A DNA stretch of 64,000 nt. Origin: Spirochaetia bacterium (lineage in GTDB: Bacteria > Spirochaetota > Spirochaetia > G963692905). Both the position numbers and the translations under genes were made by a program. The stretch is taken from positions 6,622 to 70,621 of the forward strand of contig CBDCPJ010000050.1 of NCBI GenBank assembly GCA_965220165.1. Reading direction: 5' to 3'. This document shows, one piece after another, positions 1 through 64,000 of the stretch (position 1 is the stretch's first letter; every line of letters starts with the position of its first letter). The notes below the pieces were generated by a model. That model was given only the letters and a program-made list of their open reading frames with translations. It made no database searches and had not been told where the DNA came from.

Positions 1-688
1 TCAACACAAGATTGAACGCCGGCCATCGGGTTATTCGTATAAACTCGACTACCAAAAAGGCATTCAGCAAAAAAAATATTATAACCGCTATAAAGTAATT
101 CATAGCGCTGTGTTGCGAATAGAGATCAATAAGGTAGCGATTAAAAACATAGATATCTTTCGCTATTCCTTGAGAGGCTCGATAGAAATCGAGGACGGTA
201 AATGGTTGGGATCGAGGTTCGTCAACGAGACTATGTCGAGAAAGAGGCACCCGTTCATAAGCGACATGCGGGCGGGAATTGGAACGATAGAGGATGGCTC
301 TATCTTCTCTTGTCCAATAGATAGAGTCATGCTCTCCTAGCCTATAGAGATTATCGCGAACGGGATAGAGCGAAATTGAGGTATCGTAATTATCTATAGA
401 CATCAAAAAAGAATAAGCGAAATACAATAACGCGTTTGAAAAAATAAAAAGAAATATGAGCGTGAATTTTGCGGCTCGAACCTGTCGAGTAAAATGAAAC
501 CGTATAGAGAATATGGCGGCGAATAGCGAAAATGGCAATGCCGCCGCCACAATACGAGGCCAAAAAAGTCCGTCGATGCCGACGTTAATGCCAATCCTCT
601 CCAAACCTATCAGTATTCCCGAGAAAATAACCGTATAGACAATAACAGCGACGAGATAGCGTAATATGCCCGATACAAATACTCTCAC
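1..688 (-). CDS. Hypothetical membrane protein, runs off the window edge (not in ORF track)
   Basis: Manual translation: GTG at 688, 3 nt after the ftsK stop, reads VRVFVSGILRYLVAVIVYTVIFSGILIG... with no stop down to position 2. About 229 codons with several hydrophobic segments. Confidence 0.75.
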   Translation of the reverse strand, partial: MRVFVSGILRYLVAVIVYTVIFSGILIGLERIGINVGIDGLFWPRIVAAALPFSLFAAIFSIRFHFTRQVRAAKFTLIFLFIFSNALLYFAYSFLMSIDNYDTSISLYPVRDNLYRLGEHDSIYWTREDRAILYRSNSRPHVAYERVPLSRHSLVDEPRSQPFTVLDFYRASQGIAKDIYVFNRYLIDLYSQHSAMNYFIAVIIFFLLNAFLVVEFIRITRWPAFNLVL

Positions 689-691
689 GAA

Positions 692-2992
692 CTACAATAA
701 TATCTCGCGAGACTTGCTCCCATTCGGGGGCCCTACTATGCCTTGCTGTTCCATAATATCGATGATCCGCGCCGCTCGATTATAGCCAATTTTAAGTCGT
801 CGTTGTAAATAGGAGGCCGAAGCCTTTCGAGTCTGCTCCACAATAGCCCGCGCTTCGGAAAACAGCGCGTCGCTATCGGAACTATCAGCCTCTTTCGTTT
901 CCGACTCTTCATCGTCGAATATCGCCTCGTCGATATAGTCGGGAAGACCATATTCGCGCGTCGCGCCGGCAATATTCTCGACCTCCTCCTCGGTCAATAA
1001 CGCTCCCTGAATACGTTCGGGATTGGGCGCCAGCGACGATACAAAAAGCATATCGCCTTGCCCCAAAAGGCTCTCCGCGCCGCCGGTATCGATAATAATA
1101 CGCGAGTCTATTTTGCTAGAAACCATAAATGATATACGAGATGGAATGTTTGCTTTAATAAGCCCCGTAATAACTTCGGTCGACGGGCGTTGCGTCGCTA
1201 ACACAAGATGCATCCCTACCGCGCGCGCCATTGCGGCCAATCGCGCTATCAGGGACTCGATCTCTTTGCCTCCAGTAATCATAAGGTCGGCAAATTCATC
1301 GATGACAATAACCCAGTAGGGAAGATGCTCGGCAGTAACTCCACGTTCTTTAATACGGCGATTATAGGTTGTAATATCTCGCGCGCCAAGCGCGTCTAAA
1401 AGATTATAGCGACGTTCCATCTCAAAAATACAGTATTTCAGCGCGGCAATAGCGCGTTTTGGCGATGTAACCACCGGAGTAAGGAGATGCGGTATTCGAT
1501 CATAGAGTTTTAATTCAACTATTTTGGGATCAATGAGCAACAATCGAATATCTCGCGGGGATCTGCTAAATAATAGCGAGCATATTAAACAATTGATCCC
1601 CACCGATTTACCGGTGCCGGTGGCTCCCGCGATTAAAAGATGCGGGGTGCGAGTCAAATCGATAATTTTAGCCGTTCCCTGCACATCCCTGCCTAAAGCA
1701 ATAGGCAACCGAAAGGTGTCGTTGCTGAATTGAGCGTCGCGAATGAGATCGCCAAATCCGACTGTTTGTCGCTTCGCATTCGGAATCTCAATCCCTATGG
1801 CCTCTTTACCGGGTATCGGCGCGACAATTCGAACGCTCGCGGCCGCCAATCGAAGCGCGATATTATCAGCCAATCCGGTGATTTTAGTCAATTTTACTCC
1901 CGGCGCAGGGAGCAGTTCAAACATTGTGATAACCGGACCGTAGCGAATCGCCGTTACTTCGGCTTTGATATTAAAATCGCTCAATGTCTCAAGCAACAAT
2001 TTCGCAGAGGATTGCACGTGATTATTGGATTGATCAAGTCGCAACGTTTCGTATTCTTTGACTAACCCATCTGGAAAAATGGCGTAGCGATTATCATCTT
2101 TCCTTTTTACATATTCATTTACATCCTCAGATTTATCCCGAAGCTTTTTCGATATTGGATGGAATCCTTCTGAATCGTAATATACTTCGAACGCGCCCCC
2201 GTCATCCTCTTCCTCATAGTCATTGGGCATACCTTCAGAGACCTGTCCTCCATTATCGTATTGCCCTTCCGCCAATGGAACATTAAGCGCCGAACGAAGC
2301 GATTCGTCAACAAAATTATCGTCATCGAGCGCTGCGCCCACGCGATCATCCGCATTCCCCGCGGTTACTCGAGCCGCGATCGAGTCTGCCGTCGAATCAA
2401 CCGCTACCCGTCCCATTTCCAAGCCTGCTATTTCATTCTCTGCTGGCAAATCGGCCGCTAATTGCCCTATAGATACATTCTCTCTCATAGCGGCCTTCTC
2501 ATTGGCATTTTCCCGGACAATACTATCATCACTATTATTCGAAGAAAAACCGTCAAACTGCTCGGGCGACGATATGTCTCTTCCTCCATTGGGCGACAAA
2601 AGACGTCCGCTCTGCGCCTGCTCTGCCGCGGAATAGCCGCCTGCTCTGCCGCGGAATGATCGCTTGCCGCCTGCGCCATCGCGGAACGATCGCCTACCGC
2701 CTGCTCTGCCGCGGAATAGCCGCCTACGGCTTGCTCTGTCGCAGAATGGCCGCTTGCCGCCTGCGCCATCGCGGAACGATCGCCTACCGCCTGCTCTGCC
2801 GCGGAATAGCCGTCTACGGCTTGCTCTGCGGAACCTTGCCGCCTGCGCCATCGCGGAAGGATCGCCTACCGCTTGCCGCTCTGCGCCATCGAATAGCCGA
2901 ACGATTGCTCTGCCGCCTACCGCTTGCTCTGCCGCGGAATAGCCGCCTACCGCTTGCTCTGCCGCGGAATGACCGCCCGCAGTCTGCGCCAT
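692..2992 (-). CDS. ftsK: DNA translocase FtsK, C-terminal motor and gamma domains (3' part of a frame-broken gene)
   Basis: Walker A GATGTGKS, Walker B VIVIDEFAD, LATQRPS and gamma domain SASYLQRRLKIGYNRAARIID. The ORF start lies inside the repeat array, so it is probably not the true start. Confidence 0.95.
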   Translation of the reverse strand: MAQTAGGHSAAEQAVGGYSAAEQAVGGRAIVRLFDGAERQAVGDPSAMAQAARFRRASRRRLFRGRAGGRRSFRDGAGGKRPFCDRASRRRLFRGRAGGRRSFRDGAGGKRSFRGRAGGYSAAEQAQSGRLLSPNGGRDISSPEQFDGFSSNNSDDSIVRENANEKAAMRENVSIGQLAADLPAENEIAGLEMGRVAVDSTADSIAARVTAGNADDRVGAALDDDNFVDESLRSALNVPLAEGQYDNGGQVSEGMPNDYEEEDDGGAFEVYYDSEGFHPISKKLRDKSEDVNEYVKRKDDNRYAIFPDGLVKEYETLRLDQSNNHVQSSAKLLLETLSDFNIKAEVTAIRYGPVITMFELLPAPGVKLTKITGLADNIALRLAAASVRIVAPIPGKEAIGIEIPNAKRQTVGFGDLIRDAQFSNDTFRLPIALGRDVQGTAKIIDLTRTPHLLIAGATGTGKSVGINCLICSLLFSRSPRDIRLLLIDPKIVELKLYDRIPHLLTPVVTSPKRAIAALKYCIFEMERRYNLLDALGARDITTYNRRIKERGVTAEHLPYWVIVIDEFADLMITGGKEIESLIARLAAMARAVGMHLVLATQRPSTEVITGLIKANIPSRISFMVSSKIDSRIIIDTGGAESLLGQGDMLFVSSLAPNPERIQGALLTEEEVENIAGATREYGLPDYIDEAIFDDEESETKEADSSDSDALFSEARAIVEQTRKASASYLQRRLKIGYNRAARIIDIMEQQGIVGPPNGSKSREILL

Positions 2993-3490
2993 CGCAAAAT
3001 GGCCGCCTACCGCCTGCTCTGCCGCGGAATGACCTACCGCCTGCTCTGAAACCTTGCCCCATCGCAGGATGGCCGCTTGCCGCCTGCGCCATCGCAGAAC
3101 GATCGCCTACCGCTTGCTCTGCCGCGGAATAGCCGCCTACGGCTTGCTCTGCCGCGGAATGACCGCTTGGCCGCCTACGGCTTGCTCTGTCGCAGAATGA
3201 CCTACCGCCTGCTCTGCCGCGAGATGACCGCCTGCAACTTGCCCCATCGCAGGATGGCCGCTTGCCGCCTGCGCCATCGCAGAATGACCGCCTACCGCCT
3301 GCTCTGCCGCGGAATAGCCGCCTACGGCTTGCTCTGCCGCGGGATGACCGCCTGCAACTCTGCGCCATCGCAAAATGGCCGCCTACGGCTTGCTCTGTCG
3401 CAGAATGACCTACCGCCGCGGGATGACCGCCCGCAACTTGCCCCATCGCAGGGTGGCCGCTTGCCGCTTGCTCTGTCGCGGAGTGATTGC
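2615..3490 (-). repeat. Mosaic ~30-bp GC-rich tandem array in the FtsK linker (GGYSAAEQAV / GDRSAMAQAAS / GHSATEQAV units)
   Basis: Recurring + strand blocks taccgcctgctctgccgcggaatagccgcc and cgcttgccgcctgcgccatcgc over about 875 bp, with small indels. Confidence 0.95.
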
Positions 3491-4028
3491 CTACAAACTG
3501 CTCCACTTCGGGAATTGATTGATCTTGTGGAATAGCGCGATCATATTTCCGCTTGCGCGGAGAATAGGATGTGGACCATTTGAGCGCATAGGAGCATCCT
3601 ATAATGAGTCCCGCTGTCAGTAGTAGGCTGGCAACAATGCCTCCGCGAAGAGTGAACGCGGAAATAACACCTTGAATAAATGGCGTATGCTCGATTGCTG
3701 AACCAAAAATAAGCCTGAGAGATAGGCTAAAGGTAACAAATGGAAATATTAGCAATAACAACGTAAATAGAGCGATCGGTTGATGCGGATAACGCATCAT
3801 ACGGTAAATCGCAAAAGCAAAGAAGAATGGAACAAAGAACGCGGCTATATGAAAACTTTCCAATAAAAAATTACCCGAAAGACGCATCGAAATGGTATAT
3901 AGGCTTTCTCCAGGTACATTAAAAAGATAGGCTAAGCAGGCTATCAGCAATACTATTCCAATAATTCCAAATAATATCGATAAGATATAAATATCTATGC
4001 GATCAGCATGTTTTGTTGTAGACGCCAT
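2814..4028 (-). CDS. ftsK: FtsK N-terminal membrane domain (5' part of the frame-broken gene)
   Basis: ATG at 4028 preceded by GAGGG. Several TM helices directly upstream of the motor domain, then entry into the repeat array. Confidence 0.8.
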   Translation of the reverse strand: MASTTKHADRIDIYILSILFGIIGIVLLIACLAYLFNVPGESLYTISMRLSGNFLLESFHIAAFFVPFFFAFAIYRMMRYPHQPIALFTLLLLIFPFVTFSLSLRLIFGSAIEHTPFIQGVISAFTLRGGIVASLLLTAGLIIGCSYALKWSTSYSPRKRKYDRAIPQDQSIPEVEQFVGNHSATEQAASGHPAMGQVAGGHPAAVGHSATEQAVGGHFAMAQSCRRSSRGRASRRRLFRGRAGGRRSFCDGAGGKRPSCDGASCRRSSRGRAGGRSFCDRASRRRPSGHSAAEQAVGGYSAAEQAVGDRSAMAQAASGHPAMGQGFRAGGRSFRGRAGGRRPFCDGADCGRSFRGRASGRRLFRGRASGRRQSNRSAIRWRRAASGRRSFRDGAGGKVPQSKP

Positions 4029-4103
4029 GCCCTCTATTTCGACAGATAAAGAAGGTGAGTATAACAAAATCGATGCCGGCGTCTTGCTGTCGACGCAGAA
4101 ATA

Positions 4104-4475
4104 TTAAAATGCCATTGCGTCAAGCGTATGTTCGCTTGTTTGCCCGGTAATACGCAGAAAAATACGATTGGGAAGGCATGCTATCCAATCGCCGAATTTA
4201 GAAACAGTGCCCGCCGAAACGCAGATTTGATCCCGGCATGGAGCTTCGGCGAACCGAACGCCGCCCTCTTCTATCTCTACTATATTTTCGCCTAATGGAC
4301 CGGCGATGACAACATGGCGGTTTTCCGCTAGCGGATAGAGCGTTTCGCCCTGCGCCGCTGTAATATGGACGTAATTCGCTTCCTGATTCCTTTCCGAGGC
4401 GGCGGAAACAACCCACACAACAATGACAATAACAATGAGAATAGCCACAAAATCAAATGGACGAATATCTTTCAT
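4104..4475 (-). CDS. NusG domain II-containing (Lin0431-like) membrane-anchored protein
   Basis: N-terminal TM helix, GPLGENIVEI and the family motif APCRDQICV...IACLPN. Confidence 0.85.
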   Translation of the reverse strand: MKDIRPFDFVAILIVIVIVVWVVSAASERNQEANYVHITAAQGETLYPLAENRHVVIAGPLGENIVEIEEGGVRFAEAPCRDQICVSAGTVSKFGDWIACLPNRIFLRITGQTSEHTLDAMAF

Positions 4476-4501
4476 TGATATCTTTTATAATACAATAAAA
4501 C

Positions 4502-5746
4502 CTATGCCGAAATACGAGAATTCGCGCTGATATCCTGAAATATCTCGAGATCAAACAATCCTATAGCGGCCAATAGATGGTCAAAAATATCTGCTTGCAC
4601 ACCTTCATAATCCACCCAATCAGTTTTTTGAGAAAATGCGTATATCTCGATAGGGACGCCTTTGGAAGTAGGCGCCAACTGTCGAACCATCGTCGTCATA
4701 TCTTGGCGCAAATTTTGATGGTGGCGTAAATATGTTATCATATAGGCTCGAAAGATCCCTAGGTTAGTCTGTTGGCGACCATTGAGTAAATCATCCACCG
4801 CTATATTCATACTTTTATTGTAACTTGTTATTTCTATTTCTTTATTGTCAACATAATCGCGTACCAGTAAATACCGACGGTAACGTTCAAGCATTTCTTT
4901 GGTGCAGAATTTGACGCTACGCATATCGATAGAAACGGATCGCTTAATTCTACGCCCGCCCGCATCTTGCATAGTTCGCCAGTTTTTAAAAGAGTCGCTG
5001 ATAAGCGCGTATATTGGTATTGAAATAACTGTCTTATCCCAATTCATCACTTTTACCGTCTGCAGAGAAATATCAATTACCTCGCCATCAATACCATGCT
5101 TTGAAACCTCAATCCAATCGCCAACCGATGCCAAATGATTGGCTGATATGCTAATACCCGCGGTAAAGCCCAGCAACGTATCTTTGAATACCAATAACAA
5201 TACAGCGCTCAATGCTCCTATGCCGCCGATCAACGCTCCGATGGAGCGGTTGAATAATATCAATATGCAACCTATGACGGCAATAATGAACACAGTAATA
5301 TGCGTAACCTGCATATACTGTTTGAGCGGACGCTTGGTCTTTGGAGCGTATATATCATGCAATCCGTTGATTAACGACGATATGAAAAGCGCCACCACAA
5401 TAATAAGATATATCCTAATCGCTCGCTCTACCAACTCTGTAAACCATGCCGAAGCGTTGACAACCAGGGGAAGAAGAAAGAGCGCTACCGCGGGCGCCAT
5501 GCGAATCAATATCTTGAGAATTCCTCTATCATAAAAAATTCTAGCCCATTTGAATGTAACATGTTGAATGAAACGCCGTATAATTCTATTAACAATAACT
5601 TTGGCGACTATCCAAAATATTATAGCGAGCGAGAAAACAAATATTACGCCAATCGCGATCGAGAGTATGCGGTCAAATGGCTGAGGAACATCCAATAGGC
5701 CTGGATCGCGAAGTAATTGAAATATGCTTATATTATCTTGAACCAT
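4502..5746 (-). CDS. mscS: Mechanosensitive channel, MscS family (YbdG-like)
   Basis: VFKDTLLGFTAGI, GDWIEV...DGEVIDISLQTVKVMNWDKT, GGRRIKRS, RQLAPT..G.PIEIY. Confidence 0.9.
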   Translation of the reverse strand: MVQDNISIFQLLRDPGLLDVPQPFDRILSIAIGVIFVFSLAIIFWIVAKVIVNRIIRRFIQHVTFKWARIFYDRGILKILIRMAPAVALFLLPLVVNASAWFTELVERAIRIYLIIVVALFISSLINGLHDIYAPKTKRPLKQYMQVTHITVFIIAVIGCILILFNRSIGALIGGIGALSAVLLLVFKDTLLGFTAGISISANHLASVGDWIEVSKHGIDGEVIDISLQTVKVMNWDKTVISIPIYALISDSFKNWRTMQDAGGRRIKRSVSIDMRSVKFCTKEMLERYRRYLLVRDYVDNKEIEITSYNKSMNIAVDDLLNGRQQTNLGIFRAYMITYLRHHQNLRQDMTTMVRQLAPTSKGVPIEIYAFSQKTDWVDYEGVQADIFDHLLAAIGLFDLEIFQDISANSRISA

Positions 5747-5757
5747 CGAGCGTTATA

Positions 5758-6807
5758 TTATAATTGAAGACTCTCGACTGTCCCGTTCCGTAACGAGCGC
5801 TCAATAGCTTCCATGCCGGCGATATCGGTAATTGCTCGCTCAAGAGAATAGTATGGGGCGCTCTGTTGACGAATACACTGCGCAAAGTGTCTCCACATAA
5901 TCGTATATGCGTTTGCTTCGTCTACTAACAATGGCTTTGCAGTTTTATCGTCTCGATGGGATATAAAGAGCTCGTCATCGATAAGATGCATAGTGCCGTA
6001 CTCGCAACGAACAATAAGATAATTCGCTTGATTCCCAAGCAAACCAGAATAAAGATATGATCCTGTTACACCGCTGCCATATTCGATCATCGTCATTGTC
6101 CAATCATATTGCCCAAAATCGGGACGCAGATTTTTCCCTCGAGCATAGAATGTCTTTGGTTCGCCAAAAAGATCTCCTAATAGAGCAAGATCATGTATGC
6201 CGCCATCAAAAAGCAACCCGAGGGGAAACTTGGGACGCTGGCGCCACAGTGTCTCTCCGTAGCTGTTATCGGCGCCTTTTTCGGCTAATAAGGTATTGCA
6301 GTTGGCGCGTTCGAAACTAATTGGACGACCCAACTCCTCTTTTCGAAGGCGATTTTTTATCGTAGTTATATTATGATTATACGGTGCCTGCTCTAATGTG
6401 TAGACCATTTTCCCGCTTTCTCGCATGGCTCTTTGAATATGCCGCGCTTCGTCGCTACTTGTCGCGACAGGCTTTTCTAAAAAGACCGACTTACCGGACC
6501 GCAACGACGAAATTGCCACTGGAGCATTGAGCGGTATAGGGGTAAGAACGACCACAGCATCGACCGTCGTAAGCGCGACGAGATGCTTATAATCTTTGAC
6601 CGACACGGCGCCGGGAAACTGCGCCGCAACCTTTTTCCTCGTCTTGTCGCTCCGCGCGCAAAAAGCGGTAACTTCAAAGCGATCGCTGAGATCGTCCAAT
6701 ATGGAGCGATGAACATAATCCCAAATCAACCCCGCGCCCACTATACCGAGCCTCAACTTTTTAGCGTCCAATCTATGTATGCTATAAGTTCTCTTGTAGC
6801 TTGTCAA
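5758..6807 (-). CDS. Gfo/Idh/MocA family oxidoreductase
   Basis: GIVGAG Rossmann motif, EKPVA, DGGIHD. Confidence 0.9.
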   Translation of the reverse strand: MTSYKRTYSIHRLDAKKLRLGIVGAGLIWDYVHRSILDDLSDRFEVTAFCARSDKTRKKVAAQFPGAVSVKDYKHLVALTTVDAVVVLTPIPLNAPVAISSLRSGKSVFLEKPVATSSDEARHIQRAMRESGKMVYTLEQAPYNHNITTIKNRLRKEELGRPISFERANCNTLLAEKGADNSYGETLWRQRPKFPLGLLFDGGIHDLALLGDLFGEPKTFYARGKNLRPDFGQYDWTMTMIEYGSGVTGSYLYSGLLGNQANYLIVRCEYGTMHLIDDELFISHRDDKTAKPLLVDEANAYTIMWRHFAQCIRQQSAPYYSLERAITDIAGMEAIERSLRNGTVESLQL

Positions 6808-7130
6808 TCATAACAATAACCCCAATTGCGAAGAATGACCAGATTCCCGCGCGCGATCGCTTCTTATTCACCGAACAGAACGACAGGCATTTTTTCATTT
6901 CTCCATGCCGCGCGCTTATCAGTCGTCCTGGTTCCTCTGTTATCTCTTAATCGACAAGAGTGGCAAGCGTCTTCTCATTGCCAAGCCTTTTTCTTTGCTA
7001 TTTCTTATCGGTTAGTATAAAGCAATAAAGCATTTTTCCAGCTTATCGATTAATTTTTTGTTGCCTGGCGCTATCATCACTACCTTTAAATTCGTCCTAT
7101 GCCTCCAAATGACCAATGAGCATATTGACC

Positions 7131-7910
7131 CTAGCGAGATACTGCTTTGCGCAGTATGCGATATACTAGACTACGAGGCAACAATCGATTCGTGATCATT
7201 ACGATGAGTCGATTGATCGCGCCGGGAATACAGATCGCCTTGCCTCGTTTAAGAGCGACGAAAGACGCGTCTACCACCTGTTCGGATGTCATCCATCGAA
7301 TCAACGACGCTTGCTTCTTGATTGTCTCCGTCGTCCCTGATTTGCGGTGGAAATCGGTGCGCGTTAATCCGGGTAGCAACGCTTGCACCACTATGCCATG
7401 AGGGCCCAATTCGCTGGCTAGCGCTTCGGAAAAGCTGGTAAGAAACGCTTTTGTCGCGCTGTAGATCGCCGTGTTGGGCACAGGATAAAATGATAGCAGA
7501 GAAGAAACGTTAATTATCGCTCCTCGCTTGTTCTTTACCATAGCGGGAGCTATCGCATGAATCAGTTGTAACGCGACGTCTATATGCACGCTCACCATAT
7601 TCTCATGTTCGAAGTAATCCACTTCGAGAAATGTGCCGTAGTTTCCAAACCCGGCGTTATTGATCAATACTTCGATATCTTCATAAGGCTGTATTTCTTG
7701 GAGCAAAGCGGAAAACTCTATTGGACTGGATAATTCGATGATATGTTCCACAACTTCGACTCCATATTTTTCTGCTATTTCCCGAGCGACCTGGGTCAAT
7801 TCTTCCTTTCTACGCCCTGTAATAACAAGATCATATCCCTGTTCTCCAAGGCGGTAGGCAAATACTTTTCCTATGCCGCTCGTCGCCCCGGTAATTACCG
7901 CTCTCGCCAT
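7131..7910 (-). CDS. Short-chain dehydrogenase/reductase (classical SDR)
   Basis: TGATSGIG, NNAG, YSATK. GGAG-type RBS upstream. Confidence 0.92.
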   Translation of the reverse strand: MARAVITGATSGIGKVFAYRLGEQGYDLVITGRRKEELTQVAREIAEKYGVEVVEHIIELSSPIEFSALLQEIQPYEDIEVLINNAGFGNYGTFLEVDYFEHENMVSVHIDVALQLIHAIAPAMVKNKRGAIINVSSLLSFYPVPNTAIYSATKAFLTSFSEALASELGPHGIVVQALLPGLTRTDFHRKSGTTETIKKQASLIRWMTSEQVVDASFVALKRGKAICIPGAINRLIVMITNRLLPRSLVYRILRKAVSR

Positions 7911-7922
7911 AGATTCCTCTCC

Positions 7923-9125
7923 TTATTGCGGCGCGTCAATTGCGCCTGAGTCGTTCTTCTGCATATTTTGTTGATTGAATAATATAAGTCCCACAATAAC
8001 TGGAGCGATAAATCCAACACTAATAATTCCAAATCCCGCGTTAGCTCCAACTATGTCTTGCACGACACCCACCGATCCATTAAATAGCGCTTGCAATAGC
8101 CCTGAAACAAGTAACGAAACACCCATCGCGCTTCCTGACGATCGGCCAAATTGTCGCGTGAGCATTAATATGGCTATCGGAAACAGCGGAGAGATGAACA
8201 ACCCGATGACTGGAAACAGGAACACAAGTCGCGGGATCAATAGAGCCGCTATAAAGCAACCAAGCGAGAGCGCGCCGCAAATTATTATCGTCATCGCCAC
8301 GCCAATACGATTGATAACGAATCCGGCAATAAGCCTGCTTATAGTAAATAACAGAAAAAATATCGAGAGCATTTGTCCGCTCGCAATCTCGCCGAATTGG
8401 CGTTGTTCGATAAGAAAAATTTTGATCCAGTCTCCAAATGAGACTTCGCTAATCAGCGCGCCGGTAAGCAATACAATCACCAGCCAGAGCGATCGAGATC
8501 GTAATAGTTCTCTAAATGTCGGCGCGCCCTTGATCGATTCGCGTTGGATTAGGGGAAGTGGAGCGAACCGCCATAATAGCAACGACAGCAACGCTATGGG
8601 CGCCACCAAAAGATAGGTCTGGTGCCAGATGAGCGATTTTTCTAATAGGAGCGTTATCAAATAGGGGGCGATAGTGGCGCCGGCGCCAAAAAAGAAATGG
8701 AGAACATTGAGCTTGAGCGCGGCGTTTTTTCCGAACCAATATCCTCCGGCCAAATTCACGCCCAAATCACCGCTTCCATTGGCGCATCGCAGAAAAAAGA
8801 AAATGAGAATGACCGAGAAAAAAGAGGTTGCCAGTCTCATAACAAGCAACACAACGGTAAGAGCTACGAGGCTAATTACCATAATGAGGCGAGGACCAAC
8901 TTTATCGCCAAATAAGCCGCTGACAAAAAACGACAGGAGAAAGCCGCAACTGCTTAATGCGGTTATCGCGCCGATCCTGCTATAGCTAAGATTTAAATTA
9001 TCGCGAATTATGGGCAATATAACTGTTCGAGACGCCTCTAAATACCCAATAATAAATATCGCCGAAAATGTTAGAATATAGACTAATCGAGATGAATTAG
9101 CCGAAGAGGTCGCGCGATCGCTCAT
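7923..9125 (-). CDS. MFS transporter
   Basis: About 12 hydrophobic segments, motif-A-like SGLFGDKVGPR, LNVLHFFFGAGATIAP. Confidence 0.88.
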   Translation of the reverse strand: MSDRATSSANSSRLVYILTFSAIFIIGYLEASRTVILPIIRDNLNLSYSRIGAITALSSCGFLLSFFVSGLFGDKVGPRLIMVISLVALTVVLLVMRLATSFFSVILIFFFLRCANGSGDLGVNLAGGYWFGKNAALKLNVLHFFFGAGATIAPYLITLLLEKSLIWHQTYLLVAPIALLSLLLWRFAPLPLIQRESIKGAPTFRELLRSRSLWLVIVLLTGALISEVSFGDWIKIFLIEQRQFGEIASGQMLSIFFLLFTISRLIAGFVINRIGVAMTIIICGALSLGCFIAALLIPRLVFLFPVIGLFISPLFPIAILMLTRQFGRSSGSAMGVSLLVSGLLQALFNGSVGVVQDIVGANAGFGIISVGFIAPVIVGLILFNQQNMQKNDSGAIDAPQ

Positions 9126-9162
9126 AATGAATAGTCGGAAATATTAAAAACGCGCGGCATCG

Positions 9163-12100
9163 TTAACGTTTCTCTTGAGGAGAGCCCTTGACCTGCAAAA
9201 CGGCGCCTCCAAAAGTCAAACCTCCGCCAAATGCTGTTAGACCAATATATTCTCCTGCGGGACGATGGTCCATTATTTCTTGCAAGCATATAGGAATCGT
9301 GCTCGACGATGTGTTGCCATAATTCTTTACATTGCTGTAGACAACTTCCTGATCAACCTTAAGCTGCTGTCTTACGGCATTGATAATGCGCTGATTCGCT
9401 TGATGCGGGATAACTAATCCAAGGTCTCCAATATCGATTTCCGTCTTTTGGCATGCAAGTTGAAGACTCTTAGTCATATACCGCACAGCCTCTCGAAACA
9501 CCGACGGGCCATCCATTCTAATCTTTCTACTGCCGTGCTTTACTACCTGGAGGAGATCGCCATTTTCGCCATTCGCGCCGATTACAGGCCTAAATAACCG
9601 CATGGAGCGGCCGCTTTGCGAATGTTTGCCAATCAACAGAGTCGCGGTCGCCGCATCGCCAAATACAGGAGCGGTAGAGGGGTCGCTTGTATCAAGAAAG
9701 CGCGAAAGCGTTTCGGTGGTAACGACAAGGACATTTCCTCCATTATTATTGATCAACCAATCATAGGCTATTTGAAGAGAGTACAGGTAACCGCTACATG
9801 CCGCATTTACATCATACGCGGCGGCAAGAAACTCGCCCGGTTTTTGATGAAATGCATATTGAATCAGCGCCGCCATCGAAGGGGTATTTTGCATTGGCGT
9901 TTCGGTGGAACATATAATAAGCCCCATCTGCTCTATGGTAAGATTGTTCTTCTCCAATAGCGGGCGCACCGCTTCGATCGCTATAGTAAATGCGTCCTCG
10001 TCGTCGTCCAGCCAATAACGAGAAGCGATGCCGGTTCTTCGAACGATATCTCTGGGCGACCATTTAGCGCACATTTTTGATATCTCCTCGTTATCTATGA
10101 CCCTTTTTCCATGGGAACTTTCTATAGCGACGATCTCAACGCTTATATCGTTGCCGTCGCTGGATCCGATAGATATTTGCGATTCAATATTCGCTTTCTT
10201 TGCGGAAATGCCCTTGATAATTGGAGTTCCTGGGTCCTCTCGAGTAATTGATTTTGCCACCGGCATTTCATCAGCGATTCGCACCAACAGCAACGGCGTT
10301 CCAATTTGGACAAATTCCCCCTCAGGTACTAAAATCTCTTCCAGAACGCCGGAAAATGGCGCGCGAAGATCGACTGAGGCTTTATCGGCCTCCATCTCGG
10401 CGATAACATCGCCCACGGCAATGGTATCCCCTACCTTTACCCGCCATTCGATAACCGTAATCGATTCATCGGAGGGGCTTGAGCCGATCGCCTCAATTAC
10501 CGATAACCCTTCGCGCGTATCATTCTTTCGCTTCCAGCTAATTTCGCCTCCAAGCAGCTCGACTGCCGTTTCTAATACTCGTCGATAGGAGGGCAATACG
10601 TTCAATTGATTGGCAAAATTGCATGGAACATAGGTATCTGATCGGGTTACTCTGCGCGCTTCAATCTTTTTTGACGATTGCTCGCATATAGTAGAGATAA
10701 CTTCGGCGCCCATCCCGGCGCTGTGGTTGTCTTCATGGGCAACAATGAGGCGCCCGCTTCTGTTTACCGCTTTTAATACGCTTTTGGATTCCCATGGCAT
10801 AAGCGAGCGGAGGTCGATAACAGAACTTTCAACATCAAATTCCGCCAAAGTGTCGGCCGCCTTTCGACATAGTTCTACCGTGTTGCCCCATGCAACAAAG
10901 GTTATGTCGTCGCCGTCGCGCAATATTCTCGCCTTCCCGATGGGAATCTTATGCGACGCTATATCTGACGATGTGGTCCGCTGGCGATTATTGAGGCAGT
11001 TTTTTGGATAGAAGAACAGCGTGGGACGTCCCGAACGAAATGCGCTGTTGAGAAGGCCCGCGGCATCTCCGGCGCTGCTTGGCATCATAACATCGATTCC
11101 GGGAGTGTGGACGGCGATCGACTCCATCGCGCTGGCATGAAATGGCCCCAATCCCGGTCGGTAGCCTCCGCATGTTATCATAACGATAACTGGCGCTTGC
11201 CATCCTCCATTTGTTCGCCAATAGAGACTTCCAAGCTCCGAGAATATTTGATTGTAGGCGATGGGTAAAAAATCGGCAAACTGAAGAAAGGCGACAGGAC
11301 GTTTTCCCGCTAGGGCCTGTCCGATAGAGATGCCAACAATGGAGGCCTCGGCGAGCGGCGAATTCATGACACGCGAGCCAAATTCTTTAGAAAGCCCTTT
11401 CGTAATGCCAAATACATCGCCTTTAGGGTCCTCTATGTCCTCTCCAAAAAGAACGACGCGCTCGTCCTCGGCTAGATGATTATGCAAAACCTGGCGAATA
11501 GCTTGAAGCATCGTAAGCCTATCCGATCCATCGTCGTCGTTGCCATGATACTCTTGCGATCTTGGCAAAAGCTCTTTTGCGAGCGGCTTTATAGCGCTAT
11601 GGATCGCTTTTGGTTCGCGGGCGCGTCGAGATCGATCCATCGCCTCTTTGGCTTTGATTTCAATCTCTTGCTCTATTTTGATAAGCTCCTCTTCCGCAAT
11701 GTTGGCGCCAATAAGATCGCGACGCAACGCGGCGACTGGATCGCCCGTATTACTTGATAGCGCTATTTCTTGCTCGCTGCGATAGACCCGCTGGTCGTCC
11801 GCGTTTGTATGATTGGAGAGGCGTTCAACATTAAACAACGCGATAGCGGGGCCGCGATGAGCGCGCATATTGTCCGTTATTCGCTCAAAATGGTCGTACA
11901 CGGAGGTTGGCTTTCGACCGTCGATATTGGCGATCGGGATGCCATAGAATGAATCGGCAAGGCCGGCGGGAGTCGAATAAAAAGTGTTGCCCTCTGTGCG
12001 CGTAGATATGGCGAACGAATTGTTTTGAATGAGGAACAAAACCGGCAAATTGCGTCGAACCGCGTGCCCGATAGCTTCGAGCACTTCGCCCTGTTGCGTC

Positions 12101-12540
12101 ATGCCGTCGCCCAAGGAGCAGAGAACGATAGGTTTATCGGATTGCGTATGGACCGCCTCCGCGACGCCCACCGCCTGCAACGCGCTATTGCCAACTGGGC
12201 CGACCGTGCTGAGTATCTGTAACTCCGGCGCGCTCATGTGGGCATTCATCTGCCTGCCTTTTGAGTGCGACGCATCTTTGTTGAACGCCGCGAGAAAAAA
12301 CGACTCGATGGAGATGCCTCGCGCGAGCATAAGCGCTTTGTCGCGATAGTGACAATGCAACCAATCAGAAGGAGTAAGGAAATGGTCTAAAATGGCAGAC
12401 GCCTCGTGGCCACTTCCCGAAACATGGAAGAATATACCGCCGCTCTCGGCGAGTCGCGTCTCTACGTTATCGATAGATCGTGAAGCTACCATATATCGGT
12501 AGCTTTGGAGGAGTTTTTGCTGTTTTATGTCGTCATTCAT
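9163..12540 (-). CDS. Fusion protein: 2-oxoacid dehydrogenase E1-alpha + E1-beta + lipoyl domain + beta-ketoacyl-ACP synthase III (FabH-like)
   Basis: ThDP motif GDG(144-146)...NN(173-174). E1-beta LFGEDI and NSPLAE. Lipoyl motif EMEADK720A. KAS III triad AAC915SG, PH1046QAN, GN1076TSS. Confidence 0.92.
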   Translation of the reverse strand: MNDDIKQQKLLQSYRYMVASRSIDNVETRLAESGGIFFHVSGSGHEASAILDHFLTPSDWLHCHYRDKALMLARGISIESFFLAAFNKDASHSKGRQMNAHMSAPELQILSTVGPVGNSALQAVGVAEAVHTQSDKPIVLCSLGDGMTQQGEVLEAIGHAVRRNLPVLFLIQNNSFAISTRTEGNTFYSTPAGLADSFYGIPIANIDGRKPTSVYDHFERITDNMRAHRGPAIALFNVERLSNHTNADDQRVYRSEQEIALSSNTGDPVAALRRDLIGANIAEEELIKIEQEIEIKAKEAMDRSRRAREPKAIHSAIKPLAKELLPRSQEYHGNDDDGSDRLTMLQAIRQVLHNHLAEDERVVLFGEDIEDPKGDVFGITKGLSKEFGSRVMNSPLAEASIVGISIGQALAGKRPVAFLQFADFLPIAYNQIFSELGSLYWRTNGGWQAPVIVMITCGGYRPGLGPFHASAMESIAVHTPGIDVMMPSSAGDAAGLLNSAFRSGRPTLFFYPKNCLNNRQRTTSSDIASHKIPIGKARILRDGDDITFVAWGNTVELCRKAADTLAEFDVESSVIDLRSLMPWESKSVLKAVNRSGRLIVAHEDNHSAGMGAEVISTICEQSSKKIEARRVTRSDTYVPCNFANQLNVLPSYRRVLETAVELLGGEISWKRKNDTREGLSVIEAIGSSPSDESITVIEWRVKVGDTIAVGDVIAEMEADKASVDLRAPFSGVLEEILVPEGEFVQIGTPLLLVRIADEMPVAKSITREDPGTPIIKGISAKKANIESQISIGSSDGNDISVEIVAIESSHGKRVIDNEEISKMCAKWSPRDIVRRTGIASRYWLDDDEDAFTIAIEAVRPLLEKNNLTIEQMGLIICSTETPMQNTPSMAALIQYAFHQKPGEFLAAAYDVNAACSGYLYSLQIAYDWLINNNGGNVLVVTTETLSRFLDTSDPSTAPVFGDAATATLLIGKHSQSGRSMRLFRPVIGANGENGDLLQVVKHGSRKIRMDGPSVFREAVRYMTKSLQLACQKTEIDIGDLGLVIPHQANQRIINAVRQQLKVDQEVVYSNVKNYGNTSSSTIPICLQEIMDHRPAGEYIGLTAFGGGLTFGGAVLQVKGSPQEKR

Positions 12541-14079
<1,539 letters not shown>

Positions 14080-14097
14080 CTATCCATATACGAAAAA

Positions 14098-14307
14098 TTG
14101 GGCGTTGCGGGCATGCTATGGGGCGTTTTACGATTACGAATTCGATGCCCGCTGAGGGGGGAGAGGAAGCATGAAAGATCGGCGGCGGGCGGAGCGCGAG
14201 CGGAGCCCGAGCGCTCCGAGCGCGCGAGGAGAGCAGCCGATCGGTGTCTCCGACTGCGAAGTCGGAGACATTCAGGCTGGAACGAGGGGGGAGACTTCCC
14301 CCTCATT
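14098..14307 (+). repeat. Dispersed structured intergenic repeat, copy A
   Basis: TTGGGCGTTGCGGGC (14098), GCCCGCTGAGGGGGG (14147), CGAGGGGGGAGAC (14283), TTCCCCCTCATT (14296). Same motif order as copies B and C. Confidence 0.8.
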
Positions 14308-14347
14308 TTGCTTGTATCTATTGTTCAAATAGTGGTACCATAGTTCC

Positions 14348-15220
14348 ATGGTCGCCCGTTATTCGCCCAAAAATCAGTTGTCGCCGGCAAAGAGGCTTGC
14401 TCGTATCGTAGGATCGCCCTATAGCCCTATCGCGTTGCTGGCGCTGATAATTTTGTTTGCCGCGCCTATCGGAAGGCTTATCCATAACGGAATTGCCGCT
14501 CCACAACAGCTCCATGCGTCGAACTACCTGGCCGATATACGAAACCGCGCGTTGCTTACCGCGGGCGTAATGATTGGACTTGACGCAATCGTCTCTACCA
14601 TCCAAGAGACGGAGATAGGCGTCGAGTTTATTGGCAAGGTATCGGTGCCTCCCGGCGCGCTCCTTGATCCTCTCAACGATCTTCTGGAATTTAGCACCAA
14701 AGTTATGCTGTTGTGCGCCGTTTCGCTAGAGATGCAACGGCTCCTTGTATCAATTGGAAGCCCGTCGGTCTGGAAATGGGGTATTATATTTATAGGAGGC
14801 ATATTGTTGGCGCTCGCCGTCGCGCGATTGGGTCGTCGCAACTGGAAGTGGCCAGAGCGGCCGCCTATTGTTCGATCGCTTTGTCGCGTCGCGTCGTTCG
14901 TCTCGGTCGCGATGATCGCGCTTATCCTCTTTCCGCCCCTTATTCTGGGTTCCATTCCTTTTGTCGCATCGCGTCTTAATGCGGTATATTCCGAATCGAT
15001 GCATGGATTGGAGCGGTATAGCGATCAAGTTGAGGATGCCGACCCTGCGGACATTGTCCGCGATAGCAACCTATTGGAACGTATAGAACGCGATATCGCC
15101 CGTATGCTGGGGCATCTGGTCAATATCATCTTCGTGTTTGCGATGGAGATTGTTATTTTGCCGCTGTTATTTCTTATCGCGGCGTGGGTGATCTGTAAGC
15201 GGTTGCTGGGCGTATCATAG
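14348..15220 (+). CDS. Hypothetical membrane protein
   Basis: 290-aa ORF with several TM-like segments and no recognised motif. Confidence 0.7.
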   Translation: MVARYSPKNQLSPAKRLARIVGSPYSPIALLALIILFAAPIGRLIHNGIAAPQQLHASNYLADIRNRALLTAGVMIGLDAIVSTIQETEIGVEFIGKVSVPPGALLDPLNDLLEFSTKVMLLCAVSLEMQRLLVSIGSPSVWKWGIIFIGGILLALAVARLGRRNWKWPERPPIVRSLCRVASFVSVAMIALILFPPLILGSIPFVASRLNAVYSESMHGLERYSDQVEDADPADIVRDSNLLERIERDIARMLGHLVNIIFVFAMEIVILPLLFLIAAWVICKRLLGVS

Positions 15221-15353
15221 ATTATCGACGCAATTTCCTATTGATTCCCTCACTATACTATACTATACTATATTCATGGCTCGGCAATTGAGAATGCGAC
15301 GGGTATAGTGGCAAAAGAATATCATTTGACGCTGTTTAGGCGGATCGTCTAGC

Positions 15354-16127
15354 ATGTTTTTTCATCAACTGCGTCGCTATGTGGGTAGCGTGTTGGCCGT
15401 TATCGCATCGGTCGCGGCGACTGTCGCTGTTATCTTTATCAATTGGAGCATTCCAAATTTGCATAGGGTGGCCGACAATGCGCGCGCTATAATTAATTCC
15501 ACAGACGCGTTGCCCGATTTAGACGATATGACCAGCGCCCTATTATCTCCGATAAGCGTGTTATTATCCGTACTCATTTTTGTGGCGATCATCTCGCTCG
15601 CGGTTATCGCTATGCGCGGCGACGCCTCAAAACGCCTCTGGATAGGGGGGCTAGTCGGGGCGCTCGCTGTTTGCGGAGGGATATCGGGATGGCCGATCGC
15701 CACTCCATTTATGATTGTGGCATTGCTGGGCATTTCAATGGCAATGCGCGGGTGCGACGCGATACGGTTTCGCATTCAATCTGGACGGAGCGCGCCGGCG
15801 ACGCAACCCGTTCAGCCGATGGCGCAACCCGTTCAGCCGATGGCGCAACCCGCTCAGCCGATGGCGCAACCCGCTCAGCCGATGGCGCAACCCGCTCAGC
15901 CGATGGCGCAACCCGCTCAGCCGATGGCGCAACCCGCTCAGCCGGCGACGCAACCCGCTCAGCCGATGGCGCAACCCGCTCAGCCGATGGCGCAGGCGGC
16001 CGAGCAACCCGCCGAGCAAGCGGCGCCGACAGGCAGCCCGGAAGAGCGCCCAATAGATGCGGCTTCTTCCCGTAAAGTCGGGGTTGCGACATGGTTTAAA
16101 AACGCATGGAAAAAATTTTTTGGATAA
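15354..16127 (+). CDS. Hypothetical membrane protein with Pro/Gln/Ala heptad repeat tail
   Basis: About four TM segments, then (PMAQPAQ)n and a basic C-terminal end. Start position uncertain. Confidence 0.75.
   Translation: MFFHQLRRYVGSVLAVIASVAATVAVIFINWSIPNLHRVADNARAIINSTDALPDLDDMTSALLSPISVLLSVLIFVAIISLAVIAMRGDASKRLWIGGLVGALAVCGGISGWPIATPFMIVALLGISMAMRGCDAIRFRIQSGRSAPATQPVQPMAQPVQPMAQPAQPMAQPAQPMAQPAQPMAQPAQPMAQPAQPATQPAQPMAQPAQPMAQAAEQPAEQAAPTGSPEERPIDAASSRKVGVATWFKNAWKKFFG
15794..15994 (+). repeat. 21-bp in-frame tandem repeat, about 9.6 copies
   Basis: Unit gccgatggcgcaacccgctca. Units start at 15794+21k, with PAT variants at copies 1 and 8. Confidence 0.97.
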
Positions 16128-16142
16128 AGGAATAACTAACTT

Positions 16143-16742
16143 ATGAATAGAGCCCTATTTTTCACAGCCTGTCGTTTTGCGGCATCGCCCGTGATGTTCT
16201 TCCTCTACATGCTCCCCAACTGGGCAAATGTCGACAGCCCAAATACGGTCGTCGTTCGAATAGCTCTTCTCTGGGTGGTATTTGCCGTTGCAGAGATAAG
16301 CGACGCGCTTGACGGAATTGTGGCAAGGACACAAAATATTGTGACCGATTTTGGCAAATTGGCCGACCCTCTGGCCGATATTATGTTTAATCTTACCCTT
16401 CTTTTCTGCCTCGCTCAATCAAAAATCATACCAAATTGGTGCTTTATTATCATTTTTCAGAGAGAGATTTTAGTTACGTTGCTGCGGATGCGAGGGCTGC
16501 TCTTTGGAGTCGCAATCCCGGCGCGCTGGCCGGGCAAGTGGAAATCGGTATCCTATATCATCACTATTATAGTGGGACTATTCGCATATTCGGCAACCTA
16601 TGCAAACATCGAGCAAGATACAATCGACTTCGCGATACGCTCCGCGACATGGTTAGCATTTATTTCAGTACTCTGGTCGCTCTTTTCGTTTTGCGAACAC
16701 CTTATACGATCGCGGAATATCAAAGAGTCCCAATCTTCGTAG
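16143..16742 (+). CDS. pgsA: CDP-alcohol phosphatidyltransferase (PgsA-like)
   Basis: DALDGIVAR...TDFGKLADPLAD motif, GKWKS. Confidence 0.85.
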   Translation: MNRALFFTACRFAASPVMFFLYMLPNWANVDSPNTVVVRIALLWVVFAVAEISDALDGIVARTQNIVTDFGKLADPLADIMFNLTLLFCLAQSKIIPNWCFIIIFQREILVTLLRMRGLLFGVAIPARWPGKWKSVSYIITIIVGLFAYSATYANIEQDTIDFAIRSATWLAFISVLWSLFSFCEHLIRSRNIKESQSS

Positions 16743-16751
16743 CGTAGATAG

Positions 16752-17816
16752 ATGAAGCATCCTATACCTGTCGGCATACTGGGCGCGACCGGGGCCGTGG
16801 GACAAAAGTTTATATCGCTGTTGGCGCGCCACGAATGGTTCTCTGTAGCCGAATTGGCCGCTTCGGATCGATCGGCGGGAAAGCGATATATCGATCGAGC
16901 CCATTGGTTGCAATCGACTCCCATTCCTCCAGCCGTGGAGGCTATGAATATAGCGTTGGCCGGAAGCCCGCTTAAAAGCAAGATACTCTTTTCGGGTCTC
17001 GATAGCGGCGTCGCATTTGATGTTGAGCGTTATTACGCGAAACAAGGCTGTATTGTGATCAGCAATGCCAGCAGCTATCGCATGGATCCAAGCGTTCCGC
17101 TCATTATACCCGAAATAAACGACGGCCATCTTCAGCTTATCGACCGCCAAGTAGATTGGCCGGGAGCAATTATCACCAATTCAAACTGCTCGACGATGTT
17201 CCTCGCGATGGTACTGGCGCCGTTACACAAGAAATTTGGCGTCGAAGCGGCGCACGTTACCACAATGCAGGCGATATCGGGCGCCGGGTATCCCGGGACG
17301 CCAGCGTTGGATATCATATCCAATGTTATTCCGTATATATCTGGAGAAGAGGAAAAGTTGGAAAACGAAACCCGCAAAATTCTCGGAACGCTCGTAGATA
17401 ATCGGGTAACGCCGGCGCCGATCGCGATAAGCGCGCAGTGCAATCGCGTTCCTGTCTATGACGGTCATACCGAAACGCTGTCGATACGTTTTCGCCCTCC
17501 CGCGCCGAGCCTCGAAGAGATCGTTGAGCATCTTTCCGGCTTTCGAGGATATCCGCAAGAGGCAAAGCTCCCCTCGGCTCCAAAAAATCCTATCGTTGTG
17601 TTTCGCGAGAATAGTCGGCCTCAGCCGCGACGAGATGTCTGGAAGGAGCAAGGAATGGCGGCAATGGTTGGACGCGTGCGGAAATGCCCGGTATTTGACG
17701 CGAAAATGGTTATACTGGGACACAACACCATTCGCGGAGCGGCCGGCGCGGCTATTCTCAATGCCGAGATGTTATTCAAAAAAGGCCTGTTGGATAAATA
17801 TATCAATCGACAATAA
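16752..17816 (+). CDS. asd: Aspartate-semialdehyde dehydrogenase
   Basis: LGATGAVGQ, NSNCST, SGAGYPG, CNRVPVYDGH, GHNTIRGAAG. Confidence 0.96.
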   Translation: MKHPIPVGILGATGAVGQKFISLLARHEWFSVAELAASDRSAGKRYIDRAHWLQSTPIPPAVEAMNIALAGSPLKSKILFSGLDSGVAFDVERYYAKQGCIVISNASSYRMDPSVPLIIPEINDGHLQLIDRQVDWPGAIITNSNCSTMFLAMVLAPLHKKFGVEAAHVTTMQAISGAGYPGTPALDIISNVIPYISGEEEKLENETRKILGTLVDNRVTPAPIAISAQCNRVPVYDGHTETLSIRFRPPAPSLEEIVEHLSGFRGYPQEAKLPSAPKNPIVVFRENSRPQPRRDVWKEQGMAAMVGRVRKCPVFDAKMVILGHNTIRGAAGAAILNAEMLFKKGLLDKYINRQ

Positions 17817-17857
17817 CTTTTTGCCCCCGATTCCATCGTAGGATCGTTTTTGCATAG

Positions 17858-18961
17858 TTGCGCGCAAGTTCTTTCGCGATTGCGCCGATAGTAACGATAA
17901 TGGCTATTGTCGCTCTTATTGCGGGCTTTGTCGTCAATCTCGCGCTTATCCCGCTTATTATTCTTCTCGCAAAGCATTTTAATTGGTATGACAAGCGAGG
18001 GACGCGTAAAATCCATACCGGCAACATTCCTCGATTGGGAGGCATAGCCATCGCCCCTATCGCTGTCGGGGGCTTGCTGGTTATCAATCGCCTCTTCGCG
18101 CTCGACCTTCCCTTTATAGCGTTCTGGCCGGTCGGCGCGGCGCTTGCTATAATCTACATAATTGGCGTAATCGACGATTCGATCACGCTATCTCCCCATA
18201 TTAAACTAATCGGGCAGTTTGTCGCCGGGGTTCTGGTGATCGCCGCGCATAATAGCTTCCCAAGCCTCATGCGTCCATCGTTGTTGGCTATGCGCGCCGT
18301 TATGTTTATCGCTATTCTTCTGTGGATCGCGTTGCTCACCAACGCGATCAATCTTGTCGACGGCATGGACGGCTTAGCCGGAGGCATCTCTGTTATCGCA
18401 ATGGCGTCTATCGCTCTGTTGCGCGCTCGCGAAGATAACAACAGCATCGCCATAATCGTCTGCATGCTTATCGCCGGCGCGTTATGCGCGTTTCTTCTAT
18501 TCAACATGCCTCCCGCCAAAATTTTTCTCGGCGATGGAGGAAGCCTCGTTTTGGGCTTCTGCTTCGCGGTGCTCCCGCTACTCTCTCGGCATGGGCTCAT
18601 CGACAACATCATTCAAACGGCGACAATCCTATGCATTCCCTTAACCGATGTCGCCAAAGCGATATTTCGCAGGGCTCTGCATAGAACCGCCTTTTACCAG
18701 CCCGATCGAGAACATATTCACCATAACCTTATGGATATTGGCTGGACAAACTGGCAAATATGTTTTGGCGTCTACGGTATGACGCTCTTAGCGTCGGGCT
18801 CGGTCTGGCTTGGTATACAGTTTCCCGCGATGCGATTCTTCTTGGCGGGCGCGGTATGGGCAATCGCGATAACAGCGACGATGGCGATATCGCATCGCGC
18901 TCGCGCGATGCGCCAATCGTCTCGTCGAAGCGACAATAACCACCCATCTAATCCGCTATAG
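17858..18961 (+). CDS. wecA: Undecaprenyl-phosphate GlcNAc-1-phosphate transferase (WecA/MraY family)
   Basis: HTGNIPRLGG, GVIDD, NAINLVDGMDGLA, FNMPPAKIFLGDGGS, DREHIHH. Confidence 0.85.
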   Translation: MRASSFAIAPIVTIMAIVALIAGFVVNLALIPLIILLAKHFNWYDKRGTRKIHTGNIPRLGGIAIAPIAVGGLLVINRLFALDLPFIAFWPVGAALAIIYIIGVIDDSITLSPHIKLIGQFVAGVLVIAAHNSFPSLMRPSLLAMRAVMFIAILLWIALLTNAINLVDGMDGLAGGISVIAMASIALLRAREDNNSIAIIVCMLIAGALCAFLLFNMPPAKIFLGDGGSLVLGFCFAVLPLLSRHGLIDNIIQTATILCIPLTDVAKAIFRRALHRTAFYQPDREHIHHNLMDIGWTNWQICFGVYGMTLLASGSVWLGIQFPAMRFFLAGAVWAIAITATMAISHRARAMRQSSRRSDNNHPSNPL

Positions 18962-19000
18962 TTATTTATCTCTTCCAAAAATTCCGCCGATATAATCGGT

Positions 19001-20128
19001 ATGAACGTTGGAAGATGGATCGTTTTATCGCTATGCTTTGTCGCTGCGACATCGTGGGGCGTAGAACCAAGCGACCTACGCGTCTCCGCGGATGACGTTA
19101 TTATCGATCAAAGCATTGAGGGAGGTTTTTTGCTTCGTATTCGTAAAAAGCCGGCGATAGAATCGATATTGATTACCGAATCGAGCAAAGACCCGAATAT
19201 GCAGAGAGCGGCATACGGACTTCGCAACCCCGAGTTCCATCCTCTCAACGGCAACGAACAGCGCATATTGAACGGAGAATTTATCGAATCCGCCTACAAT
19301 CTCTATTTTCTTCTCGACTCCACCCCTCAGCCAGATCCGGTATTTGGGCAGGCATTTCATATTTTTATCCCCTATGTTGTAGAATATGGCTACGCGTGGT
19401 CGCGCAATGGCTCATTGCTTGTGCATGACGGCGCATTTCTTAACATTCGCTCATTTGAACGCAAATTCTCCGATTATACCGGCGCATTTCTTGACAATCC
19501 CTTTTTAGTGAGAGTGATTCAAGAAGAGATCGCGTCTCGACCGCCAACCGGCAACTATCTTGAGGACGCGGTGACGAGCTTTTCCAATATAGCCGAAGCA
19601 AGCGACGGGACTATCTACTACTCCGACGGCGAGGAGGATGTGATCGATAAAATTGAGCAAATCCTGCAGAACAACCGAGGACAGACAATTGATCTCGTCT
19701 TTGTGATAGACACAACAAGCAGCATGCGCAACGACATTCAATTTATTCAACGGCGACTGACAGGACTGCTAGAGAGCCACCTGTCGTCGTTGCCAAGTTT
19801 GCAAGTAGGATTGCTCTATTACCGCGACTACGGCGACAGTTATCTTACCAAAAATGTGGGCTTTCAGCGCGATCTCGCGTCAATGCAACGAACCTTGAAC
19901 GCAATAACGGTCGCCGGCGGACGCGATGTTCCCGAAGCGGTCTACGAAGCGCTCTACACAACGCTTAACGAATTCGAATGGCGCGAAGAAGCGGCGTCGC
20001 GCAATATTGTGCTGATCGGCGACGCGCCGCCGCACCAGCTTCCTAGGGGCGATATAGATAAAGAAAAGGTATTTTCTCTAGCAAACGAAAAGGCAGCGAC
20101 GGTCGATGTAATTATTATTCCCCAATAG
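19001..20128 (+). CDS. Secreted protein with C-terminal vWA domain
   Basis: Signal-peptide-like N-terminus, MIDAS-like DTTSSM, GGRDVPEAVYEAL, IGDAPPH. Confidence 0.82.
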   Translation: MNVGRWIVLSLCFVAATSWGVEPSDLRVSADDVIIDQSIEGGFLLRIRKKPAIESILITESSKDPNMQRAAYGLRNPEFHPLNGNEQRILNGEFIESAYNLYFLLDSTPQPDPVFGQAFHIFIPYVVEYGYAWSRNGSLLVHDGAFLNIRSFERKFSDYTGAFLDNPFLVRVIQEEIASRPPTGNYLEDAVTSFSNIAEASDGTIYYSDGEEDVIDKIEQILQNNRGQTIDLVFVIDTTSSMRNDIQFIQRRLTGLLESHLSSLPSLQVGLLYYRDYGDSYLTKNVGFQRDLASMQRTLNAITVAGGRDVPEAVYEALYTTLNEFEWREEAASRNIVLIGDAPPHQLPRGDIDKEKVFSLANEKAATVDVIIIPQ

Positions 20129-20525
20129 GAATGGTAGGTTGCTCTTTTTCGTCAATCAGCGCGATCATACGCTCGCTCAGCGCTTTAATCCACAATGGAA
20201 GATTATTCTGGGTTGAATAGCGTTCGACAATCGCCTGAAATTTCTCGCGAGCCTCGGCAAACATCTCCTGTTTGTAGGAGATAAAAGCCAGCTCGTATTC
20301 GGCGCTCAAAACAGCTTCTTCGTTGTCGGTAAATCGTTCTATCACCGCCTGGTAATAGTTTTTGGCGATATCGAGCTCATTGCTGGAATAGGCCTCTTGC
20401 CCTTGCTGAAAGAGCAATTCAAGCGACAAGTCCTCCGGCGGATCAGAAGGAACCGTTACGCACGCGCTCAACGCCCATAGAGACACCAGCGATATAACGC
20501 CTATCGCAACGCCGCATTTTACCAT
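20115..20525 (-). CDS. Lipoprotein with TPR-like (BamD-like) helices
   Basis: Lipobox-like LSAC, followed by TPR-like LFQQGQEAY...AKNYYQAVIERF. Confidence 0.7.
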   Translation of the reverse strand: MVKCGVAIGVISLVSLWALSACVTVPSDPPEDLSLELLFQQGQEAYSSNELDIAKNYYQAVIERFTDNEEAVLSAEYELAFISYKQEMFAEAREKFQAIVERYSTQNNLPLWIKALSERMIALIDEKEQPTIPIGE

Positions 20526-20571
20526 ACAAAATTACTTTGGCTATGATCGCCCAATTTGTCAAGCGTCATTA

Positions 20572-21378
20572 TTATCGGCTACGCTCTCCATTTGGCGACG
20601 CGATGGGCTCTCGAAACGGGGTAATACTCGTCGCGCGAAAATCATCGCCCACCTCCAGCACTACCCCCTGCGCCTCTAGGTCTTGCCAACATTCCTTTGA
20701 ACGTTCAGGTATCTGACGGATAAATTTCCGTATCTCCACCTCGGGATCAAATCCTATAACGCCAAACTGGCTTCCGGTGCGCCCCGCATCGCATATCACC
20801 GCCGTTCCGTTGGACAAAATTGTGGCGTCGGCAGTCTGCGTTCGCTGCCCCGAACCGATAACGGCGGAAACTTTGCCGTTTGCCAAATAGCCCATCGTCA
20901 ATTTATCCGCGGTAGAGCGCCCATGAAAATCGACAATAGTAATTTGGGATCGCCGCGTGATTCGCGCGATATTTTCATCAAAGAAGGCAAACGGATTATT
21001 GACGTAATTTCGCTCATGCCCCGCTTGCCCCATAAGATTGATAACCGTAATATTGATATCGCCCACCATAATATGGCGCCATCCGCGACCCGGCGCATGC
21101 GCCGGATGATTAGCTGGACGAATGATATAGCCCACACTGTTTATATATGGAGGCATATCGACTTTATTGAATATGCAATCTCCGCTGGTTAGAACATCTA
21201 CGCCAAGCTTGCGAAGGTAAATGGCATGATTTTTGCCTATTCCATAGCCGCCCGTCGCTCCGTCGGCATTCGCGATAACGCAATCGACCTCTAACTTTTC
21301 TTTGAGCGATTTAAGGAGATTTTTAACACAATAGACGCCGGGACTGCCAACCATCTCGGCAATATACAATATTCTCAC
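20572..21378 (-). CDS. ymdB: YmdB-family metallophosphoesterase with altered metal-site motifs
   Basis: MRILYIAEMVG.PG, IRPANHP...PGRGW, DFH, QTAD, DAGRTG. Confidence 0.85.
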   Translation of the reverse strand: MRILYIAEMVGSPGVYCVKNLLKSLKEKLEVDCVIANADGATGGYGIGKNHAIYLRKLGVDVLTSGDCIFNKVDMPPYINSVGYIIRPANHPAHAPGRGWRHIMVGDINITVINLMGQAGHERNYVNNPFAFFDENIARITRRSQITIVDFHGRSTADKLTMGYLANGKVSAVIGSGQRTQTADATILSNGTAVICDAGRTGSQFGVIGFDPEVEIRKFIRQIPERSKECWQDLEAQGVVLEVGDDFRATSITPFREPIASPNGERSR

Positions 21379-21514
21379 TACTTGATTATACTATATTGCA
21401 ATAATATGAATAAGTATATACTATTAATCCATAATTGATTTACTGTTCTTATGAATACTGTCGATTGCTTTCATCGACGATTTCGCGGCAATGAATAACC
21501 TCCGCTAAACGCTG

Positions 21515-22777
21515 TTGATTACCATTACAATTGCCGCGGTCGTTCTCTGCATCATCCTCTCAGCATTTTTTTCCGGTTCAGAGACCGCGTATACTTCGCT
21601 GTCTATAGCGCAAATTGAGACATTGCGAAGCGCGAAGAACCCGCAGTCTCGTCTTGCCGCAAAAATGGCCAATAATCTTAAAAATCTTCTCACGACAATA
21701 CTTATTGGCAATAATTTGGTTAATATTATCGCCGCGGTGCTGGCCAGCAACCTTACTATCGAGCTATTCGGCAGTCAATTATTGGGCGCCACCACCGGTA
21801 TCATCACTCTCTTTATTCTTCTATTTGGCGAAGTAATTCCTAAGCAATTCGCGGTGATCTACAATGAGCGGTGGGCGATCGTTTCGGCTCCTATATTGAC
21901 TGTCGTCTATGCCGCCCTCTATCCTATTAGTTGGATCATAGGCCTCTTTTCCGGCGCTATAGGAAAGATCGATCGACGAGAACCCTCGGAGCAGATTACT
22001 CGCAAAGGCTTGGTATTTCTTATGAAATACGCCGCCTCTATCGGCGTGGTGGACACATTCAAATCTCGTTGGGTAACCAATCTATTTCGTTTCGGAGACA
22101 CAAAAGTATCGTCTATTATGACGCATCGCACACAACTATTTAGCTTGGACAGCGATCGAAAAGTGGAAGAGGCGATATCCGAGATGAGCAGGGCGGGATT
22201 TGCCCGCATTCCCGTCTATAAGGAGCATGCCGAACAGATCACCGGTATCGTATTGTTAAAAGACGCGCTCAACGCGTTAACCCAAAACGAAGGGCAACAT
22301 ACGCTTGCGGAATTGGCGATATTCCCTCTTTTTGTATCCGAAACATGGCCAATAGAAAGGGTATGGAGCAAATTGCGCCATGCCAAAGTGCAGGCCGCTA
22401 TCGTTCGCGACGAATATGGAGGCATATCGGGACTGGTAACGCTAGAGGATATCATTGAAGAGATAATGGGCGAGATCTATGACGAGCGCGAAGGAACCGA
22501 ACAATCAAAAATAGTTTCGTTAGGACATGGTCGCTATCAAATTACCACCGATATTTCGCTCGTCGATTTTAACGATAAATTTGATGTCGAAATTCCTATC
22601 GACCGCGGAATGAATACATTAGGCGGGTATCTTGTCTCTTGTTTTGGATCGATACCGAGCCTCAATGAAAAATTGGACACTCCATACGGAGAATTTGTCG
22701 TTACCGCCCTCGATAAAAACAGAATTGTTCATGCTATTTACGCGCCAACCCTCGATGATATCGAACAAAATAAATAG
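21515..22777 (+). CDS. Hemolysin/CNNM family protein (DUF21-CBS-CorC)
   Basis: SAFFSGSETAYTS, TILIGNNLVNI, GEVIPK, IMTHR, DEYGGISGLVTLEDIIEEIMGEI. Confidence 0.92.
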   Translation: MITITIAAVVLCIILSAFFSGSETAYTSLSIAQIETLRSAKNPQSRLAAKMANNLKNLLTTILIGNNLVNIIAAVLASNLTIELFGSQLLGATTGIITLFILLFGEVIPKQFAVIYNERWAIVSAPILTVVYAALYPISWIIGLFSGAIGKIDRREPSEQITRKGLVFLMKYAASIGVVDTFKSRWVTNLFRFGDTKVSSIMTHRTQLFSLDSDRKVEEAISEMSRAGFARIPVYKEHAEQITGIVLLKDALNALTQNEGQHTLAELAIFPLFVSETWPIERVWSKLRHAKVQAAIVRDEYGGISGLVTLEDIIEEIMGEIYDEREGTEQSKIVSLGHGRYQITTDISLVDFNDKFDVEIPIDRGMNTLGGYLVSCFGSIPSLNEKLDTPYGEFVVTALDKNRIVHAIYAPTLDDIEQNK

Positions 22778-22809
22778 AATACCGGGAGCGCAAACGCGAG
22801 CGAGCGAGC

Positions 22810-25071
22810 ATGTCTAATACAATGGAAATATCGCAAAACGACGGGTATAGACCCGCCCAACGCAAGAAGGCTCGGAAAACCTATCTCCTTTTTATGGTAT
22901 TCAACGCCGCCTCATTTTGGTTGCTCAGCAACAATATCGTAACTCTATTCGCGATTCGTCTTAATGCCACCACAAGCTATATAGGATTGCTATCGGCGAT
23001 GAGCTACATTTCACTCTTCGCCATAATTATCGGTCGCCATATCGCCAAGCAGACGCCTGTCTTGCGGCTATTTCACCGCGCATGGTTATTGAGATATCTA
23101 TCGATGATCATAATATTGCCGGCGCCGCTATTGATAAACGCCAATCTTCGCTTGCTCGCCCTGTTTCTTATGGGCGCGGCGGTATTCGGCTTCCATATTT
23201 TTCGGGGAATAGGCCTTGTATCAAATAGCCCGCTCATCGGAGAACTCTCGACAGGAAAAGATCGCGGCGCCTATTTAGCGAGCATTCAAATTATTGGCTC
23301 CTCGGCGGCAGTTGTCGCGGGACTGACAATCGCCCTTGTATTGGGCCGTACAGCCCCGTTGATTCGCTATAGCATATGTTTTGGCATCGGCATCGCAAGC
23401 GGTTTAATCGCTACAAAAATACTCGCTCAAATACCGCCCCTACCAAACAACTACAATATAGAAGAGACTCGCTCGACATTTTCGATCGCCGACGCATTTC
23501 GCAACAAAAACTTTGCAAAATTCATTATCAGCTTATTTATCTTCGGGGCGCTATCGGGAGCGCTCCGCACCTTCGCAGTGGTCTATGTTCGCGAAGTGTA
23601 CGCGCAGAGCGACCTATCCATAGCGCTCTACACCGTCGCCGGAAGCATCGGCATGTTGATAATAGGAAAACTTTCCGGCGCATTGATCGATCGAATCGGC
23701 GCAAAACCAATCTATTCCTTCTACGCCACTCTATTATCGATCTCGGCATACGCAGTTCTCTTCGCCCCCCAATTCCACAACAGAATCCTTATCACCATAT
23801 TTTGCGGCCTCATATTTCTAATGATCAACACCGCGTTGGCCGGCGGAGAATATTCGGCTCAGATCTATTTTTTTGGCTCGATCTCCAACCGCGAACGGCT
23901 TAATCTGGGAACTCTCTACTTTCTAACGCTCGGACTGGGAGGAAGCTCGGGCCTATTGATCGGCGGAATGATCATCGACATCCTGCTCCAAGACGGCAGG
24001 CTACCGCCCAGTTTGCTCTTTCGCATCTTTTTTGGATGCATCGCGCTATTGCTCACCGTTTGCGTCTCGCTTATCTTGCGCCTTGAACGATTGGGGGCGA
24101 CCTCGATAAAAAACGCGCTGTCGATTATTCTCTCTCCGCGCAATCTCCGTTCGGTGGTGCTTATGAACAAATTGGAACAATCAACCTCTATCGTGGACGA
24201 AAAAAAAATCATCGGCGACGCCGCCAACATAAAGACGCCGATTATCTCCGACGACCTCTCTTCTCGCCTTCAATCGCCAAGTTTGGAAATTCGAAGCGCG
24301 ACGCTCCATGCCATCGAGAATCTTCCGCTTACCGAAAACTCGGAGGCTATGATCGTCAAAGAAATCGAAACGCGGGAGTATACCACCGCCTATATCGCGG
24401 CGCGTATCGCCGGAAGACGCGACATAAAAAGGGCGACCCCCGTGTTGCGACAGCAATTGTCCAGCGGCGACTATATACTTGTGGCTAAATCGATGGTGGC
24501 GCTCGCCCGATTGCGCGACGAAGAATCGATCGGCAGGATTGAAACAATGCTCGCGCAACCCGCCAATCCATTTGTCTTAACTCACGGGGTCGCGGCGCTG
24601 CGCATTTTTCGAAATAGCTCCTCGCTCCCGCTATTATTTTCGATATTGCGCAAGGCAAAAAGCCCCGTCAACATTGTAGTAGATGTATTGCTGGCGATTG
24701 GCGCGGTGATGGGAATGGACGAATCGTTCTATCCTCTCCTTCGCGATCTTCCCAACCCAGATACCGATTCGTGGAATATATTGTCAGAAGAGCTCCTCGA
24801 AAACGCAACCCGCTACCCCGAAAAAATCGGCGCAATGTTAAAATCACTGGCAAACGCGCCCGAAAAACAGCGATCGACAGTCGCCATCGCGACGCTGGAA
24901 ACATTGCAACAATCGCTCTCTGACCTCCCCATCTTTGAACTTGCGATACTATCGCTTAAAGACGATTCCCTACAATATCCCGAACTCTCCTTTTTTATGA
25001 TCTACCTCATCCTTTATTTAACAAAAATGCTGGCAAGCGAACAAGGGCGCCTCAAAAAAACGAAAAAATAG
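22810..25071 (+). CDS. MFS transporter fused to a HEAT-repeat-like domain
   Basis: About 12 TM segments (GALIDRIGAK), then helical repeats (AARIAG, MVALARL, GVAALRIF). Confidence 0.75.
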   Translation: MSNTMEISQNDGYRPAQRKKARKTYLLFMVFNAASFWLLSNNIVTLFAIRLNATTSYIGLLSAMSYISLFAIIIGRHIAKQTPVLRLFHRAWLLRYLSMIIILPAPLLINANLRLLALFLMGAAVFGFHIFRGIGLVSNSPLIGELSTGKDRGAYLASIQIIGSSAAVVAGLTIALVLGRTAPLIRYSICFGIGIASGLIATKILAQIPPLPNNYNIEETRSTFSIADAFRNKNFAKFIISLFIFGALSGALRTFAVVYVREVYAQSDLSIALYTVAGSIGMLIIGKLSGALIDRIGAKPIYSFYATLLSISAYAVLFAPQFHNRILITIFCGLIFLMINTALAGGEYSAQIYFFGSISNRERLNLGTLYFLTLGLGGSSGLLIGGMIIDILLQDGRLPPSLLFRIFFGCIALLLTVCVSLILRLERLGATSIKNALSIILSPRNLRSVVLMNKLEQSTSIVDEKKIIGDAANIKTPIISDDLSSRLQSPSLEIRSATLHAIENLPLTENSEAMIVKEIETREYTTAYIAARIAGRRDIKRATPVLRQQLSSGDYILVAKSMVALARLRDEESIGRIETMLAQPANPFVLTHGVAALRIFRNSSSLPLLFSILRKAKSPVNIVVDVLLAIGAVMGMDESFYPLLRDLPNPDTDSWNILSEELLENATRYPEKIGAMLKSLANAPEKQRSTVAIATLETLQQSLSDLPIFELAILSLKDDSLQYPELSFFMIYLILYLTKMLASEQGRLKKTKK

Positions 25072-25080
25072 GACACTCAT

Positions 25081-25267
25081 AATGGGGGGGGAATCGCGCG
25101 GGAGAATAAAAACGCGACCGCTATCGACGACGGCGCTCTTCCGAGCCAATTGCCCGAACGCGTTGTCTCCCCCCTCGCTCCATAGCGCGCGGCACTATTG
25201 CGCTACCCCCCTCTGCGGGCAACGACGCAACCTCGAAAATCGCCCCAAAATCGCCCGCAACGCCCAA
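25081..25267 (-). repeat. Dispersed structured intergenic repeat, copy B (inverted)
   Basis: Reverse complements of the shared motifs at 25253-25267, 25206-25220, 25165-25177 and ~25081-25093. Confidence 0.8.
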
Positions 25268-25390
25268 ACAGCACGCTAAAGAGGTTCAACTCCTTAAGCG
25301 GCGACGTTGCCGACGATGTCTCTATCGTCATACGATAAAACATGCATGCGGCTATTGACTCGTTGGCGTAAATATGTTTTTTATATCGGT

Positions 25391-26095
25391 ATGCGATACT
25401 ATTTTTATATTTTTGCCATTGTCAATCTCTTTTTTATCGCTGGCTTCGCCGCAGCGCAATCCGCAACGGGGGCATCGAAAAATATTGCGCCTGGACGACC
25501 TCAAATTGACGCCGATGCCGTTGATTGTGTCAACATAGAGAGAATTCGCACCCCTGGCGACAGATTCGCCGCGCAATATTTTAGCAATGGATGCGACTAC
25601 GACATATCGATCGCTTGGTGCGCGATCGACGGACATTATGAGAAATGGGACGGGACTCTTGCCCCATTAGAATCGACACAGTGCGATAGCTCCACCATTC
25701 CCTCGCCTCAATTTGGCTCATACGCGACGCGCCACAACGTGTTGTTCGCTATTGTCGGAAGCGGCAATCCCGAACTTCTTAATGTCAACCGCTTCTCTAC
25801 GCAACTGGCAAGAGGCGATATCTATTACGCCGCCTGCCGATATAGAGCCGCAAGCGCTCCGGTCAATACCATCAAAGTCGGCGTTCAGATATACCAATGG
25901 CCGCTGCGCAACGACCCCGATCTGGATAACGAAGCGCGGATATATCCCTGGATATATCGCAACGATGAAAATAAAGTGGTATACTCATGCCAAAATCATG
26001 AGTTTAACGCGGCAGCGCAACGATTGGATAGCCAAATAGAACTTCCCTTGGAATTAGCGCCGTTTACCACCGATGACGAAACCGCCGACAGCTAG
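25391..26095 (+). CDS. Hypothetical secreted protein with six cysteines
   Basis: MRYYFYIFAIVNLFFIAGFAAAQS signal peptide from ATG 25391. No recognised domain. Confidence 0.65.
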   Translation: MRYYFYIFAIVNLFFIAGFAAAQSATGASKNIAPGRPQIDADAVDCVNIERIRTPGDRFAAQYFSNGCDYDISIAWCAIDGHYEKWDGTLAPLESTQCDSSTIPSPQFGSYATRHNVLFAIVGSGNPELLNVNRFSTQLARGDIYYAACRYRAASAPVNTIKVGVQIYQWPLRNDPDLDNEARIYPWIYRNDENKVVYSCQNHEFNAAAQRLDSQIELPLELAPFTTDDETADS

Positions 26096-27134
26096 CGTTC
26101 GTACCGGTAATAAATCGTTTTTTCTATTGCTCGGCGCCTCCTGCCTTCTCGCGGTCGCGTGCGAAACAGCGCCGTCAAAGGGATCGGTTGACGACGCCCC
26201 GATGGAAACTCGCGCCGAGGACGCCGCTTCAGCCGCGCGGAGCGATCCAGGCTCGGCCAGCGCTTCCGATGCGAGAGACGCGTCGCAATCCAGCGTCGAA
26301 GAAACGCGCGCGGTCGACGGGTCGCTCGCCGACGCGATTATTTCGCAACTGCCTTCGAACCATAGCCTCTACTTCTATTCCAATGTCGAAATAGCCAGAC
26401 CGCTTATCGCCCCGTTGCTTGATCTCTTTGCGATAGAGGCGCAAGATCAGTTGCTCGCCTTGATCGAACAGACCGATCGGTTCGCCGGGTCGATTATCGC
26501 AATTGACCGCGATGAAAAAGCGGGCGAAACCGCGCCGCCTCTCACAATGCTTATCACTGAAGGCGCCTACCCTTCGGGGCTTATCGAGCTCGTATTGCGA
26601 GGAACCGAGGGATGGACATCGCTGGACGACCGCTCATGGCGTTATGAGCCAAGCGGATTGGAGTTGCGATTTGAGCGACAACGTCGCATTTACGCCTCTA
26701 CCGTCGAATTAGCGTCGATAGACCGACAGCTGGACTATATAGGAATGATAGGATTGCCGGCGCGAGCGCAAAAAGAGCTCGGTCGCCATGCGATGACTCT
26801 CTATATTCCCCCACGTCGGCCAGAAATATGGCGGCAAATCACCAGAGGAACACTTGCTCCCGACGTAGAATCTTTTGTGTTGTGGATCGATCCCGCAGAA
26901 CCGCCCTCCGAAGACTCCGAACCATCCTACATGCTCTCTGGATGGCTATCGTTGGCCGAAGAAAACGAGGCGCGGGCATTTTCGGTATTATTCCGTCTGT
27001 TAATCGGGCAGCTGGCGGGAGGCAGAATTGCGGGCGCGTCGGTACAACGAGTGGATCAGCGAATAGAATACAGCGATGTTACGGTAACCGCGCGCGATCT
27101 CATTGATTTTATTCGAGCCATTTCCGCTCCATGA
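26073..27134 (+). CDS. Hypothetical lipoprotein
   Basis: Hydrophobic segment ending LAVAC, then an Ala/Ser/Asp-rich tether. Stop overlaps the hisH start (ATGA). Confidence 0.7.
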   Translation: MTKPPTASVRTGNKSFFLLLGASCLLAVACETAPSKGSVDDAPMETRAEDAASAARSDPGSASASDARDASQSSVEETRAVDGSLADAIISQLPSNHSLYFYSNVEIARPLIAPLLDLFAIEAQDQLLALIEQTDRFAGSIIAIDRDEKAGETAPPLTMLITEGAYPSGLIELVLRGTEGWTSLDDRSWRYEPSGLELRFERQRRIYASTVELASIDRQLDYIGMIGLPARAQKELGRHAMTLYIPPRRPEIWRQITRGTLAPDVESFVLWIDPAEPPSEDSEPSYMLSGWLSLAEENEARAFSVLFRLLIGQLAGGRIAGASVQRVDQRIEYSDVTVTARDLIDFIRAISAP

Positions 27135-27742
27135 GCGCGACCGCCGCGGTAATCGACTACGGCGCGGGAAATATTCGAAGCGTAACCAATAGCCTCGATA
27201 GAATCGGCGCGCGCTATCACATTGTCTCGTCGCCCAAAACGATCGCGCCGTCGGATCATGTGATATTTCCGGGCGTGGGCGAAGCCCGAACGGCGATGGA
27301 AAATCTTAAAGCCGCCGGTATGGACGACGCGATACGGAATCTTTTTCGCGATAGAAGACCGCTGTTGGGTATTTGCGTCGGCGCGCAGGTTGTATTGGAC
27401 TATTCCGAAGAGCGCGACATTCAGTGTTTGGGAATCATCGCCGGCGCATCTCGAAAATTCGGCGCCGTGGCGGGTCGAAAGGTCCCGCATATGGGATGGA
27501 ATAGCGTCGAGTATCGCGAGGAAGAGCGTCTATTCGACGGCATCCCTCAAAACGCGTCGTTCTATTTTTTGCACTCGTTCTATCCTGATCCTAATGACGA
27601 CGACCGAGCGATCGCATGGAGCGACTATCGCCAGCGATTTGTGGCGGCGTTGCGATTTGATACCCTCTGCGCCGTCCAGTTTCATCCGGAAAAATCGGGA
27701 CGCTACGGACTTATGCTGTTGTCAAACTTCTTGACGTTGTAG
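27131..27742 (+). CDS. hisH: Imidazole glycerol phosphate synthase, glutaminase subunit
   Basis: DYGAGNIRSV, PGVG, GICVG, VPHMGWN, QFHPEKS. Confidence 0.96.
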   Translation: MSATAAVIDYGAGNIRSVTNSLDRIGARYHIVSSPKTIAPSDHVIFPGVGEARTAMENLKAAGMDDAIRNLFRDRRPLLGICVGAQVVLDYSEERDIQCLGIIAGASRKFGAVAGRKVPHMGWNSVEYREEERLFDGIPQNASFYFLHSFYPDPNDDDRAIAWSDYRQRFVAALRFDTLCAVQFHPEKSGRYGLMLLSNFLTL

Positions 27743-27759
27743 ACCTTCCGCCATACGCT
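27731..27759 (+). promoter_or_regulatory. Sigma70-type promoter, putative leaderless hisF transcript
   Basis: TTGACG-N17-TACGCT-N6-ATG(27766), no Shine-Dalgarno. Confidence 0.55.
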
Positions 27760-27765
27760 ATTATT

Positions 27766-28536
27766 ATGCTGAAAAAACGCATTATTGTCTGTTTGGATGT
27801 TCGCGACGGGCGAACAACCAAAGGAATCAAATTCAAAGAAAATGTGGATGTCGGCGATCCCGTCGCTATGGCGGCGAAATACTATCGCGACGGGGTGGAC
27901 GAATTGGTCTTTTACGATATAGGGGCAAGCGCCGAGCATCGATCGATTATGATCGATGTTGTGAGCGATGTCGCGCGAGCGATCGCTATCCCGTTTAGCG
28001 TGGGCGGAGGAATCTCTTCTGTAGACGATATGCGAGCGCTCCTGCTGGCAGGCGCGGATAAAATCAGCGTCAATTCGGCGGCCGTTATTAATCCCGACAT
28101 TATCGCCGAGGGCTCGCGATTATTCGGCAGCCAGTGCATCGTGTTGGGGATGGACGCGCGAAGAGACGGCGTTATGGCAAGCGGATATCGTGTTGTTATT
28201 CGCGGCGGGCGCTCGGCGACCAACTGCGACGCCCTCGAATGGGCAGTTCGCGCGTGGAAACTGGGGGCGGGGGAGATTGTCGTCAACTCTATCGATGCCG
28301 ATGGCACCGCCGATGGCTACGAGATACCGCTCACGGCTATGATAGCAAAGGCGGTCGCTATTCCGGTGGTGGCTTCCGGCGGCGCCGGTCATCCAGATCA
28401 TCTCGCCGCGGTATTGACCGATGGATGCGCCGATGCCGCTTTGGTTGCCTCTATGACGCATTATGGACATTTTACCGCGCGACAGATAAAAGAGGCGTTG
28501 CATATGCGGCATATTCCAGTTCGCATGGACTGGTAA
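27766..28536 (+). CDS. hisF: Imidazole glycerol phosphate synthase, cyclase subunit
   Basis: KRIIVCLDV, DELVFYDI, GADKISVNSAAV, NSIDADGT, ASGGAG. Confidence 0.97.
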   Translation: MLKKRIIVCLDVRDGRTTKGIKFKENVDVGDPVAMAAKYYRDGVDELVFYDIGASAEHRSIMIDVVSDVARAIAIPFSVGGGISSVDDMRALLLAGADKISVNSAAVINPDIIAEGSRLFGSQCIVLGMDARRDGVMASGYRVVIRGGRSATNCDALEWAVRAWKLGAGEIVVNSIDADGTADGYEIPLTAMIAKAVAIPVVASGGAGHPDHLAAVLTDGCADAALVASMTHYGHFTARQIKEALHMRHIPVRMDW

Positions 28537-28584
28537 CAATCGCCCGTCGACCGGCGATAGGGACATGCGAGGTATGTGGTCGCG

Positions 28585-28822
28585 TTGGGCGTTGCGGGCC
28601 TTGCGCTGCGCGATTTCCGTGTAGGGGACAGGCGCCCGCAGAGGGGGGGAGCGTAATAGCGCAGGGGCGCGCCCAGTGGAGCGCGAGCGAAACTGGATAA
28701 GCGCGCCCCGGTCAGCGCTATGAAGCGAGGGGGGAGACCCCATACGTGGGGCAATCATAGAACGCTCGCGCCGCTTTTCGATCTCTGTCGCGTTAATTGC
28801 GACGGAAGGTTTCCCCCTCTTT
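28585..28822 (+). repeat. Dispersed structured intergenic repeat, copy C
   Basis: TTGGGCGTTGCGGGC (28585), GCCCGCAGAGGGGGGG (28634), CGAGGGGGGAGAC (28726), TTCCCCCTCTTT (28811), with nested inverted repeats. Confidence 0.8.
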
Positions 28823-28919
28823 GAAATGGCCTTCGCTCTATGGGGGTCGTCTTGCAATATATCGCCGTCTGCGTCATTATAGGGGCTATGTTTCGCTATT
28901 ATAATTTGGAGGTGAATCT

Positions 28920-30911
28920 ATGAAGCATTTTTTTACCGATTCTGTCGCGCGGGCTATCGCGTTGTCGGTGCGTTCTCTTTCGATGGACGCCGTGCAACGC
29001 GCAAACTCTGGGCATCCGGGATTGCCTATGGGTCTTGCCGAGCTCGGGGCGACGCTCTACGGCGCTATTTTATCGCACGCTCCGCGTCATCCGGAGTGGC
29101 CAAACCGCGATCGATTCGTACTGTCGGCGGGGCACGGCTCTATGCTCCTCTACTCGCTTCTCCATCTCTCGGGGTATGATGTTTCCCTCGATGATATACG
29201 GGCGTTTCGAAAGACTCGATCCCGCGCGCCGGGGCATCCCGAATATGGACATACGGCGGGGGTCGAGACCACAACGGGGCCATTGGGGCAGGGGTTTGCA
29301 AACGCGGTGGGAATGGCTATCGCCGAGCGACATCTTGCCAGCGTTTTTAATGTCGGCAATCAGCGAATCATCGACCATTACACCTATGCGATTGCCAGCG
29401 ACGGAGACCTTATGGAGGGCGTCGCGGCGGAGGCTTCGTCTCTTGCGGGGCATCTTCGACTTGGCAAGCTAATCGTCTATTACGATGATAATAAGATAAG
29501 CATCGAGGGGCGAACCGATATCGCTTTTAGCGAGGATGTCGCCGCCCGTTATCGCGCCTATGACTGGAATACTTTTGAGTGCGACGCGAGAGACTGGGAG
29601 ACGTTGCTGGAGCTCACTCGCCGCGCGCAAGAGGAGACGGAGCGCCCGACATTGATTATCGCGCGGTCGATTATAGGCTATGGGTCGCCAAACAAGGCCG
29701 ATACGCCCGCAGCCCACGGGTCGCCGTTGGGCGATGATGAGGTGCGAGAGACAAAGCGCAATATTGGTCTGGATCCCGACAGAGAATTCTATGTCGATCC
29801 TGCGGCTGTCGATTACTTTGGACAACGGCAACTTCGTCAAGAGGAGGCGTATAGCAAGTGGAAAGAGCTTTTTGAGCGATGGAGACGGGAACATCCCGAT
29901 CGGGCGGAGCTCTGGGATCGATATTTTGGCGAGCAATCGATCGACTCGATCGACTGGCCGCGGTTTAAACCTGGCGAAAAGGTAGCGACGCGGGCTGCGA
30001 GCGGGAAATGTCTTCAAGCGGCGGCGCGGGAGGCGAGAAATCTTGTGGGCGGGTCTGCGGATTTGGCTCCCTCTAATAGCACCGCGATGCCAGATAACGG
30101 CGACTATAGCCATACAAATCGCTTGGGACGAACTATCCATTTCGGCGTGCGGGAGCATGGAATGGGGGCGATATGCAACGGTATCTGCGTTTACGGCGGT
30201 TTACGGGTATTCTGCGCGACCTTTCTCGCTTTTGCCGATTATATGCGCGGGTCAATACGTCTGGCTGCTCTCATGGGGTTGCCGGTAATCTACATTATGA
30301 CTCACGATTCGATCCTGCTGGGCGAAGATGGGCCGACACACCAGCCTATCGAACATCTTGCGTCGCTCCGCGCGATACCAAACCTTATGGTGCTCCGACC
30401 CGGCGATGCCGAGGAGACGGTTTCGGCGTGGCAGATGGCGTTGCGGCGAACCGACGGGCCTACGCTCTTAGCGTTAACGAGGCAGGGGATTCCCGTCTAT
30501 AAGAAGGACGACCGGGATTGGAAGACAACGATTGCGGGCGGAGCGTTTATCGCGCGCGACTCGTCGGGAACGCCGGAAAGGGTGGTTATCGCGACGGGAT
30601 CAGAGGTCGCTATGGCGATTGAGGCGCTCGATCGTGTCGATCCCGCTCTCCGATCTTCCACACGCGTCGTATCGATGATTTCGCGCGAGCTTTTCTCCGC
30701 TATGCCGCAGTCGTTTCGCGATGGCATTATCCCTCCTGATAGCCGCGTTATCGTCGCGGAGGCCGGGATCGCGCAGGGATGGGAGCATTTTGCGCCGCGC
30801 GGCGCCGATCGTATGGTGTTATCGGGATTTGGGCTGTCGGGGCCGGGCAACGATGTGGCAACGGCGCTTGGTATGCATGCCGATCGATTGGCTGAAATTA
30901 TCGCCTCGTAG
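28920..30911 (+). CDS. tkt: Transketolase
   Basis: NSGHPGLPMG, DRFVLSAGHGS, ETTTGPLGQG, THDSILLGEDGPTHQP. GGAGGT RBS. Confidence 0.97.
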   Translation: MKHFFTDSVARAIALSVRSLSMDAVQRANSGHPGLPMGLAELGATLYGAILSHAPRHPEWPNRDRFVLSAGHGSMLLYSLLHLSGYDVSLDDIRAFRKTRSRAPGHPEYGHTAGVETTTGPLGQGFANAVGMAIAERHLASVFNVGNQRIIDHYTYAIASDGDLMEGVAAEASSLAGHLRLGKLIVYYDDNKISIEGRTDIAFSEDVAARYRAYDWNTFECDARDWETLLELTRRAQEETERPTLIIARSIIGYGSPNKADTPAAHGSPLGDDEVRETKRNIGLDPDREFYVDPAAVDYFGQRQLRQEEAYSKWKELFERWRREHPDRAELWDRYFGEQSIDSIDWPRFKPGEKVATRAASGKCLQAAAREARNLVGGSADLAPSNSTAMPDNGDYSHTNRLGRTIHFGVREHGMGAICNGICVYGGLRVFCATFLAFADYMRGSIRLAALMGLPVIYIMTHDSILLGEDGPTHQPIEHLASLRAIPNLMVLRPGDAEETVSAWQMALRRTDGPTLLALTRQGIPVYKKDDRDWKTTIAGGAFIARDSSGTPERVVIATGSEVAMAIEALDRVDPALRSSTRVVSMISRELFSAMPQSFRDGIIPPDSRVIVAEAGIAQGWEHFAPRGADRMVLSGFGLSGPGNDVATALGMHADRLAEIIAS

Positions 30912-30940
30912 CCGCTCGACCATATGGGTGGCTAATCGGC

Positions 30941-31969
30941 ATGGCATCGACGAACATACCCGCGGATTATGAAGGCGCCGCGGCCAGTCGACGAAATGGG
31001 AACAATCGCCAGAACATTATCGTTGTCGGCGTCGATATCGGCGGATCGCATATGATTATGTTGGCGATGAGAAGCGACGGCTCTATCGTGGATCGACGCT
31101 ATGTTGAGACTCTCAATGACGAGGGCGCTACCCGACAAGACGCTGTCGCGCGCCGCGTTGAACCAGTGAGGGATTTTATCGCGTCGGCGGATGGCCATGG
31201 CGGGGCGAAGGTGGTCTCGGTGGGCATCAGCTCGGCGGGTATTGCGGATCGCGATCATCGTATGCTCTACGATATCGGGGGCAAGCTTTTTGGCGTCAAG
31301 AGCTTTGACTGGCAAGCGGCGCTGAGAAAAGAGACGCCGGCGCTCGGGGGCGACATACCGGCGCTGGTGCTGAACGACGCGCATGCGGCGCTCATGGCTG
31401 AGGCGTGGCTCGGAGCGGCGCGCGGGCGGCGGGATGCCGTGATGCTTACGCTGGGCACCGGAGTCGGCGGGGCGATTATCGCTAATGGGCGATTGGTGGG
31501 CGGCGCGCTGGGGAGAGCGGGGCATATCGGACACGTTATCATCGATCCGGACGGGAAGCCGGATATATTCGGAGCGCCGGGAAGCCTTGAGTGGTTTTTC
31601 GGCAATGGAACCGTCGCTGATCGCACAAATGGTCGATTTACGAGCGTAAAGCAGGTCGTCGAAGGGGTTGTCGCTGGCAATACGGCTGCCTGCGCCGAGT
31701 GGGATCGCGCGGTTTCGAGCTTGGCGATCGGAATTGCGTCGCTCATTACTACGCTCGATCCCGAGGTGGTTATATTGGGCGGAGGGATCGCAAGCGCCGG
31801 CGATATTCTTCTGCGCCCGTTGCGAAAGAAAATGAACCGATTAGAATGGCATCCCGAGGATTTAAGCGTGCCTATCGTTTTTGCGCGGCTGGGAAACGAC
31901 GCGGGGGCTATCGGCGGCGCCGCTTTTGCGTTGGAACACTATTCAAAGAACGCCATTTTTAGCTCGTAA
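30941..31969 (+). CDS. ROK family sugar kinase
   Basis: GVDIGGS, NDAHAA, LTLGTGVGG, GNDAGAIG. Confidence 0.88.
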   Translation: MASTNIPADYEGAAASRRNGNNRQNIIVVGVDIGGSHMIMLAMRSDGSIVDRRYVETLNDEGATRQDAVARRVEPVRDFIASADGHGGAKVVSVGISSAGIADRDHRMLYDIGGKLFGVKSFDWQAALRKETPALGGDIPALVLNDAHAALMAEAWLGAARGRRDAVMLTLGTGVGGAIIANGRLVGGALGRAGHIGHVIIDPDGKPDIFGAPGSLEWFFGNGTVADRTNGRFTSVKQVVEGVVAGNTAACAEWDRAVSSLAIGIASLITTLDPEVVILGGGIASAGDILLRPLRKKMNRLEWHPEDLSVPIVFARLGNDAGAIGGAAFALEHYSKNAIFSS

Positions 31970-32023
31970 CGGCGCTGTTTTCGCTGTTGACATGGATCGG
32001 CCGATTGTGTCATCATAGATATA

Positions 32024-33397
32024 GTGAGCGGCAATAGTATGGTCATCCTGCAAAGGCAGAATATGACGATGAGTCCCCGGTTATACCAAGGGATGAAACT
32101 ACTTGCCTATCCTATGCGCGATCTTTTGCGATACATCAATGAGACGGTGGAGAAGAATCCCGCGTTGGATATAGTCGGTTCAAAGGATCTATCGCTAGAA
32201 AGCTTGGTCCAGAAAGAGAATCGCTATGATAGATATAATATCGAATATCCCCGTCCATACAATGCCAAACAGAGCGATCGGCTACGCAATGTTATTGAAG
32301 GAACGTTAACTCGTCCCGAATCACTCCAAGAACATCTTCTCTGGCAGTTGCGCTTGCAGCCCATCTCTTCGTCGGATTTTCAAATAGGAGAGCGGTTAAT
32401 TCGCAATCTTGACCACAAGGGTTTTTATCTCTCCGAGCCGGCTAGTCTATTTCATTCGATCGATAGTTCTCATCTCAACGCGCTTATCGCGCTTATCCAG
32501 ACATTTGAGCCGATAGGCTCGTGCGTCGCAAATTATCAAGAATCGCTACTCGCGCAGATGGATTTCGGCTCGAAGGATCCCCCGCCGTATGCTCGAGATA
32601 TTGTCGCCAATAGCCTAACGGATCTCGAAAAGGATCGACATGACGCCATAATGCGAAAATATAGTATAGATAAGAGAGAATTAGACGCGATAATCGACTA
32701 TATTCGCGAACTTTCTCCCTTTCCAGGGCTTCAATACACAGCCGACAATGCGCAATATGTTATCCCCGACCTGCAGTTTTCAATACGGGATGGCGATGTT
32801 GCGGTCTCTCTTAACGACGAAGATATTCCGCAATTGCAGATCAGCCAGTTTTACGAGCATCTAAGCATGCGTTCAAAGAGCAAAAACGAGATCACAAGCC
32901 CTGTGCAAAAACGGGCGCTGGAATTCGCGTCTCCCCATATCCAAGAGGCTCGGTGGCTTATTGATACGATTAAGAGACGAAACAATACGTTGCTCAGCGC
33001 CGCCGTCGCTATCGCCTATTTTCAACGGGAATTTTTTTTCCATGGACAGACGCATCTTGTTCCTCTCGTAAGAAAAGATATCGCCGACGCGATCAATGTT
33101 CACCCCACAACAATATCGCGTATCGCAACCTCCAAATATGCTCAAACAGACTGGGGCATTTACGAACTCAAATACTTTTTCTCTACCTCCGCGTCTACAA
33201 AATCGTCGAGCAATGTCTCACGAAAAGCTGTTCAAGCTATAGTCGGAAAACTACTCGATAGCAATCGAAAAAAACAGTTATCAGATCAAAAAATATGCGA
33301 TATATTACAGCAACGACACGGAATAAAAATAGCTCGCCGGACGCTGGCGAAATACCGCGCCGAATTGAATATTGAATCGTCGTACAAAAGAAAATAA
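32024..33397 (+). CDS. rpoN: RNA polymerase sigma-54 factor
   Basis: NPALD, SLQEHLLWQL, HPTTISR, ELKYFFS and RpoN box ARRTLAKYR. Confidence 0.95.
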   Translation: MSGNSMVILQRQNMTMSPRLYQGMKLLAYPMRDLLRYINETVEKNPALDIVGSKDLSLESLVQKENRYDRYNIEYPRPYNAKQSDRLRNVIEGTLTRPESLQEHLLWQLRLQPISSSDFQIGERLIRNLDHKGFYLSEPASLFHSIDSSHLNALIALIQTFEPIGSCVANYQESLLAQMDFGSKDPPPYARDIVANSLTDLEKDRHDAIMRKYSIDKRELDAIIDYIRELSPFPGLQYTADNAQYVIPDLQFSIRDGDVAVSLNDEDIPQLQISQFYEHLSMRSKSKNEITSPVQKRALEFASPHIQEARWLIDTIKRRNNTLLSAAVAIAYFQREFFFHGQTHLVPLVRKDIADAINVHPTTISRIATSKYAQTDWGIYELKYFFSTSASTKSSSNVSRKAVQAIVGKLLDSNRKKQLSDQKICDILQQRHGIKIARRTLAKYRAELNIESSYKRK

Positions 33398-33410
33398 TAA
33401 GGAGAACCAA

Positions 33411-33701
33411 ATGGAAACAGATATTCAAACTATGCATTTTCATCTCAACGATGATGATCAAAAACATTTCGATTATCATATCGAACGACTGGATTTTGCT
33501 AAAAGCTATATTGTGCATTTAGCATTTATACTGCGCAAAGAGAAGCGGGATTTTTCGATGGAGGCTCGCGCCCATCTTAAATGGGGCCATATCGATGTAA
33601 TCAAGGTGGAGGACTATGACCTCCACGATGGAATTACCGCGTTGTTCACAAAATTGGAACATAAATTGCACAAAGAAAAGGAGCGCAAACAGGAACATTG
33701 A
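33411..33701 (+). CDS. hpf: Ribosome hibernation promoting factor (HPF/RaiA)
   Basis: AGGAG RBS before ATG 33411, position after rpoN, HPF-like size and sequence. Confidence 0.8.
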   Translation: METDIQTMHFHLNDDDQKHFDYHIERLDFAKSYIVHLAFILRKEKRDFSMEARAHLKWGHIDVIKVEDYDLHDGITALFTKLEHKLHKEKERKQEH

Positions 33702-34660
33702 TCAATGTCAAATTTACCGTACACCAACTTGTAAAACTACAGCTCTTCGACTACGCTTCTTTAGACCTTGTCTATTTACTAAAGCCCGAATCGAAAGATA
33801 GGTATATCGCCGGGCCCAATTTCAATCGTCCGGGATTAGCGTTGAGCGGTTATTTTAAGGATTTTGGCAATAATCGCATTCAGATATTTGGTCGCGGAGA
33901 GACCTCATATATTCACGAGCTTGAATCGAATAATCGATTCGATATATTTGAAAAATTCTTTCGCTATTATAGTCCATGTGTAATTTTTACCCATTCGCAA
34001 AGGCCACCACAGCATTTTACCGCGCTTGCGGAACAGGTTGGGTGTCCTATTTTGCAAACTCCGCTTTCTACGACCGATTTTACCTTTCGCTTGGCGCAGG
34101 CCCTTTCTGCCATTTTCGCCGAAAGCAAGGTTGTTCACGGTGTATTGCTGGAGATTTTCGGCATGGGGACGCTCATAACGGGCGTGAGCGGAATAGGAAA
34201 GAGCGAAGCGGCGGTAGAATTGGTCGATCGAGGACATATCATCATAGCCGACGACTCTGTGGCGCTGAGAAAAGTCGCGGAAAATCATATTAACGGCACG
34301 CCCGTTCGTCGGGAATTTGGCCACCATATGGAGCTGCGAGGACTTGGAATTATCAATATCGCTCACCTCTTTGGAATTAGCGTTATTCGAAATAATAAAC
34401 AGGTCGATATAGTCATAGAACTGGAGGCCTGGGACAAAGAGCGGCATTATGATAGGGTTGGCGATCGAGATCAGACGCATACCATATTGGGCATCGAAAT
34501 TCCCTATATTCTTATTCCTATACGTCCGGGTCGCAACATTCCTATCCTTATCGAAGTGGCCGTGATGAATCAACGATTAAAACAGAATGGTATTAACGCC
34601 GCGCGAGATTTTAACGAACGCGCTATCGAGATCATGAAACGCAACAACCCATCACAATGA
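33698..34660 (+). CDS. hprK: HPr kinase/phosphorylase
   Basis: NRPGLALSGY, RIQIFG, GVSGIGKSE, IADD, HHMELRGLGII. Confidence 0.96.
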   Translation: MINVKFTVHQLVKLQLFDYASLDLVYLLKPESKDRYIAGPNFNRPGLALSGYFKDFGNNRIQIFGRGETSYIHELESNNRFDIFEKFFRYYSPCVIFTHSQRPPQHFTALAEQVGCPILQTPLSTTDFTFRLAQALSAIFAESKVVHGVLLEIFGMGTLITGVSGIGKSEAAVELVDRGHIIIADDSVALRKVAENHINGTPVRREFGHHMELRGLGIINIAHLFGISVIRNNKQVDIVIELEAWDKERHYDRVGDRDQTHTILGIEIPYILIPIRPGRNIPILIEVAVMNQRLKQNGINAARDFNERAIEIMKRNNPSQ

Positions 34661-34923
34661 TCAAGCAAGAGGTAACTGTCGTCAATAAAAATGGCATTCA
34701 CGCTCGCCCCGCCTCTGCCATCATTCAAGTAACAAATAAATTCGACTCCGAAATATTTTTGAGCTACGGAGATGTAACAATCAATGCAAAATCAATTATG
34801 GGTGTTATTATGTTGGGAGCCGCCCAAGGAACCGTGCTAACATTATTGGCCGATGGCGCTGATGAAAACGAGGCTATTCAAGCAATTAGCGCATTATTTG
34901 CCAACAAATTTGAAGAGGCGTAG
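34657..34923 (+). CDS. ptsH: Phosphocarrier protein HPr
   Basis: GIHARPAS (His15 site) and NAKSIMG (Ser46 site). Confidence 0.96.
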   Translation: MIKQEVTVVNKNGIHARPASAIIQVTNKFDSEIFLSYGDVTINAKSIMGVIMLGAAQGTVLTLLADGADENEAIQAISALFANKFEEA

Positions 34924-34949
34924 CGACAGATTTTTAGATATGTTAGATT

Positions 34950-35984
34950 ATGCCGCAATCTAATTCCTCTGTTTTCCTTATATTAGGGCCCGAAGAATAT
35001 CTTCGTAAACAGCGCGTCGCCGAAATAGAAAAGAATCTTGCAAAGGCAATGAATAATAGATTAGCAAAACATAATCATTATGCGTTTGAACGAGATTCGT
35101 CCTATATAGTCGATCTATTGCGAAGCGGGTCGCTTTTTGCCGAACATGCGCTAATAACCTATGGCTCCGTAGAGCTGCTCAACAAGAAAAAGGACTATGA
35201 CCCCTTAGTTCGCTATATTAAACAACCCGCTCCCTCTTCGACGCTTGTGCTATTCAGCGATCAATACCGTGTCGCCGAGTCGCTGATGCGCGCCGTTCCT
35301 AAGCAACAACAGACTGTATGCTGGGAACAATCAAAATACTCATTGCAAAATCGCTTGAGAACAATGTGTCGTCAATACCAAGTCGATATCTCTCCCGAAG
35401 CGGTAGAAACTCTACTGGAGCATGTTGTGAGCAATAGCTTAGACTTGGAGAGACAAATCGCGCCGCTATGCCATTTCGTCGGAGCGCGAAAAACGATAAA
35501 CGAACAGCATATCGATGAGTTTCTCTACTATGGCCGAAATGAAAGCGCGTTTTCGCTATTCGCAAAAATTGCCGAATGCCGATTTGAAGAGGCGGTCGCC
35601 GTATCGCAGGCTCTATTTATCTCGAAGGAGGGAGATCCTAACGCCGTGATCGCCATCTCGCTCATCCATCTTCGCAAACTGCATGCCCTGCGATCGATGA
35701 TATCAACCATAGGTTCAGAGAGAGCCTTTCGCGATCTCGCTATTTTGGGTAAACGTCGACAACAGATCTACCGATCGGCCCTCGCAAACTATACAGCGGA
35801 TGATATTGAAAGGATACTGGTGTTAGGAGGATATTTTGAAACCGCTATACGCTCTGGTCGTGACAGCTATTCCCAAGAAATGCTCCTTCAGTTTATCCAT
35901 GCAACCATAAATCGTAAAGGAAGGCGACAAGGCGCCGCTCGACTTATCCTTCACAAAGATACCGGCGCAAGGGATTATCGATGA
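34950..35984 (+). CDS. holA: DNA polymerase III delta subunit
   Basis: FLILGPEEYL, SLFAE, size about 340 aa. Confidence 0.8.
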   Translation: MPQSNSSVFLILGPEEYLRKQRVAEIEKNLAKAMNNRLAKHNHYAFERDSSYIVDLLRSGSLFAEHALITYGSVELLNKKKDYDPLVRYIKQPAPSSTLVLFSDQYRVAESLMRAVPKQQQTVCWEQSKYSLQNRLRTMCRQYQVDISPEAVETLLEHVVSNSLDLERQIAPLCHFVGARKTINEQHIDEFLYYGRNESAFSLFAKIAECRFEEAVAVSQALFISKEGDPNAVIAISLIHLRKLHALRSMISTIGSERAFRDLAILGKRRQQIYRSALANYTADDIERILVLGGYFETAIRSGRDSYSQEMLLQFIHATINRKGRRQGAARLILHKDTGARDYR

Positions 35985-37246
35985 AAACTTCCGGCATCTA
36001 TCGCATGCTCAACAGAGCGCAACACTACGCATGGGGAGACGGGATTTCTATTCCCTCGCTTCTCTCTTCGCCAAATACCGATAAAAAGAGCTACGCCGAG
36101 TATTGGATGGGAGCGCATCCAAAATTAAGCTCCAAAATCGAGTATGATGGATCGATACGGTCACTATACGACATGATCGAAGAACATAGCGACCAATTTC
36201 TTGGCGATACCGTTCAGCTTCATTTCAAGCCACCGCTCCCCTATTTGCTCAAACTGTTGGCGCCGGGCGCCGCGCTTTCTATTCAGGTTCATCCTAATTT
36301 AGAACAAGCTCAAAAAGGCTTTGAGCGAGAAAACGGCGCGAATATCGCGATAAATTCGAATCAACGCACCTATCGAGACGCCAATCATAAAGCCGAAATA
36401 ATTTGCGCGATAACGAATTTTTCCGCGCTTTGCGGTTTTCGCCCTCTCGATGAGGCCCATGGTTATATTGAGGCCATTGCCTCCGCGGGGTTGGCAACCA
36501 ACATTTGCCGCTATCTATCGTCATTATCTTCTATTGAAGAGTTCTATCGCGCGATAATGCATTCGCTTGATCGCTCTGCCACTCGAGAAATAGTAACCGC
36601 CGCGCGCCAATACGCATCCTCTGTGTTATCGGACGACTCTCATAAAAATATAACATCTCCATGGTATTGGATAACCATTTTGCAACAGCAATTTCCAGAC
36701 GATATCGGCCTGCTGGCGCCGCTGTATCTCAATATCATCAATCTAAAACCATCCGAGGCATTGTTCTTGCCGCCAAATATCATTCATTCATACCTACGAG
36801 GATTTGGGCTTGAGTTAATGAGCAACTCGGATAATGTTATCCGAGGCGGTTTGACCAGCAAATGGATCGATGTCCCCGAATTGCTCGCCACGTCTCTTTT
36901 TGAATCATTCATACCGCCTATCATAACTCCTCAACGCTCTCCCGCAGATATGATGAGCGAAATCGCCTATTATCCCGTTCCATTGAAAGATTTTACGTTA
37001 CGACAAATTATCATCCGCCCTACGGAACAGATAACCTTGCCACAAGCTGATCTATCGCCCTCTTTTGATCGAATTGGTCCCGAAATCTGGTTCTCGCTAC
37101 GCGGAACAGCGTATTTTGAAGCCGAACACGAAACTATTGGTTTGCGACAGGGCGCTTCCCTTTTTATAGCGGCAAATAACAAAGGATATACCATTTCTGG
37201 AGATGCCACGCTTTATAACGCCGCAATCAACACGCGATATCTATAA
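35981..37246 (+). CDS. manA: Mannose-6-phosphate isomerase, class I
   Basis: HYAWG, AEYWMGAHP, LSIQVHP, DANHKAE, SNSDNVIRGGLT. Confidence 0.94.
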   Translation: MKTSGIYRMLNRAQHYAWGDGISIPSLLSSPNTDKKSYAEYWMGAHPKLSSKIEYDGSIRSLYDMIEEHSDQFLGDTVQLHFKPPLPYLLKLLAPGAALSIQVHPNLEQAQKGFERENGANIAINSNQRTYRDANHKAEIICAITNFSALCGFRPLDEAHGYIEAIASAGLATNICRYLSSLSSIEEFYRAIMHSLDRSATREIVTAARQYASSVLSDDSHKNITSPWYWITILQQQFPDDIGLLAPLYLNIINLKPSEALFLPPNIIHSYLRGFGLELMSNSDNVIRGGLTSKWIDVPELLATSLFESFIPPIITPQRSPADMMSEIAYYPVPLKDFTLRQIIIRPTEQITLPQADLSPSFDRIGPEIWFSLRGTAYFEAEHETIGLRQGASLFIAANNKGYTISGDATLYNAAINTRYL

Positions 37247-37704
37247 TGAATATATGGCTAGACGCCGACGCATGCCCTCGCGATATACGCGCGATCGCGA
37301 TTAGAGCCGCTCTCCAGGAAGCTCAACGCCCTATCAAGTTGTATATCGTCGCTGATCGACCTATTCCGCTATCGGCATCATCTACGCGCAGGCATGAGAA
37401 TTTTCGTTCGCGGATTATTCCGGTTCTCGCGCCGGATGCCGATGCCTATATCCTGCAATACGCCGAGAATAAAGATGTCGCCATAACTCGCGACGTTGAA
37501 TTAGCGTCGGAATTAGATAAAGGAGGAGTTATCTGCCTAGACATCCAAGGATGCGTATGGGATAGATCGCGCATCAGCGAACGCATCGAACTACGCAATA
37601 CCAGACCGGCTTTTCGCTCCAAATCTATCGGCGCCCGAATTCGTCGCGTCCATTCAGAGCGCCAAACATTTGCCGCCGCGTTGCAATACCATATTGCGCG
37701 ATAA
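37246..37704 (+). CDS. YaiI/YqxD (DUF188) family protein
   Basis: IWLDADACP, DADAYI, ITRDVELA. Confidence 0.8.
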   Translation: MNIWLDADACPRDIRAIAIRAALQEAQRPIKLYIVADRPIPLSASSTRRHENFRSRIIPVLAPDADAYILQYAENKDVAITRDVELASELDKGGVICLDIQGCVWDRSRISERIELRNTRPAFRSKSIGARIRRVHSERQTFAAALQYHIAR

Positions 37705-37850
37705 AAACCTTGAGCGCAACATATCCTTCTAGCGCATACACTTGTTAGGAGCAATTTTTTTCCATAGTGACTTTTTATCGCTCGCGGTCTCTTGCATAAT
37801 ATTACGCTAAAAATATAATAGTGCTTATACAACGTATATTGGAGTGTGAG

Positions 37851-39002
37851 ATGAAAATTGGAATCGTAAAAGAGAAACGTCCCGGCGAAGGACGAGTCGC
37901 ATTGGCTCCTGTCCATATCGCTCAATTAAAAAAACTGGGGTTTGACATACTTGTTGAAACAGGCGCGGGCATGAGCGCCGGTTTTACCGATGAAGAGTAT
38001 GTCAGCCACAACGCGTCAATCGTAGCGTCTCGTCGAGACGTTCTGAAACAGGCCGATATTATACCTATTCAGTCGCATGGCGCGGTAATCCCTGATATTG
38101 CGAAGAAAGACATGGAACATCTTCGACCGGGGCAAACCATCATTGGAATGCTTAATCCTTATGCTCCCCATCATATATTCAAAGATTATCTCGATGGCCG
38201 AATCACCGCCATTTCCATGGAAATGATACCCCGCATCACGCGAGCGCAGTCGATGGACGCGCTTTCATCAATGGCCAATTTAGTTGGCTACAAAGCCGCG
38301 CTTATTGCTGCGAACGCGTTGCCTAAAATGTTCCCTTTAATGATGACCGCCGCCGGAACTATCGTAGCGTCCCGCGTTTTCGTAATTGGATGCGGAGTAG
38401 CTGGTTTGCAAGCCATCGCTACAGCTCGACGTCTTGGCGCGGTTATCAGCGCCTATGATATTCGTCCAGCCGTTAAGGAACAAGTTGAAAGCTTAGGCGC
38501 AAGATTTGTTGAAATAGGCATCGACACCAGCTCCACAGAATCTTCGGGAGGATATGCCCAACAGATGGACGATACGTTTTACGCTAAACAGCGCGAACTT
38601 ATGAACGATGTAATTCATCACAGCGAAGTGGTAATTACCACTGCCGCTATCCCTGGCAAGCCTTCTCCTCGATTGGTAACAAAAGAGATGGTAGAAAACA
38701 TGCGACCGGGAACGGTCTTGGTCGATATTGCCGCAGAGCGAGGAGGAAATTGCGAACTAACCCAGGCGGGAAAAATGATTGAACACAATGGCGTCTCGAT
38801 TATCGGGCCGGTTAATCTTCCCGCGACAATGGCGCATGATGCAAGCCTTCTCTATTCCAAAAATATTTCCGCGTTACTGCAAGTCTTAAAAAAGGATGAT
38901 GGATTGCATTTCGATATGAATGACGAGATTATTAACGCGGTAACCATAACTCATAACGGCGAGGTGCCAAACCTCGCCACTAAGAGTAAACTGGAACTTT
39001 AA
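37851..39002 (+). CDS. pntA: NAD(P) transhydrogenase alpha subunit, part 1 (domain I)
   Basis: MKIGIVKE...E.RVA, RITRAQSMDALSS, GCGVAGLQAI, TTAAIPGK. GGAG RBS before 37851. Confidence 0.95.
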   Translation: MKIGIVKEKRPGEGRVALAPVHIAQLKKLGFDILVETGAGMSAGFTDEEYVSHNASIVASRRDVLKQADIIPIQSHGAVIPDIAKKDMEHLRPGQTIIGMLNPYAPHHIFKDYLDGRITAISMEMIPRITRAQSMDALSSMANLVGYKAALIAANALPKMFPLMMTAAGTIVASRVFVIGCGVAGLQAIATARRLGAVISAYDIRPAVKEQVESLGARFVEIGIDTSSTESSGGYAQQMDDTFYAKQRELMNDVIHHSEVVITTAAIPGKPSPRLVTKEMVENMRPGTVLVDIAAERGGNCELTQAGKMIEHNGVSIIGPVNLPATMAHDASLLYSKNISALLQVLKKDDGLHFDMNDEIINAVTITHNGEVPNLATKSKLEL

Positions 39003-39009
39003 CTCGACT

Positions 39010-39297
39010 ATGGATACTATATTACTTCTTATTAATATTATTACGATATTTGTCTTGGCAATATTTGTAGGATTTGAGATTATCACTAAAGTCTCTCCGA
39101 TATTGCATACTCCCTTAATGTCGGGATCAAACGCCATTTCGGGAATTACGATTATTGGTGCTCTGCTTGCTGTTGGCGGCGACAATGGACAATTAACAAA
39201 GATTTTAGGAGTTATCGCGCTCATCTGCGCTACTATTAATGTAGTAGGCGGATTTGTGGTCACTCATCGCATGTTGCGAAAATTTAGGAAGCGGTAG
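39010..39297 (+). CDS. pntA: NAD(P) transhydrogenase alpha subunit, part 2 (membrane)
   Basis: LHTPLMSGSNAISG, NVVGGFVVTHRML. Confidence 0.95.
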   Translation: MDTILLLINIITIFVLAIFVGFEIITKVSPILHTPLMSGSNAISGITIIGALLAVGGDNGQLTKILGVIALICATINVVGGFVVTHRMLRKFRKR

Positions 39298-39303
39298 AAC
39301 TAT

Positions 39304-40713
39304 ATGCCTATTTCCGCTATTCTTAATATTACCTATCTTATTTCTGCTGTTATGTTCATAATTGGACTGAAAATGCTTGCCCATCCCAATGGTGCCCTGA
39401 AGGGAAATTTGGTCAGCGCGGTAGGGATGCTATTGGCAGTCGTTGTTACACTGCTAGATAGGCAAATCGTTCGCTACAACTGGATCATTTATGGAATTGT
39501 GATAGGTTCGGTAATTGGAATTGCGCTTGCGCTTACTATCAAAATGACCGCGATGCCGCAATTAGTCGGTCTATTTAACGGATTTGGAGGGTTAGCATCA
39601 TTATTGGTTGCCGGAGGTATGATATATCGCGCCTTGATGAGTCTTGGAACCGATGGATTGATAGGAGGAAATTTGCAATTTCGAATTGCTACGGTTGCCT
39701 CCGGTCTTGTGGGGGCGGTTACCTTCCTTGGAAGTTTGGTAGCCTTTGCTAAATTACAGGGCCTTATTACCGAAAAACCGCTACGATATCCGGGCGAACA
39801 GATAGTAAAAATTCTGTTGTTAGCATCTACAATAGTATTTGGAATATTGTTCATTATCGATCCCACAAAAACAAATTATTTCTGGTATCTCGCCATTATC
39901 TCTTCTATTCTTGGTATCCAACTGGTTATGCCAATTGGCGGCGCCGACGCACCGGTAGTTATCGCCCTATTGAACTCCTACTCGGGTATTGCCGCTGCCG
40001 CTACTGGATTTGTGCTCTCTAATTCTATCCTTATCATATCTGGAGCGTTAGTTGGCGCGTCGGGTATTATTTTAACTAAGATTATGTGTCGCGCTATGAA
40101 CCGGTCGTTGGTCAATGTGTTATTTGGCGGAGTGGGCGCGGTTGCGACAAACAAAGACGATCAAGACAAAGTCTATGCCGGAAAAGTAACCTCTACTTCT
40201 GCGGAAGAGGTTGCTCTGCTACTTAAAACTTCGCGTCGAGTCGCATTTGTGCCAGGATATGGAATGGCAGTCGCTCGAGCGCAGTCTCCGGTAAGGGCGT
40301 TAACAGATCTTATGGAAAAAGATGGTATTGAAGTAACATTTGGAATTCATCCCGTAGCTGGGCGAATGCCAGGACACATGAATGTACTTCTAGCCGAAGA
40401 GAACATATCCTATGAAAAGCTCAAAGATATGGACACAATAAATCTTGAGTTCTCTAATATCGATGTGGTGATCGTATTGGGAGCCAACGATGTGGTCAAT
40501 CCCGTCGCTCGACAAGACACCAATAGTCCTATCGCTGGTATGCCGATTATGGATGTCGACAAGGCCCATACGGTTGTTGTTGTAAAACGGAGCCTCAGCC
40601 CCGGATTTGCCGGTATTGCCAATCCTCTGTTCGCCCTTGATAATACGCTTATGCTATTTCAAGATGGAAAGAAGGCGATGGAAGAGATAATATCAGCTTA
40701 TAAAGAAGCATAG
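39304..40713 (+). CDS. pntB: NAD(P) transhydrogenase beta subunit
   Basis: MTAMPQLV, IGGADAPVVI, PGYGMAVA, HPVAGRMPGHMNVLLAE, GANDVVNP. Confidence 0.97.
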   Translation: MPISAILNITYLISAVMFIIGLKMLAHPNGALKGNLVSAVGMLLAVVVTLLDRQIVRYNWIIYGIVIGSVIGIALALTIKMTAMPQLVGLFNGFGGLASLLVAGGMIYRALMSLGTDGLIGGNLQFRIATVASGLVGAVTFLGSLVAFAKLQGLITEKPLRYPGEQIVKILLLASTIVFGILFIIDPTKTNYFWYLAIISSILGIQLVMPIGGADAPVVIALLNSYSGIAAAATGFVLSNSILIISGALVGASGIILTKIMCRAMNRSLVNVLFGGVGAVATNKDDQDKVYAGKVTSTSAEEVALLLKTSRRVAFVPGYGMAVARAQSPVRALTDLMEKDGIEVTFGIHPVAGRMPGHMNVLLAEENISYEKLKDMDTINLEFSNIDVVIVLGANDVVNPVARQDTNSPIAGMPIMDVDKAHTVVVVKRSLSPGFAGIANPLFALDNTLMLFQDGKKAMEEIISAYKEA

Positions 40714-40726
40714 ATAACAAACTTCT

Positions 40727-40760
40727 AGGGCGTTCAACGGACGCCCTCCCGGTTTTTTTC
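40727..40760 (+). terminator. Putative intrinsic terminator between convergent pntB and carD
   Basis: AGGGCGT...ACGCCCT stem, followed after a few nt by a T-run. Confidence 0.5.
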
Positions 40761-40771
40761 TATTTTTTTAC

Positions 40772-43700
40772 CTACTCGTCGTTATCCCAATTGCTAAGGT
40801 CTTCGCCAGAATCGTTTATGTCTTCGAATGCTTCGCCGATCTTTGATTTTTTATTCTTCTTGGGTTCTATATTATCATTATCTTTGTGCTCGTTTTCGGC
40901 TAAAAGAGCTATCGACTGTTGGAGAATCTTATAGATTTTTTCACTTGCAATTTCTCTATCTATCTTTAATGCAATGGAAATCTCATCAGCTAGTGTGCCC
41001 AATGTACTGTCCAACATCTTACGTTCCATTATAGGCAGATCTTTCATTAGTTTTCTCTGATAAAGAGAACGTACCACTTTCGCGATTTCAAAAAGAGTCC
41101 CTTTTTTGATACTGTCAAGATAGTATTGATATCGCATCTTCCAATCAGCCGGTACTGCTTCTCCCTCCTCCGCAAGAATATCCAGCGCTTTATTTGCTTT
41201 TCGACTTGATACTATTGACCGTATCTTTTGTTTGGTTATTTGTGTTGTTGGAACCATTACCGTCATCTCAGTGCTAGCAATATATATTACGTAGTAGAGT
41301 ATCATTTCGCCATCAAATTCACGCTCTTCGATTGCAACTATCTCGCCAACTCCTTGCACTGGATAGACTACTTTTTGATACAATTTAAACCGCAATTCAG
41401 ACGATTTCTTCCCTTTTTTATCTATACCTTTTTCAATTTGCCCAGCCTCTCGCTCGACCTGATTGGGCGACGATTCATCAACGGCGTCTTGGTCGGATAT
41501 CCGCTCATCGGCCGCGGCGGATGAGTCGCTTTGCGGCGGGCGTTCTTGCTCGCTCTTTGGCTTGCGGCCGCGGCGCTTCTTTGCTGCCGGTCGATCGGAA
41601 ACAGAAACGGGGCGCTCCCCGCTCTGACTGGACGCCGATCCATTAGCGGCGCCTTGGGTCGATGTATCAGCGCTGTCGCGGCCCTGCTCAGCGCTCTCCT
41701 GTCCGGGTATCCGCGCGGTGGTTGCGGCGGGCGGGTCGCCAGCGCTGTCATGTTCGGGAAGCCGCTCATCGGCCGCGGCGGGCGAGTCGCTTTGCGGCGG
41801 GCGTTCTTGCTCGCTCTTTGGCTTGCGGCCGCGGCGCTTCTTTGCTGCCGGTCGATCGGAAACAGAAACGGGGCGCTCCCCGCTCTGACTGGACGCCGAT
41901 CCATTAGCGGCGCCTTGGGTCGATGTATCAGCGCTGTCGCGGCCCTGCTCAGCGCTCTCCTGTCCGGGTATCCGCGCGGTGGTTGCGGCGGGCGGGTCGC
42001 CAGCGCTGTCATGTTCGGAAAGCCGCTCATCGGCCGCGGCGGGCGAGTCGCTTTGCGGCGGGCGTTCTTGCTCGCTCTTTGGCTTGCGGCCGCGGCGCTT
42101 CTTTGCTGCCGGTCGATCGGAAACAGAAACGGGGCGCTCCCCGCTCTGACTGGACGCCGATCCATTAGCGGCGCCTTGGGTCGATGTATCAGCGCTGTCG
42201 CGGCCCTGCTCAGCGCTCTCCTGTCCGGGTATCCGCGCGGTGGTTGCGGCGGGCGGGTCGCCAGCGCTGTCATGTTCGGAAAGCCGCTCATCGGCCGCGG
42301 CGGATGAGTCGCTTTGCGGCGGGCGTTCTTGCTCGCTCTTTGGCTTGCGGCCGCGGCGCTTCTTTGCTGCCGGTCGATCGGAAACAGAAACGGGGCGCTC
42401 CCCGCTCTGACTGGACGCCGATCCATTAGCGGCGCCTTGGGTCGATGTATCAGCGCTGTCGCGGCCCTGCTCAGCGCTCTCCTGTCCGGGTATCCGCGCG
42501 GTGGTTGCGGCGGGCGGGTCGCCAGCGCTGTCATGTTCGGAAAGCCGCTCATCGGCCGCGGCGGGATGAGTCGCTTTGCGGCGGGCGTTCTTGCTCGCTC
42601 TTTGGCTTGCGGCCGCGGCGCTTCTTTGCTGCCGGTCGATCGGAAACAGAAACGGGGCGCTCCCCGCTCTGACTGGACGCCGATCCATTAGCGGCGCCTT
42701 GGGTCGATGTATCAGCGCTGTCGCGGCCCTGCTCAGCGCTCTCCTGTCCGGGTATCCGCGCGGTGGTTGCGGCGGGCGGGTCGCCAGCGCTGTCATGTTC
42801 GGAAAGCCGCTCATCGGCCGCGGCGGATGAGTCGCTTTGCGGCGGGCGTTCTTGCTCGCTCTTTGGCTTGCGGCCGCGGCGCTTCTTTGCTGCCGGTCGA
42901 TCGGAAACAGAAACGGGGCGCTCCCCGCTCTGACTGGACGCCGATCCATTAGCGGCGCCTTGGGTCGATGTATCAGCGCTGTCGCGGCCCTGCTCAGCGC
43001 TCTCCTGTCCGGGTATCCGCGCGGTGGTTGCGGCGGGCGGGTCGCCAGCGCTGTCATGTTCGGAAAGCCGCTCATCGGCCGCGGCGGATGAGTCGCTTTG
43101 CGGCGGGCGTTCTTGCTCGCTCTTTGGCTTGCGGCCGCGGCGCTTCTTTGCTGCCGGTCGATCGGAAACAGAAACGGGGCGCTCCCCGCTCTGACTGGAC
43201 GCCGATCCATTAGCGGCGCCTTGGGTCGATGTATCAGCGCTGTCGCGGCCCTGCTCAGCGCTCTCCTGTCCGGGTATCCGCGCGGTGGTTGCGGCGGGCG
43301 GGTCGCCAGCGCTGTCATGTTCGGAAAGCCGCTCATCGGCCGCGGCGGATGAGTCGCTTTGCGGCGGGCGTTCTTGCTCGCTCTTTGGCTTGCGGCCGCG
43401 GCGCTTCTTTGCTGCCGGTCGATCGGAAACAGAAACGGGGCGCTCCCCGCTCTGACTGGACGCCGATCCATTAGCGGCGCCTTGGGTCGATGTATCAGCG
43501 CTGTCGCGGCCCTGCTCAGCGCTCTCCTGTCCGGGTATCCGCGCGGTGGTTGCGGCGGGCGGGTCGCCAGCGCTGTCATGTTCGGAAAGCCGCTCATCGG
43601 CCGCGGCGGATGAGTCGCTTTGCGGCGGGCGTTCTTGCTCGCTCTTTGGCTTGCGGCCGCGGCGCTTCTTTGCTGCCGGTCGATCGGAAACAGAAACGGG

Positions 43701-45359
43701 GCGCTCCCCGCTCTGACTGGACGCCGATTCATTAGCGGCGCCTTGGGTCGATGTATCAGCGCTGTCGCGGCCCTGCTCAGCGCTCTCCTGTCCGGGTATC
43801 CGCGCGGTGGTTGCGGCGGGCGGGTCGCCAGCGCTGTCATGTTCGGAAAGCCGCTCATCGGCCGCGGCGGATGAGTCGCTTTGCGGCGGGCGTTCTTGCT
43901 CGCTCTTTGGCTTGCGGCCGCGGCGCTTCTTTGCTGCCGGTCGATCGGAAACAGAAACGGGGCGCTCCCCGCTCTGACTGGACGCCGATCCATTAGCGGC
44001 GCCTTGGGTCGATGTATCAGCGCTGTCGCGGCCCTGCTCAGCGCTCTCCTGTCCGGGTATCCGCGCGGTGGTTGCGGCGGGCGGGTCGCCAGCGCTGTCA
44101 TGTTCGGAAAGCCGCTCATCGGCCGCGGCGGATGAGTCGCTTTGCGGCGGGCGTTCTTGCTCGCTCTTTGGCTTGCGGCCGCGGCGCTTCTTTGCTGCCG
44201 GTCGATCGGAAACAGAAACGGGGCGATCCCCGCTCTGACTGGACGCCGATCCATTAGCGGCGCCTTGGGTCGATGTATCAGCGCTGTCGCGGCCCTGCTT
44301 AGCGCTCTCGCTGTCCGGGTATCCGCGCGGTGGTTGCGGCGGGTATCAGCGCTGTCGCGGCCCTGCTCAGCGGGTCGGGTCGCCAGCGCTGTCATGTTCG
44401 GAAAGCCGCTCGAAAACAGAAACGGGGCGATCGGCCGCGGCGGATGAGTCGCTTTGCGGCGGGCGCTCTTGCTCGCTCTTTGGCTTGCTCGGCGCTGCTA
44501 CCGGTCGATCGGAAACAGAAACGGGGGCTCCCCTCTGACTGGACGCCGATTCATTAGCGGCGCCTTGGGTCGATGTATCAGCGCTGTCGCGGCCCTGTAG
44601 CGCTCTCATGTCCGGTATCCGCGCGGTGGTTGCGGCGGGCGGGTCGCCAGCGCTGTCATGTTCGGAAAGTCGCTCATCGGCCGCGGCGGATGAGTCGCTT
44701 TGCGGCGGGGGCGCTCTTTGGCTCATGAACTCGGCGTTGTTCTGCTACCGGTCGCTCGAAAACAGAAACGGGGCGATCCCCATCTGACTGGACGCCGATT
44801 CATTAGTGGCGCCTTGGGTCGATGTATCAGCGCTGTCGCGGCCCTGCTCAGCGCTCTCATGTCCGGGTATCCGCGCGGTGGTTGCGGCGGGCGGGTCGCC
44901 AGCGCTGTCATGTTCGGAAAGCCGCTCATCGGCCGCGGCGGATGAGTCGCTTTGCGGCGGGCGTTCTTGCTCGCTCTTTGGCTCATGAACTCGGCGTTGT
45001 TCTGCTACCGGTCGCTCGAAAACAGAAACGGGGCGCTCCCCGCTCTGACTGGACGCCGATTCATTAGCATTGTCATGGGCAGATTTATTAGCTGTGTCGT
45101 GGTCTTGATCAACAGCATCATGGTCAGATGCACGCTCGTCAGTCACTGCGGGCAGTTCGCTTTGCAGCATTTTTTCTGGATAAGATGCCCCATCAGCACT
45201 ATCAGACGCCTGTGTAATTATCTCGGATTGACTTTGTGGAGGCGTTACTACGTCCTGTTCTGATCGCCCGTCGTTTTTATCATATTTACTAGCTTGCGTT
45301 CTATCAATATCATCGTGGATAGATTGCGACGTATTTTCTTTATTCTTATCTGACGACAC
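40772..45359 (-). CDS. carD: CarD/CdnL-family transcription factor with very long N-terminal repeat region (frame broken in this sequence)
   Basis: GGAGGT RBS + GTG at 45359. C-terminal ~210 aa: FKLYQKVVYPVQGVG.I, MTVMVP, DWKMRY, LPIMERKM. The unique N-terminus (ORF 44745-45359) and the CarD ORF are joined by the array. Confidence 0.85.
41501..45068 (-). repeat. 261-bp (87-aa) tandem repeat, about 13.7 copies
   Basis: Unit marker ccgctcatcgg at 41501, 41762, 42023, 42284, 42545, 42807, 43068, 43329, 43590, 43851, 44112, then a garbled unit near 44400 and variant units near 44671 and 44932. Confidence 0.97.
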
Positions 45360-45417
45360 TACTGGAACCTCCGTTTATATTAGTTTGTATTTTGTCTATT
45401 TCCAATGTTCTTCCGTA

Positions 45418-47967
45418 CTATTTTTTACTTGCCTTTCTTGAGCTCTTTCGCTTAGAAACTGTTCCCGCTTTTTTTGTATCGGCAATAATAGCAAGCGCTT
45501 GCTCAGTAGTCATAGATTGTATACTTTCGTCCGATTTCATATCCTTTGGCAAACCTATATTTCGAGTACCATATTTTATGTGCGGGCCATAACGTCCTCT
45601 CACTATCTTTATTGAAATCTTATTCTCTTTATCGAAGCCTAAATCCCTTATCTCGCGAGATGAGGAACTTCTTGGAATCGCCAATAGTTGTAATGCCCTC
45701 TCTAAGCCAATGGTGTAGACATCCTCATCTTTAGGCACCGAACGATAACTGCCAGCATATCCCACATAGGGTCCAAAACGACCTATATTAGCAATAATCA
45801 TTTCACCATTGCTAGGATCTTTACCCAATTCTCGCGGCAAACTTAGCCATTTCAATGCCAAATCAATGGTAACATCTCGTATTTGCACCCCTGTAGGGAT
45901 TGCAGCTCTTCGTGGTTTATTTTCTTGCGATTTTTCGCCTAATTGAACATATGGACCATATCGCCCGATAAGACAGTAGATATTGCTACCTGTGGCTGGA
46001 TCAATACCAAGCGACTCATTAGATTTTATCTGTTGTTTAGTAATCTCCTCAAAATCGGCGACAGTAATATCGGCGGGAGGCTTTGTTTCTGGTATCGAAG
46101 CATGTGAACTCTCTCCATTTTCATCTTTCCAGACAAGATATGGGCCATACCGCCCAATTCTAATGTCGGGAGTTATTTCTGTGTATGGCATCGAAATAGA
46201 ACGAGAATGTTCTATAGCAATAGTACCGTACCTTTCGTTCACTTGTTGCTCCAGGCCTTCGGGACCTTGCCAAAACTTGCGAAGATAGTCTAAAGAATTA
46301 AGCTCTCCGTATGCAATTTTATCTAACGCATCTTCCATCTCAGAGGTGAATGTATAGTCGACAAGATTAGGAAAGTGTTTTTCTAAAAGTTGCGCGACCG
46401 CGATACCGGTAAAAGTTGGAGCGATAGAGCCTTTGTTATTAGAAGCATATTTACGGTCGAATAACGTTGAGATCGTCGTTGCATATGTCGACGGGCGTCC
46501 AATTCCTAATTTCTCTAATTGTTGTACTATTGTGGACTCGGTATAACGAGGCGGGGGTTGCGTGAAATGTTCTTCCGGCTCAATGCTACCTAATTGTAAT
46601 ATAGTCCCTATGTCTACATTAGGAATGGAGCGCTCTCTACTTGCATCTTGGTAGAGCGCAAGAAAACCGGGAAATACGATACGACTCCCTCCGGCTCGAA
46701 ATAGACAATCTTCAACTGCTACATCTATTGTAACGGTTTCCCTTTGAGCCGATTTCATTTGCGTTCCCAACGTTCTCTTCCAGATCAATCGATATAGCTT
46801 AGCATCTATAGCTCCAAGAGAAAGTGTGTCGGGATGACGAAACACCTCTCCAGAAGGTCTAATTGCTTCATGAGCCTCTTGCGCCTGTTTTGATTTAGCA
46901 GTATATTGACGCGGTTTTTCTGAAAGGTAGTCGTCTCCAAAACATTCTTTTACTGCAGAGCGAGCGGCTCGGATTGCCTGTGAAGAAAGATGTGGAGAAT
47001 CGGTTCGCATATATGTAATATATCCGCCTTCATAGAGACGTTGCGCGCTCCTCATAACCTCCTTTGCCGATATTTTTAGAGCATTCACGCCTTGTTGTTC
47101 AAGCGTCGAGGTAATAAAGGGAATTGGCGGGTGTTGAGAACTCTTTCTTTTTTTTACATCAGAGACTCTCCATTCTCTCTTTGGAAGAACCTCCACCAGT
47201 TCGTCAGCCTTTTCTTTATTCAATAATATACGATTTTTCTTTGCTAAAAATTTTCCGGTAATCGAGTCGAAATCGCTACCATCGACAATTCGTTTGCCGC
47301 CTATCGTATGGAGACGCACTTCAAATGAGTTGACTAAAGCGGTTATTCCCCAATAGTTATGACGCGCAAAAACAATGCGTTCTTTCTCGCGCTCTACAAT
47401 CAGCCGTAAACAAGGAGACTGCACTCGTCCGGCTGAAAGTCCAAATGCGATTTTTTTCCAAATAAGTTCAGAAAGAGTGTATCCATATAACCGATCGAGA
47501 ATTCGCCGTGTTTCTTGAGCGGTTACCATATCCATATTGATACTACGAAAATTATTCATTGCCTCCACAATCGCACTTTTAGTAATTTCATGGAAAACCA
47601 TACGAACTATTTTTGCTTTTGTTTTCAATACTTCGCAGAGATGCCATGAAATACTCTCGCCTTCTCGATCTTCGTCTGTGGCAAGCACTACCACATCCGC
47701 AGATGCCGTTGCTTTACGCATATTTTGAATAATTTTATTTTTCCCTTTTATCGTTACATAAATAGGAGAAAAATCATTCTCTAAATCTACCCCAAACTTT
47801 GTCCATGGTTTCCCTTGATAACGTTTTGGAATATCGCCTGTAGATTTTGGCAAATCCCGAACATGTCCGACACTAGCAAGAACTGTCCAACCTTCTGGAA
47901 GAAAGGGAGCTATAGTTTTTGCTTTGGTCGGCGACTCTACTATTACAACTGTTTTTTCACCGGCCAT
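45418..47967 (-). CDS. topA: DNA topoisomerase I (type IA) with C-terminal GRYGPY repeats
   Basis: IVESPTKAKTI, LATDEDREGE, SAGRVQS, GYITYMRTDS, GRYGPY repeats. Confidence 0.97.
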   Translation of the reverse strand: MAGEKTVVIVESPTKAKTIAPFLPEGWTVLASVGHVRDLPKSTGDIPKRYQGKPWTKFGVDLENDFSPIYVTIKGKNKIIQNMRKATASADVVVLATDEDREGESISWHLCEVLKTKAKIVRMVFHEITKSAIVEAMNNFRSINMDMVTAQETRRILDRLYGYTLSELIWKKIAFGLSAGRVQSPCLRLIVEREKERIVFARHNYWGITALVNSFEVRLHTIGGKRIVDGSDFDSITGKFLAKKNRILLNKEKADELVEVLPKREWRVSDVKKRKSSQHPPIPFITSTLEQQGVNALKISAKEVMRSAQRLYEGGYITYMRTDSPHLSSQAIRAARSAVKECFGDDYLSEKPRQYTAKSKQAQEAHEAIRPSGEVFRHPDTLSLGAIDAKLYRLIWKRTLGTQMKSAQRETVTIDVAVEDCLFRAGGSRIVFPGFLALYQDASRERSIPNVDIGTILQLGSIEPEEHFTQPPPRYTESTIVQQLEKLGIGRPSTYATTISTLFDRKYASNNKGSIAPTFTGIAVAQLLEKHFPNLVDYTFTSEMEDALDKIAYGELNSLDYLRKFWQGPEGLEQQVNERYGTIAIEHSRSISMPYTEITPDIRIGRYGPYLVWKDENGESSHASIPETKPPADITVADFEEITKQQIKSNESLGIDPATGSNIYCLIGRYGPYVQLGEKSQENKPRRAAIPTGVQIRDVTIDLALKWLSLPRELGKDPSNGEMIIANIGRFGPYVGYAGSYRSVPKDEDVYTIGLERALQLLAIPRSSSSREIRDLGFDKENKISIKIVRGRYGPHIKYGTRNIGLPKDMKSDESIQSMTTEQALAIIADTKKAGTVSKRKSSRKASKK

Positions 47968-48036
47968 GTTGGCGCATATATCAAATTAATTTGGCGTATG
48001 TCAAGTACCCAGACAATCATTTCGTATATTTGGAAG

Positions 48037-49620
48037 TTAAGATGACTGATTTTCGCCTATAATATGGCGATTATAATAGAATTCAAAGCTATCTACCAAT
48101 GCCTCCCAAGACGCTTCAATAATATTTTCATGCACTCCAACCGTATCCCAATTACTCCCGTTGGTCGACGATGAAGTGATAAATACTCGAACTTTTGCCG
48201 CTGCCGCTCGTTCAGGATTAAGAACGCGTACACGAAAATCAATCAAAGATATCCCTTTTATGAACGGATAATGTCCCGAGAGCGCGTTGCGAATTGCAAG
48301 ATCGAGCGTTTCAACTGGCCCATTGCCAACAGCCGCGCCCATTAACGTTGTATTTGTTAGATCGACAAATATACGACCAACGGTCTGAGAGTAGTCTCCT
48401 ATCGCTCGATAGGTTTCAAGGTGCCAATTGCGTAGCGAAAAAAGCGGCTGATAAATATTGATCGCCTTACGAATAAGTAAATCAAACGAGGCCTCCGCAG
48501 CTTCGTATTCATAACCCATTGATTCGCGGCTTTTAAGCGTGTCTATTAATTGCTGGACTACAGGCGACTGCTTAGTATATTCGCCATATTGAGATAACTT
48601 GCTTACCATCGTCGATTTTCCAGCTAATTCAGATAGAATAATATGGCGGCTATTGCCGACTTGCGCGCCATCTATATGTTCCATAAGAGCCGGAGATTTT
48701 TGGATAACATCGGCATGTTGTCCGGCTTTGTGACTGAATGCCGCTTCGCCAACATATGGCTGGCGTTTATCTGGAATAATGTTGGCCTTTTCGGAAATAT
48801 ATCTCGACAGCTCTGTCAAACGACTGATATTTTGATACACAGCGGGACGAAGCCCCTTTTTTATACAGAAGTTGGGAATAAGCACACAGAGATTAGCATT
48901 TCCACAGCGTTCTCCCCATCCATTAATTGTGCCTTGAATTTGAATCGCTCCTTGCTCGACAGCCACCAAGGAATTGGCTGTTGCTGTTCCACAATCATTG
49001 TGGAAATGCCCGCCTAATGGAGCTAATTCAGACTGCGGCAACTCCGTGTAGATCTTTGCTATTTCATCCGGCAAAGTGCCGCCATTAGTATCGCACGGCA
49101 CAATAATGTCCGCTCCGGCTTCGGTTGCCGTTCGTAGTATTTCTATAGCGTATGCGGCATCATCTTTGTATCCATCAAAAAAATGTTCGGAATCATAAAT
49201 CACCTCGCGCCCTTCACTCTTAAGAAAACGTATAGAATCGGCAATCATAGATAGATTTTCTTTGGGATCGGTACGGAGCACACTAGATACATGCGATTTC
49301 CATGTTTTCCCCACAATTGTAACCGTGGGAGTTTGCGCGCTCAATATAGCTCGTAAATTATCATCTTGATCAGCCCGGACGCCGGCTTTACGCGTAGATC
49401 CAAATGCGCAAATCTTAGCGTGATGAAATGAACTACGCAGACAACGACGAAAAAATTGCGCCTCTTTTTCATTGCTGTGTGGAAAGCCGCCCTCTATATA
49501 GTCAATTTGCATTTCATCCAATCGATGGGCGATTTGGAGCTTGTCCTCTAATGTATAGTTAACATCAATTCCCTGCATTCCATCGCGCAGGGTTGTATCA
49601 TAGATTAGTAATTTTTGCAT
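48037..49620 (-). CDS. cimA: Citramalate synthase (DRE-TIM family)
   Basis: YDTTLRDGMQG, DYIEGGFP, GKTWKSHV, DSEHFFDGYK, HFHND, GWGERCGNANL, AFSHKAGQH. Confidence 0.85.
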   Translation of the reverse strand: MQKLLIYDTTLRDGMQGIDVNYTLEDKLQIAHRLDEMQIDYIEGGFPHSNEKEAQFFRRCLRSSFHHAKICAFGSTRKAGVRADQDDNLRAILSAQTPTVTIVGKTWKSHVSSVLRTDPKENLSMIADSIRFLKSEGREVIYDSEHFFDGYKDDAAYAIEILRTATEAGADIIVPCDTNGGTLPDEIAKIYTELPQSELAPLGGHFHNDCGTATANSLVAVEQGAIQIQGTINGWGERCGNANLCVLIPNFCIKKGLRPAVYQNISRLTELSRYISEKANIIPDKRQPYVGEAAFSHKAGQHADVIQKSPALMEHIDGAQVGNSRHIILSELAGKSTMVSKLSQYGEYTKQSPVVQQLIDTLKSRESMGYEYEAAEASFDLLIRKAINIYQPLFSLRNWHLETYRAIGDYSQTVGRIFVDLTNTTLMGAAVGNGPVETLDLAIRNALSGHYPFIKGISLIDFRVRVLNPERAAAAKVRVFITSSSTNGSNWDTVGVHENIIEASWEALVDSFEFYYNRHIIGENQSS

Positions 49621-51124
49621 TTCGCTTTTCTCCTTCGGAAATTGCGCCTACCGCGCTAACAAAAGCCAACGCGCTGGCCTCTAATATATCAGTCGAAGAC
49701 CCATGTCCGGAAGCGCGTAAATCTTTTCTTGTAACTACGACGCTTACCTCGCCCATAGCCTGCTTGCCTGGATATAGCGCTTGCACAATATACTCTTCAA
49801 CATTTACATGAATGTCAGTCGCATTTTCTATAGCGCGAAATATCGCATCGACCGGACCGTCTCCCTCGGCCTCTCCTGTCTCATGGTGGCCATCGTTCCG
49901 CACTTTCACCATTGCATGCGGCATTTCGTCGGTTCCCGAAATGATGCGATATTCGATGAGCTCGAATTTTCGCGCATTCATTTGATCTCCAGTAATTGCA
50001 ATAATATCTTCGTCAAATATCTCTCGTTTACGGTCGGCGATCTGTAAGAATCTATGATAGGCTTTCTTTAATGAATTATCAGAAAGACTGATATTAAGCT
50101 CTTGCAAACGTTTTCGGAATCCATGCATCCCTGAATGTCTCCCCAGCACAATTTTCGAAGCGTCCCGTCCAACAGACTCGGGAGTCATAATTTCGTATGT
50201 TTGTCGATTGGCAAGCATGCCATGTTGGTGGATACCCGCTTCATGAGCAAACGCGTTATCGCCGACAATGGCCTTATTGCGTGAAATAGGAAATCCAATA
50301 ATTGTGGAAAGCATACGCGCGCTGGGATATAGTTTTCGGGTATCTATGCCCGTCTCAAACTGAAAAAGGTCTTTGCGCACACTGATCGCCATAACCACCT
50401 CTTCCAACGCCGCGTTGCCCGCGCGCTCGCCAATGCCGTTAATAGTTAATTCCGCTTGTCGCGCTCCGGCTTGCAACGCGCTGATCGTATTGGCCACACC
50501 CAACCCCATATCATCGTGGCAATGAATAGAGATCTTAGCTTTATCAATATTACTTACCTTCTCGCGCACAGATTTGATAATGTCCGCAATTTCGCTCGGT
50601 GTGCTATAACCGACTGTATCGGGAATATTGATGATTGATGCCCCGGCGGCAATAGCTGTCTCTATTACTCGGCATAAGAAATCCATATCGCTTCTGGTAG
50701 CATCTTCAGGCGAAAACTCCACTTCCGCGCAACGATTTCGAGCATATCGCACCGCTTGCTTTGTCATCGTTAGAACTTCTTCGGGGCTTTTGCGAAGCTT
50801 ATGTTCCATGTGAATTGGCGACGTCGAGATGAACGTATGTATCCTTGGAAAGACAGCCTTTGCTATCGAATCGGCGGCAGAATCAATATCCGATTCTATC
50901 GCCCGAGCGAGAGCGGCGACTTTGCTTTTGGTTATGTCCTTGGCAATATGACTGCATGCCTCAAATTGCAATGGAGACGAAATTGGAAATCCAGCCTCAA
51001 TAATATCTACCCCCAAAGCTTCCAACTGAAGCGCGAATTCATGCTTCTGCTCCAGACTCATGGATGCGCCGGGAGATTGTTCCCCATCGCGCAACGTTGT
51101 ATCAAAAATATCTATTCTTTCCAT
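49598..51124 (-). CDS. leuA: 2-isopropylmalate synthase
   Basis: FDTTLRDGEQSPG, EFSPEDATR, NIPDTVGY, HCHDDMGL, NGIGERAGNA, AFAHEAGIHQHG. GGAGG RBS. Confidence 0.95.
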   Translation of the reverse strand: MERIDIFDTTLRDGEQSPGASMSLEQKHEFALQLEALGVDIIEAGFPISSPLQFEACSHIAKDITKSKVAALARAIESDIDSAADSIAKAVFPRIHTFISTSPIHMEHKLRKSPEEVLTMTKQAVRYARNRCAEVEFSPEDATRSDMDFLCRVIETAIAAGASIINIPDTVGYSTPSEIADIIKSVREKVSNIDKAKISIHCHDDMGLGVANTISALQAGARQAELTINGIGERAGNAALEEVVMAISVRKDLFQFETGIDTRKLYPSARMLSTIIGFPISRNKAIVGDNAFAHEAGIHQHGMLANRQTYEIMTPESVGRDASKIVLGRHSGMHGFRKRLQELNISLSDNSLKKAYHRFLQIADRKREIFDEDIIAITGDQMNARKFELIEYRIISGTDEMPHAMVKVRNDGHHETGEAEGDGPVDAIFRAIENATDIHVNVEEYIVQALYPGKQAMGEVSVVVTRKDLRASGHGSSTDILEASALAFVSAVGAISEGEKRNAKITNL

Positions 51125-51162
51125 ACACCCTCCAACTCTAATTTATGTCGCGTAACAGACAC

Positions 51163-51188
51163 AAAAAAGCCGCCTGCGAGAGGCGGCT
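51163..51188 (-). terminator. Intrinsic terminator of the leuA leader (attenuator)
   Basis: Minus strand AGCCGCCT-CTCGC-AGGCGGCT followed by a T-run, about 40 nt upstream of leuA. Confidence 0.85.
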
Positions 51189-51220
51189 ATTACTACAACT
51201 TATGCCTCGCGCATGTACAG

Positions 51221-51283
51221 CTATCTCGACCGAAGGTCGAAAGTAATGAGAATAATAGCTAGCACGAAATCCGTTACGAACAC
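51221..51283 (-). CDS. Leader peptide MFVTDFVLAIILITFDLRSR (branched-chain amino acid attenuator)
   Basis: GTG TTC GTA ACG GAT TTC GTG CTA GCT ATT ATT CTC ATT ACT TTC GAC CTT CGG TCG AGA TAG. It has 8 V/L/I codons and lies between the promoter and the terminator. Confidence 0.7.
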   Translation of the reverse strand: MFVTDFVLAIILITFDLRSR

Positions 51284-51291
51284 AGTTATAC

Positions 51292-51319
51292 ATTATATAT
51301 ATTTATTTATTTGTGTCAA
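51292..51319 (-). promoter_or_regulatory. Consensus sigma70 promoter of the leuA-cimA leader
   Basis: TTGACA-N16-TATAAT. Confidence 0.8.
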
Positions 51320-51605
51320 GCCAAGATACCATGAAAAATAGCTTTTTACAATCGAATATATTCTCATGTCGCTAAAAATTGCAAATTATGATAGCTCTAG
51401 GAGAAAAAGACTGTTCTTGATCCGAGAAAATAGTGATGTAACCGGCTATCCTCCCCGCGCTTGTTAATCATTTCTTGGCGCAATAATCACGCGAAAACAC
51501 ACTAGAATTTGCCATTCGGCGTATAGAAAAATTTTTGTAAGATTAAGATAATGATGAAATCGACATCGTTATGAAGCGAGAACATGCTCGAAGCCGACAC
51601 CGTTT

Positions 51606-52430
51606 TTAATCGATGAATTTTTTTCTTAGTCCCGCGACCGCAAGAAAACCAAAGATAATGATGAATGAAAACGTATAGATGATATCCCACCATAGCATCT
51701 GATTTTCGATACCCAGTAACAGTGCGCGAGATAGACGAACGGGGTGGGTTAACGGAAGCGCCTCGGCAAATGGGCGAAGAACCGGAGGAAGATTTGAAAT
51801 GGGAAATATCACTCCACAGAAAAAGAACATTGGAGAAAGAAAACCCGAAAAGAAAAAGTTGAATTGATTAATCGTTTTTACCAAAGATGTAACAAAAAGC
51901 CCCAATGCCGCAAACATAAGACCGGTTAACAAACCCAATAGCGGAACCAAAAGTAGATTTAGATTTACGAAAACGCCAAATAGGCTGGTAACGATAACAA
52001 CCGCTATAGTAAAAAAGAATCCCTTAGTTCCAGCCCATATTATCTCGCCCACGATAATGTTGTTGGCTGTTACCGGAGCGCTCATTAAGCCATTATAGAC
52101 CTTGTCGTATTGGAGGCGAAAAAACGTTCCAAACGTACACTCAAACGAAGCGGTAAACATTGACGCGGTCATCATAATACCGGTAGCGACAAAACTAACA
52201 AATGGCACATCTACTCCCGAGCCTATTTCGATGCGATCGATATAGACGCCAAGCCCGAGACCAATTCCGATAAAAAAAAGTACCGGTTCAAGAAATGGGG
52301 GCAACGCATTACTAATGAGGTTGCTGGTATAGACGCGCATATGGCGATACCAGATGCTACATATCCGCCAAATAAAATTTGGCGGCTTGCTTACTATAGC
52401 TCTATTCATATTGCTATTATTGGAGTTCAT
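51606..52430 (-). CDS. ABC-2 type exporter permease (NodJ-like)
   Basis: LEPVLFFIGIGLGLG, FVSFVATG, PMFFFCGVIFP, LPLTHPVRL. Confidence 0.85.
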   Translation of the reverse strand: MNSNNSNMNRAIVSKPPNFIWRICSIWYRHMRVYTSNLISNALPPFLEPVLFFIGIGLGLGVYIDRIEIGSGVDVPFVSFVATGIMMTASMFTASFECTFGTFFRLQYDKVYNGLMSAPVTANNIIVGEIIWAGTKGFFFTIAVVIVTSLFGVFVNLNLLLVPLLGLLTGLMFAALGLFVTSLVKTINQFNFFFSGFLSPMFFFCGVIFPISNLPPVLRPFAEALPLTHPVRLSRALLLGIENQMLWWDIIYTFSFIIIFGFLAVAGLRKKFID

Positions 52431-53361
52431 TGAGATTTCTCCCCGTAACTTTGAGAAAAAGGTCTTCCAAATTGGTCCGCCTTAGAAAATAATCACCGGC
52501 ATGAAGACGGTTAGCGAGTGCCGAAAGACACTGGGAAGTGTTGCTGTAGCACAAAAGTCGATCGCCGGTATCCTCTAATCGAGCATCTGCTTTATCTAGA
52601 CGTTCTCGTATTTCGTTAAATATATTCACATTAAGAATCTCCAATACATGGCTCTCTATTGATTCTTCAAGAAGTTGCCTTGGCGCGCCTTCCAATATTT
52701 TTTTCCCTTTGTCCATAATAAAAATATGGTCGGATAATTGGTATGCCTCTTCCATATAGTGGGTTGTCAACAACAACGTGACGCCTTCTCTCTTAAGCGC
52801 GCGTAATTTATTCCAAATAAGTTGGCGGACCTGAGGATCTAGCCCCGTCGTAGGCTCGTCCAAAATTAAAAGATTTGGTTGACTTACAAGCGCTCGAGCG
52901 ATGATCAGCCTGCGCTTCATGCCGCCAGAAAGAGAACGCACAGAAGATTTAGCTCGATCGCTTAGCTCCATAAAATCCAAGAGATAATGAACATGCTTTT
53001 TTATTTTGTTCCAGCGGAGCCCATTAAGCATCGCATAGATACGAAGATTTTGCAGAACATTGAGTTCGACATCTAGATTATCCTCTTGAGGAACTATTCC
53101 AGTACGAGATTTTATATGTAGTTCTTCTTGTCGAGGATCAAAACCAAAGACCTGTATCACGGTATCGCTACGACTATCCGGAGCCGCCTTGCCATAGAGT
53201 ATTTTCATTGTGGTAGTCTTACCTGCTCCATTAGGACCTAAAAAGCCAAAACAGAGCGACGATTTAACTTCAAAAGAGAGATCGTCAACGGCTCGGACGT
53301 TCCCATACGTTTTAGATAAATGCTCAACCACAATAGTACTTTGGCGTTCTAAACTATCCAT
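52417..53361 (-). CDS. ABC exporter ATP-binding protein (NodI-like)
   Basis: GPNGAGKTT, VPQEDNLD, LSGGMKRRL, LDEPTTGLDP, TTHYMEEA. ATG at 53361 preferred. Confidence 0.9.
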   Translation of the reverse strand: MDSLERQSTIVVEHLSKTYGNVRAVDDLSFEVKSSLCFGFLGPNGAGKTTTMKILYGKAAPDSRSDTVIQVFGFDPRQEELHIKSRTGIVPQEDNLDVELNVLQNLRIYAMLNGLRWNKIKKHVHYLLDFMELSDRAKSSVRSLSGGMKRRLIIARALVSQPNLLILDEPTTGLDPQVRQLIWNKLRALKREGVTLLLTTHYMEEAYQLSDHIFIMDKGKKILEGAPRQLLEESIESHVLEILNVNIFNEIRERLDKADARLEDTGDRLLCYSNTSQCLSALANRLHAGDYFLRRTNLEDLFLKVTGRNLNELQ

Positions 53362-53368
53362 TAAGAAA

Positions 53369-53396
53369 TTTATATACACCTCTCACAATTAGTCAA
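53369..53396 (-). promoter_or_regulatory. Sigma70-type promoter, putative leaderless ABC ATPase transcript
   Basis: TTGACT-N16-TATAAA-N7-ATG(53361). Confidence 0.55.
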
Positions 53397-53467
53397 GATA
53401 AATACCCTTTTATAGGCGGCGACATACATCGGCATGACGCTGTATAAATTCCAAAAAGATACGAACG

Positions 53468-56161
53468 TTAATTCAATAAACGACGAAGAACATATTGCAA
53501 TATCCCGCCATGACGATAATATTCAACCTCTACAGGACTATCTATTCGGCAACGGGTAGAAAAAGAGCATTCACGACCTTCAGCTATCACAGTAACAACG
53601 ACGGATTGTCCAGAATGGAGCGAATCACCTAATTGAATTGTATACTGTTCGCTACCATCAAGACCAAGCGAAGCGGCATTTTGACCGTCTTGAAATTGAA
53701 GAGGGAGGATACCCATCCCAACTAGATTGCTACGATGGATGCGCTCAAAAGACTCGGCAATAACGGCGCGAATTCCAAGAAGATACGGACCTTTCGCCGC
53801 CCAGTCTCGAGACGAACCCATACCATAGTCTTTACCGGCAATAACAATGGTGGGAGTTTTGTCGTTGCGATAACGCTGCGCTGCATCGTAGATCGACATA
53901 ATTTTGCCGCTAGGATGATGCAGTGTAAAACTTCCTTCATGTCCTTCAGCCAATTTATTGCGAAAGCGTATATTGGCAAATGTACCACGCACCATAATTC
54001 GATCGTTGCCTCTCCGGCTGCCATAAGAATTAAATTTCGATCGCTCTATTTTATGCTGCTGAAGATATTGACCTGCCGGGCTATCTGGATCAATCGCTCC
54101 CGCGGGAGAAATATGATCGGTTGTAACGCTGTCTCCGGCCATCACCAGGACTCGACCACCGACGATAGAAGCTATAGAAGTAGCCTCTGCGGCCATATCA
54201 ATAAAAAAAGGAGGCTCTTGAATATAAGAGCTATTTTCGTCCCATTGATATATTTCGCTATCTGAGAAATTTATCGTATTCCACTCGTTATTTGATGACT
54301 CAATATCTCGATAACTCTCTTGAAATGCCTCTCTATCAAAAGCCTTTTCCACATATCGATCTAACTCATTTTGATCGGGCCATATATCTTTGAGGTAGAT
54401 GGGATTACCGTTAGCGCCTTCGCCAATTGGCTCGGTGGTAATACCTATTTCCATTGTGCCGGCGAGCGCGTACGCGACCACAAGAGGGGGAGACGCGAGG
54501 AAATTTGCTCTGGTATGCGGATTGACGCGTCCTTCAAAATTACGGTTCCCCGAAAGCACCGCCCCGGCTATTATGCCGGCTTTATCGATAGCTTCGGCGA
54601 TAGGTTGCGGCAATGGACCGCTATTGCCAATACATGTGGTACATCCATATCCAACAAGATGAAATCCCAACTGCTCCAAATACTTCATCAATCCCAATCG
54701 TTTGAGATACTCGACAACCACAACCGATCCTGGCGCAAAGCTGGTTTTGATCCACGGCTTGCTTTTCAGGCCAGCTTCGCATGCCTTTTTTGCTAGCAAC
54801 CCCGCCCCTAATAATACCGAAGGATTGCTCGTGTTGGTGCAACTGGTAATTGCGGCGATAACCACATCTCCGTGGCCAATCTTGTGATCGGCGTTGTTAT
54901 AGCGTACTGTAACCCTATCGTCGATATGGTCGGAAGAGATAGCGAAACCGCCCTTTTCTATAGGATCGCGCAATAGACGATGCCACTCGCTTTTAACCGC
55001 AGAGAGCGCAATTCGATCCTGCGGACGCTTCGGACCTGCGATAGATGAAACTACCGATCCTAGATCAAGCTCTAACACGCTTTCAAATTGGGGATCGGGA
55101 GTAGAGTCGTCGCGAAATAATCCCTGAGCGACCATATAGCTGCGAACAAGGTCCAGCAACTGACGGGGGCGTCCCGTAGAATACATGTACGATAACGTCT
55201 GCTCATCGACAGGAAAATAGCCCACTGTCGCACCATATTCGGGAGCCATATTGGAAATAGTAGCGCGATCGGGAACACTCATTGCCGATAGTCCGGTGCC
55301 AAAAAACTCCACAAATTTTCCCACAACGCCATAACGACGCAACATTTGGGTAATGGTCAGGACAAGATCGGTAGCGGTAATGCCCGGTCGCATCGCTCCA
55401 GTCAGACGGAATCCAACGACGGAAGGAGCGAGCATAATAATAGGTTGCCCTAACATCGCGGCCTCGGCCTCAATTCCGCCAACGCCCCAACCAAGAACAC
55501 CCAATCCATTTATCATTGGCGTATGCGAATCGGTACCAACGAGCGAATCAAAATAGGCTATCTTTTTGCCGTTTTCCTCGCGCGTTTGCACTACCTTTCC
55601 AAGATACTCCAGATTAACTTGGTGGCATATCCCGCTGGCGGGCGGCACGACCGAGAAATTACGCAACGCTTTTTGTCCCCAACGCAAAAATTCATACCGC
55701 TCTCGATTGCGTATAAATTCCATTTCGGTATTTTGGCGAGCGGCATCGGGAGAATTGAAATGATCCACCTGTATTGAGTGGTCAATGATAAGATCGACCG
55801 GCAACGCGGGGTTTATTTTTTTAGGGTCTCCTCCAAGTCGAGCGATCGCGTTGCGCATCGCGGCGAGATCAACGATACAAGGAACTCCGGTAAAATCTTG
55901 CAATAGGACGCGGGCGGGAGTAAATGGCAACTCAATTTCGTTTTTTCCGCTCGGCGAGTAACGCAATAGACGATTGATATGATCTTGGGTAATTGATAGA
56001 CCATTCTCGTTATGAAGCACCGCCTCGATAAGAATCTTAATTGACCATGGAAACTTCTCTATAGATATACGGGTTTGTTGTTGCAGTTTGGATAAACTAT
56101 AATAGAACAACTGGCCATCGCTATTCTCTAGCGAAGATAGTGTTTTAAATGAATCAAGCAT
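53468..56161 (-). CDS. acnA: Aconitate hydratase A
   Basis: LLQDFTGVP, IDHSIQVD, SCTNTSNP, GYGCTTCIGNSG, YGMGSSRDWAAKG. Confidence 0.97.
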   Translation of the reverse strand: MLDSFKTLSSLENSDGQLFYYSLSKLQQQTRISIEKFPWSIKILIEAVLHNENGLSITQDHINRLLRYSPSGKNEIELPFTPARVLLQDFTGVPCIVDLAAMRNAIARLGGDPKKINPALPVDLIIDHSIQVDHFNSPDAARQNTEMEFIRNRERYEFLRWGQKALRNFSVVPPASGICHQVNLEYLGKVVQTREENGKKIAYFDSLVGTDSHTPMINGLGVLGWGVGGIEAEAAMLGQPIIMLAPSVVGFRLTGAMRPGITATDLVLTITQMLRRYGVVGKFVEFFGTGLSAMSVPDRATISNMAPEYGATVGYFPVDEQTLSYMYSTGRPRQLLDLVRSYMVAQGLFRDDSTPDPQFESVLELDLGSVVSSIAGPKRPQDRIALSAVKSEWHRLLRDPIEKGGFAISSDHIDDRVTVRYNNADHKIGHGDVVIAAITSCTNTSNPSVLLGAGLLAKKACEAGLKSKPWIKTSFAPGSVVVVEYLKRLGLMKYLEQLGFHLVGYGCTTCIGNSGPLPQPIAEAIDKAGIIAGAVLSGNRNFEGRVNPHTRANFLASPPLVVAYALAGTMEIGITTEPIGEGANGNPIYLKDIWPDQNELDRYVEKAFDREAFQESYRDIESSNNEWNTINFSDSEIYQWDENSSYIQEPPFFIDMAAEATSIASIVGGRVLVMAGDSVTTDHISPAGAIDPDSPAGQYLQQHKIERSKFNSYGSRRGNDRIMVRGTFANIRFRNKLAEGHEGSFTLHHPSGKIMSIYDAAQRYRNDKTPTIVIAGKDYGMGSSRDWAAKGPYLLGIRAVIAESFERIHRSNLVGMGILPLQFQDGQNAASLGLDGSEQYTIQLGDSLHSGQSVVVTVIAEGRECSFSTRCRIDSPVEVEYYRHGGILQYVLRRLLN

Positions 56162-56167
56162 GTTGTC

Positions 56168-56197
56168 ATTCTATATATTCGATCTCGATTTTGTCAA
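56168..56197 (-). promoter_or_regulatory. Sigma70-type promoter, putative leaderless acnA transcript
   Basis: TTGACA-N18-TAGAAT-N6-ATG(56161), no SD. Confidence 0.55.
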
Positions 56198-56248
56198 TAA
56201 TAGGTTTCGATACTTGCTATCATAGCAAGTATCTACTTTAGGAAATAT

Positions 56249-59200
56249 TTACAATTCTGCGGGAGGCGCGGAAAACATGATTTGACTATGATCGCTTAAC
56301 AATCCCCTGCCCCCTAGAGCGTTCATAGCCGCTACGGCATAATAGTATGTAGATCCACTGGTTACACTCATATCTATAAAGACGCGATCATCTGGGGCAT
56401 CGGAATTAATGATAGCTATTGGCGCAAAAGAGCCAAGATTTGCCACAGATTGACTCCGGTAAACATAATAACCGATAGCAGAAATTACTTCCGTCCAGGT
56501 CAAGGTAATCATGCTATTTCCCACAACCGTATTCGGGGCCCCGGGAGTTCCTATAGGTATACCGCTAGTAGCGGCGCTTAGATCACTTTCTCCAGAACCG
56601 TTGACGGATGAAATGGCATAGCGATAGGTATCGCCGTTCGTAAGACCGCTATCAGTATAGCTCTCTCCGATTATCGGATTGGGATTATGAGGAATCTCCG
56701 AAAATGGATCTGTCGTACCCATGACGCGATAGATGTTATAACTATCAGCGCGATTTACTGGATTCCAACGTATGGTAACTTGGCCATCGCCTGTGATAAC
56801 AATCACGGTCGTAGGCGAGGTTGGGGCAGGCTCCATTGGCGTAACCGACACCGTCACTGAACGCACACTCTCCCCATCGTCATTAACCGCTGATACGGCG
56901 TAGTAGTAGGTAACGCCGTTGGTAATATCGGCATCCCTATAAGACAAATCAACAGTAGGATGTTCGCCGGTGAGTCTTTGATCCAAATCATTGGCTGAAA
57001 GACCTCGGTATATATGATACCTTATTCTTGGGATTGCTTGCCATTCGATGACGATTTGACTTCCTATATGAGTCGCGCTCACTCTGGAGGGGCGGGAGAT
57101 TACTACCACTTCATTGCTCCGAGCGCCGTCCACATCCTCATTTACAGAGGCGACGGCGTACCTATAGATTGTATCATTATCGATTCCGATATGGAGATAG
57201 GAAGTTTCTGTAATTTGGTCTGGAACTTCAAGAAGGGTCAATTCGCCATTCAATCCCGTCCCGCTATAAATATTATAGCCAGTAGCTCCCGTGGCCGCCG
57301 TCCAATTCAACATTATTTGTCCATCGCTCGCCATAGCGGTTAATCCGCTAGGAGCGCCGAAAGGAATCGCTGTGGCTATTTCGCTTTGCGGGCTTCCGCC
57401 AATATCGTTAACCGCGATGATAATATAACGATACGTTTCTCCATTGATAAGCCCGCTATCGGTATACGGGTTTCTGGATGTCGGCACTGTATTTATCTGC
57501 ATTGCGTTGAGAGGCTCCGTCGGGAATGCGCCCGTTTCGCCCACAGCGCGATAGATATTATAACCACTCGCATCATTTACTATACCCCAACTTATCTCAA
57601 TTTGCGTATCGCCCGGGGTCAACACCACACCAGTAGGCGCGATTGGCGCTGTCCTAGACGGTTCCGGCGTAGCCGAAACTATTGCTGAACGCGCGCTCTC
57701 TCCATCGTCGTTAATCGCAGATACAACGTAGTAGTATTGAGTGCCATTGGTAAGATCGACATCTATATAGGAAGTATCGCCGCCGCTAATTGGCGCTCCA
57801 TCGGTAAGCCTTTGATTCACATTACCGATAGATCGACCTCGGTAGATATGATACCCTGTCGCTCCCTGTACCGATTGCCATGCGACAATAACTCGGCTGT
57901 CAGCAGGGTTGGCGCTTACATCAGCGGGGCGTCTGATCGCTACTGCCACATTGCTCCGCGAGCTTTCTCCATACTCATTTACAGAGGCGACTGCGTATCT
58001 ACGTGTCACATTGTTATCGATTCCGGTATGAGAATAGGAAGTTGCCGTAATCTGGCCTGGAACAGTAAGAAGGGTTAATTCGCCATTCAATCCTGTCCCG
58101 ATATAAATATTATAGCTATTCGCTCCCGCGGCCGCCGTCCAATTCAACGCTATGCGTCCATCGCTCGCTGTGGCGGTTAATCCGCTAGGAACGGCTAATG
58201 GAGCTGTCGTGGCCATATCGCCGCGCGCGCCCTCTCCAGTATCGTTTACTCCTGCGATGGCATAGTGGTAGGTTCTTCCATTGACTACATTCGTATCCAT
58301 ATAGTCCGTGGAAGCCAATGGAGTCGCTGATGAAATAAGCGCTATCGACGTGCCGTCATCTCCTGTCTGACGATAGATTTGATAATGAGACGCCCCATCG
58401 ACAGGCTGCCATGTAATTGATATAGATCCATCGCCCGCCGTCGCTGTCAGCGCGCTTGGAATATCGATAGGTTGCGCTTCGATCGCTTCGCTCATCGTCC
58501 CCGCTCCTTGATTATTAACTCCGGCAACGACATATCGATAGAGCTGGCCATTATCGAGATCTTCATCGACATAATTGAGACCTGCCACATAATTGAGATT
58601 TGTCCCGCTGTCTTCCAGTAGAATTCGAACCAGCGGGATATCTTCTCTGTCTTCCAATGGAATTCGAACCAGCGCGCCATCGGCGCCGATTCCGCGATAG
58701 ATCTCGAATCCAGTAGCCGCTTCGATCTGATCCCATTGTAACATAACCTGTCCGCTTCCGCCGGATAAACTAACGCGCAATCCTCCGGGAGCAGCGCCGG
58801 GCGCAGACTGAAATACTGTTGGAGTAGCATCTAAAGACATGGACAACCCGCCTGTCACGCCAATAGAATTGATAGCGGCGACAGCATAGTGGTATGTAGT
58901 ATCATTGGTAAGGCCTCTATCGATATAACTTACGTTGGCTTGGTCTAGGCGGGAATTGGGAAGAGCCGCTAAATTATCGGGCGCATTTCCGCGATACACT
59001 ATATAACCAGAAGCATCGAGAACCGGAAACCATTCCAATGTTACTTGCCCGCTTGCTAACGTGCTCATGAGATTTTCCGGACGAGCGATAGGAATTGCCT
59101 GAACACTTTCAGTTTGCGCGCCGACTCCGCCCGAATTTGAGGCCGATATCGCATAACGGTACAAGGCTCCGTTAGTCAAGTCTGTATCGACATACAAATT

Positions 59201-59446
59201 ATCGACATATTCCGCTTCGATAACTTGGAACGATTCTTCGTCGCCGATGCTACGGTATATCTGATATTCCTCGGCGTTGGCAATTCTATTCCACTGTATT
59301 TGCACACGTTGATCATCTACTCTAATGTTTAATCCAGTAGGCGCGACCGGCGGAACGACTAGATTAGGATTTCCGATCAGTTCGCACCCTGACATAATAG
59401 TGATAAGAGCGCCCGCAATAGCGACTAACGGTAATTTCAAAACCAT
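56249..59446 (-). CDS. Surface lipoprotein made of about 11 fibronectin type III domains
   Basis: Lipobox MSGC, then 11 repeats of P..L....W......Y.IYR....Y.D..L.NG..Y.Y.V.AVN..GE. No catalytic domain recognised. Confidence 0.9.
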   Translation of the reverse strand: MVLKLPLVAIAGALITIMSGCELIGNPNLVVPPVAPTGLNIRVDDQRVQIQWNRIANAEEYQIYRSIGDEESFQVIEAEYVDNLYVDTDLTNGALYRYAISASNSGGVGAQTESVQAIPIARPENLMSTLASGQVTLEWFPVLDASGYIVYRGNAPDNLAALPNSRLDQANVSYIDRGLTNDTTYHYAVAAINSIGVTGGLSMSLDATPTVFQSAPGAAPGGLRVSLSGGSGQVMLQWDQIEAATGFEIYRGIGADGALVRIPLEDREDIPLVRILLEDSGTNLNYVAGLNYVDEDLDNGQLYRYVVAGVNNQGAGTMSEAIEAQPIDIPSALTATAGDGSISITWQPVDGASHYQIYRQTGDDGTSIALISSATPLASTDYMDTNVVNGRTYHYAIAGVNDTGEGARGDMATTAPLAVPSGLTATASDGRIALNWTAAAGANSYNIYIGTGLNGELTLLTVPGQITATSYSHTGIDNNVTRRYAVASVNEYGESSRSNVAVAIRRPADVSANPADSRVIVAWQSVQGATGYHIYRGRSIGNVNQRLTDGAPISGGDTSYIDVDLTNGTQYYYVVSAINDDGESARSAIVSATPEPSRTAPIAPTGVVLTPGDTQIEISWGIVNDASGYNIYRAVGETGAFPTEPLNAMQINTVPTSRNPYTDSGLINGETYRYIIIAVNDIGGSPQSEIATAIPFGAPSGLTAMASDGQIMLNWTAATGATGYNIYSGTGLNGELTLLEVPDQITETSYLHIGIDNDTIYRYAVASVNEDVDGARSNEVVVISRPSRVSATHIGSQIVIEWQAIPRIRYHIYRGLSANDLDQRLTGEHPTVDLSYRDADITNGVTYYYAVSAVNDDGESVRSVTVSVTPMEPAPTSPTTVIVITGDGQVTIRWNPVNRADSYNIYRVMGTTDPFSEIPHNPNPIIGESYTDSGLTNGDTYRYAISSVNGSGESDLSAATSGIPIGTPGAPNTVVGNSMITLTWTEVISAIGYYVYRSQSVANLGSFAPIAIINSDAPDDRVFIDMSVTSGSTYYYAVAAMNALGGRGLLSDHSQIMFSAPPAEL

Positions 59447-59579
59447 ACTATTAGTATACTACTATATAACATAAAAATCTATCACACAATTATAATCGTA
59501 CTATTTCATAGTATTTCTAATAGTTGCGATGTTGAAAATATTACTTGACCGGCGCGATCGATATTCGCTATATTGTGCT

Positions 59580-60050
59580 GTGAAATATATAACTGGTAAC
59601 TATACTGGCGAGGGTAAAAAAATTGGCATCGTCGCGTCCCGTTTTAATCAAACGATAACGTCGTCTCTCCTTGATGGCGCTGTCGATTGCCTGACACGCC
59701 ATAGACTACGAGATGAGGATATAACTGTTTGCTGGGTTCCGGGAAGTATGGAATTGCCGCTTGCCGCTCATCAATTGGCGGTTAAAGGCGATGTTGACGC
59801 GATTATCTGTCTTGGCGCCGTTATTCGCGGAGCGACAGCTCATTTCGACTACGTTGCCAGTAGCGCCGCAACCGGTATATCGTCTGTCTCGCTTCAAACC
59901 AATATGCCGGTTATCTTTGGCGTATTAACTACAGACACAATTGAGCAAGCGGTGGAGCGTTCTGGATCTAAAGCGGGAAACCGCGGATGGGACGCGGCTA
60001 TGGCTGCGCTGGAGATGATAGACGTTCTGACGCGCATACAAAACGCATGA
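59580..60050 (+). CDS. ribH: 6,7-dimethyl-8-ribityllumazine synthase
   Basis: IGIVASRFN, VPGSMELP, CLGAVIRGAT.HFDYV, FGVLTT. GTG at 59580 preferred. Confidence 0.95.
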   Translation: MKYITGNYTGEGKKIGIVASRFNQTITSSLLDGAVDCLTRHRLRDEDITVCWVPGSMELPLAAHQLAVKGDVDAIICLGAVIRGATAHFDYVASSAATGISSVSLQTNMPVIFGVLTTDTIEQAVERSGSKAGNRGWDAAMAALEMIDVLTRIQNA

Positions 60051-60445
60051 CAAAATCGGTCTTTTGTAACGTAGCGGCAATAGGAATTATCGCGTTGACG
60101 CTCTCTTTTGCCCGCGCGGATCATATAGATAGCCCGAACTATGTCGCTATTCCCGCTCGGAGCGGACGCGTTCAAATACACAACAATATTGTGGGAGAGA
60201 CGTTGCGCAACAGCGCGCGTCTTTCCTATCGTTTGTTGAATGAAACGTTGGTGCTGGTAACGGTCTATAATCTAGCCGGAAATGTTGTGCGGCGCCTGCT
60301 TAATGCTACGCAACCGTCGGGCAACTATTCCATTGTTTGGGACGGGACCAATGACAACGGAGAACGAGCCGCGTTGGGGCTCTATTTCATTCGCATTATT
60401 GCCGGCGATATCGACGAGTACAATAAAATATTGCTTGTCCGCTAG
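60047..60445 (+). CDS. Small secreted protein with FlgD Ig-like domain
   Basis: Signal peptide from ATG 60047, which overlaps the ribH stop. VYNLAGNVVRRL...G.YSIVWDGTND.G....GLYF motif. Confidence 0.7.
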   Translation: MTKSVFCNVAAIGIIALTLSFARADHIDSPNYVAIPARSGRVQIHNNIVGETLRNSARLSYRLLNETLVLVTVYNLAGNVVRRLLNATQPSGNYSIVWDGTNDNGERAALGLYFIRIIAGDIDEYNKILLVR

Positions 60446-61093
60446 CTAACGCGCGCGGAGGATATAATCTCCCAATTCGTCGAAGTCGGTAAATGCCTGA
60501 ATATGAGGATATTGCGCCGTAATTGATTGAGGGGCGCGAAAAAATGCCCCTCTATTTGCCGCCTGTATCATACCAAGGTCGTTATATGAATCTCCGGCTG
60601 CGATCGTGTAGCACCCCATAGCTATAAAACCCATCGTCGCTTGCCTTTTCCCGTTTTCCTGACGCATGCTATATCCATTGATAATTCCATTGCTATCAAC
60701 GGTTATGCTGTTGCAAAGAATAGTTGGCCATTCCAACTTTGGCAATATGGGAGGTAAAAATTGACTAAATGTGTCTGATAATATGATAACCGGCAGCGAT
60801 CGCCTGATGCGGCGAAGAAATTGAAGGGCGCCGTCGATCGGATTCATTTCATCGATAACGCCATGAATATCGGCAAGGGTTATTTTGTGTTTCGCCAATA
60901 TATCCAGCCGTATTTGCATCAATTCATCATAATCGGGTATATCGCGCGTGGTTGCGAAGAGATCCGAAATATTGAGCCGCTTGGCTGTGGCGATCCATAT
61001 TTCAGGGAATAATACGCCCTCCATATCCAACAGAGCAATTGCCATGGAGGTTTTCGAGTCGATGTCGTTAGTCGCTATCTTTGGGTTGTTCAT
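60446..61093 (-). CDS. thrH: Phosphoserine phosphatase/homoserine phosphotransferase ThrH (HAD)
   Basis: LDMEGVLFPEIW, TRDIPDYDELM, ILSDTF, AAGDSYND. The true start may be ATG 61045. Confidence 0.9.
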   Translation of the reverse strand: MNNPKIATNDIDSKTSMAIALLDMEGVLFPEIWIATAKRLNISDLFATTRDIPDYDELMQIRLDILAKHKITLADIHGVIDEMNPIDGALQFLRRIRRSLPVIILSDTFSQFLPPILPKLEWPTILCNSITVDSNGIINGYSMRQENGKRQATMGFIAMGCYTIAAGDSYNDLGMIQAANRGAFFRAPQSITAQYPHIQAFTDFDELGDYILRAR

Positions 61094-61607
61094 AATCTTT
61101 TACCGATATTTGATTGTCATACATCTGTTGTATCCATTCTTCTCCGCTATTTCGTAGAAACGGGTGCTCGGGAACCGCCGCCGATAACATCATGCTGGCA
61201 ATAGACTGCAACGACTCTAACAGGCGTGTCTGCTGTTCGCTGGGTATTTGATCAAATTTTTCTAGAAATTCCGAGTGGAGCAACTGAGGTCCGCTACCCA
61301 ATATCCTTTTGGCCACAGGAGTAATTGTAAGCTCCGACTTTCTCTTGTCTCGTTCGCTTCTGTGTCGGACAACCAAATGCCGTTCTTCCAATCGATCGAT
61401 AATATTATTGACCGTCGACGAACTAATACACGTGGTTATCGCAAGCTCTTTTTGAGTAATATGAGGATATTTCGCGATTTCGCTGATAAGTAGCAACTGG
61501 GGCCCGGTGAGCCCATAATTGCGCTCTAAGTAGCGAGAATGCAGGTCGATTGAACGGATTATCTGGCGGATAATCATCAATACGTAACCGCCATTGCTTA
61601 TTGCCAT
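61068..61607 (-). CDS. MarR family transcriptional regulator
   Basis: YGLTGPQLLL, SSSTVNNIIDRLEER.LV.R.RS..DKR. Confidence 0.88.
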   Translation of the reverse strand: MAISNGGYVLMIIRQIIRSIDLHSRYLERNYGLTGPQLLLISEIAKYPHITQKELAITTCISSSTVNNIIDRLEERHLVVRHRSERDKRKSELTITPVAKRILGSGPQLLHSEFLEKFDQIPSEQQTRLLESLQSIASMMLSAAVPEHPFLRNSGEEWIQQMYDNQISVKDYEQPKDSD

Positions 61608-61608
61608 A

Positions 61609-63567
61609 TTATGCGAACGCATTGGCTCGGGAACGTTGACGCTGAAGCATCAGCGTCCCCGCATAGATAAGCGCCGCGATAGGTATCATAATGTAGCGGT
61701 ACGATTCGGCGATACTGAACAACGATGCGGCGCGTCCTGGGAGAAAGAATAGCCCCGAACATGTCAAAAAAAGAATTGATTCGTACCATCGATTTTTGAC
61801 AATCCCCCACCCTTGCGCAAGATTGGCAAATGATAGCGCCCCCATCGTCGCGCTGACAAAAATAAGAATGGTAACCCAAAATCCAGAAATCCCAACCAAC
61901 AGTATCTCGGGATTGAATACAAACATAAATGGGATAACCGCTGTGCGTAGGTCGTAGATAAATCCTTTAATGCCTGTTTTAAATGGATTGCTCTTGGCGA
62001 TAGCCGCGGCTGTATATGCCGCAAGACCTACCGGTGGCGTGTCGTCGGCTAGAATGCCAAAGTAAAATGCAAATAGGTGCGCGGCGATCGCGGGGATAAT
62101 TAGACCCGCATTCGCTCCTAGGTTGACGATTATCGGGACTGTAATCGATGCCATAACAATATAGGTAGCCGTTGTCGGAAGCCCCATACCAAGCACGAGG
62201 CAGGCGATTGCGGTGATAACGAGCAAAACAATAATTCTGCCGCCGCTAATGTATTCGACTATTTGCACAATAAGGCTGCCAATTCCGGTATTGACGAGCC
62301 CGACAATGATTCCGGCGGTAGCGGTGGCCAACGCGACGGAAAGCATATTTTTGCTTCCCTCGACCATTCCTCGTCCTATCGTATTGGACAGCGATGCGAG
62401 AATTTTGGCAATTGGTTTTCCCCGCTCAATATAAAATGTCCGAACCGCCGCTACGACAATGAGCGCGATAATCGCGTTGAATGCCGCCAACTTAGGAGAC
62501 CTTCGCAATATCATTAAATCGTACATCAAAAAAATGATGGGAATAAGATGATACCATCCCTTTGCCATTACATCGCGAAGAGAAGCGATATTTTCTCGGG
62601 GGATGCCGCGTAAATTGAGACGCGTTGCCTCTAAGTGCGTTATGTAGAACAGCGCGAAATAGGAGACCAACGCGGGAATGAAAGCCGCTCGCACTACCGC
62701 TAGATAGCCAATGCCGAGATATTCGGCGATAATAAACGCGGCGGCGCCCATAATGGGAGGCATAAGTTGCCCATTTGTGCTTGCCGCGACTTCGGTCGCC
62801 GCGGCGACAACACCGGGATATCCCGTCTTTTTCATCAATGGAATAGTGAATGTGCCGGTTGTAACAACATTCGCGATACTCGAGCCGCTTACCATTCCGG
62901 TAAGCCCGCTTGAGATGACCGCCGCCTTTGCCGGGCCGCCTTTAAATCTTCCAAACAACGCCAAAGCCAAGTTATTGAAAAATTCGCCGGCGCCGAGCGC
63001 GCTCAACATTGATCCGAACAATACAAATAGGTAGACGGTTGTGGCGGAGACATCGATAGGAATTCCAAAAATTCCTTCGGAAGAAAGCGCCAACTGATTG
63101 ATATATTTGCTCATCGAGATGCCCTTATATCCGAATATACCCGGCAAATAGGGCCCCGCGAACGCATAGAGCGAAAAGAAGAGCGCGATGATCACCATTG
63201 GAAGCCCTATTACCTTGCGGGCGGCAATCAAAAGAAACACAATCATAACGATACTAATGATTATGTCTCGGGTGTTTGGGCGCCCGGCGCGCGCGGACAC
63301 GCCTTCCCAATCAAATACAATATACAATGTCGAGGCAACCGCGACAAATAACGCGATAACCGTCAGGGACCGCAACAATATCTTCGCCGCTTTATATTTA
63401 ACGGAGGCGAAATCGATAGTGAGATAGGTTAGCGCCAGCGCGAACGCGAGATGGATCGAACGGGTAGCAATGCTATCGACGATAAGAAATCGAGGAAGCG
63501 CCAGCTGGAACAGAGCCCAGCCGAGCGCTAACGATGTAAATGCTACTTTTCTAATCGATGAAAACAC
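61609..63567 (-). CDS. TRAP transporter fused permease (4TM/12TM)
   Basis: EGIFGIP, GGPAKAAV, GSSIANVVTTG, GGQ-like NGQLMPPIMGAAAF, LGMGLPTTATY, LADDTPPV. Confidence 0.93.
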   Translation of the reverse strand: MFSSIRKVAFTSLALGWALFQLALPRFLIVDSIATRSIHLAFALALTYLTIDFASVKYKAAKILLRSLTVIALFVAVASTLYIVFDWEGVSARAGRPNTRDIIISIVMIVFLLIAARKVIGLPMVIIALFFSLYAFAGPYLPGIFGYKGISMSKYINQLALSSEGIFGIPIDVSATTVYLFVLFGSMLSALGAGEFFNNLALALFGRFKGGPAKAAVISSGLTGMVSGSSIANVVTTGTFTIPLMKKTGYPGVVAAATEVAASTNGQLMPPIMGAAAFIIAEYLGIGYLAVVRAAFIPALVSYFALFYITHLEATRLNLRGIPRENIASLRDVMAKGWYHLIPIIFLMYDLMILRRSPKLAAFNAIIALIVVAAVRTFYIERGKPIAKILASLSNTIGRGMVEGSKNMLSVALATATAGIIVGLVNTGIGSLIVQIVEYISGGRIIVLLVITAIACLVLGMGLPTTATYIVMASITVPIIVNLGANAGLIIPAIAAHLFAFYFGILADDTPPVGLAAYTAAAIAKSNPFKTGIKGFIYDLRTAVIPFMFVFNPEILLVGISGFWVTILIFVSATMGALSFANLAQGWGIVKNRWYESILFLTCSGLFFLPGRAASLFSIAESYRYIMIPIAALIYAGTLMLQRQRSRANAFA

Positions 63568-63583
63568 CGCCTATTCGTGTCTA

Positions 63584-64000
63584 CTATTGCAGAAGATCGG
63601 GATTGATCATATCTGTCAATCCAGCTTCTTGATAGTACCGAATGGCACCGGGGTGCAGAGGAGCGGACATGCCTGTCAATAGGTCTTCCTTCTGCAACAC
63701 CTGATAGGCCGGATGCAACGAGCGAAACGATTCAAAATTCTCGAACACCTCCCTGGTAATTGCGTAGACTACATCATCGGATACGCTGGCCGATGTGACC
63801 ATTGTAGCCTTTACGCCTATCGTCTCTATGTCTTCGTCCCCTACGGCTTGAGGATATGCGGCGATAGGAATGAGCGATTTCGCGTAATAGGGATTGGCGT
63901 CCAGTAGTGTTTGCGCGGCGGGTCCGACAATTGGGACAAAACGAACTTTGATGCGTCCCGATGTCGACTCTTGAATCGTGCCATTGGGATGTCCCACAGT
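63584..64000 (-). CDS. TAXI-family TRAP solute-binding protein, C-terminal part (5' end outside window)
   Basis: TIGVKATMVT...V.DDVVYAITR, LHPA, PLHPGAIRYY.E. Confidence 0.85.
   Translation of the reverse strand, partial: TVGHPNGTIQESTSGRIKVRFVPIVGPAAQTLLDANPYYAKSLIPIAAYPQAVGDEDIETIGVKATMVTSASVSDDVVYAITREVFENFESFRSLHPAYQVLQKEDLLTGMSAPLHPGAIRYYQEAGLTDMINPDLLQ

What the first reader, a model, noticed from the sequence alone, without database searches (positions are those of the whole stretch)
9163..12540. Single-chain E1-alpha/E1-beta/lipoyl/FabH enzyme lacking an E2 acyltransferase
Seen: one 1125-aa ORF with an intact ThDP motif (GDG...NN), an E1-beta domain (~340-665), a lipoyl domain with EADK720, and a KAS III domain (~800-1120) with Cys915-His1046-Asn1076. 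There is no E2 catalytic domain, and no E2 or E3 gene in the window. Its ATG directly follows the ilvC stop. Known: normally BCKDH (E1/E2/E3) makes branched acyl-CoA, which a separate FabH uses to prime iso/anteiso fatty acids. PDH-like E1 plus lipoyl modules can also deliver acyl units to biosynthetic assembly lines. Inference: the lipoyl arm may pass the acyl group from E1 straight to the FabH cysteine, giving CoA-independent channelled priming from 2-oxoacids. I do not recall a characterised enzyme with this architecture.
Basis: partly seen in the sequence, partly recalled or inferred. Interest (0 to 1): 0.88.

Follow-up and report, generated by a model that had tools for sequence, protein, structure and literature searches.

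The report
FabH fused to E1 and lipoyl arm
One 1125-residue protein joins a 2-oxoacid decarboxylase (E1), a lipoyl swinging arm and a fatty-acid-priming condensing enzyme (FabH) that has lost its coenzyme-A grip, so it probably starts fatty-acid chains directly from 2-oxoacids without acyl-CoA; the design is common in several bacterial phyla, and I found no published study of it.

Summary
ORF 9163..12540 (-) encodes E1alpha-E1beta-lipoyl-KAS III with every catalytic residue intact. The protein has no E2 core, and the window has no E2 or E3. Three independent assemblies carry the gene without indels.

It is not a one-off. At least 80 species genomes from Spirochaetota, Planctomycetota, Kiritimatiellia, Lentisphaerae, Verrucomicrobiota and other phyla encode full-length copies.

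- The FabH domain keeps Cys-His-Asn and the ACP-docking Arg in 120/120 members. It has lost the CoA adenine clamp (W32 to Asp, R151 to Pro). None of 66 lipoyl-fused representatives keeps both residues, against 44 of 66 standalone FabHs.
- One variant reads lipoyl-PSBD-KAS III behind an E1 gene, which is an E2 chain with FabH replacing the acyltransferase core.
- Other variants add a fused KR and ACP, or sit next to an ACP gene.

Most likely E1 loads the acyl group on lipoyl-K720, and C915 takes it and condenses it with malonyl-ACP. A free E3 would recycle the arm.

Still open: the 2-oxoacid used, whether this is the cell's only FabH, and any biochemical proof. Full-text searches found no prior description.

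The parts
9163..12540 (-). Whole gene: E1alpha-E1beta-lipoyl-KAS III, 1125 aa plus stop
   Evidence: Intact in three independent assemblies. More than 120 full-length homologues.
11608..12501 (-). E1alpha module (res 14-311). ThDP motif G144-D145-G146...N174. H244 corresponds to human BCKDH H291alpha / G. stearothermophilus H271alpha.
   Evidence: Pfam PF00676, E 1e-40. Best PDB match is T. thermophilus branched-chain-type E1 1um9_A. These residues are invariant in 120/120, except D145, which is D or E.
10546..11517 (-). E1beta module (res 342-665). E398 is the ThDP-activating Glu. H468 is the proton donor for reductive acylation of lipoate.
   Evidence: PF02779 and PF02780. PDB matches 1ik6 and 1um9_B. 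E398 and H468 are invariant. The role of this His is taken from PMC2663715.
10270..10503 (-). Lipoyl domain (res 680-757). The lipoyl-lysine K720 (codon 10381-10383) sits in the motif E-A-D-K-A.
   Evidence: PF00364, E 8.6e-18. Best PDB matches are E2 lipoyl domains; biotinyl domains score much lower. A718, D719, K720 and A721 are invariant or nearly so.
10144..10269 (-). Flexible tether between the lipoyl domain and KAS III (res 758-799). It holds a spirochaete-specific motif T766-x-E768-x-x-G771-x-P773.
   Evidence: Length varies from 35 to 125 aa across the family, and conservation falls to 0.2 over res 776-800. AlphaFold pLDDT is below 50 for res 781-797. No PSBD is present.
9187..10143 (-). 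KAS III (FabH) module (res 800-1118). Catalytic residues C915 (codon 9796-9798), H1046 and N1076. ACP-docking R1051 and R835. The CoA adenine clamp is replaced: D831 (E. coli W32, codon 10048-10050) and P954 (E. coli R151, codon 9679-9681). T886 takes the place of E. coli F87.
   Evidence: NF006829 at 260.6 bits against a cutoff of 249. Best PDB matches are genuine FabHs: 2ebd, 1zow, 8vd9. The clamp role is taken from PMC4606726.
12541..14043 (-). Upstream class-II-type ketol-acid reductoisomerase (ilvC-like). Its stop codon directly abuts the fusion gene's ATG.
   Evidence: KARI_N plus two KARI_C stretches. TIGR00465 scores 223.4 against a cutoff of 226.15. Junction shown. The adjacency is not conserved elsewhere.
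7923..9125 (-). MFS transporter, 37 bp downstream on the same strand. Probably part of the same operon.
   Evidence: PF07690. No terminator-like site in the gap. Only weak counterparts in 2 other loci.
7131..7910 (-). SDR (beta-keto-reductase-like), 12 bp after the MFS gene. Its orthologue lies directly downstream of the fusion gene in 13 spirochaete loci.
   Evidence: adh_short and KR domains. The best NCBIfam match is mycolate (beta-keto) reductase at 175 bits, below the cutoff of 380; 3-ketoacyl-ACP reductase models follow. Synteny. A KR domain is fused after KAS III in variant P0140.

Best explanation
The protein is a self-contained, E2-less 2-oxoacid:malonyl-ACP decarboxylating condensing enzyme.

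Proposed steps:
1. The ThDP-dependent E1alpha-beta module decarboxylates a 2-oxoacid and reductively acylates the lipoyl group on K720. This step is inferred from intact, invariant E1 residues.
2. The lipoyl domain swings on its short E1-side tether and its long disordered KAS-side linker. It delivers the S-acyl-dihydrolipoyl thioester into the KAS III active-site tunnel, where C915 takes the acyl group. This is the new step. It replaces both the E2 transfer to CoA and the FabH acyl-CoA loading reaction. It is inferred, not shown.
3. KAS III decarboxylates malonyl-ACP through H1046/N1076 and condenses, releasing 3-ketoacyl-ACP into type II fatty-acid synthesis. This is inferred from the invariant triad and the invariant ACP-docking Arg.
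4. A dihydrolipoamide dehydrogenase (E3) encoded elsewhere re-oxidises the arm in trans, as the L-protein does for the glycine-cleavage H-protein. This step is inferred and untested.

The substrate is most likely a branched-chain 2-oxoacid. This rests on the BCKDH-like E1, the translational coupling to ilvC here, and the iso-fatty acids of a cultured Oceanispirochaeta. Pyruvate is not excluded. The neighbouring SDR may reduce the 3-keto product.
For: Architecture and integrity.

E1 module: the residues needed for ThDP chemistry, and specifically for lipoyl reductive acylation (H244, H468, E398, G144/G146, N174), are invariant in 120/120. The lipoyl D-K-A lysine is also invariant. The role of the beta-chain His is taken from PMC2663715.

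KAS III module: it is a genuine FabH by similarity. It keeps C112, H244, N274, N247, R249 and G305 in 120/120, with G306 in 119/120 and R36 in 118/120 (E. coli numbering). W32 becomes D/E/G and R151 becomes P/A/F/G, never R. Per PMC4606726, these two residues sandwich the CoA adenine.

Control: none of 66 lipoyl-fused representatives keeps both W32 and R151, against 44 of 66 standalone FabHs of 300-360 aa (Fisher p = 1.6e-18). The fused KAS domains form essentially one FabH subclade.

Rosetta-stone variants:
- P0225 is lipoyl-PSBD-KAS III, 13 bp behind a 657-aa E1alpha-beta gene.
- P0146, P0167 and P0173 are E1beta-lipoyl-KAS III.
- P0140 adds KR and PP-binding domains after KAS III.
- P0170 (lipoyl-KAS III) is followed 5 bp later by an ACP gene.

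No E2 core lies in the window. Within 10 kb of 83 family loci, an E2 core occurs in only 1. In one Kiritimatiellia locus LplA lies directly upstream.

AlphaFold gives confidently folded modules (mean pLDDT 86) joined by a disordered linker at res 781-797.

The family is widespread and conserved, which argues for function.

Iso-C13:0 and iso-C15:0 are major fatty acids in cultured Oceanispirochaeta (PMC11129491). MAGs of that genus carry the fusion.
Against: - There is no biochemical evidence of any kind.
- The loss of W32/R151 is largely a shared trait of one clade, so the Fisher test overstates independence. A few standalone FabHs also lack R151 (5 of 66). Two fused proteins keep W32 and two keep R151.
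- The lipoyl-lysine arm is shorter than the phosphopantetheine arm of CoA (general knowledge).
- No E3-docking element is present in this protein, and E3 is not a conserved neighbour (3 of 83 loci).
- Whether these genomes also carry a canonical FabH, an E2 or an acyl-CoA route could not be tested.
- Pirellulaceae and other carriers are not known for branched-chain lipids (my own knowledge), so the substrate, and perhaps the role, may differ between lineages.
- The conserved SDR partner and the MFS gene could point to a specialised product rather than bulk membrane lipid.
Confidence: 0.6

Rival explanations
1. The mechanism is the same (lipoyl-to-cysteine transfer and condensation), but the product does not prime bulk membrane fatty-acid synthesis. 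The enzyme would start a specialised lipid or small metabolite, for example a beta-hydroxy or beta-keto branched acid, a signalling lipid or a polyketide-like compound. The adjacent SDR would reduce the product and the MFS protein would export it.
For: - The SDR orthologue is the only recurrent same-strand partner (13 spirochaete loci). Its best family match is a beta-keto reductase distinct from housekeeping FabG.
- The operon here includes an MFS transporter.
- Variant P0140 carries its own KR and ACP, like a PKS module.
- The P0146 locus has a FeeM-type N-acyl amino acid synthase gene next door.
Against: - No dedicated ACP, thioesterase or tailoring genes lie within 10 kb in 83 loci.
- The gene is usually solitary in housekeeping surroundings and spread across many phyla. 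That fits primary metabolism.
- The KAS domain is closest to genuine FabHs rather than to secondary-metabolism KAS III-like enzymes.
Confidence: 0.17
2. The KAS III domain does not condense. It acts as a surrogate E2 acyltransferase that moves the acyl group from dihydrolipoyl-K720 through C915 to the thiol of holo-ACP (or another acceptor), giving acyl-ACP. Several KAS III-like enzymes are known to have acyltransferase activity.
For: - KAS III occupies the position of the E2 catalytic core in P0225.
- FabH-family enzymes with transacylase-only function exist (my own knowledge; not tested here).
- The ACP-docking Arg is retained.
Against: The decarboxylation and condensation residues H244, N274, N247 and G305 are invariant in 120/120 family members, with G306 in 119/120. 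H244 and N274 are also kept in nearly all distant representatives. Transacylase-type KAS III relatives usually lose the His-Asn pair (my own knowledge). The fused KR in P0140 implies a beta-keto product.
Confidence: 0.1
3. Conventional chemistry with co-localisation only. A separate E2 core encoded elsewhere would take the acyl group from the fused lipoyl domain and make acyl-CoA, which the fused FabH then uses like any FabH. This would be the mirror image of actinobacterial OdhA borrowing a lipoyl domain.
For: - Fusions that split 2-oxoacid dehydrogenase functions between proteins exist, for example OdhA (PMC10415282; only the abstract was seen).
- The rest of the genome could not be searched for a lipoyl-less E2 core.
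Against: - The FabH domain has lost T28, W32 and R151, the residues that hold the CoA adenine.
- An E2 core lies within 10 kb in only 1 of 83 loci and nowhere in the window.
- In P0225 the E2 chain itself ends in KAS III instead of the acyltransferase core.
Confidence: 0.08

Closest known systems
Branched-chain 2-oxoacid dehydrogenase complex (E1alpha/E1beta, E2, E3) feeding a separate FabH, as in Bacillus, Staphylococcus and Listeria
   Same: - BCKDH-type heterotetramer-class E1 with all catalytic residues.
- Lipoyl domain with the D-K-A lysine.
- A genuine FabH catalytic core.
- The same overall conversion: 2-oxoacid plus malonyl-ACP gives a branched 3-ketoacyl-ACP.
   Different: - All modules lie on one chain.
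- There is no E2 acyltransferase core and no PSBD.
- No acyl-CoA intermediate is expected, because the FabH CoA adenine clamp is gone.
- E3 is not associated.
E2 chain of 2-oxoacid dehydrogenase complexes (lipoyl domain - PSBD - catalytic core)
   Same: The lipoyl domain sits on a flexible linker ahead of the acyl-accepting catalytic module. Variant P0225 even keeps the PSBD and the E1-then-E2 gene order.
   Different: The acyl acceptor module is a thiolase-fold condensing enzyme with a Cys nucleophile, not the CAT-fold CoA acyltransferase (PF00198). The window protein also lacks the PSBD.
Canonical FabH / KAS III (E. coli, S. aureus, B. subtilis, Aquifex)
   Same: - Roughly 35-40% identity.
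- Cys-His-Asn triad, oxyanion Gly-Gly, Arg36 and the ACP-docking Arg249.
- Passes the NF006829 cutoff.
   Different: - T28, W32 and R151 (the adenine pocket) are replaced.
- F87 is replaced by Thr, which probably opens the primer pocket (inference).
- It is covalently tethered to a lipoyl domain.
- It falls below the TIGR00747 fabH cutoff (224 against 292).
Actinobacterial OdhA/KGD (E1o fused to an E2o core without a lipoyl domain)
   Same: It is a precedent for rearranged, fused 2-oxoacid dehydrogenase components that rely on a partner in trans (PMC10415282; abstract seen).
   Different: OdhA keeps the E2 core and lacks the lipoyl domain. This protein keeps the lipoyl domain and lacks the E2 core. 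The OdhA product is still an acyl-CoA.
Alternative initiators of type II fatty-acid synthesis (MadA/YiiD malonyl-ACP decarboxylase; FabY)
   Same: They are routes that start fatty-acid synthesis without the standard acyl-CoA plus FabH step (PMC8666670, abstract seen; FabY is from my own knowledge).
   Different: The enzymes are unrelated and have no ThDP or lipoyl chemistry. Their primers come from malonyl-ACP or acetyl-CoA, not from 2-oxoacids.
PDH-like E1/E2 systems that deliver C2 units to carrier proteins in tetrahydroisoquinoline antibiotic pathways
   Different: Those systems retain an E2-type transferase and hand the unit to an ACP of an NRPS line. No ketosynthase takes the acyl group from lipoate.

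Membership tests
2-oxoacid dehydrogenase E1, alpha/beta (heterotetramer) class | ThDP-binding motif GDG-X(25-30)-N in the alpha part, and the Glu of the beta part that activates ThDP | tested here: met
   G144-D145-G146...N174 and E398. G144, G146, N174 and E398 are invariant in 120/120; D145 is D or E. PF00676, PF02779 and PF02780 all pass their cutoffs.
2-oxoacid dehydrogenase E1, alpha/beta (heterotetramer) class | The two His residues used for reductive acylation of the lipoyl group (alpha His271 and beta His128 in G. stearothermophilus numbering) | tested here: met
   H244 and H468 are invariant. Alignments to human BCKDH E1alpha and T. thermophilus E1beta are. The residue roles are from PMC2663715.
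2-oxoacid dehydrogenase E1, alpha/beta (heterotetramer) class | Separate alpha and beta polypeptides | tested here: not met
   Alpha and beta are fused by a linker of about 30 aa. Fused E1alpha-beta genes also exist on their own, for example the 657-aa gene in L091.
2-oxoacid dehydrogenase multienzyme complex (E1-E2-E3) | E2 catalytic acyltransferase core (PF00198) that transfers the acyl group to CoA | tested here: not met
   It is absent from the protein and from the whole window. It occurs within 10 kb in only 1 of 83 family loci.
2-oxoacid dehydrogenase multienzyme complex (E1-E2-E3) | Peripheral subunit-binding domain that recruits E1 and E3 | tested here: not met
   No PF02817 hit. phmmer with two PSBDs finds it only in variant P0225.
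2-oxoacid dehydrogenase multienzyme complex (E1-E2-E3) | Lipoyl domain with the lipoylatable Lys in a D-K-A turn | tested here: met
   PF00364 at E 8.6e-18. A718-D719-K720-A721 are conserved. Matches to E2 lipoyl domains far outscore biotinyl carriers. Actual lipoylation cannot be tested here.
2-oxoacid dehydrogenase multienzyme complex (E1-E2-E3) | A dihydrolipoamide dehydrogenase (E3) partner | not testable with these tools
   None lies in the window. One lies within 10 kb in 3 of 83 loci. Whole genomes could not be searched.
FabH / beta-ketoacyl-ACP synthase III | Cys-His-Asn catalytic triad and Gly-Gly oxyanion loop | tested here: met
   C915, H1046, N1076 and G1105 are invariant in 120/120; G1106 is conserved in 119/120.
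FabH / beta-ketoacyl-ACP synthase III | Curated family score | tested here: inconclusive
   NF006829 (subfamily) scores 260.6 against a cutoff of 249 and passes. TIGR00747 fabH scores 224.4 against a cutoff of 292.1 and fails.
FabH / beta-ketoacyl-ACP synthase III | ACP-docking arginine (E. coli Arg249) | tested here: met
   R1051 is invariant in 120/120. It is R or K in all but one representative that covers this position (P0212 has His).
FabH / beta-ketoacyl-ACP synthase III | Acyl-CoA primer site: the adenine is sandwiched by Trp32 and Arg151 and H-bonded to Thr28 | tested here: not met
   The window protein has D831 and P954. W32 and R151 are never retained in 120 members. Both are retained in 0 of 66 fused against 44 of 66 standalone representatives. 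The residue roles are from PMC4606726.
Ketol-acid reductoisomerase (the upstream gene) | KARI N- and C-domains, and the TIGR00465 equivalog score | tested here: inconclusive
   Both Pfam domains pass. TIGR00465 scores 223.4, just under its cutoff of 226.15.

The most novel reading that the evidence does not exclude
In Spirochaetota, Planctomycetota, Kiritimatiellia and other phyla this enzyme is the main or only initiator of fatty-acid synthesis. It would define a third general way to prime type II FAS: a 2-oxoacid dehydrogenase in which a ketosynthase has replaced the E2 core, so an acyl-dihydrolipoyl thioester directly acylates a condensing-enzyme cysteine and no acyl-CoA is ever made. As far as I could find, that transfer reaction has not been described for either enzyme family.
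Probability: 0.35. Interest if true: 0.9.

Novelty: new variant of a known kind. Interest (0 to 1): 0.8.

Why it matters
If the mechanism holds, carbon from amino-acid and 2-oxoacid metabolism enters membrane-lipid synthesis without passing through the acyl-CoA pool. That changes how fatty-acid initiation should be annotated and modelled in several large, poorly studied phyla. Today these genes are named 'E1 component', 'transketolase' or 'FabH' at random.

It would add a new acceptor chemistry to the lipoyl swinging arm, and a new acyl donor to the ketosynthase family.

It would also give synthetic biology a compact single-gene module for making branched or otherwise unusual fatty-acid starters directly from 2-oxoacids.

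Because the natural variants come in split and fused forms, the hypothesis is directly testable by reconstitution.

Tried and rejected
1. **Prior art.** Nine full-text searches were run. Six of them targeted the fusion directly. None returned a paper on an E1-lipoyl-KAS III protein or on a lipoyl-to-ketosynthase transfer. The PDB sequence searches found only separate E1, E2 and FabH chains.

2. **Conserved operon partners.** I clustered about 1,100 neighbouring proteins from 83 loci and ran phmmer with E. coli FabH, FabD, FabG, AcpP, AceF, Lpd, LipA, LipB and LplA. There is no cross-phylum partner. The divergent aconitase seen in 31 loci is a genuine AcnA, so I judged it lineage synteny. The ilvC adjacency is unique to this genome.

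3. **A hidden PSBD in the linkers.** None was found except in P0225.

4. **Geometry of K720 relative to C915.** The AlphaFold model was obtained, but coordinates are not exposed, so no distance could be measured.

5. **Co-transcription of ilvC and the fusion gene.** No RNA run holds the sequence.

6. **E1 substrate specificity.** Best matches are BCKDH-type, but PDH E1s score only a little lower. The one structural paper I read gave no specificity determinants. This is left open.

7. **Is the fusion the only FabH in its genome?** No tool here searches one whole genome, so this was not resolved.

8. **Artefact or frameshift fusion.** Rejected.

9. **Biotinyl rather than lipoyl domain.** Rejected on the D-K-A motif and on the ranking of PDB matches.

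Full report
**Observation**

The window carries, on the minus strand at 9163..12540, one uninterrupted 1125-codon ORF. Pfam places six domains on it in this order:
- E1_dh (residues 14-311)
- Transket_pyr (342-516)
- Transketolase_C (535-646)
- Biotin_lipoyl (693-751)
- ACP_syn_III (909-975)
- ACP_syn_III_C (1030-1116)

There is no 2-oxoacid_dh (E2 core) domain and no E3_binding domain. NCBIfam's beta-ketoacyl-ACP synthase 3 model NF006829 covers 800-1117 above its cutoff.

The upstream gene is a class-II-type ketol-acid reductoisomerase. Its TAG stop is immediately followed by the ATG of the fusion gene.

Pfam scans of every large ORF, together with phmmer of E. coli AceF, Lpd, LipA, LipB, LplA, AcpP, FabD and FabH against all six-frame segments, show that the window holds no E2 core, no E3, no lipoylation gene, no ACP and no second FabH. 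The surroundings are ordinary chromosome: FtsK, TopA, RpoN, HprK, transketolase, hisFH, AcnA and two LeuA-family genes.

**Is it real?**

Contigs from three independent sequencing runs in two studies cover 9000-14200 without a single indel. The five SNPs inside the gene are three synonymous changes plus S525L and R327K.

**Distribution**

A search of 5.8 billion proteins returned more than 120 full-length proteins with the same six domains at 53-59% identity. Those that carry a name come mostly from Spirochaetota, for example Spirochaeta thermophila and Alkalispirochaeta.

The best 80 are all full length (query residues about 5-1116, 47-59% identity). They come from:
- Spirochaetota (Alkalispirochaeta, Marispirochaeta, Oceanispirochaeta, Salinispira)
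- Pirellulaceae and other Planctomycetota
- Kiritimatiellia/Pontiella, Lentisphaerae and Verrucomicrobiota
- Armatimonadia, Sumerlaeota and Nitrospirales
- Gammaproteobacteria MAGs and one cyanobacterial MAG

An exhaustive HMMER search of 1.84 billion cluster representatives with the lipoyl plus KAS III part recovered about 50 full-length representatives, down to 30% identity. This is an old, widespread family, not a local accident.

**Anatomy and conservation**

Across 120 family members, the E1 residues for ThDP binding and activation are invariant (G144, G146, N174, Y65, R66, E398). So are the two histidines used for reductive acylation of lipoate (H244, H468), and so is the lipoyl A-D-K-A turn, or nearly so. 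PMC2663715 states that the beta-chain histidine is required by lipoyl-dependent E1s but not by ThDP enzymes in general.

The E1 half is closest to the T. thermophilus and human branched-chain E1. Pyruvate-type E1s score only somewhat lower.

The lipoyl domain follows E1beta after only about 15 residues. The segment between the lipoyl domain and KAS III varies from 35 to 125 residues, is poorly conserved, and is disordered in an otherwise confident AlphaFold model (mean pLDDT 86, pTM 0.67, pLDDT below 50 at 781-797). This is what a swinging-arm tether looks like.

**The key new finding: the FabH domain has lost its CoA nucleotide site**

The KAS III domain is most similar to genuine FabHs from Aquifex, S. 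aureus, B. subtilis and T. thermophilus. It keeps C112, H244, N274, N247, G305 and the ACP-docking R249 in 120/120 members, with G306 in 119/120 and R36 in 118/120 (E. coli numbering).

In E. coli FabH the adenine of CoA stacks between Trp32 and Arg151 and hydrogen-bonds Thr28 (PMC4606726). In the fusion family position 32 is Asp (111), Glu (7) or Gly (2). Position 151 is Pro, Ala, Phe, Gly or another residue, but never Arg. The window protein has D831 and P954.

As a control I classified the 150 best cluster representatives by architecture:
- Of 66 proteins with a fused lipoyl domain, none keeps both W32 and R151, and 62 lack both.
- Of 66 standalone FabHs of 300-360 aa, 44 keep both (Fisher p = 1.6e-18).

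The test is not phylogenetically corrected. A neighbour-joining tree puts 54 of 60 fused KAS domains in one clade. The 19 unfused tips in that clade also lack the clamp, so they are fragments or trans-acting partners. The loss is therefore mostly a shared ancestral trait.

Even so, the loss has been maintained over divergence as deep as that among FabHs in general, while the condensation and ACP-binding residues stayed fixed. That pattern is expected if the primer no longer arrives on CoA.

**Natural variants that act as Rosetta stones**

- P0225 (511 aa) is lipoyl - E3_binding (PSBD) - KAS III. It lies 13 bp downstream of a 657-aa fused E1alpha-beta gene. This is the classic E1-E2 operon with FabH in place of the E2 acyltransferase core.
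- P0146, P0167 and P0173 (about 770-800 aa) are E1beta-lipoyl-KAS III, with E1alpha split off.
- P0170 (450 aa) and P0186 are lipoyl-KAS III only. P0170 is followed 5 bp later by an 81-aa PP-binding (ACP) gene.
- P0140 (1942 aa) continues after KAS III with a PKS-type KR domain and a PP-binding domain.

Together these show that the conserved functional unit is a lipoyl domain tethered to a KAS III. E1 can be supplied in cis or in trans. The KAS III product is a beta-ketoacyl thioester on an ACP.

**Context**

No partner is conserved across phyla. In 83 loci with 10-kb flanks an E2 core appears once and an E3 three times. LplA appears once, directly upstream in a Kiritimatiellia locus. ACP, FabD and a second genuine FabH never appear; the only extra EcFabH hit, in L062, is marginal at E = 7e-05.

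Within Spirochaetota an orthologous SDR lies immediately downstream on the same strand in 13 loci. In the window it follows after an inserted MFS gene, with gaps of 37 bp and 12 bp and no terminator-like site between them. The SDR's best family match is a beta-keto (mycolate) reductase, followed by 3-ketoacyl-ACP reductases, all below their cutoffs. This is suggestive given the KR fused in P0140, but not decisive.

The ilvC adjacency is not found in the other loci.

**Most likely mechanism**

1. E1 decarboxylates a 2-oxoacid and reductively acylates lipoyl-K720.
2. The lipoyl domain swings to the KAS III tunnel, and C915 takes the acyl group from the dihydrolipoyl thioester.
3. KAS III decarboxylates malonyl-ACP and condenses to give 3-ketoacyl-ACP.
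4. A free E3 re-oxidises the arm.

Steps 1 and 3 rest on intact, invariant catalytic machinery. Step 2 is the inferred novelty. It rests on the missing E2 core, the missing CoA clamp and the P0225 architecture. Step 4 is inferred by analogy with the glycine-cleavage H-protein and L-protein, and from the PSBD in P0225.

I put about 0.6 on this mechanism. The substrate is less certain. BCKDH-type similarity and translational coupling to ilvC point to branched-chain 2-oxoacids. So does the fatty-acid profile of cultured Oceanispirochaeta, whose major fatty acids are iso-C13:0, C14:0, iso-C15:0 and C16:0 (PMC11129491). But pyruvate is possible, and carriers such as Pirellulaceae are not known for branched lipids (my own knowledge).

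**Rivals**

- Same chemistry, but a specialised product rather than bulk lipid, given the SDR and MFS partners and the KR-ACP variant (0.17).
- KAS III acts as a mere transacylase to ACP (0.10). The invariant His-Asn pair and the fused KR argue against this.
- Conventional acyl-CoA route through an E2 encoded elsewhere (0.08). The lost CoA clamp and P0225 argue against this.
- Artefact: excluded.

**Comparison with known systems**

It works like a 2-oxoacid dehydrogenase complex coupled to FabH, but it is not a member of the E1-E2-E3 complex family as defined: the E2 core and the PSBD were tested and are absent. It is a FabH by fold, catalytic residues and one curated model, but it fails the acyl-CoA-site feature.

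The nearest precedents for rearranged complexes are actinobacterial OdhA, which is the opposite arrangement (E2 core kept, lipoyl domain lost), and PDH-like systems that feed carrier proteins in antibiotic pathways. The latter comparison is from my own knowledge and was not verified here.

Nine full-text searches, six of them aimed at the fusion itself, and four PDB sequence searches found no description or structure of a lipoyl-tethered ketosynthase (23, 28, 29, 86). Much of the subscription literature is not covered, so prior work cannot be excluded.

**Verdict**

- Novelty: a new variant of a known kind, in which a ketosynthase replaces the E2 core and implies a new acyl-transfer step.
- Interest: 0.8.

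The two most decisive missing pieces are a whole-genome census for canonical fabH, E2 and E3 in carrier genomes, and an in-vitro reconstitution with and without CoA.

Noticed in passing
window 41486-44343 (inside ORF 40772..44395, minus strand): A 261-bp tandem repeat of 10.9 copies at 99% identity and 68% GC sits in front of a CarD_TRCF_RID plus CarD_C domain. Translated, it gives 87-aa repeats read in two frames. The second set carries AT-hook-like KKRRGRKPK motifs. It could be a CarD with a repeated HMGA-like DNA-binding extension, or a recently expanded repeat that disrupts the gene start.
   Followed up: partly
L091:2419-5940: A two-gene form of the system: a 657-aa fused E1alpha-beta gene, a 13-bp gap, then lipoyl-PSBD-KAS III (P0225, 511 aa). 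It is the only family member found with a peripheral subunit-binding domain.
   Followed up: yes
L093:10001-15829: A 1942-aa giant (P0140): E1alpha-E1beta-lipoyl-KAS III-KR-PP-binding, plus about 250 unassigned C-terminal residues. It stands alone in a MAG contig next to an AbiEii-type gene.
   Followed up: partly
L094:18-1621: The lipoyl-KAS III protein P0170 (450 aa, with A-T-K-S instead of A-D-K-A at the lipoyl turn) is followed 5 bp later by an 81-aa PP-binding (ACP) gene.
   Followed up: partly
L086:8749-9825: In a Kiritimatiellia MAG, a lipoate-protein ligase (LplA, E 2.5e-52 to the E. coli enzyme) lies directly upstream of the fusion gene on the same strand.
   Followed up: no
window 10225-10245 (res 766-772); alignment A1: The spirochaete-type subfamily has an invariant short motif just after the lipoyl domain (T766-x-E768-x-x-G771-x-P773). 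AlphaFold predicts a beta-strand at 772-776. Distant variants lack it. It may be a docking peptide for E3 or for one of the catalytic modules.
   Followed up: partly
window 7131-7910 and 13 spirochaete loci (e.g. L008:6242-7039, L011:6314-7093): An SDR orthologue lies immediately downstream of the fusion gene, starting within 5 bp of the end of the fusion match in L008, L009 and L011 (coordinates). Its best family match is mycolate (beta-keto) reductase, below the cutoff. It may be a dedicated reductase for the KAS III product.
   Followed up: partly
window 48037-51124 (minus strand): Two tandem LeuA/CimA-family (HMGL-like plus LeuA_dimer) genes, probably 2-isopropylmalate synthase and citramalate synthase. 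They would supply branched-chain 2-oxoacid precursors in the same genome region.
   Followed up: no
window 9163-14043 (sequencing runs X1-X10): The runs that hold this sequence carry two organism labels. One of them also has a 102-Gb Hi-C library, so the spirochaete is probably a cobiont or contaminant in a eukaryote genome project rather than a free-living isolate.
   Followed up: no
window 22810-25071; L006:13178-15349: A 753-aa MFS transporter is fused to HEAT repeats. A 723-aa counterpart lies two genes downstream of the fusion gene in a Marispirochaeta genome.
   Followed up: no
L071 (Marinobacter halodurans NZ_SJDL01000060.1, 11.8-kb contig): A full-length fusion gene at 56% identity to the window protein sits on a short contig of a gammaproteobacterial isolate assembly. 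This is either horizontal transfer or a spirochaete contaminant contig.
   Followed up: no

What the first reader, a model, noticed from the sequence alone, without database searches (positions are those of the whole stretch)
14098..14307. Dispersed intergenic repeat family: three diverged copies within 15 kb, in both orientations
Seen: copies A (14098-14307, +), B (25081-25267, -) and C (28585-28822, +) share four ordered motifs: TTGGGCGTTGCGGGC, GCCCGCWGAGGGGGG, CGAGGGGGGAGAC and TTCCCCCYCWTT. The spacers differ in length and sequence. GCGGGC of motif 1 pairs with GCCCGC of motif 2 in all three. Copy A carries an extra perfect 11-bp hairpin TGTCTCCGACT-GCGA-AGTCGGAGACA (14245-14270). There is no ORF, terminal inverted repeat or target duplication that I can support. 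Inference: a non-autonomous mobile element (REP/MITE-like) or an unannotated structured RNA family.
Basis: partly seen in the sequence, partly recalled or inferred. Interest (0 to 1): 0.7.

Follow-up and report, generated by a model that had tools for sequence, protein, structure and literature searches.

The report
Modular hairpin repeat family in spirochaetes
The three sequences are real copies of a small, non-coding, hairpin-forming repeat that is scattered in dozens of copies between the genes of this uncultured spirochaete and, in a shorter form, in gut Treponema; it is a new family of a familiar kind of bacterial "junk-or-regulator" repeat, not a new kind of system.

Summary
Observation confirmed. 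A (14098-14307 +), B (25081-25267 -) and C (28585-28822 +) share four ordered motifs and one fold: a long 5' hairpin P1 with an invariant GCGGGC/GCCCGC foot, G-box 1 (GAGGGGGG), a variable hairpin module P2, G-box 2 (CGAGGGGGGAGAC) and a C-run that pairs with a G-box.

- Nothing in Rfam matches.
- In DNA assemblies of the same organism, contigs break at the copies, and the core has 30-50 times single-copy word depth. This suggests dozens of copies.
- Earlier notes called the family lineage-specific. It is not: compact 105-145 nt homologues with the same motif order lie in Treponema metagenome contigs, mostly just after a stop codon and co-oriented with the upstream gene.
- The Treponema flgF-flgG spacer is filled in some species and empty (16-21 nt) in others.
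- P1 and P2 modules are shuffled between copies.
- One copy is apparently split by an IS30-family element.
- Rumen metatranscriptome contigs carry the core inside longer transcripts.
- There are no terminal inverted repeats, no target duplication, and no transposase in the window.

Best reading (0.6): a mosaic, non-autonomous intergenic repeat of the REP/BIME/BOX/SPRITE kind, co-transcribed, with an unknown mobilising enzyme. A selected structured-RNA role is not excluded.

The parts
14098..14307 (+). Copy A, whole element. It lies in the divergent spacer between ilvC (12541-14043, -) and an unknown 290-aa gene (14348-15220, +), and is co-oriented with the downstream gene.
14107..14152 (+). 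A: hairpin P1. The foot GCGGGC (14107-14112) pairs with GCCCGC (14147-14152); the interior is variable.
14154..14161 (+). A: G-box 1 (GAGGGGGG)
14162..14282 (+). A: variable P2 module. It has a long hairpin GATCGGC...GCCGATC with the apex loop GGAGCGCGAGCGGA (14191-14204), plus the extra perfect 11-bp hairpin at 14245-14270.
14283..14307 (+). A: G-box 2 (CGAGGGGGGAGAC) directly followed by the C-run TTCCCCCTCATT. Together they form hairpin P3, which was the best terminator-like site in the scan of 13800-29100.
25081..25267 (-). Copy B, whole element. It lies between the MFS-HEAT gene (22810-25071, +) and the next + strand gene (25391-26095 as called in L014), antisense to both. Motif positions: motif 1 at 25253-25267, motif 2 at 25206-25220, G-box 2 at 25165-25177, C-run at 25081-25093.
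25084..25091 (.). B: homopolymer (C8 on the element strand, G8 on +). It is four bases longer in one other sample of the same organism (run X3).
28585..28822 (+). Copy C, whole element. It lies between hisF (27766-28536, +) and tkt (28920-30911, +), co-oriented with both. It starts 48 nt after the hisF stop.
28631..28739 (+). C: high-copy core (end of P1, G-box 1, P2 with apex loop GGAGCGCGAGCGAA at 28678-28691, G-box 2). Summed word depth is 30-50 times the flanks in Logan contigs of the same organism. The P1 interior and the 3' tail of C are at single-copy depth.
28810..28822 (+). C: C-run TTTCCCCCTCTTT. In the minimum-energy fold it pairs with G-box 1.

Best explanation
A, B and C belong to a modular, hairpin-rich, non-coding intergenic repeat family.

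Layout, 5' to 3':
- P1, a long hairpin whose foot (GGCGTTGCGGGC ... GCCCGCAGAG) is nearly invariant and whose interior is free to vary.
- G-box 1 (GAGGGGG).
- P2, an exchangeable cassette of one or two hairpins on a conserved base.
- G-box 2 (CGAGGGGGAGAC).
- A C-run (TTCCCCCT) that pairs with a G-box to give a GC-rich, terminator-like hairpin, P3.

Shown here: the family has many copies in this genome. Homologous compact copies exist in gut Treponema. An orthologous spacer is filled or empty in Treponema species with about 90% identical FlgG. Modules are recombined between copies. Treponema copies sit inside longer RNA contigs.

Inferred: the element spreads as DNA, by a trans-acting enzyme that recognises the invariant hairpin foot and G-boxes and/or by recombination between copies. 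It persists where it does least harm, mainly just after stop codons. It is co-transcribed with its neighbours, so its stable hairpins can act as a 3'-end barrier or weak terminator. The mobilising enzyme is unknown.
For: - Exact shared motifs in the same order in three intergenic sites of the window.
- Contigs of four independent runs of the same organism break inside the copies. Many different flanks hang on the core. Summed word depth over 28631-28739 is 31-49 times single copy.
- Earlier notes report the same family in two other pieces of this genome.
- Seven metagenome contigs carry compact copies with the same four motifs in the same order. The model found further diverged copies (L006b, L010b, L015). 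FlgG places L003 in Treponema.
- The flgF-flgG spacer is 128 nt with the element in L003 and 179 nt with a variant (different P1) in L015/L016. It is 16-21 nt and empty in L020, L021 and L022.
- Mosaicism: L006a and L010a have the same P1 through G-box 1 but different P2. L009 and L010a share a P2, and so do L013 and L006a, on different P1 interiors.
- Other genomic copies differ from C by swapped P2 apices (joints).
- An IS30-family transposase gene lies between G-box 2 and the C-run in L006, so it appears to split that copy.
- Helices are maintained: P2 stems differ completely in sequence yet stay paired, and a GNA/GNA loop alternates with CCG/CGG pairs in one register. 94% of cells are paired against 50-61% for slid controls, with 5 doubly changed pairs.
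- RNA contigs of 150-945 nt from rumen metatranscriptomes contain the core internally.
- Literature: spirochaete genomes (Leptospira, Sediminispirochaeta, Treponema) are unusually rich in small non-autonomous repeats (PMC11602168).
Against: - No terminal inverted repeats and no clear target duplication. No transposase or recombinase among about 50 ORFs of the window. So no transposition mechanism is shown.
- No presence/absence difference at A, B or C among the available samples, which are near-identical strains.
- Long invariant strings are shared by two distant spirochaete lineages. A conserved apex loop sits on different stems in A and C. Eight or nine of 12 copies are co-oriented with the upstream gene. 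These features would also fit selection for an RNA or protein-binding function.
- The filled/empty evidence comes from Treponema, not from the window's organism. The flgF-flgG spacer also collects unrelated palindromic inserts, so it may simply be a permissive site.
- Word depth is not a true copy number.
Confidence: 0.6

Rival explanations
1. A selected structured-RNA family, such as a portable 3'-UTR or operon-spacer module, or small RNAs. Its conserved single-stranded G-boxes, hairpin foot and apex loop would be bound by a protein or by the C-run. Its copies would be kept for a function such as 3'-end protection, processing or translational coupling.
For: - About 40 invariant nucleotides are shared by two distant spirochaete lineages while helix interiors vary freely.
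- Compensatory changes occur in P1, P2 and P3.
- The apex loop GGAGCGCGAGCGRA is conserved on unrelated closing stems in A and C, and it is the depth peak of the family.
- Most compact copies start 0-90 nt after a stop codon, co-oriented with the gene.
- The core is present in metatranscriptome contigs at summed depths comparable to flgG.
Against: - No Rfam match.
- B is antisense to both neighbours, and A sits in a divergent promoter region. Earlier notes report reverse and divergent placements too.
- The site is empty in close Treponema relatives.
- Neighbouring genes are functionally unrelated.
- RNA contigs run through the element, so no discrete RNA is seen.
- The better folding of the sense strand is explained by its G-richness.
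- No RNA data exist for the window's organism.
Confidence: 0.2
2. A family of intrinsic transcription terminators with decorated upstream hairpins. The copies would look alike through local duplication and convergence on a G-run/C-run hairpin, not through mobility.
For: P3 of copy A is the best terminator-like site in the region. Several Treponema copies end in CCCCC followed by a T-rich tail and lie between convergent genes (L009, L010a, L013, L006b). SPRITE elements of pneumococcus set a precedent (PMC3049150).
Against: - Copies lie inside operons between co-transcribed genes (flgF-flgG, thrA and an ilvN-like gene), where a strong terminator would be harmful.
- T tails are weak or absent in L003, L013 and B.
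- Convergence cannot explain identical 12-15-nt strings in P1 and the G-boxes across loci and lineages.
- RNA contigs extend past the element.
Confidence: 0.08
3. DNA-level protein-binding or recombination sites. The three GAGGGGG boxes (two direct, one inverted) and the hairpin foot would be bound by a nucleoid protein or recombinase, and would mark boundaries of exchangeable gene blocks.
For: Three copies of one heptamer, two direct and one inverted, stand in a fixed arrangement. In L010 two copies in inverted orientation flank an 8.7-kb restriction-modification block next to a resolvase gene. In L006 a copy follows a methylase/MTaX1 pair. An IS appears to have targeted P3.
Against: In the window, the block between A and B consists of ordinary housekeeping genes with ordinary composition. 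Single copies in short operon spacers have no partner site. No recombinase is in the window. Compensatory stem changes point to a folded single strand rather than duplex recognition.
Confidence: 0.07

Closest known systems
REP / BIME elements of Proteobacteria (REPINs mobilised by RAYT Y1 transposases; PMC3333891, PMC2817692, PMC3116915)
   Same: GC-rich, imperfectly palindromic and intergenic, with many copies. Often found after gene ends and co-transcribed. Assembled into mosaics from a few module types. Lack terminal inverted repeats and target duplications. Serve as insertion targets for IS elements. Hairpin foot and flanking bases are conserved, as expected of a substrate of a hairpin-recognising enzyme.
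   Different: Much longer (190-240 nt here, 105-145 nt in Treponema). Built of three different hairpins plus G-boxes, not one 20-40 nt palindrome or an inverted pair. No consistent GTAG/CGTC tag. No RAYT found (none in the window; the genome could not be searched). Different phylum.
BOX elements of Streptococcus pneumoniae (boxA-boxB(n)-boxC; PMC3049150)
   Same: Modular layout with conserved 5' and 3' modules around a variable middle. Extensive secondary structure. Transcribed with neighbours. Slow gain and loss between relatives. Considered parasitic but able to affect co-transcribed genes.
   Different: No sequence similarity. The middle module here is a set of unrelated hairpin cassettes on a conserved base, not tandem boxB units. 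G-box/C-run pairing has no BOX counterpart.
SPRITE (pneumococcal Rho-independent-terminator-like element; PMC3049150, PMC3184786)
   Same: Dispersed repeat whose 3' part looks like an intrinsic terminator. Biased towards gene 3' ends and convergent gene pairs.
   Different: This family carries a large conserved structured part upstream of the terminator-like hairpin. It also sits inside operons and in divergent spacers.
MITEs such as Correia/NEMIS, RUP, ERIC (PMC3184786; census in PMC11602168, where Spirochaetes are MITE-rich)
   Same: Small, non-autonomous, intergenic, multi-copy. Can fold into long hairpins and change expression of neighbours.
   Different: Defining terminal inverted repeats and target-site duplications are absent.
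PATEs: gene-less derivatives of IS200/IS605 insertion sequences
   Same: No terminal inverted repeats and no duplication. Subterminal hairpins. Strand-specific single-strand logic would fit the conserved hairpin foot.
   Different: The two end hairpins (P1, P3) are unlike each other. No conserved tetra- or pentanucleotide abuts the left end. No TnpA or TnpB was seen.

Membership tests
MITE (e.g. Correia, RUP, ERIC) | Terminal inverted repeats | tested here: not met
   The first 35 nt against the reverse complement of the last 35 nt scores 4-7, against shuffle means of 4.7-5.5, in six copies.
MITE (e.g. Correia, RUP, ERIC) | Target-site duplication flanking the insert | tested here: inconclusive
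   Filled (L003, L015) and empty (L020-L022) flgF-flgG spacers were compared. The flanks are too diverged to place the ends to the base. GGAG occurs on both sides in L003 but not in L015.
MITE (e.g. Correia, RUP, ERIC) | Many copies and presence/absence between relatives | tested here: met
   Core at 30-50 times single-copy word depth. The Treponema flgF-flgG site is filled or empty.
REP / REPIN | Short (20-40 nt) palindrome with a conserved GTAG or CGTC tag | tested here: not met
   The elements are 105-240 nt with three unlike hairpins. The bases left of the element are GTAG in L003 and L005 only; elsewhere they are TTAG, ATAG, TCAG or AAAG, and the window copies have no tag.
REP / REPIN | Cognate RAYT (Y1/HUH transposase) gene in the genome, flanked by copies | not testable with these tools
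There is none among the window's ORFs.
BOX-type modular repeat | Conserved terminal modules around a variable middle module | tested here: met
   The P1 foot with G-box 1, and G-box 2 with the C-run, are conserved. P2 varies from 22 to 122 nt and is swapped between copies. This is resemblance in architecture only; no sequence homology is claimed.
IS200/IS605-derived PATE | Similar subterminal hairpins at both ends, and a fixed target tetra- or pentanucleotide at the left end | tested here: not met
   The P1 foot GCGGGC/GCCCGC and P3 GGGGGA/UCCCCC are unlike each other. The left flanks differ.
Any Rfam 15 family (including ribozymes, riboswitches, HEARO/omega RNAs; I recall that TD-1/TD-2 of Treponema denticola are in Rfam, not checked here) | Covariance-model match | tested here: not met
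   No hit at gathering score on the window. No hit with E <= 1 on seven Treponema loci. Only three chance-level hits, outside the copies, in 13900-29000.
Intrinsic terminator | GC-rich hairpin followed by a U tract at a gene end | tested here: inconclusive
   Met by A, L005 and L006b. The tail is weak or missing in B, L003 and L013. No 3'-end mapping is available.

The most novel reading that the evidence does not exclude
The family could be an old structured-RNA module found across Spirochaetota, not a parasite. It would be a three-helix RNA in which two paralogous, Shine-Dalgarno-like G-boxes compete for one C-run. A conserved purine-rich apex loop (GGAGCGCGAGCGRA) and GNA/GNA internal loops would be bound by a conserved protein. 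Placed just after stop codons, the module would set mRNA 3' ends, processing or translational coupling for dozens of unrelated operons. Its spread would be secondary.
Probability: 0.18. Interest if true: 0.7.

Novelty: new variant of a known kind. Interest (0 to 1): 0.45.

Why it matters
Small dispersed repeats break assemblies, seed rearrangements, attract insertion sequences and alter the fate of the mRNAs they ride on. For spirochaetes, which are reported to be unusually rich in such repeats, almost none have been characterised.

This family is useful for three reasons. First, it is shared by two distant spirochaete lineages, so its invariant hairpin foot, G-boxes and apex loop point to a conserved recognition partner that can be sought. 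Second, gut and rumen Treponema, which are abundant in public metatranscriptomes and partly cultivable, carry a compact version that can be tested. Third, its exchangeable modules give a natural experiment on what is needed for spread and what is needed for folding. It also explains why assemblies of this organism fragment at these sites.

Tried and rejected
Searches that found nothing:
- Rfam at gathering and at permissive thresholds gave no family.
- The phage and plasmid collections and IMG/VR gave nothing relevant.
- A literature search for the motifs as strings gave only chance hits.

Ideas rejected:
- CsrA-sponge idea: GGA is not enriched over shuffles.
- Small ORF starting in G-box 2 (MERGGR/MKRGGR): an ATG is present only in B and C, absent in A and in all Treponema copies, and the lengths differ.
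- Terminal inverted repeats: absent.
- Riboswitch-like terminator/antiterminator switch: both G-boxes pair with the same C-run, so either pairing leaves a terminator-like hairpin.
- Anti-Shine-Dalgarno mimicry of the C-run tail (CCCCCUCCUUA): present in only 2-4 of 12 copies.
- G-quadruplex: four G tracts of three or more are not conserved in the compact copies.
- The Chromatiales MAG hit (L001) and L002, L004, L007, L011 and L012 have only the hairpin part of the pattern and were treated as chance.

Tests that could not be done:
- RNA evidence for the window's organism: the one RNA-labelled run holds none of it, and runs X1, X3, X4 and X6 behave as DNA.
- Empty-site comparison for the window's own sites: HisF relatives are at most 74% identical.
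- Walking beyond the window with the look-up of encoding contigs failed because the edge ORFs I chose are not on record as called.
Copy number, strand bias round the chromosome and a partner transposase could therefore not be determined.

A limitation of my own making: my single genome-contig scan required GGGCGTTGCGGGC. Most Treponema copies have AGGCGTTGCGGGC, so that scan says nothing about reference Treponema genomes.

Full report
**1. Observation**

The three stretches were read directly.
- TTGGGCGTTGCGGGC is exact at 14098-14112 (+), 25253-25267 (-) and 28585-28599 (+). It occurs nowhere else in the window even with two mismatches. Chance expectation is 0.26, and 0 of 100 shuffles reached 3.
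- CGAGGGGGGAGAC is exact in all three.
- GCCCGCWGAGGGGGG is present in all three.
- The fourth motif fits A and C. In B it is TTCCCCCCCCATT, one C too many for the written consensus.
- The extra 11-bp hairpin of A is at 14245-14270.
- All three copies are intergenic:
  - A lies between ilvC (-) and an unknown 290-aa gene (+).
  - B lies between an MFS-HEAT gene and the next + strand gene, antisense to both.
  - C lies between hisF and tkt, co-oriented with both.
- A covariance model and a scan for G/C runs found no fourth copy in the 64 kb.

**2. Anatomy**

Single-sequence folds and comparison with relatives give one layout:
- P1, a long hairpin with the foot GCGGGC/GCCCGC, preceded by GGCGTT.
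- G-box 1 (GAGGGGGG).
- P2, a variable module: 29 nt in B, 77 in C, 122 in A.
- G-box 2 (CGAGGGGGGAGAC).
- A C-run. In A it follows G-box 2 directly, giving a terminator-like hairpin, P3, which was the best such site in the scan of 13800-29100. In B and C it lies 60-80 nt further on and pairs with G-box 1 in the minimum-energy fold.

The base of P2 keeps one register in both lineages. It has two G-C/C-G pairs, then either a symmetric purine loop (GNA opposite GNA) or three Watson-Crick pairs (CCG/CGG, CGG/CCG), then paired positions again. L005 has a double change in the second pair.

A and C carry the same 14-nt apex loop (GGAGCGCGAGCGRA) on unrelated closing stems. It coincides with the depth peak of the family.

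**3. Copy number in this genome**

- The runs behave as DNA: depth is even, and the labels point to host-associated samples.
- Their contigs break inside A, B and C, and many different loose ends hang on the repeat.
- With copy C laid at 85% likeness, 56 contigs of run X1 and 33 of X3 match the core 28631-28739.
- Summed word depth rises from 10 to 504 in X1 and from 6 to 189 in X3. The P1 interior and the 3' tail of C stay at single-copy depth.
- Joints show other genomic copies with a B-like short P2 or other apex inserts.
- Depth is not a copy number, but dozens of copies is the plain reading.
- Earlier notes report three copies in each of two other pieces of this genome.

**4. The family is not lineage-specific**

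A pattern joining motifs 1 and 2 (GCGTTGCGGGC, 20-50 nt, GCCCGCNGAGGGG) was scanned over the metagenome contigs and hit 12 loci.
- Seven loci (L003, L005, L006, L008, L009, L010, L013) also carry motif 3. All but L006, whose copy is interrupted, carry motif 4 in the right place, although the pattern did not ask for either. They form a compact 105-145 nt version.
- The other five loci, and the single genome-contig hit in a Chromatiales MAG, have only the hairpin. I treat them as chance.
- A covariance model built from six compact copies finds them at 81-144 bits. It also finds the window copies' P1 at 19-24 bits, and further diverged copies: L006b, L010b, and L015/L016.
- FlgG of L003 is 80-94% identical to proteins named Treponema sp..
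- The window's HisF is at most 74% identical to anything else; the named hits are Spirochaetales, Marispirochaeta and Sediminispirochaetaceae.
- So two distant spirochaete lineages share about 40 invariant nucleotides in the same order, while helix interiors differ.

**5. Context of the compact copies**

| Copy | Position |
|---|---|
| L005, L009 | The element's own TAG is the stop codon of the upstream ORF |
| L013 | Starts right after the TGA |
| L003 | About 9 nt after the stop |
| L006a | About 15 nt after the stop |
| L010a | 87 nt after the stop |

All of these are co-oriented with the upstream gene. The downstream gene is co-oriented or convergent.

The neighbours are unrelated in function: flgF/flgG; aspartokinase-homoserine dehydrogenase followed by an ACT-domain gene (ilvN-like by my reading of its N-terminus); an FGGY kinase; a response regulator; restriction-modification genes.

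Counting the window, 8 or 9 of 12 copies are co-oriented with the upstream gene. Among spacers between co-directional genes the count is 6 of 7, or 5 of 6 if the orthologous L003 and L015 sites are counted once. That is not significant. B is antisense to both of its neighbours, A and L010b stand at the 5' ends of genes, and earlier notes describe reverse and divergent placements elsewhere in this genome.

**6. Gain and loss**

The flgF-flgG spacer was fetched from Treponema with FlgG 87-93% identical to that of L003.

| Loci | Spacer | Content |
|---|---|---|
| L003 | 128 nt | The element |
| L015/L016 | 179 nt | Family member with a different P1 (UAGGGGUA...UACCCCUAGG); G-box 1, P2, G-box 2 and C-run retained |
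| L020, L021, L022 | 16-21 nt | Empty: stop codon, ribosome-binding site, ATG |
| L017-L019, L023-L025 | 119-125 nt | Unrelated palindromic inserts |

(Alignments.)

RNA contigs of relatives also join flgF to flgG without the element (joints). So the element is an insertion or deletion at this site, not an ancestral part of the operon. The flanks are too diverged to fix the ends or a duplication.

**7. Mosaicism and IS targeting**

- L006a and L010a, from one sample, are the same from the 5' end through G-box 1 but have different P2 cassettes.
- L009 and L010a share a P2, and so do L013 and L006a, on different P1 interiors.
- In L006 an IS30-family transposase gene (rve plus HTH_38) lies between G-box 2 and the C-run. 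GAGGGGGAG stands on both sides. This recalls the IS elements that target REP and BIME.
- In L010 two copies in inverted orientation flank an 8.7-kb block (Dcm methylase, NgoFVII-like, Z1-domain genes) next to a resolvase gene.

**8. Structure tests**

On the model-fitted alignment of Treponema copies:
- 94% of cells pair, against 50-61% when partners are slid.
- Five pairs changed on both sides, with 0 of 500 shuffles reaching this.

Caveats: the alignment is fitted to the model, and two rows are antisense hits of the palindromic P1.

P3 keeps its stem while its loop varies (GACU, UUCU, GUCU, AACU, GGCU). L009 has G-C changed to A-U and L008 has a G-U pair.

The sense strand folds better than the antisense in 11 of 11 copies, but G-richness alone explains that. 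A folded single strand is therefore maintained. Whether it is RNA or DNA is not decided.

**9. RNA**

No RNA run holds the window's organism.

For the Treponema form, four rumen or sheep-gut metatranscriptomes each have 4-33 contigs carrying the core.
- Summed word depth is 150-560 over P3 in three of the runs (13 in X11), and 17-226 over P2 and G-box 1.
- The element lies inside contigs of 150-945 nt, for example at 802-878 of a 945-nt contig.
- It is therefore co-transcribed with its flanks. No discrete small RNA is seen.
- Contigs carry no strand, and DNA carry-over cannot be excluded.
- The loose ends show that other P1 types (UAGGGGC...GCCCCUAGG) are commoner there than the GCGTTGCGGGC type.

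**10. What it is not**

- No Rfam family matches.
- There are no terminal inverted repeats.
- There is no conserved left-flank tag.
- No transposase or recombinase is among about 50 ORFs of the window, which is ordinary core chromosome: ftsK, ilvC, asd, hisHF, tkt, rpoN, hprK, pntAB, topA, leuA, acn.
- GGA is not enriched.
- The short ORF starting in G-box 2 is not conserved.

**11. Interpretation**

The best reading (0.6) is a mosaic, non-autonomous intergenic repeat family of the REP/BIME/BOX/SPRITE kind.
- Shown: it is dispersed and has many copies, is gained and lost, has shuffled modules, appears to be targeted by an IS, and is co-transcribed.
- Inferred: its stable hairpins act at most as a 3'-end barrier or weak terminator.
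- Unknown: the mobilising enzyme. The invariant hairpin foot with conserved flanks is what a hairpin-recognising (HUH-type) enzyme or a host protein would need, but no such gene could be sought.

The main rival (0.2) is a selected structured-RNA module. The deep conservation of unpaired segments and of the apex loop keeps it alive. Pure terminator (0.08) and DNA-site (0.07) readings are weaker.

**12. Novelty**

This is a new family, with an unusual three-hairpin, two-G-box, one-C-run layout, of a known kind of element.

- the Treponema homologues;
- the filled and empty site;
- the copy-number estimate;
- module shuffling across genomes;
- evidence of transcription.

Noticed in passing
window 25084-25091: The homopolymer at the 3' end of copy B (G8 on the + strand) carries four extra G in the contigs of run X3, which comes from a sample labelled as a different host organism. 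So tract length varies between strains.
   Followed up: partly
window 9163-12540 (-): A single 1125-aa ORF fuses 2-oxoacid dehydrogenase E1 alpha and beta parts (E1_dh, Transket_pyr, Transketolase_C), a lipoyl domain and a KAS III (FabH-like) condensing enzyme. It abuts ilvC. This is an unusual fusion that could feed branched-chain starter units straight into fatty-acid synthesis.
   Followed up: no
window 12541-14043 (-): The ketol-acid reductoisomerase is the long form (500 aa, with the C-terminal domain matched in two stretches), unlike the short form typical of most bacteria.
   Followed up: no
window 22810-25071 (+): A 753-aa protein joins an MFS transporter domain to a C-terminal HEAT-repeat region.
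   Followed up: no
window 48037-51124 (-): Two adjacent, overlapping genes of the 2-isopropylmalate/citramalate/homocitrate synthase type (HMGL-like plus LeuA_dimer).
   Followed up: no
L006 11140-12378: An IS30-family transposase gene (rve plus HTH_38) lies between G-box 2 and the C-run of a Treponema copy, with GAGGGGGAG on both sides of the insert. The IS ends and the duplication were not resolved.
   Followed up: partly
L010 2271-2409 (-) and 11098-11220 (+): Two family members in inverted orientation bracket an 8.7-kb restriction-modification or defence block (Dcm methylase, NgoFVII-like endonuclease domain, Z1-domain helicase-like protein, two unknown proteins). A serine resolvase gene lies just outside. 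L006 likewise has Dcm plus MTaX1 directly upstream of a copy.
   Followed up: partly
L017 9882-10000; L023 4330-4454: The Treponema flgF-flgG spacer also holds unrelated palindromic inserts of 119-125 nt, for example GTTATAAAAAGTAC...GTACTTTTTTATAAC in L023. This short operon spacer therefore collects hairpin elements of several families.
   Followed up: partly
window 25268-25330 (-) and 28537-28584 (+): Upstream of motif 1, B and C share a further short similarity (GACGATAGAGACATCG and GGCGATAGGGACATGCG) at different distances. The repeat may extend 5' in some copies, or this may be chance.
   Followed up: no
window 25396-25425 (-): The best sigma-70-like match of the region (TTGACA, 18 nt, TAGTAT) lies on B's own strand about 130 nt upstream of B, inside the start of the + strand gene. 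It could drive an antisense transcript through B. No RNA data are available.
   Followed up: no

What the first reader, a model, noticed from the sequence alone, without database searches (positions are those of the whole stretch)
40772..45359. CarD/CdnL with about 14 tandem 87-aa repeats carrying AT-hook-like KKRRGRKPK patches
Seen: a normal CarD domain (with the conserved Trp in DWKMRY) and an acidic tail, preceded by ~13.7 near-identical 87-aa low-complexity units. Eleven units contain AKKRRGRKPK, holding 7 of the 13 basic residues in an otherwise acidic, Ser/Ala-rich unit. The most N-terminal units carry EQRRVHEPK instead. A restored gene would be about 1500 aa, versus about 160-200 aa for typical CdnL. 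Known: Myxococcus CarD joins this domain to an HMGA-like region with RGRP AT-hooks and an acidic tract, and RGR minor-groove motifs also occur in Lsr2/H-NS. Inference: an independently evolved, N-terminal, multivalent DNA-binding or condensate-forming extension that links an RNAP-binding factor to nucleoid organisation, tunable by copy number.
Basis: partly seen in the sequence, partly recalled or inferred. Interest (0 to 1): 0.78.

Follow-up and report, generated by a model that had tools for sequence, protein, structure and literature searches.

The report
Spirochaete CarD with giant repeat tail
An uncultured spirochaete's RNA-polymerase helper protein CarD/CdnL is preceded, in the same reading frame, by about 14 near-identical 87-residue disordered repeats, each with a small basic DNA-hook-like patch. 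This is an extreme form of the DNA-tethering front tails that many CarD relatives carry, but in this assembly the tail is broken by frameshifts.

Summary
A 261-bp tandem array (13.6 copies, 67% GC in a ~40% GC neighbourhood) lies directly 5' of a genuine CdnL-type CarD module (Pfam, PDB sequence and fold matches). The array is real: a second assembly holds at least 9.7 copies, and repeat k-mers are 4-10x the flank depth in five runs.

The frame that encodes KKRRGRKPK is the coding frame. It runs on from a GTG with a strong Shine-Dalgarno site next to topA, and it joins the CarD domain. Relic half-units on both flanks differ mainly at synonymous sites.

As assembled, the gene is not one ORF. 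One extra C separates the start frame from the CarD frame, and two 5' units carry stop-bearing excursions. Four other runs show no sign of these lesions, and ftsK in the same window is also split inside a GC-rich repeat. Assembly error or strain-private damage is therefore likely but unproven.

N-terminal basic tails on CarD homologues are common, including in Treponema, so this is an extreme variant and not a new invention. The patch is not a canonical AT-hook: its RGRKP core matches MeCP2 AT-hook 2, a weak binder with little AT preference. DNA binding and condensation remain inference.

The parts
40772..41386 (-). Canonical CdnL-type CarD module with a C-terminal acidic tail and the stop codon (40772-40774). 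The RID/Tudor domain is at 41213-41386, CarD_C at 40934-41191, and the 45-aa acidic tail at 40775-40909.
   Evidence: Pfam PF02559 and PF21095 score above their cut-offs. phmmer hits M. xanthus CdnL 2LWJ at E=1.2e-27 and Mtb CarD 4KBM at 5e-17. In the AlphaFold model residues 104-270 have pLDDT >90. Foldseek gives TM 0.88 and rmsd 2.0 A to Mtb CarD in the open promoter complex 6EDT_M. The Trp wedge residue is invariant.
41387..41485 (-). Non-repeat, lower-GC junction (..DERISDQDAVDESSPNQVEREAGQIEKGIDKKGKKSSE..) that links the array to the CarD fold. It contains no ATG.
   Evidence: Read from the sequence. It carries a relic half-unit, DERISDQDAVD, that matches the N-flank relic mainly through synonymous changes.
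41393..41395 (-). TTG codon at the canonical CdnL N-terminus (would give MRFKLYQKVVYP...). It is a candidate internal start for a tail-less 207-aa form.
   Evidence: Alignment to CdnL 2LWJ and Mtb CarD starts here. It is the first start-type codon in the CarD frame downstream of 42600. The SD duplex is weak, -5.2 kcal/mol 12 nt upstream, similar to pntB's -5.8.
41486..42563 (-). About 4.1 repeat units (4 KKRRGRKPK patches) that are contiguous and in frame with the CarD domain.
   Evidence: Translation in frame 1. In a second assembly (L001) 3.8 units are in frame with CarD.
42563..42564 (-). One extra C (CATCCGCC becomes CATCCCGCC) in unit 10. It is the only net frameshift between the start-codon frame and the CarD frame.
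   Evidence: Unit alignment and frame map. Contigs of runs X1, X2, X5 and X6 across this site all lack the extra base, and none carries it.
42564..44316 (-). About 6.7 near-identical units (7 KKRRGRKPK patches) whose hook frame is the frame of the GTG start at 45359. The first of them (unit 4) has one extra C near 44310.
   Evidence: No indel variants of the unit appear in contigs of X1, X2, X4 or X6.
44317..45068 (-). Three degenerate outer units (W1-W3). They carry EQRRVHEPK in place of the basic patch, plus mosaic indels (-1/-8, -1/-2, -3, -9, +18, +32). The indels are net in-frame but create three stops in the start-codon frame, the first at 44745-44747.
   Evidence: Alignment of units and translation. 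The stop-bearing stretches (about 44338-44424 and 44599-44743) are not covered by any contig of four other runs.
45069..45359 (-). Non-repeat acidic N-terminal head (97 aa, net charge -13), starting at GTG 45357-45359.
   Evidence: GC by codon position is 0.60/0.39/0.34, like topA, pntB and the CarD domain. It carries the relic DERASDHDAVD.
45368..45372 (-). Shine-Dalgarno GGAGG, 8 nt upstream of the GTG start and 58 nt downstream of the topA stop.
   Evidence: Read from the sequence. The duplex with the anti-SD is -10.7 kcal/mol, the strongest of all candidate starts tested. Run X2 reads GGATG here (45369).
45485..45513 (-). Sigma-70-like promoter match (ATGACT-17-TATTAT with TG) inside the 3' end of topA, upstream of the GTG start.
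   Evidence: Consensus scan only. It is not evidence of function.
40727..40747 (.). GC-rich hairpin between the convergent genes pntB (+) and carD (-). It is a probable shared terminator.

Best explanation
This is the carD/cdnL gene of an uncultured spirochaete. Its product is, or very recently was, a long protein with four parts. The first is an acidic 97-aa head that starts at GTG 45359. The second is a recently amplified array of 87-aa disordered units. The third is a short linker. The fourth is a canonical CdnL module (RNAP beta-lobe-binding Tudor domain plus a helical domain with the Trp wedge) followed by an acidic tail.

Shown: the array is real, it is multi-copy in several samples, and it lies in a region that was coding in the hook frame.

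Inferred: the array grew by unequal crossing-over or gene conversion from one segment of an older coding tail. The amplified variant is the one in which EQRRVHEPK had become KKRRGRKPK.

Inferred mechanism: each unit pairs an acidic Ser/Ala-rich spacer with one weak RGRKP-type minor-groove or backbone hook. Many weak hooks in series would give avidity for DNA and keep CdnL concentrated on the chromosome near promoters. This is the role proposed for the Lys-rich N-terminal tails of many CdnL homologues and shown for the HMGA-like or H1-like C-terminal domains of myxobacterial CarD. The acidic spacers keep net charge near zero and may temper non-specific sticking.

The frameshifts in this assembly are most likely assembly errors in GC-rich repeats or strain-private lesions. 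A tail-less form started at TTG 41395 may coexist with the long form.
For: The CarD module is intact. The array is real and multi-copy: 13.6 copies here, at least 9.7 in an independent ENA contig at 98.9% identity that ends inside the array, and repeat contigs at roughly 4-10x flank depth in X1, X2, X4, X5 and X6.

The hook frame is the coding frame. GGAGG-8 nt-GTG opens it. The head shows the GC1>GC2>GC3 coding pattern. The hook frame stays in register with that start through all compensated indels as far as 42564, and it is the CarD frame from there on. The relic motif DERxSDxDAVD on both flanks differs at 7 of 11 core codons, 5 of them synonymous (from the codons printed). The outer and inner unit variants differ at 14 sites, 10 of them within 24 nt of the patch (Poisson P about 1e-5). 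All five amino-acid changes inside the nine-residue patch raise its positive charge or leave it unchanged. There is no ATG, GTG or TTG in the hook frame between 42600 and TTG 41395.

The lesions are not shared. The extra C is absent from X1, X2, X5 and X6. There are no unit indel variants in four runs, and the stop-bearing segments are not recovered there. The same assembly also splits ftsK inside a GC-rich repeat.

N-terminal basic tails are common in CarD homologues, including spirochaetes. The unit is predicted disordered (pLDDT 46-56). RGRKP equals MeCP2 AT-hook 2, which binds DNA weakly.
Against: No assembly or database protein shows an intact long ORF. Searches for proteins of 664-2112 aa with the CarD part or with the repeat part found none. 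Both available assemblies are frameshifted, at different places, and Logan contigs cannot prove that a variant is absent. The large indels in units 2-3 are not typical sequencing errors.

Substitutions among units show no clear purifying selection in the hook frame: 16 synonymous to 32 non-synonymous, against 14:34 and 11:37 in the other two frames. The patch fails the Pfam AT_hook model, and its best-characterised match is a poor AT-hook. The unit is net -1, unlike the basic tails of relatives. A start codon at the canonical CdnL position exists, with an SD as good as pntB's. Run X2 has GGATG in place of GGAGG. Other GC-rich coding repeats in this genome (ftsK linker, a 21-bp array) suggest a general mutational tendency and not selection on CarD. 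No RNA or protein data could be found.
Confidence: 0.5

Rival explanations
1. Only a short protein is made. The functional product is an ordinary ~207-aa CdnL started at TTG 41395. The repeat array and head are a decaying former N-terminal tail, now a pseudogenised 5' region or long leader that is free to expand, shrink and frameshift.
For: TTG 41395 lies exactly where CdnL and Mtb CarD begin, and its SD-like duplex of -5.2 kcal/mol is similar to pntB's. Both assemblies are frameshifted at different sites. There are three stops in the start-codon frame within units 2-3. There is no excess of synonymous change among units. No intact long ORF is in any database. The gene caller on the second assembly called only a 195-aa CarD.
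Against: TTG is a weak start, and the SD sits 12 nt away. The strongest initiation signal, by a factor of two in duplex energy, is at 45359. No promoter-like site lies between the array and the CarD domain. All indels but one are net frame-preserving, which is unexpected for free decay. The frameshifting lesions are not seen in four other runs. Relatives do translate long N-terminal tails.
Confidence: 0.22
2. The tail is translated but functionally neutral. The tail is part of the protein, but the array is a runaway minisatellite expansion tolerated in a disordered region. It is driven by this genome's tendency to amplify GC-rich repeats, and it has no DNA-binding or condensate role.
For: Other GC-rich tandem arrays sit inside coding disordered regions of the same window: the ftsK linker at 2637-3486 and a 21-bp PMAQPAQ array at 15802-16019. 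Earlier notes report the same for PBP1A. The units are nearly identical, so the expansion is recent. There is no codon-level selection among units. Unit net charge is about zero. RGRKP is a poor AT-hook in MeCP2.
Against: Differences between the non-amplified and amplified unit variants are concentrated in the patch, and within the patch all raise positive charge or leave it unchanged. Three of these are GC-to-AT first-position changes, which GC-biased conversion does not explain. A DNA-tethering tail at this position is a recurrent feature of the family.
Confidence: 0.22
3. The literal 1207-aa ORF is real. Translation would start at ATG 44395, read seven units in the Arg/Ala/Pro-rich frame (net charge about +105), then shift through the genomic extra C into four hook units and CarD. 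The result would be a protamine-like basic tail.
For: The ORF is open over 3.6 kb. The composition of the alternative frame (18 basic and 3 acidic residues per unit; Ala- and Pro-rich sequence) resembles the basic tails of relatives. The second assembly also has its distal units in that frame relative to CarD.
Against: ATG 44395 has no SD (-2.6 kcal/mol). Arg/Ala/Pro-rich open alternative frames are the expected by-product of 67% GC DNA. That frame has no continuity with either flank. The extra C is absent from four other runs. The two assemblies shift at different sites by different lesions (+1 versus -5).
Confidence: 0.04
4. Assembly artefact. The array is an over-expanded or chimeric product of repeat misassembly, and the true locus has one or two units.
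For: Short-read contigs collapse the array and cannot give its length. The window's genome is a MAG with other frameshifted genes.
Against: An independent assembly from another sample has at least 9.7 units with its own unit variants. Repeat k-mer depth is 4-10x the flanks in five runs.
Confidence: 0.02

Closest known systems
CdnL/CarD homologues with N-terminal Lys/Ala/Pro/Ser/Thr-rich basic tails (e.g. Treponema socranskii WP_431726533.1, 336 aa; Spirochaetia MAG MBR4684772.1, 345 aa; many unnamed metagenomic proteins)
   Same: They share the CdnL module (41-50% identity), with a long disordered extension fused to its N-terminus. Some of these tails are visibly built by tandem duplication, and several have an acidic C-terminal tail.
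   Different: Their tails are 60-290 aa, strongly basic (K+R 17-40%, D+E mostly 0-10%) and lack the 87-aa unit. Here the tail is up to about 1300 aa, is built from 87-aa polyampholyte units with net charge -1, and has its basic residues focused in one 9-aa patch. No homologue of the unit exists among 1.84 billion representative proteins. I found no paper on such N-terminal tails.
Myxococcus xanthus CarD (CarDNt + acidic region + four RGRP AT-hooks, HMGA-like) and Anaeromyxobacter CarD (H1-like C-terminal domain)
   Same: A CarD_TRCF RNAP-binding module is fused to an acidic stretch and to repeated basic DNA-binding motifs (PMC2919716).
   Different: In the myxobacterial proteins the DNA-binding part is C-terminal, short (four hooks), canonical RGRP, and works with CarG. 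Here it is N-terminal, has 11 or more RGRKP patches that each alternate with acidic spacers, and the core is CdnL-like (best PDB match CdnL 2LWJ). CarG dependence was not tested.
MeCP2 AT-hook 2 (PKKRGRKP; core RGRKP)
   Same: The local sequence is almost identical to KKRRGRKPK, with the Pro displaced one residue from RGR (PMC5028900).
   Different: It is a single motif in a eukaryotic chromatin protein. It was shown to bind DNA weakly with barely detectable AT preference, so any strong binding here would have to come from multivalency.
P0211, an unnamed 391-aa metagenomic CdnL homologue with N-terminal RGRP hooks
   Same: AT-hook-type motifs are placed N-terminal to a CdnL module (KRGRPPK, KRGRPRK, KKRGRKSK; Pfam AT_hook 16.8 bits, just under the 17.4 cut-off).
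   Different: It has three or four hooks in non-repetitive sequence and no 87-aa unit. Identity in the CarD part is only 36%, so it is a separate origin.

Membership tests
CarD_CdnL_TRCF family (CdnL-type RNAP-binding factor) | N-terminal Tudor-like RID domain (PF02559) followed by the helical CarD C-terminal domain (PF21095) | tested here: met
   43.8 and 72.4 bits, against cut-offs of 23 and 23.1. phmmer hits CdnL 2LWJ at E=1.2e-27.
CarD_CdnL_TRCF family (CdnL-type RNAP-binding factor) | Two-domain fold superposable on solved CarD/CdnL structures | tested here: met
   The AlphaFold core has pLDDT >90. Foldseek gives TM 0.88 and rmsd 2.0 A to Mtb CarD 6EDT_M, and TM 0.76-0.86 to Thermus and Streptomyces CarD.
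CarD_CdnL_TRCF family (CdnL-type RNAP-binding factor) | Conserved Trp of the C-terminal domain (the wedge at the upstream edge of the transcription bubble, from established CarD structures) | tested here: met
   W187 of the construct (DWKMRY) is invariant in 37 homologues and aligns with the W of CdnL TWNRRY.
CarD_CdnL_TRCF family (CdnL-type RNAP-binding factor) | Binding to the RNAP beta lobe and stabilisation of the open complex | not testable with these tools
   This needs biochemistry.
Myxobacterial CarD (HMGA-type global regulator) | C-terminal acidic region followed by canonical RGRP AT-hooks (or an H1-like K/A/P domain), and a CarG partner | tested here: not met
   The C-terminus is a 45-aa acidic tail without hooks. 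The hook-like patches are N-terminal. The core is closer to CdnL than to CarDNt.
Canonical AT-hook (Pfam PF02178; core R-G-R-P) | RGRP core flanked by basic residues, with a match to the AT_hook profile | tested here: not met
   Two consensus units gave no Pfam hit even at E<=10, whereas the control P0211 gave 16.8 bits. The core is RGRKP.
Canonical AT-hook (Pfam PF02178; core R-G-R-P) | Preferential minor-groove binding to AT-rich DNA | not testable with these tools
   The nearest characterised motif (MeCP2 AT-hook 2, RGRKP) shows weak binding and little AT preference.
Histone-H1-like / Lys-Ala-Pro basic tail of CdnL homologues | Strongly basic, low-acidic K/A/P(S/T) composition | tested here: not met
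   The unit has 13 basic and 14 acidic residues, net -1, and is Ser/Ala-rich. Tails of relatives have K+R 17-40% and D+E mostly 0-10%.
Intact protein-coding gene | One uninterrupted reading frame from start codon to stop | tested here: not met
   There are three stops in the start frame within units 2-3, and one net +1 shift at about 42563. Other runs do not show these lesions, but no intact copy is on record.

The most novel reading that the evidence does not exclude
In the living population the gene is intact and encodes a CdnL of 700-1500 aa. Its N-terminus would be a copy-number-variable chain of 4-14 'acidic spacer plus RGRKP hook' modules. This blocky polyampholyte would bind DNA multivalently and could drive DNA-dependent clustering or condensation of RNA polymerase-CdnL on the nucleoid. 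Unequal crossing-over between the near-identical 261-bp units would change the valency between strains and so tune transcription initiation capacity. That would make it a bacterial, repeat-length-tunable analogue of HMGA/MeCP2-type chromatin factors fused to a core initiation factor.
Probability: 0.15. Interest if true: 0.72.

Novelty: new variant of a known kind. Interest (0 to 1): 0.45.

Why it matters
CarD/CdnL is a general factor that stabilises open promoter complexes, and it is essential in mycobacteria and myxobacteria. Databases show that many lineages have attached disordered, charged tails to its N-terminus, yet I found no paper on such N-terminal tails in the two literature searches aimed at them. 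This locus is the most extreme case seen here. Its modular, recently amplified array would allow a clean dose-response test of whether valency of weak DNA hooks controls where and how strongly CdnL acts, using 1, 3, 5 and 10 units.

The locus also shows how GC-rich coding minisatellites arise inside disordered regions of a lower-GC genome. It is a caution as well: such arrays are exactly where MAG assemblies frameshift, so 'giant' or 'split' genes there need checking against reads.

Tried and rejected
I therefore could not check for a second cdnL paralogue, for carG, or for genome-wide repeat statistics.
- The search for related loci with the CarD domain in genome contigs found nothing. An exact 41-nt repeat pattern in metagenome contigs also found nothing.
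- The closest CarD relatives outside this species are only about 52% identical. They are short (178-188 aa) and lie in different gene neighbourhoods, so synteny gives no help.
- The substitution analysis among 24 unit copies does not discriminate between the frames. GC by codon position within the unit is flat at 0.66-0.71. I rejected both as frame evidence.
- The CarD domains of the two strains differ at only 2 sites, too few for dN/dS.
- No RNA run holds the locus. A 2026 Hi-C run with the same organism label had no reads on it in the 2% sampled.
- Logan contigs collapse the array, so copy numbers from depth ratios are rough (X1 about 10, X2 3.5-10, X4 and X5 about 4, X6 about 6) and may be biased by GC.
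- Searches for long proteins (664-2112 aa) with the CarD part or the repeat part found none.
- Pfam and NCBIfam give nothing for the head or the unit. Rfam gives nothing on either strand.
- The look-up of encoding contigs could not locate the window's own record.
- I rejected programmed frameshifting or phase variation at the C-run. The run is only CC to CCC, the shift is absent from other runs, and the second assembly shifts by a different lesion elsewhere.

Full report
**1. What is in the sequence**

On the minus strand, between topA and the convergent pntB gene, lies a 4.6-kb stretch. TopA is confirmed by TIGR01051 at 695.6 bits against a cut-off of 456.4. The 3' end of the stretch is a textbook CarD/CdnL module.
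- Pfam finds CarD_TRCF_RID and CarD_C above their gathering scores.
- phmmer against the PDB gives M. xanthus CdnL 2LWJ at E=1.2e-27 and M. tuberculosis CarD at 5e-17.
- An AlphaFold model built on 37 homologues has pLDDT >90 over the two domains.
- The model superposes on Mtb CarD in the open promoter complex with TM 0.88 and rmsd 2.0 A.
- The Trp of DWKMRY is invariant.

Immediately upstream, Tandem Repeats Finder reports one array: 41486..45068, period 261 bp, 13.6 copies, score 5825.
- Ten to eleven units are 98.8-100% identical, and the three units furthest from CarD are degenerate.
- The array is 67% GC, while the flanking genes are about 39-45% GC.
- In one frame ('frame A') the unit reads GQESAEQGRDSADTSTQGAANGSASSQSGERPVSVSDRPAAKKRRGRKPKSEQERPPQSDSSAAADERLSEHDSAGDPPAATTARIP.
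- The unit has 13 basic and 14 acidic residues. Seven of the basic residues lie in KKRRGRKPK, and only 4.6% of residues are hydrophobic.
- KKRRGRKPK occurs 11 times. The two outermost units have EQRRVHEPK instead.

**2. The array is real**

An independent ENA metagenome contig (L001) is 98.9% identical in the flanks. It carries the same array with at least 9.7 copies and ends inside it. Its units have their own substitutions.

In Logan contigs of five public runs the array collapses, as expected. The repeat pieces nevertheless have about 4-10 times the k-mer depth of the single-copy flanks:
- X1: 81.8 against 7-10
- X2: 584 against 56-167
- X4: 33.6 against 7-9.5
- X5: 7.9 against 2
- X6: 58.9 against 9.7

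. The spread hints at copy-number differences between samples, but depth ratios on GC-rich repeats are crude.

**3. Which frame is coding**

Frame A is the coding frame. Six observations support this.
- It begins at GTG 45359, which sits 8 nt behind a GGAGG and 58 nt behind the topA stop. The anti-SD duplex is -10.7 kcal/mol, twice as strong as for any other candidate start.
- The 97 non-repeat codons that follow have the genome's coding signature, GC1/2/3 = 0.60/0.39/0.34. TopA has 0.51/0.42/0.33.
- A tblastn frame map shows that frame A stays in register with that start as far as 42564. From there on it is in register with the CarD domain.
- Both non-repeat flanks keep a relic half-unit: DERASDHDAVD upstream and DERISDQDAVD downstream. 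They differ at 7 of the 11 core codons, 5 of them synonymous, as the codons printed show. The binomial P is about 0.013 at a 25% neutral expectation (my calculation). Over the whole 15-codon stretch compared, one search counts 5 synonymous and 6 non-synonymous codon differences.
- The outer unit W1 differs from the amplified consensus at 14 sites. Ten of these fall within 24 nt of the patch (Poisson P about 1e-5). In frame A they change EQRRVHE to KKRRGRK: four of the five replacements add positive charge and one (V to G) is neutral. Three of them are GC-to-AT first-position changes, which GC-biased conversion cannot explain.
- The relatives' start position (MS..K..FK..VVYP) has no ATG here.

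Two tests were uninformative. GC by codon position inside the unit is flat, and the synonymous to non-synonymous counts among 24 unit copies do not separate the frames: 16:32, 14:34 and 11:37. That fits a very young amplification of disordered sequence.

**4. The gene is broken as assembled**

There is no single ORF. The literal ORFs are:
- 45359..44745, 204 aa
- a 119-aa piece
- 44395..40772, 1207 aa

. The 1207-aa ORF starts at an ATG with no SD (-2.6 kcal/mol). It reads seven units in an Arg/Ala/Pro-rich frame with net charge about +15 per unit. Only then does one extra C (CATCCGCC to CATCCCGCC at about 42563) put it into frame A.

In the frame of the real start, that extra C is the only net shift. 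Units 2-3 also carry mosaic indels (-1/-8, -1/-2, -3, -9, +18, +32, with a +1 in unit 4). These sum to multiples of three, but the local excursions contain three stops. L001 is shifted too, but elsewhere and differently: a 5-nt loss at the start of its unit 7.

Three observations argue that at least part of this damage is not a property of the species.
- Every contig of X1, X2, X5 and X6 that crosses 42563 lacks the extra C, and none has it.
- No indel variant of the unit appears in X1, X2, X4 or X6, although single-copy variants would have depths of 7-160.
- The stop-bearing stretches of units 2-3 are not covered by any contig of those runs.

In addition, the essential gene ftsK in the same window is split into two overlapping ORFs in different frames, exactly inside its own GC-rich 30-bp repeat. 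Other strains differ from the window there by 7- and 9-nt indels. Earlier notes on this genome report frameshifts in PBP1A, a lipoprotein and a cyclase (unverified leads).

Contigs show presence, not absence. No intact long ORF exists in the protein collection. The question therefore stays open. I put about 55-60% on an intact long gene in the natural population.

**5. A short form is possible**

The first start-type codon in the CarD frame downstream of the array is TTG 41395. It would give MRFKLYQKVVYP..., which is exactly where CdnL and Mtb CarD begin. Its SD-like duplex (-5.2 kcal/mol, 12 nt away) is no worse than pntB's. No promoter-like site lies between the array and this codon. A tail-less isoform, alone or alongside the long one, cannot be excluded.

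**6. Comparison with what is known**

A HMMER search of 1.84 billion representatives with four units plus CarD found no other protein containing the unit. The only repeat hits were the window's own fragments. The same search did reveal many CarD homologues with N-terminal extensions. Of 223 homologues collected, 65 have at least 30 extra residues and 33 have at least 100.

These tails are Lys/Ala/Pro/Ser/Thr-rich, with K+R 17-40% and few acidic residues. Some are visibly tandem-repeated. Examples include Treponema socranskii WP_431726533.1 (336 aa) and a Spirochaetia MAG protein (345 aa). One unnamed protein (P0211) has RGRP hooks N-terminal to CdnL.

The 2010 survey of the family listed spirochaete members at 161-208 aa and a family maximum of 456 aa (PMC2919716). 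I found no paper on N-terminal extensions of CdnL. Earlier notes of this scan describe the same kind of tail in several phyla, which agrees with what I found independently.

The nearest studied analogue is myxobacterial CarD, where an acidic region plus four RGRP hooks, or an H1-like domain, sits C-terminal to the CarD module.

**7. The patch**

KKRRGRKPK is not a canonical AT-hook. The core is RGRKP, and the Pfam AT_hook model gives no hit at E<=10, while the P0211 control scores 16.8 bits. It is almost identical to MeCP2 AT-hook 2 (PKKRGRKP). As a GST-peptide, that motif needed about 25 times more protein than the HMG-I consensus hook to shift DNA, and it showed barely detectable AT preference. 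The authors attribute this to the displaced proline (PMC5028900). Any substantial DNA affinity here must therefore come from multivalency. AT specificity should not be assumed.

**8. Most likely mechanism**

Steps marked as inference are not shown by the data.
- Shown: a CdnL module, a real multi-copy array, and an array embedded in a sequence that was coding in frame A, with a strong start at its head.
- Inferred: an ancestral CdnL with a modest acidic/basic disordered N-terminal tail acquired a strongly basic patch in one segment. That segment was then amplified by unequal crossing-over, and homogenisation is still going on. One sign is that the window's last unit has been converted to the consensus, whereas L001, X1, X2 and X4 keep an older junction.
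- Inferred: the chain of weak hooks tethers CdnL to DNA by avidity. The acidic spacers and the acidic head and tail temper this, as acidic tails do in HMGA/HMGB-type proteins (established knowledge of those families).

The neutral-expansion rival is serious, because this genome amplifies GC-rich repeats in other disordered regions too.

**9. Verdict**

This is a striking variant, in length and architecture, of a widespread but unstudied theme: CdnL with an N-terminal DNA-tethering tail. It is not a new category.

Noticed in passing
window 692-4067 (-), repeats 2637-3486: ftsK is split into an N-terminal membrane ORF (2814..4067) and a motor ORF (692..2992). They overlap by 178 nt in different frames, inside a GC-rich 30-bp repeat linker whose translation flips between GGYSAAEQAV-type and RRLFRGRAGG-type frames. 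Contigs of other runs differ from the window here by 7-nt and 9-nt insertions.
   Followed up: partly
window 15802-16019 (+), inside ORF 15354..16127: A 21-bp GC-rich tandem array (9.2 copies) encodes (PMAQPAQ)n in frame, in the C-terminal tail of a small membrane protein. It is a third GC-rich coding minisatellite in one 64-kb window of a ~45% GC genome.
   Followed up: no
P0098 / P0099 families: Proteins of 371-641 aa carry two complete CarD/CdnL modules in tandem, joined and preceded by Lys/Ala/Pro-rich stretches. The P0098 cluster has ten near-identical members, seen on contigs up to 2.77 Mb. I did not see a double-CdnL architecture described in the papers I read.
   Followed up: no
P0211, ENA contig of 64 kb: A 391-aa CdnL homologue has three or four RGRP-type AT-hooks (KRGRPPK, KRGRPRK, KKRGRKSK) N-terminal to the CarD module. 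It is effectively a domain-permuted analogue of myxobacterial CarD.
   Followed up: partly
window 41500-41534 vs L001 and runs X1, X2, X4: The last repeat unit next to CarD reads SDSSAAADERISDQ in the window but QNDTTVSTDERISDQ in L001. X1, X2 and X4 share 9-11 substitutions in the same stretch. The window's copy appears to have been converted to the array consensus, a sign of continuing gene conversion at the array edge.
   Followed up: partly
window 45369 (run X2): In run X2 the Shine-Dalgarno GGAGG upstream of GTG 45359 reads GGATG (C>A on the plus strand, 56x depth, near a contig end). The strongest initiation signal is therefore not invariant between strains.
   Followed up: no
L001 3..1541 and 1586..2587: The gene caller used for the ENA contig called the array as two ORFs in the Arg/Ala/Pro-rich frame and CarD as a truncated 195-aa protein starting at an internal GTG (MQGVGEIV). 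This shows how GC3-based gene calling picks the wrong frame in such arrays.
   Followed up: partly
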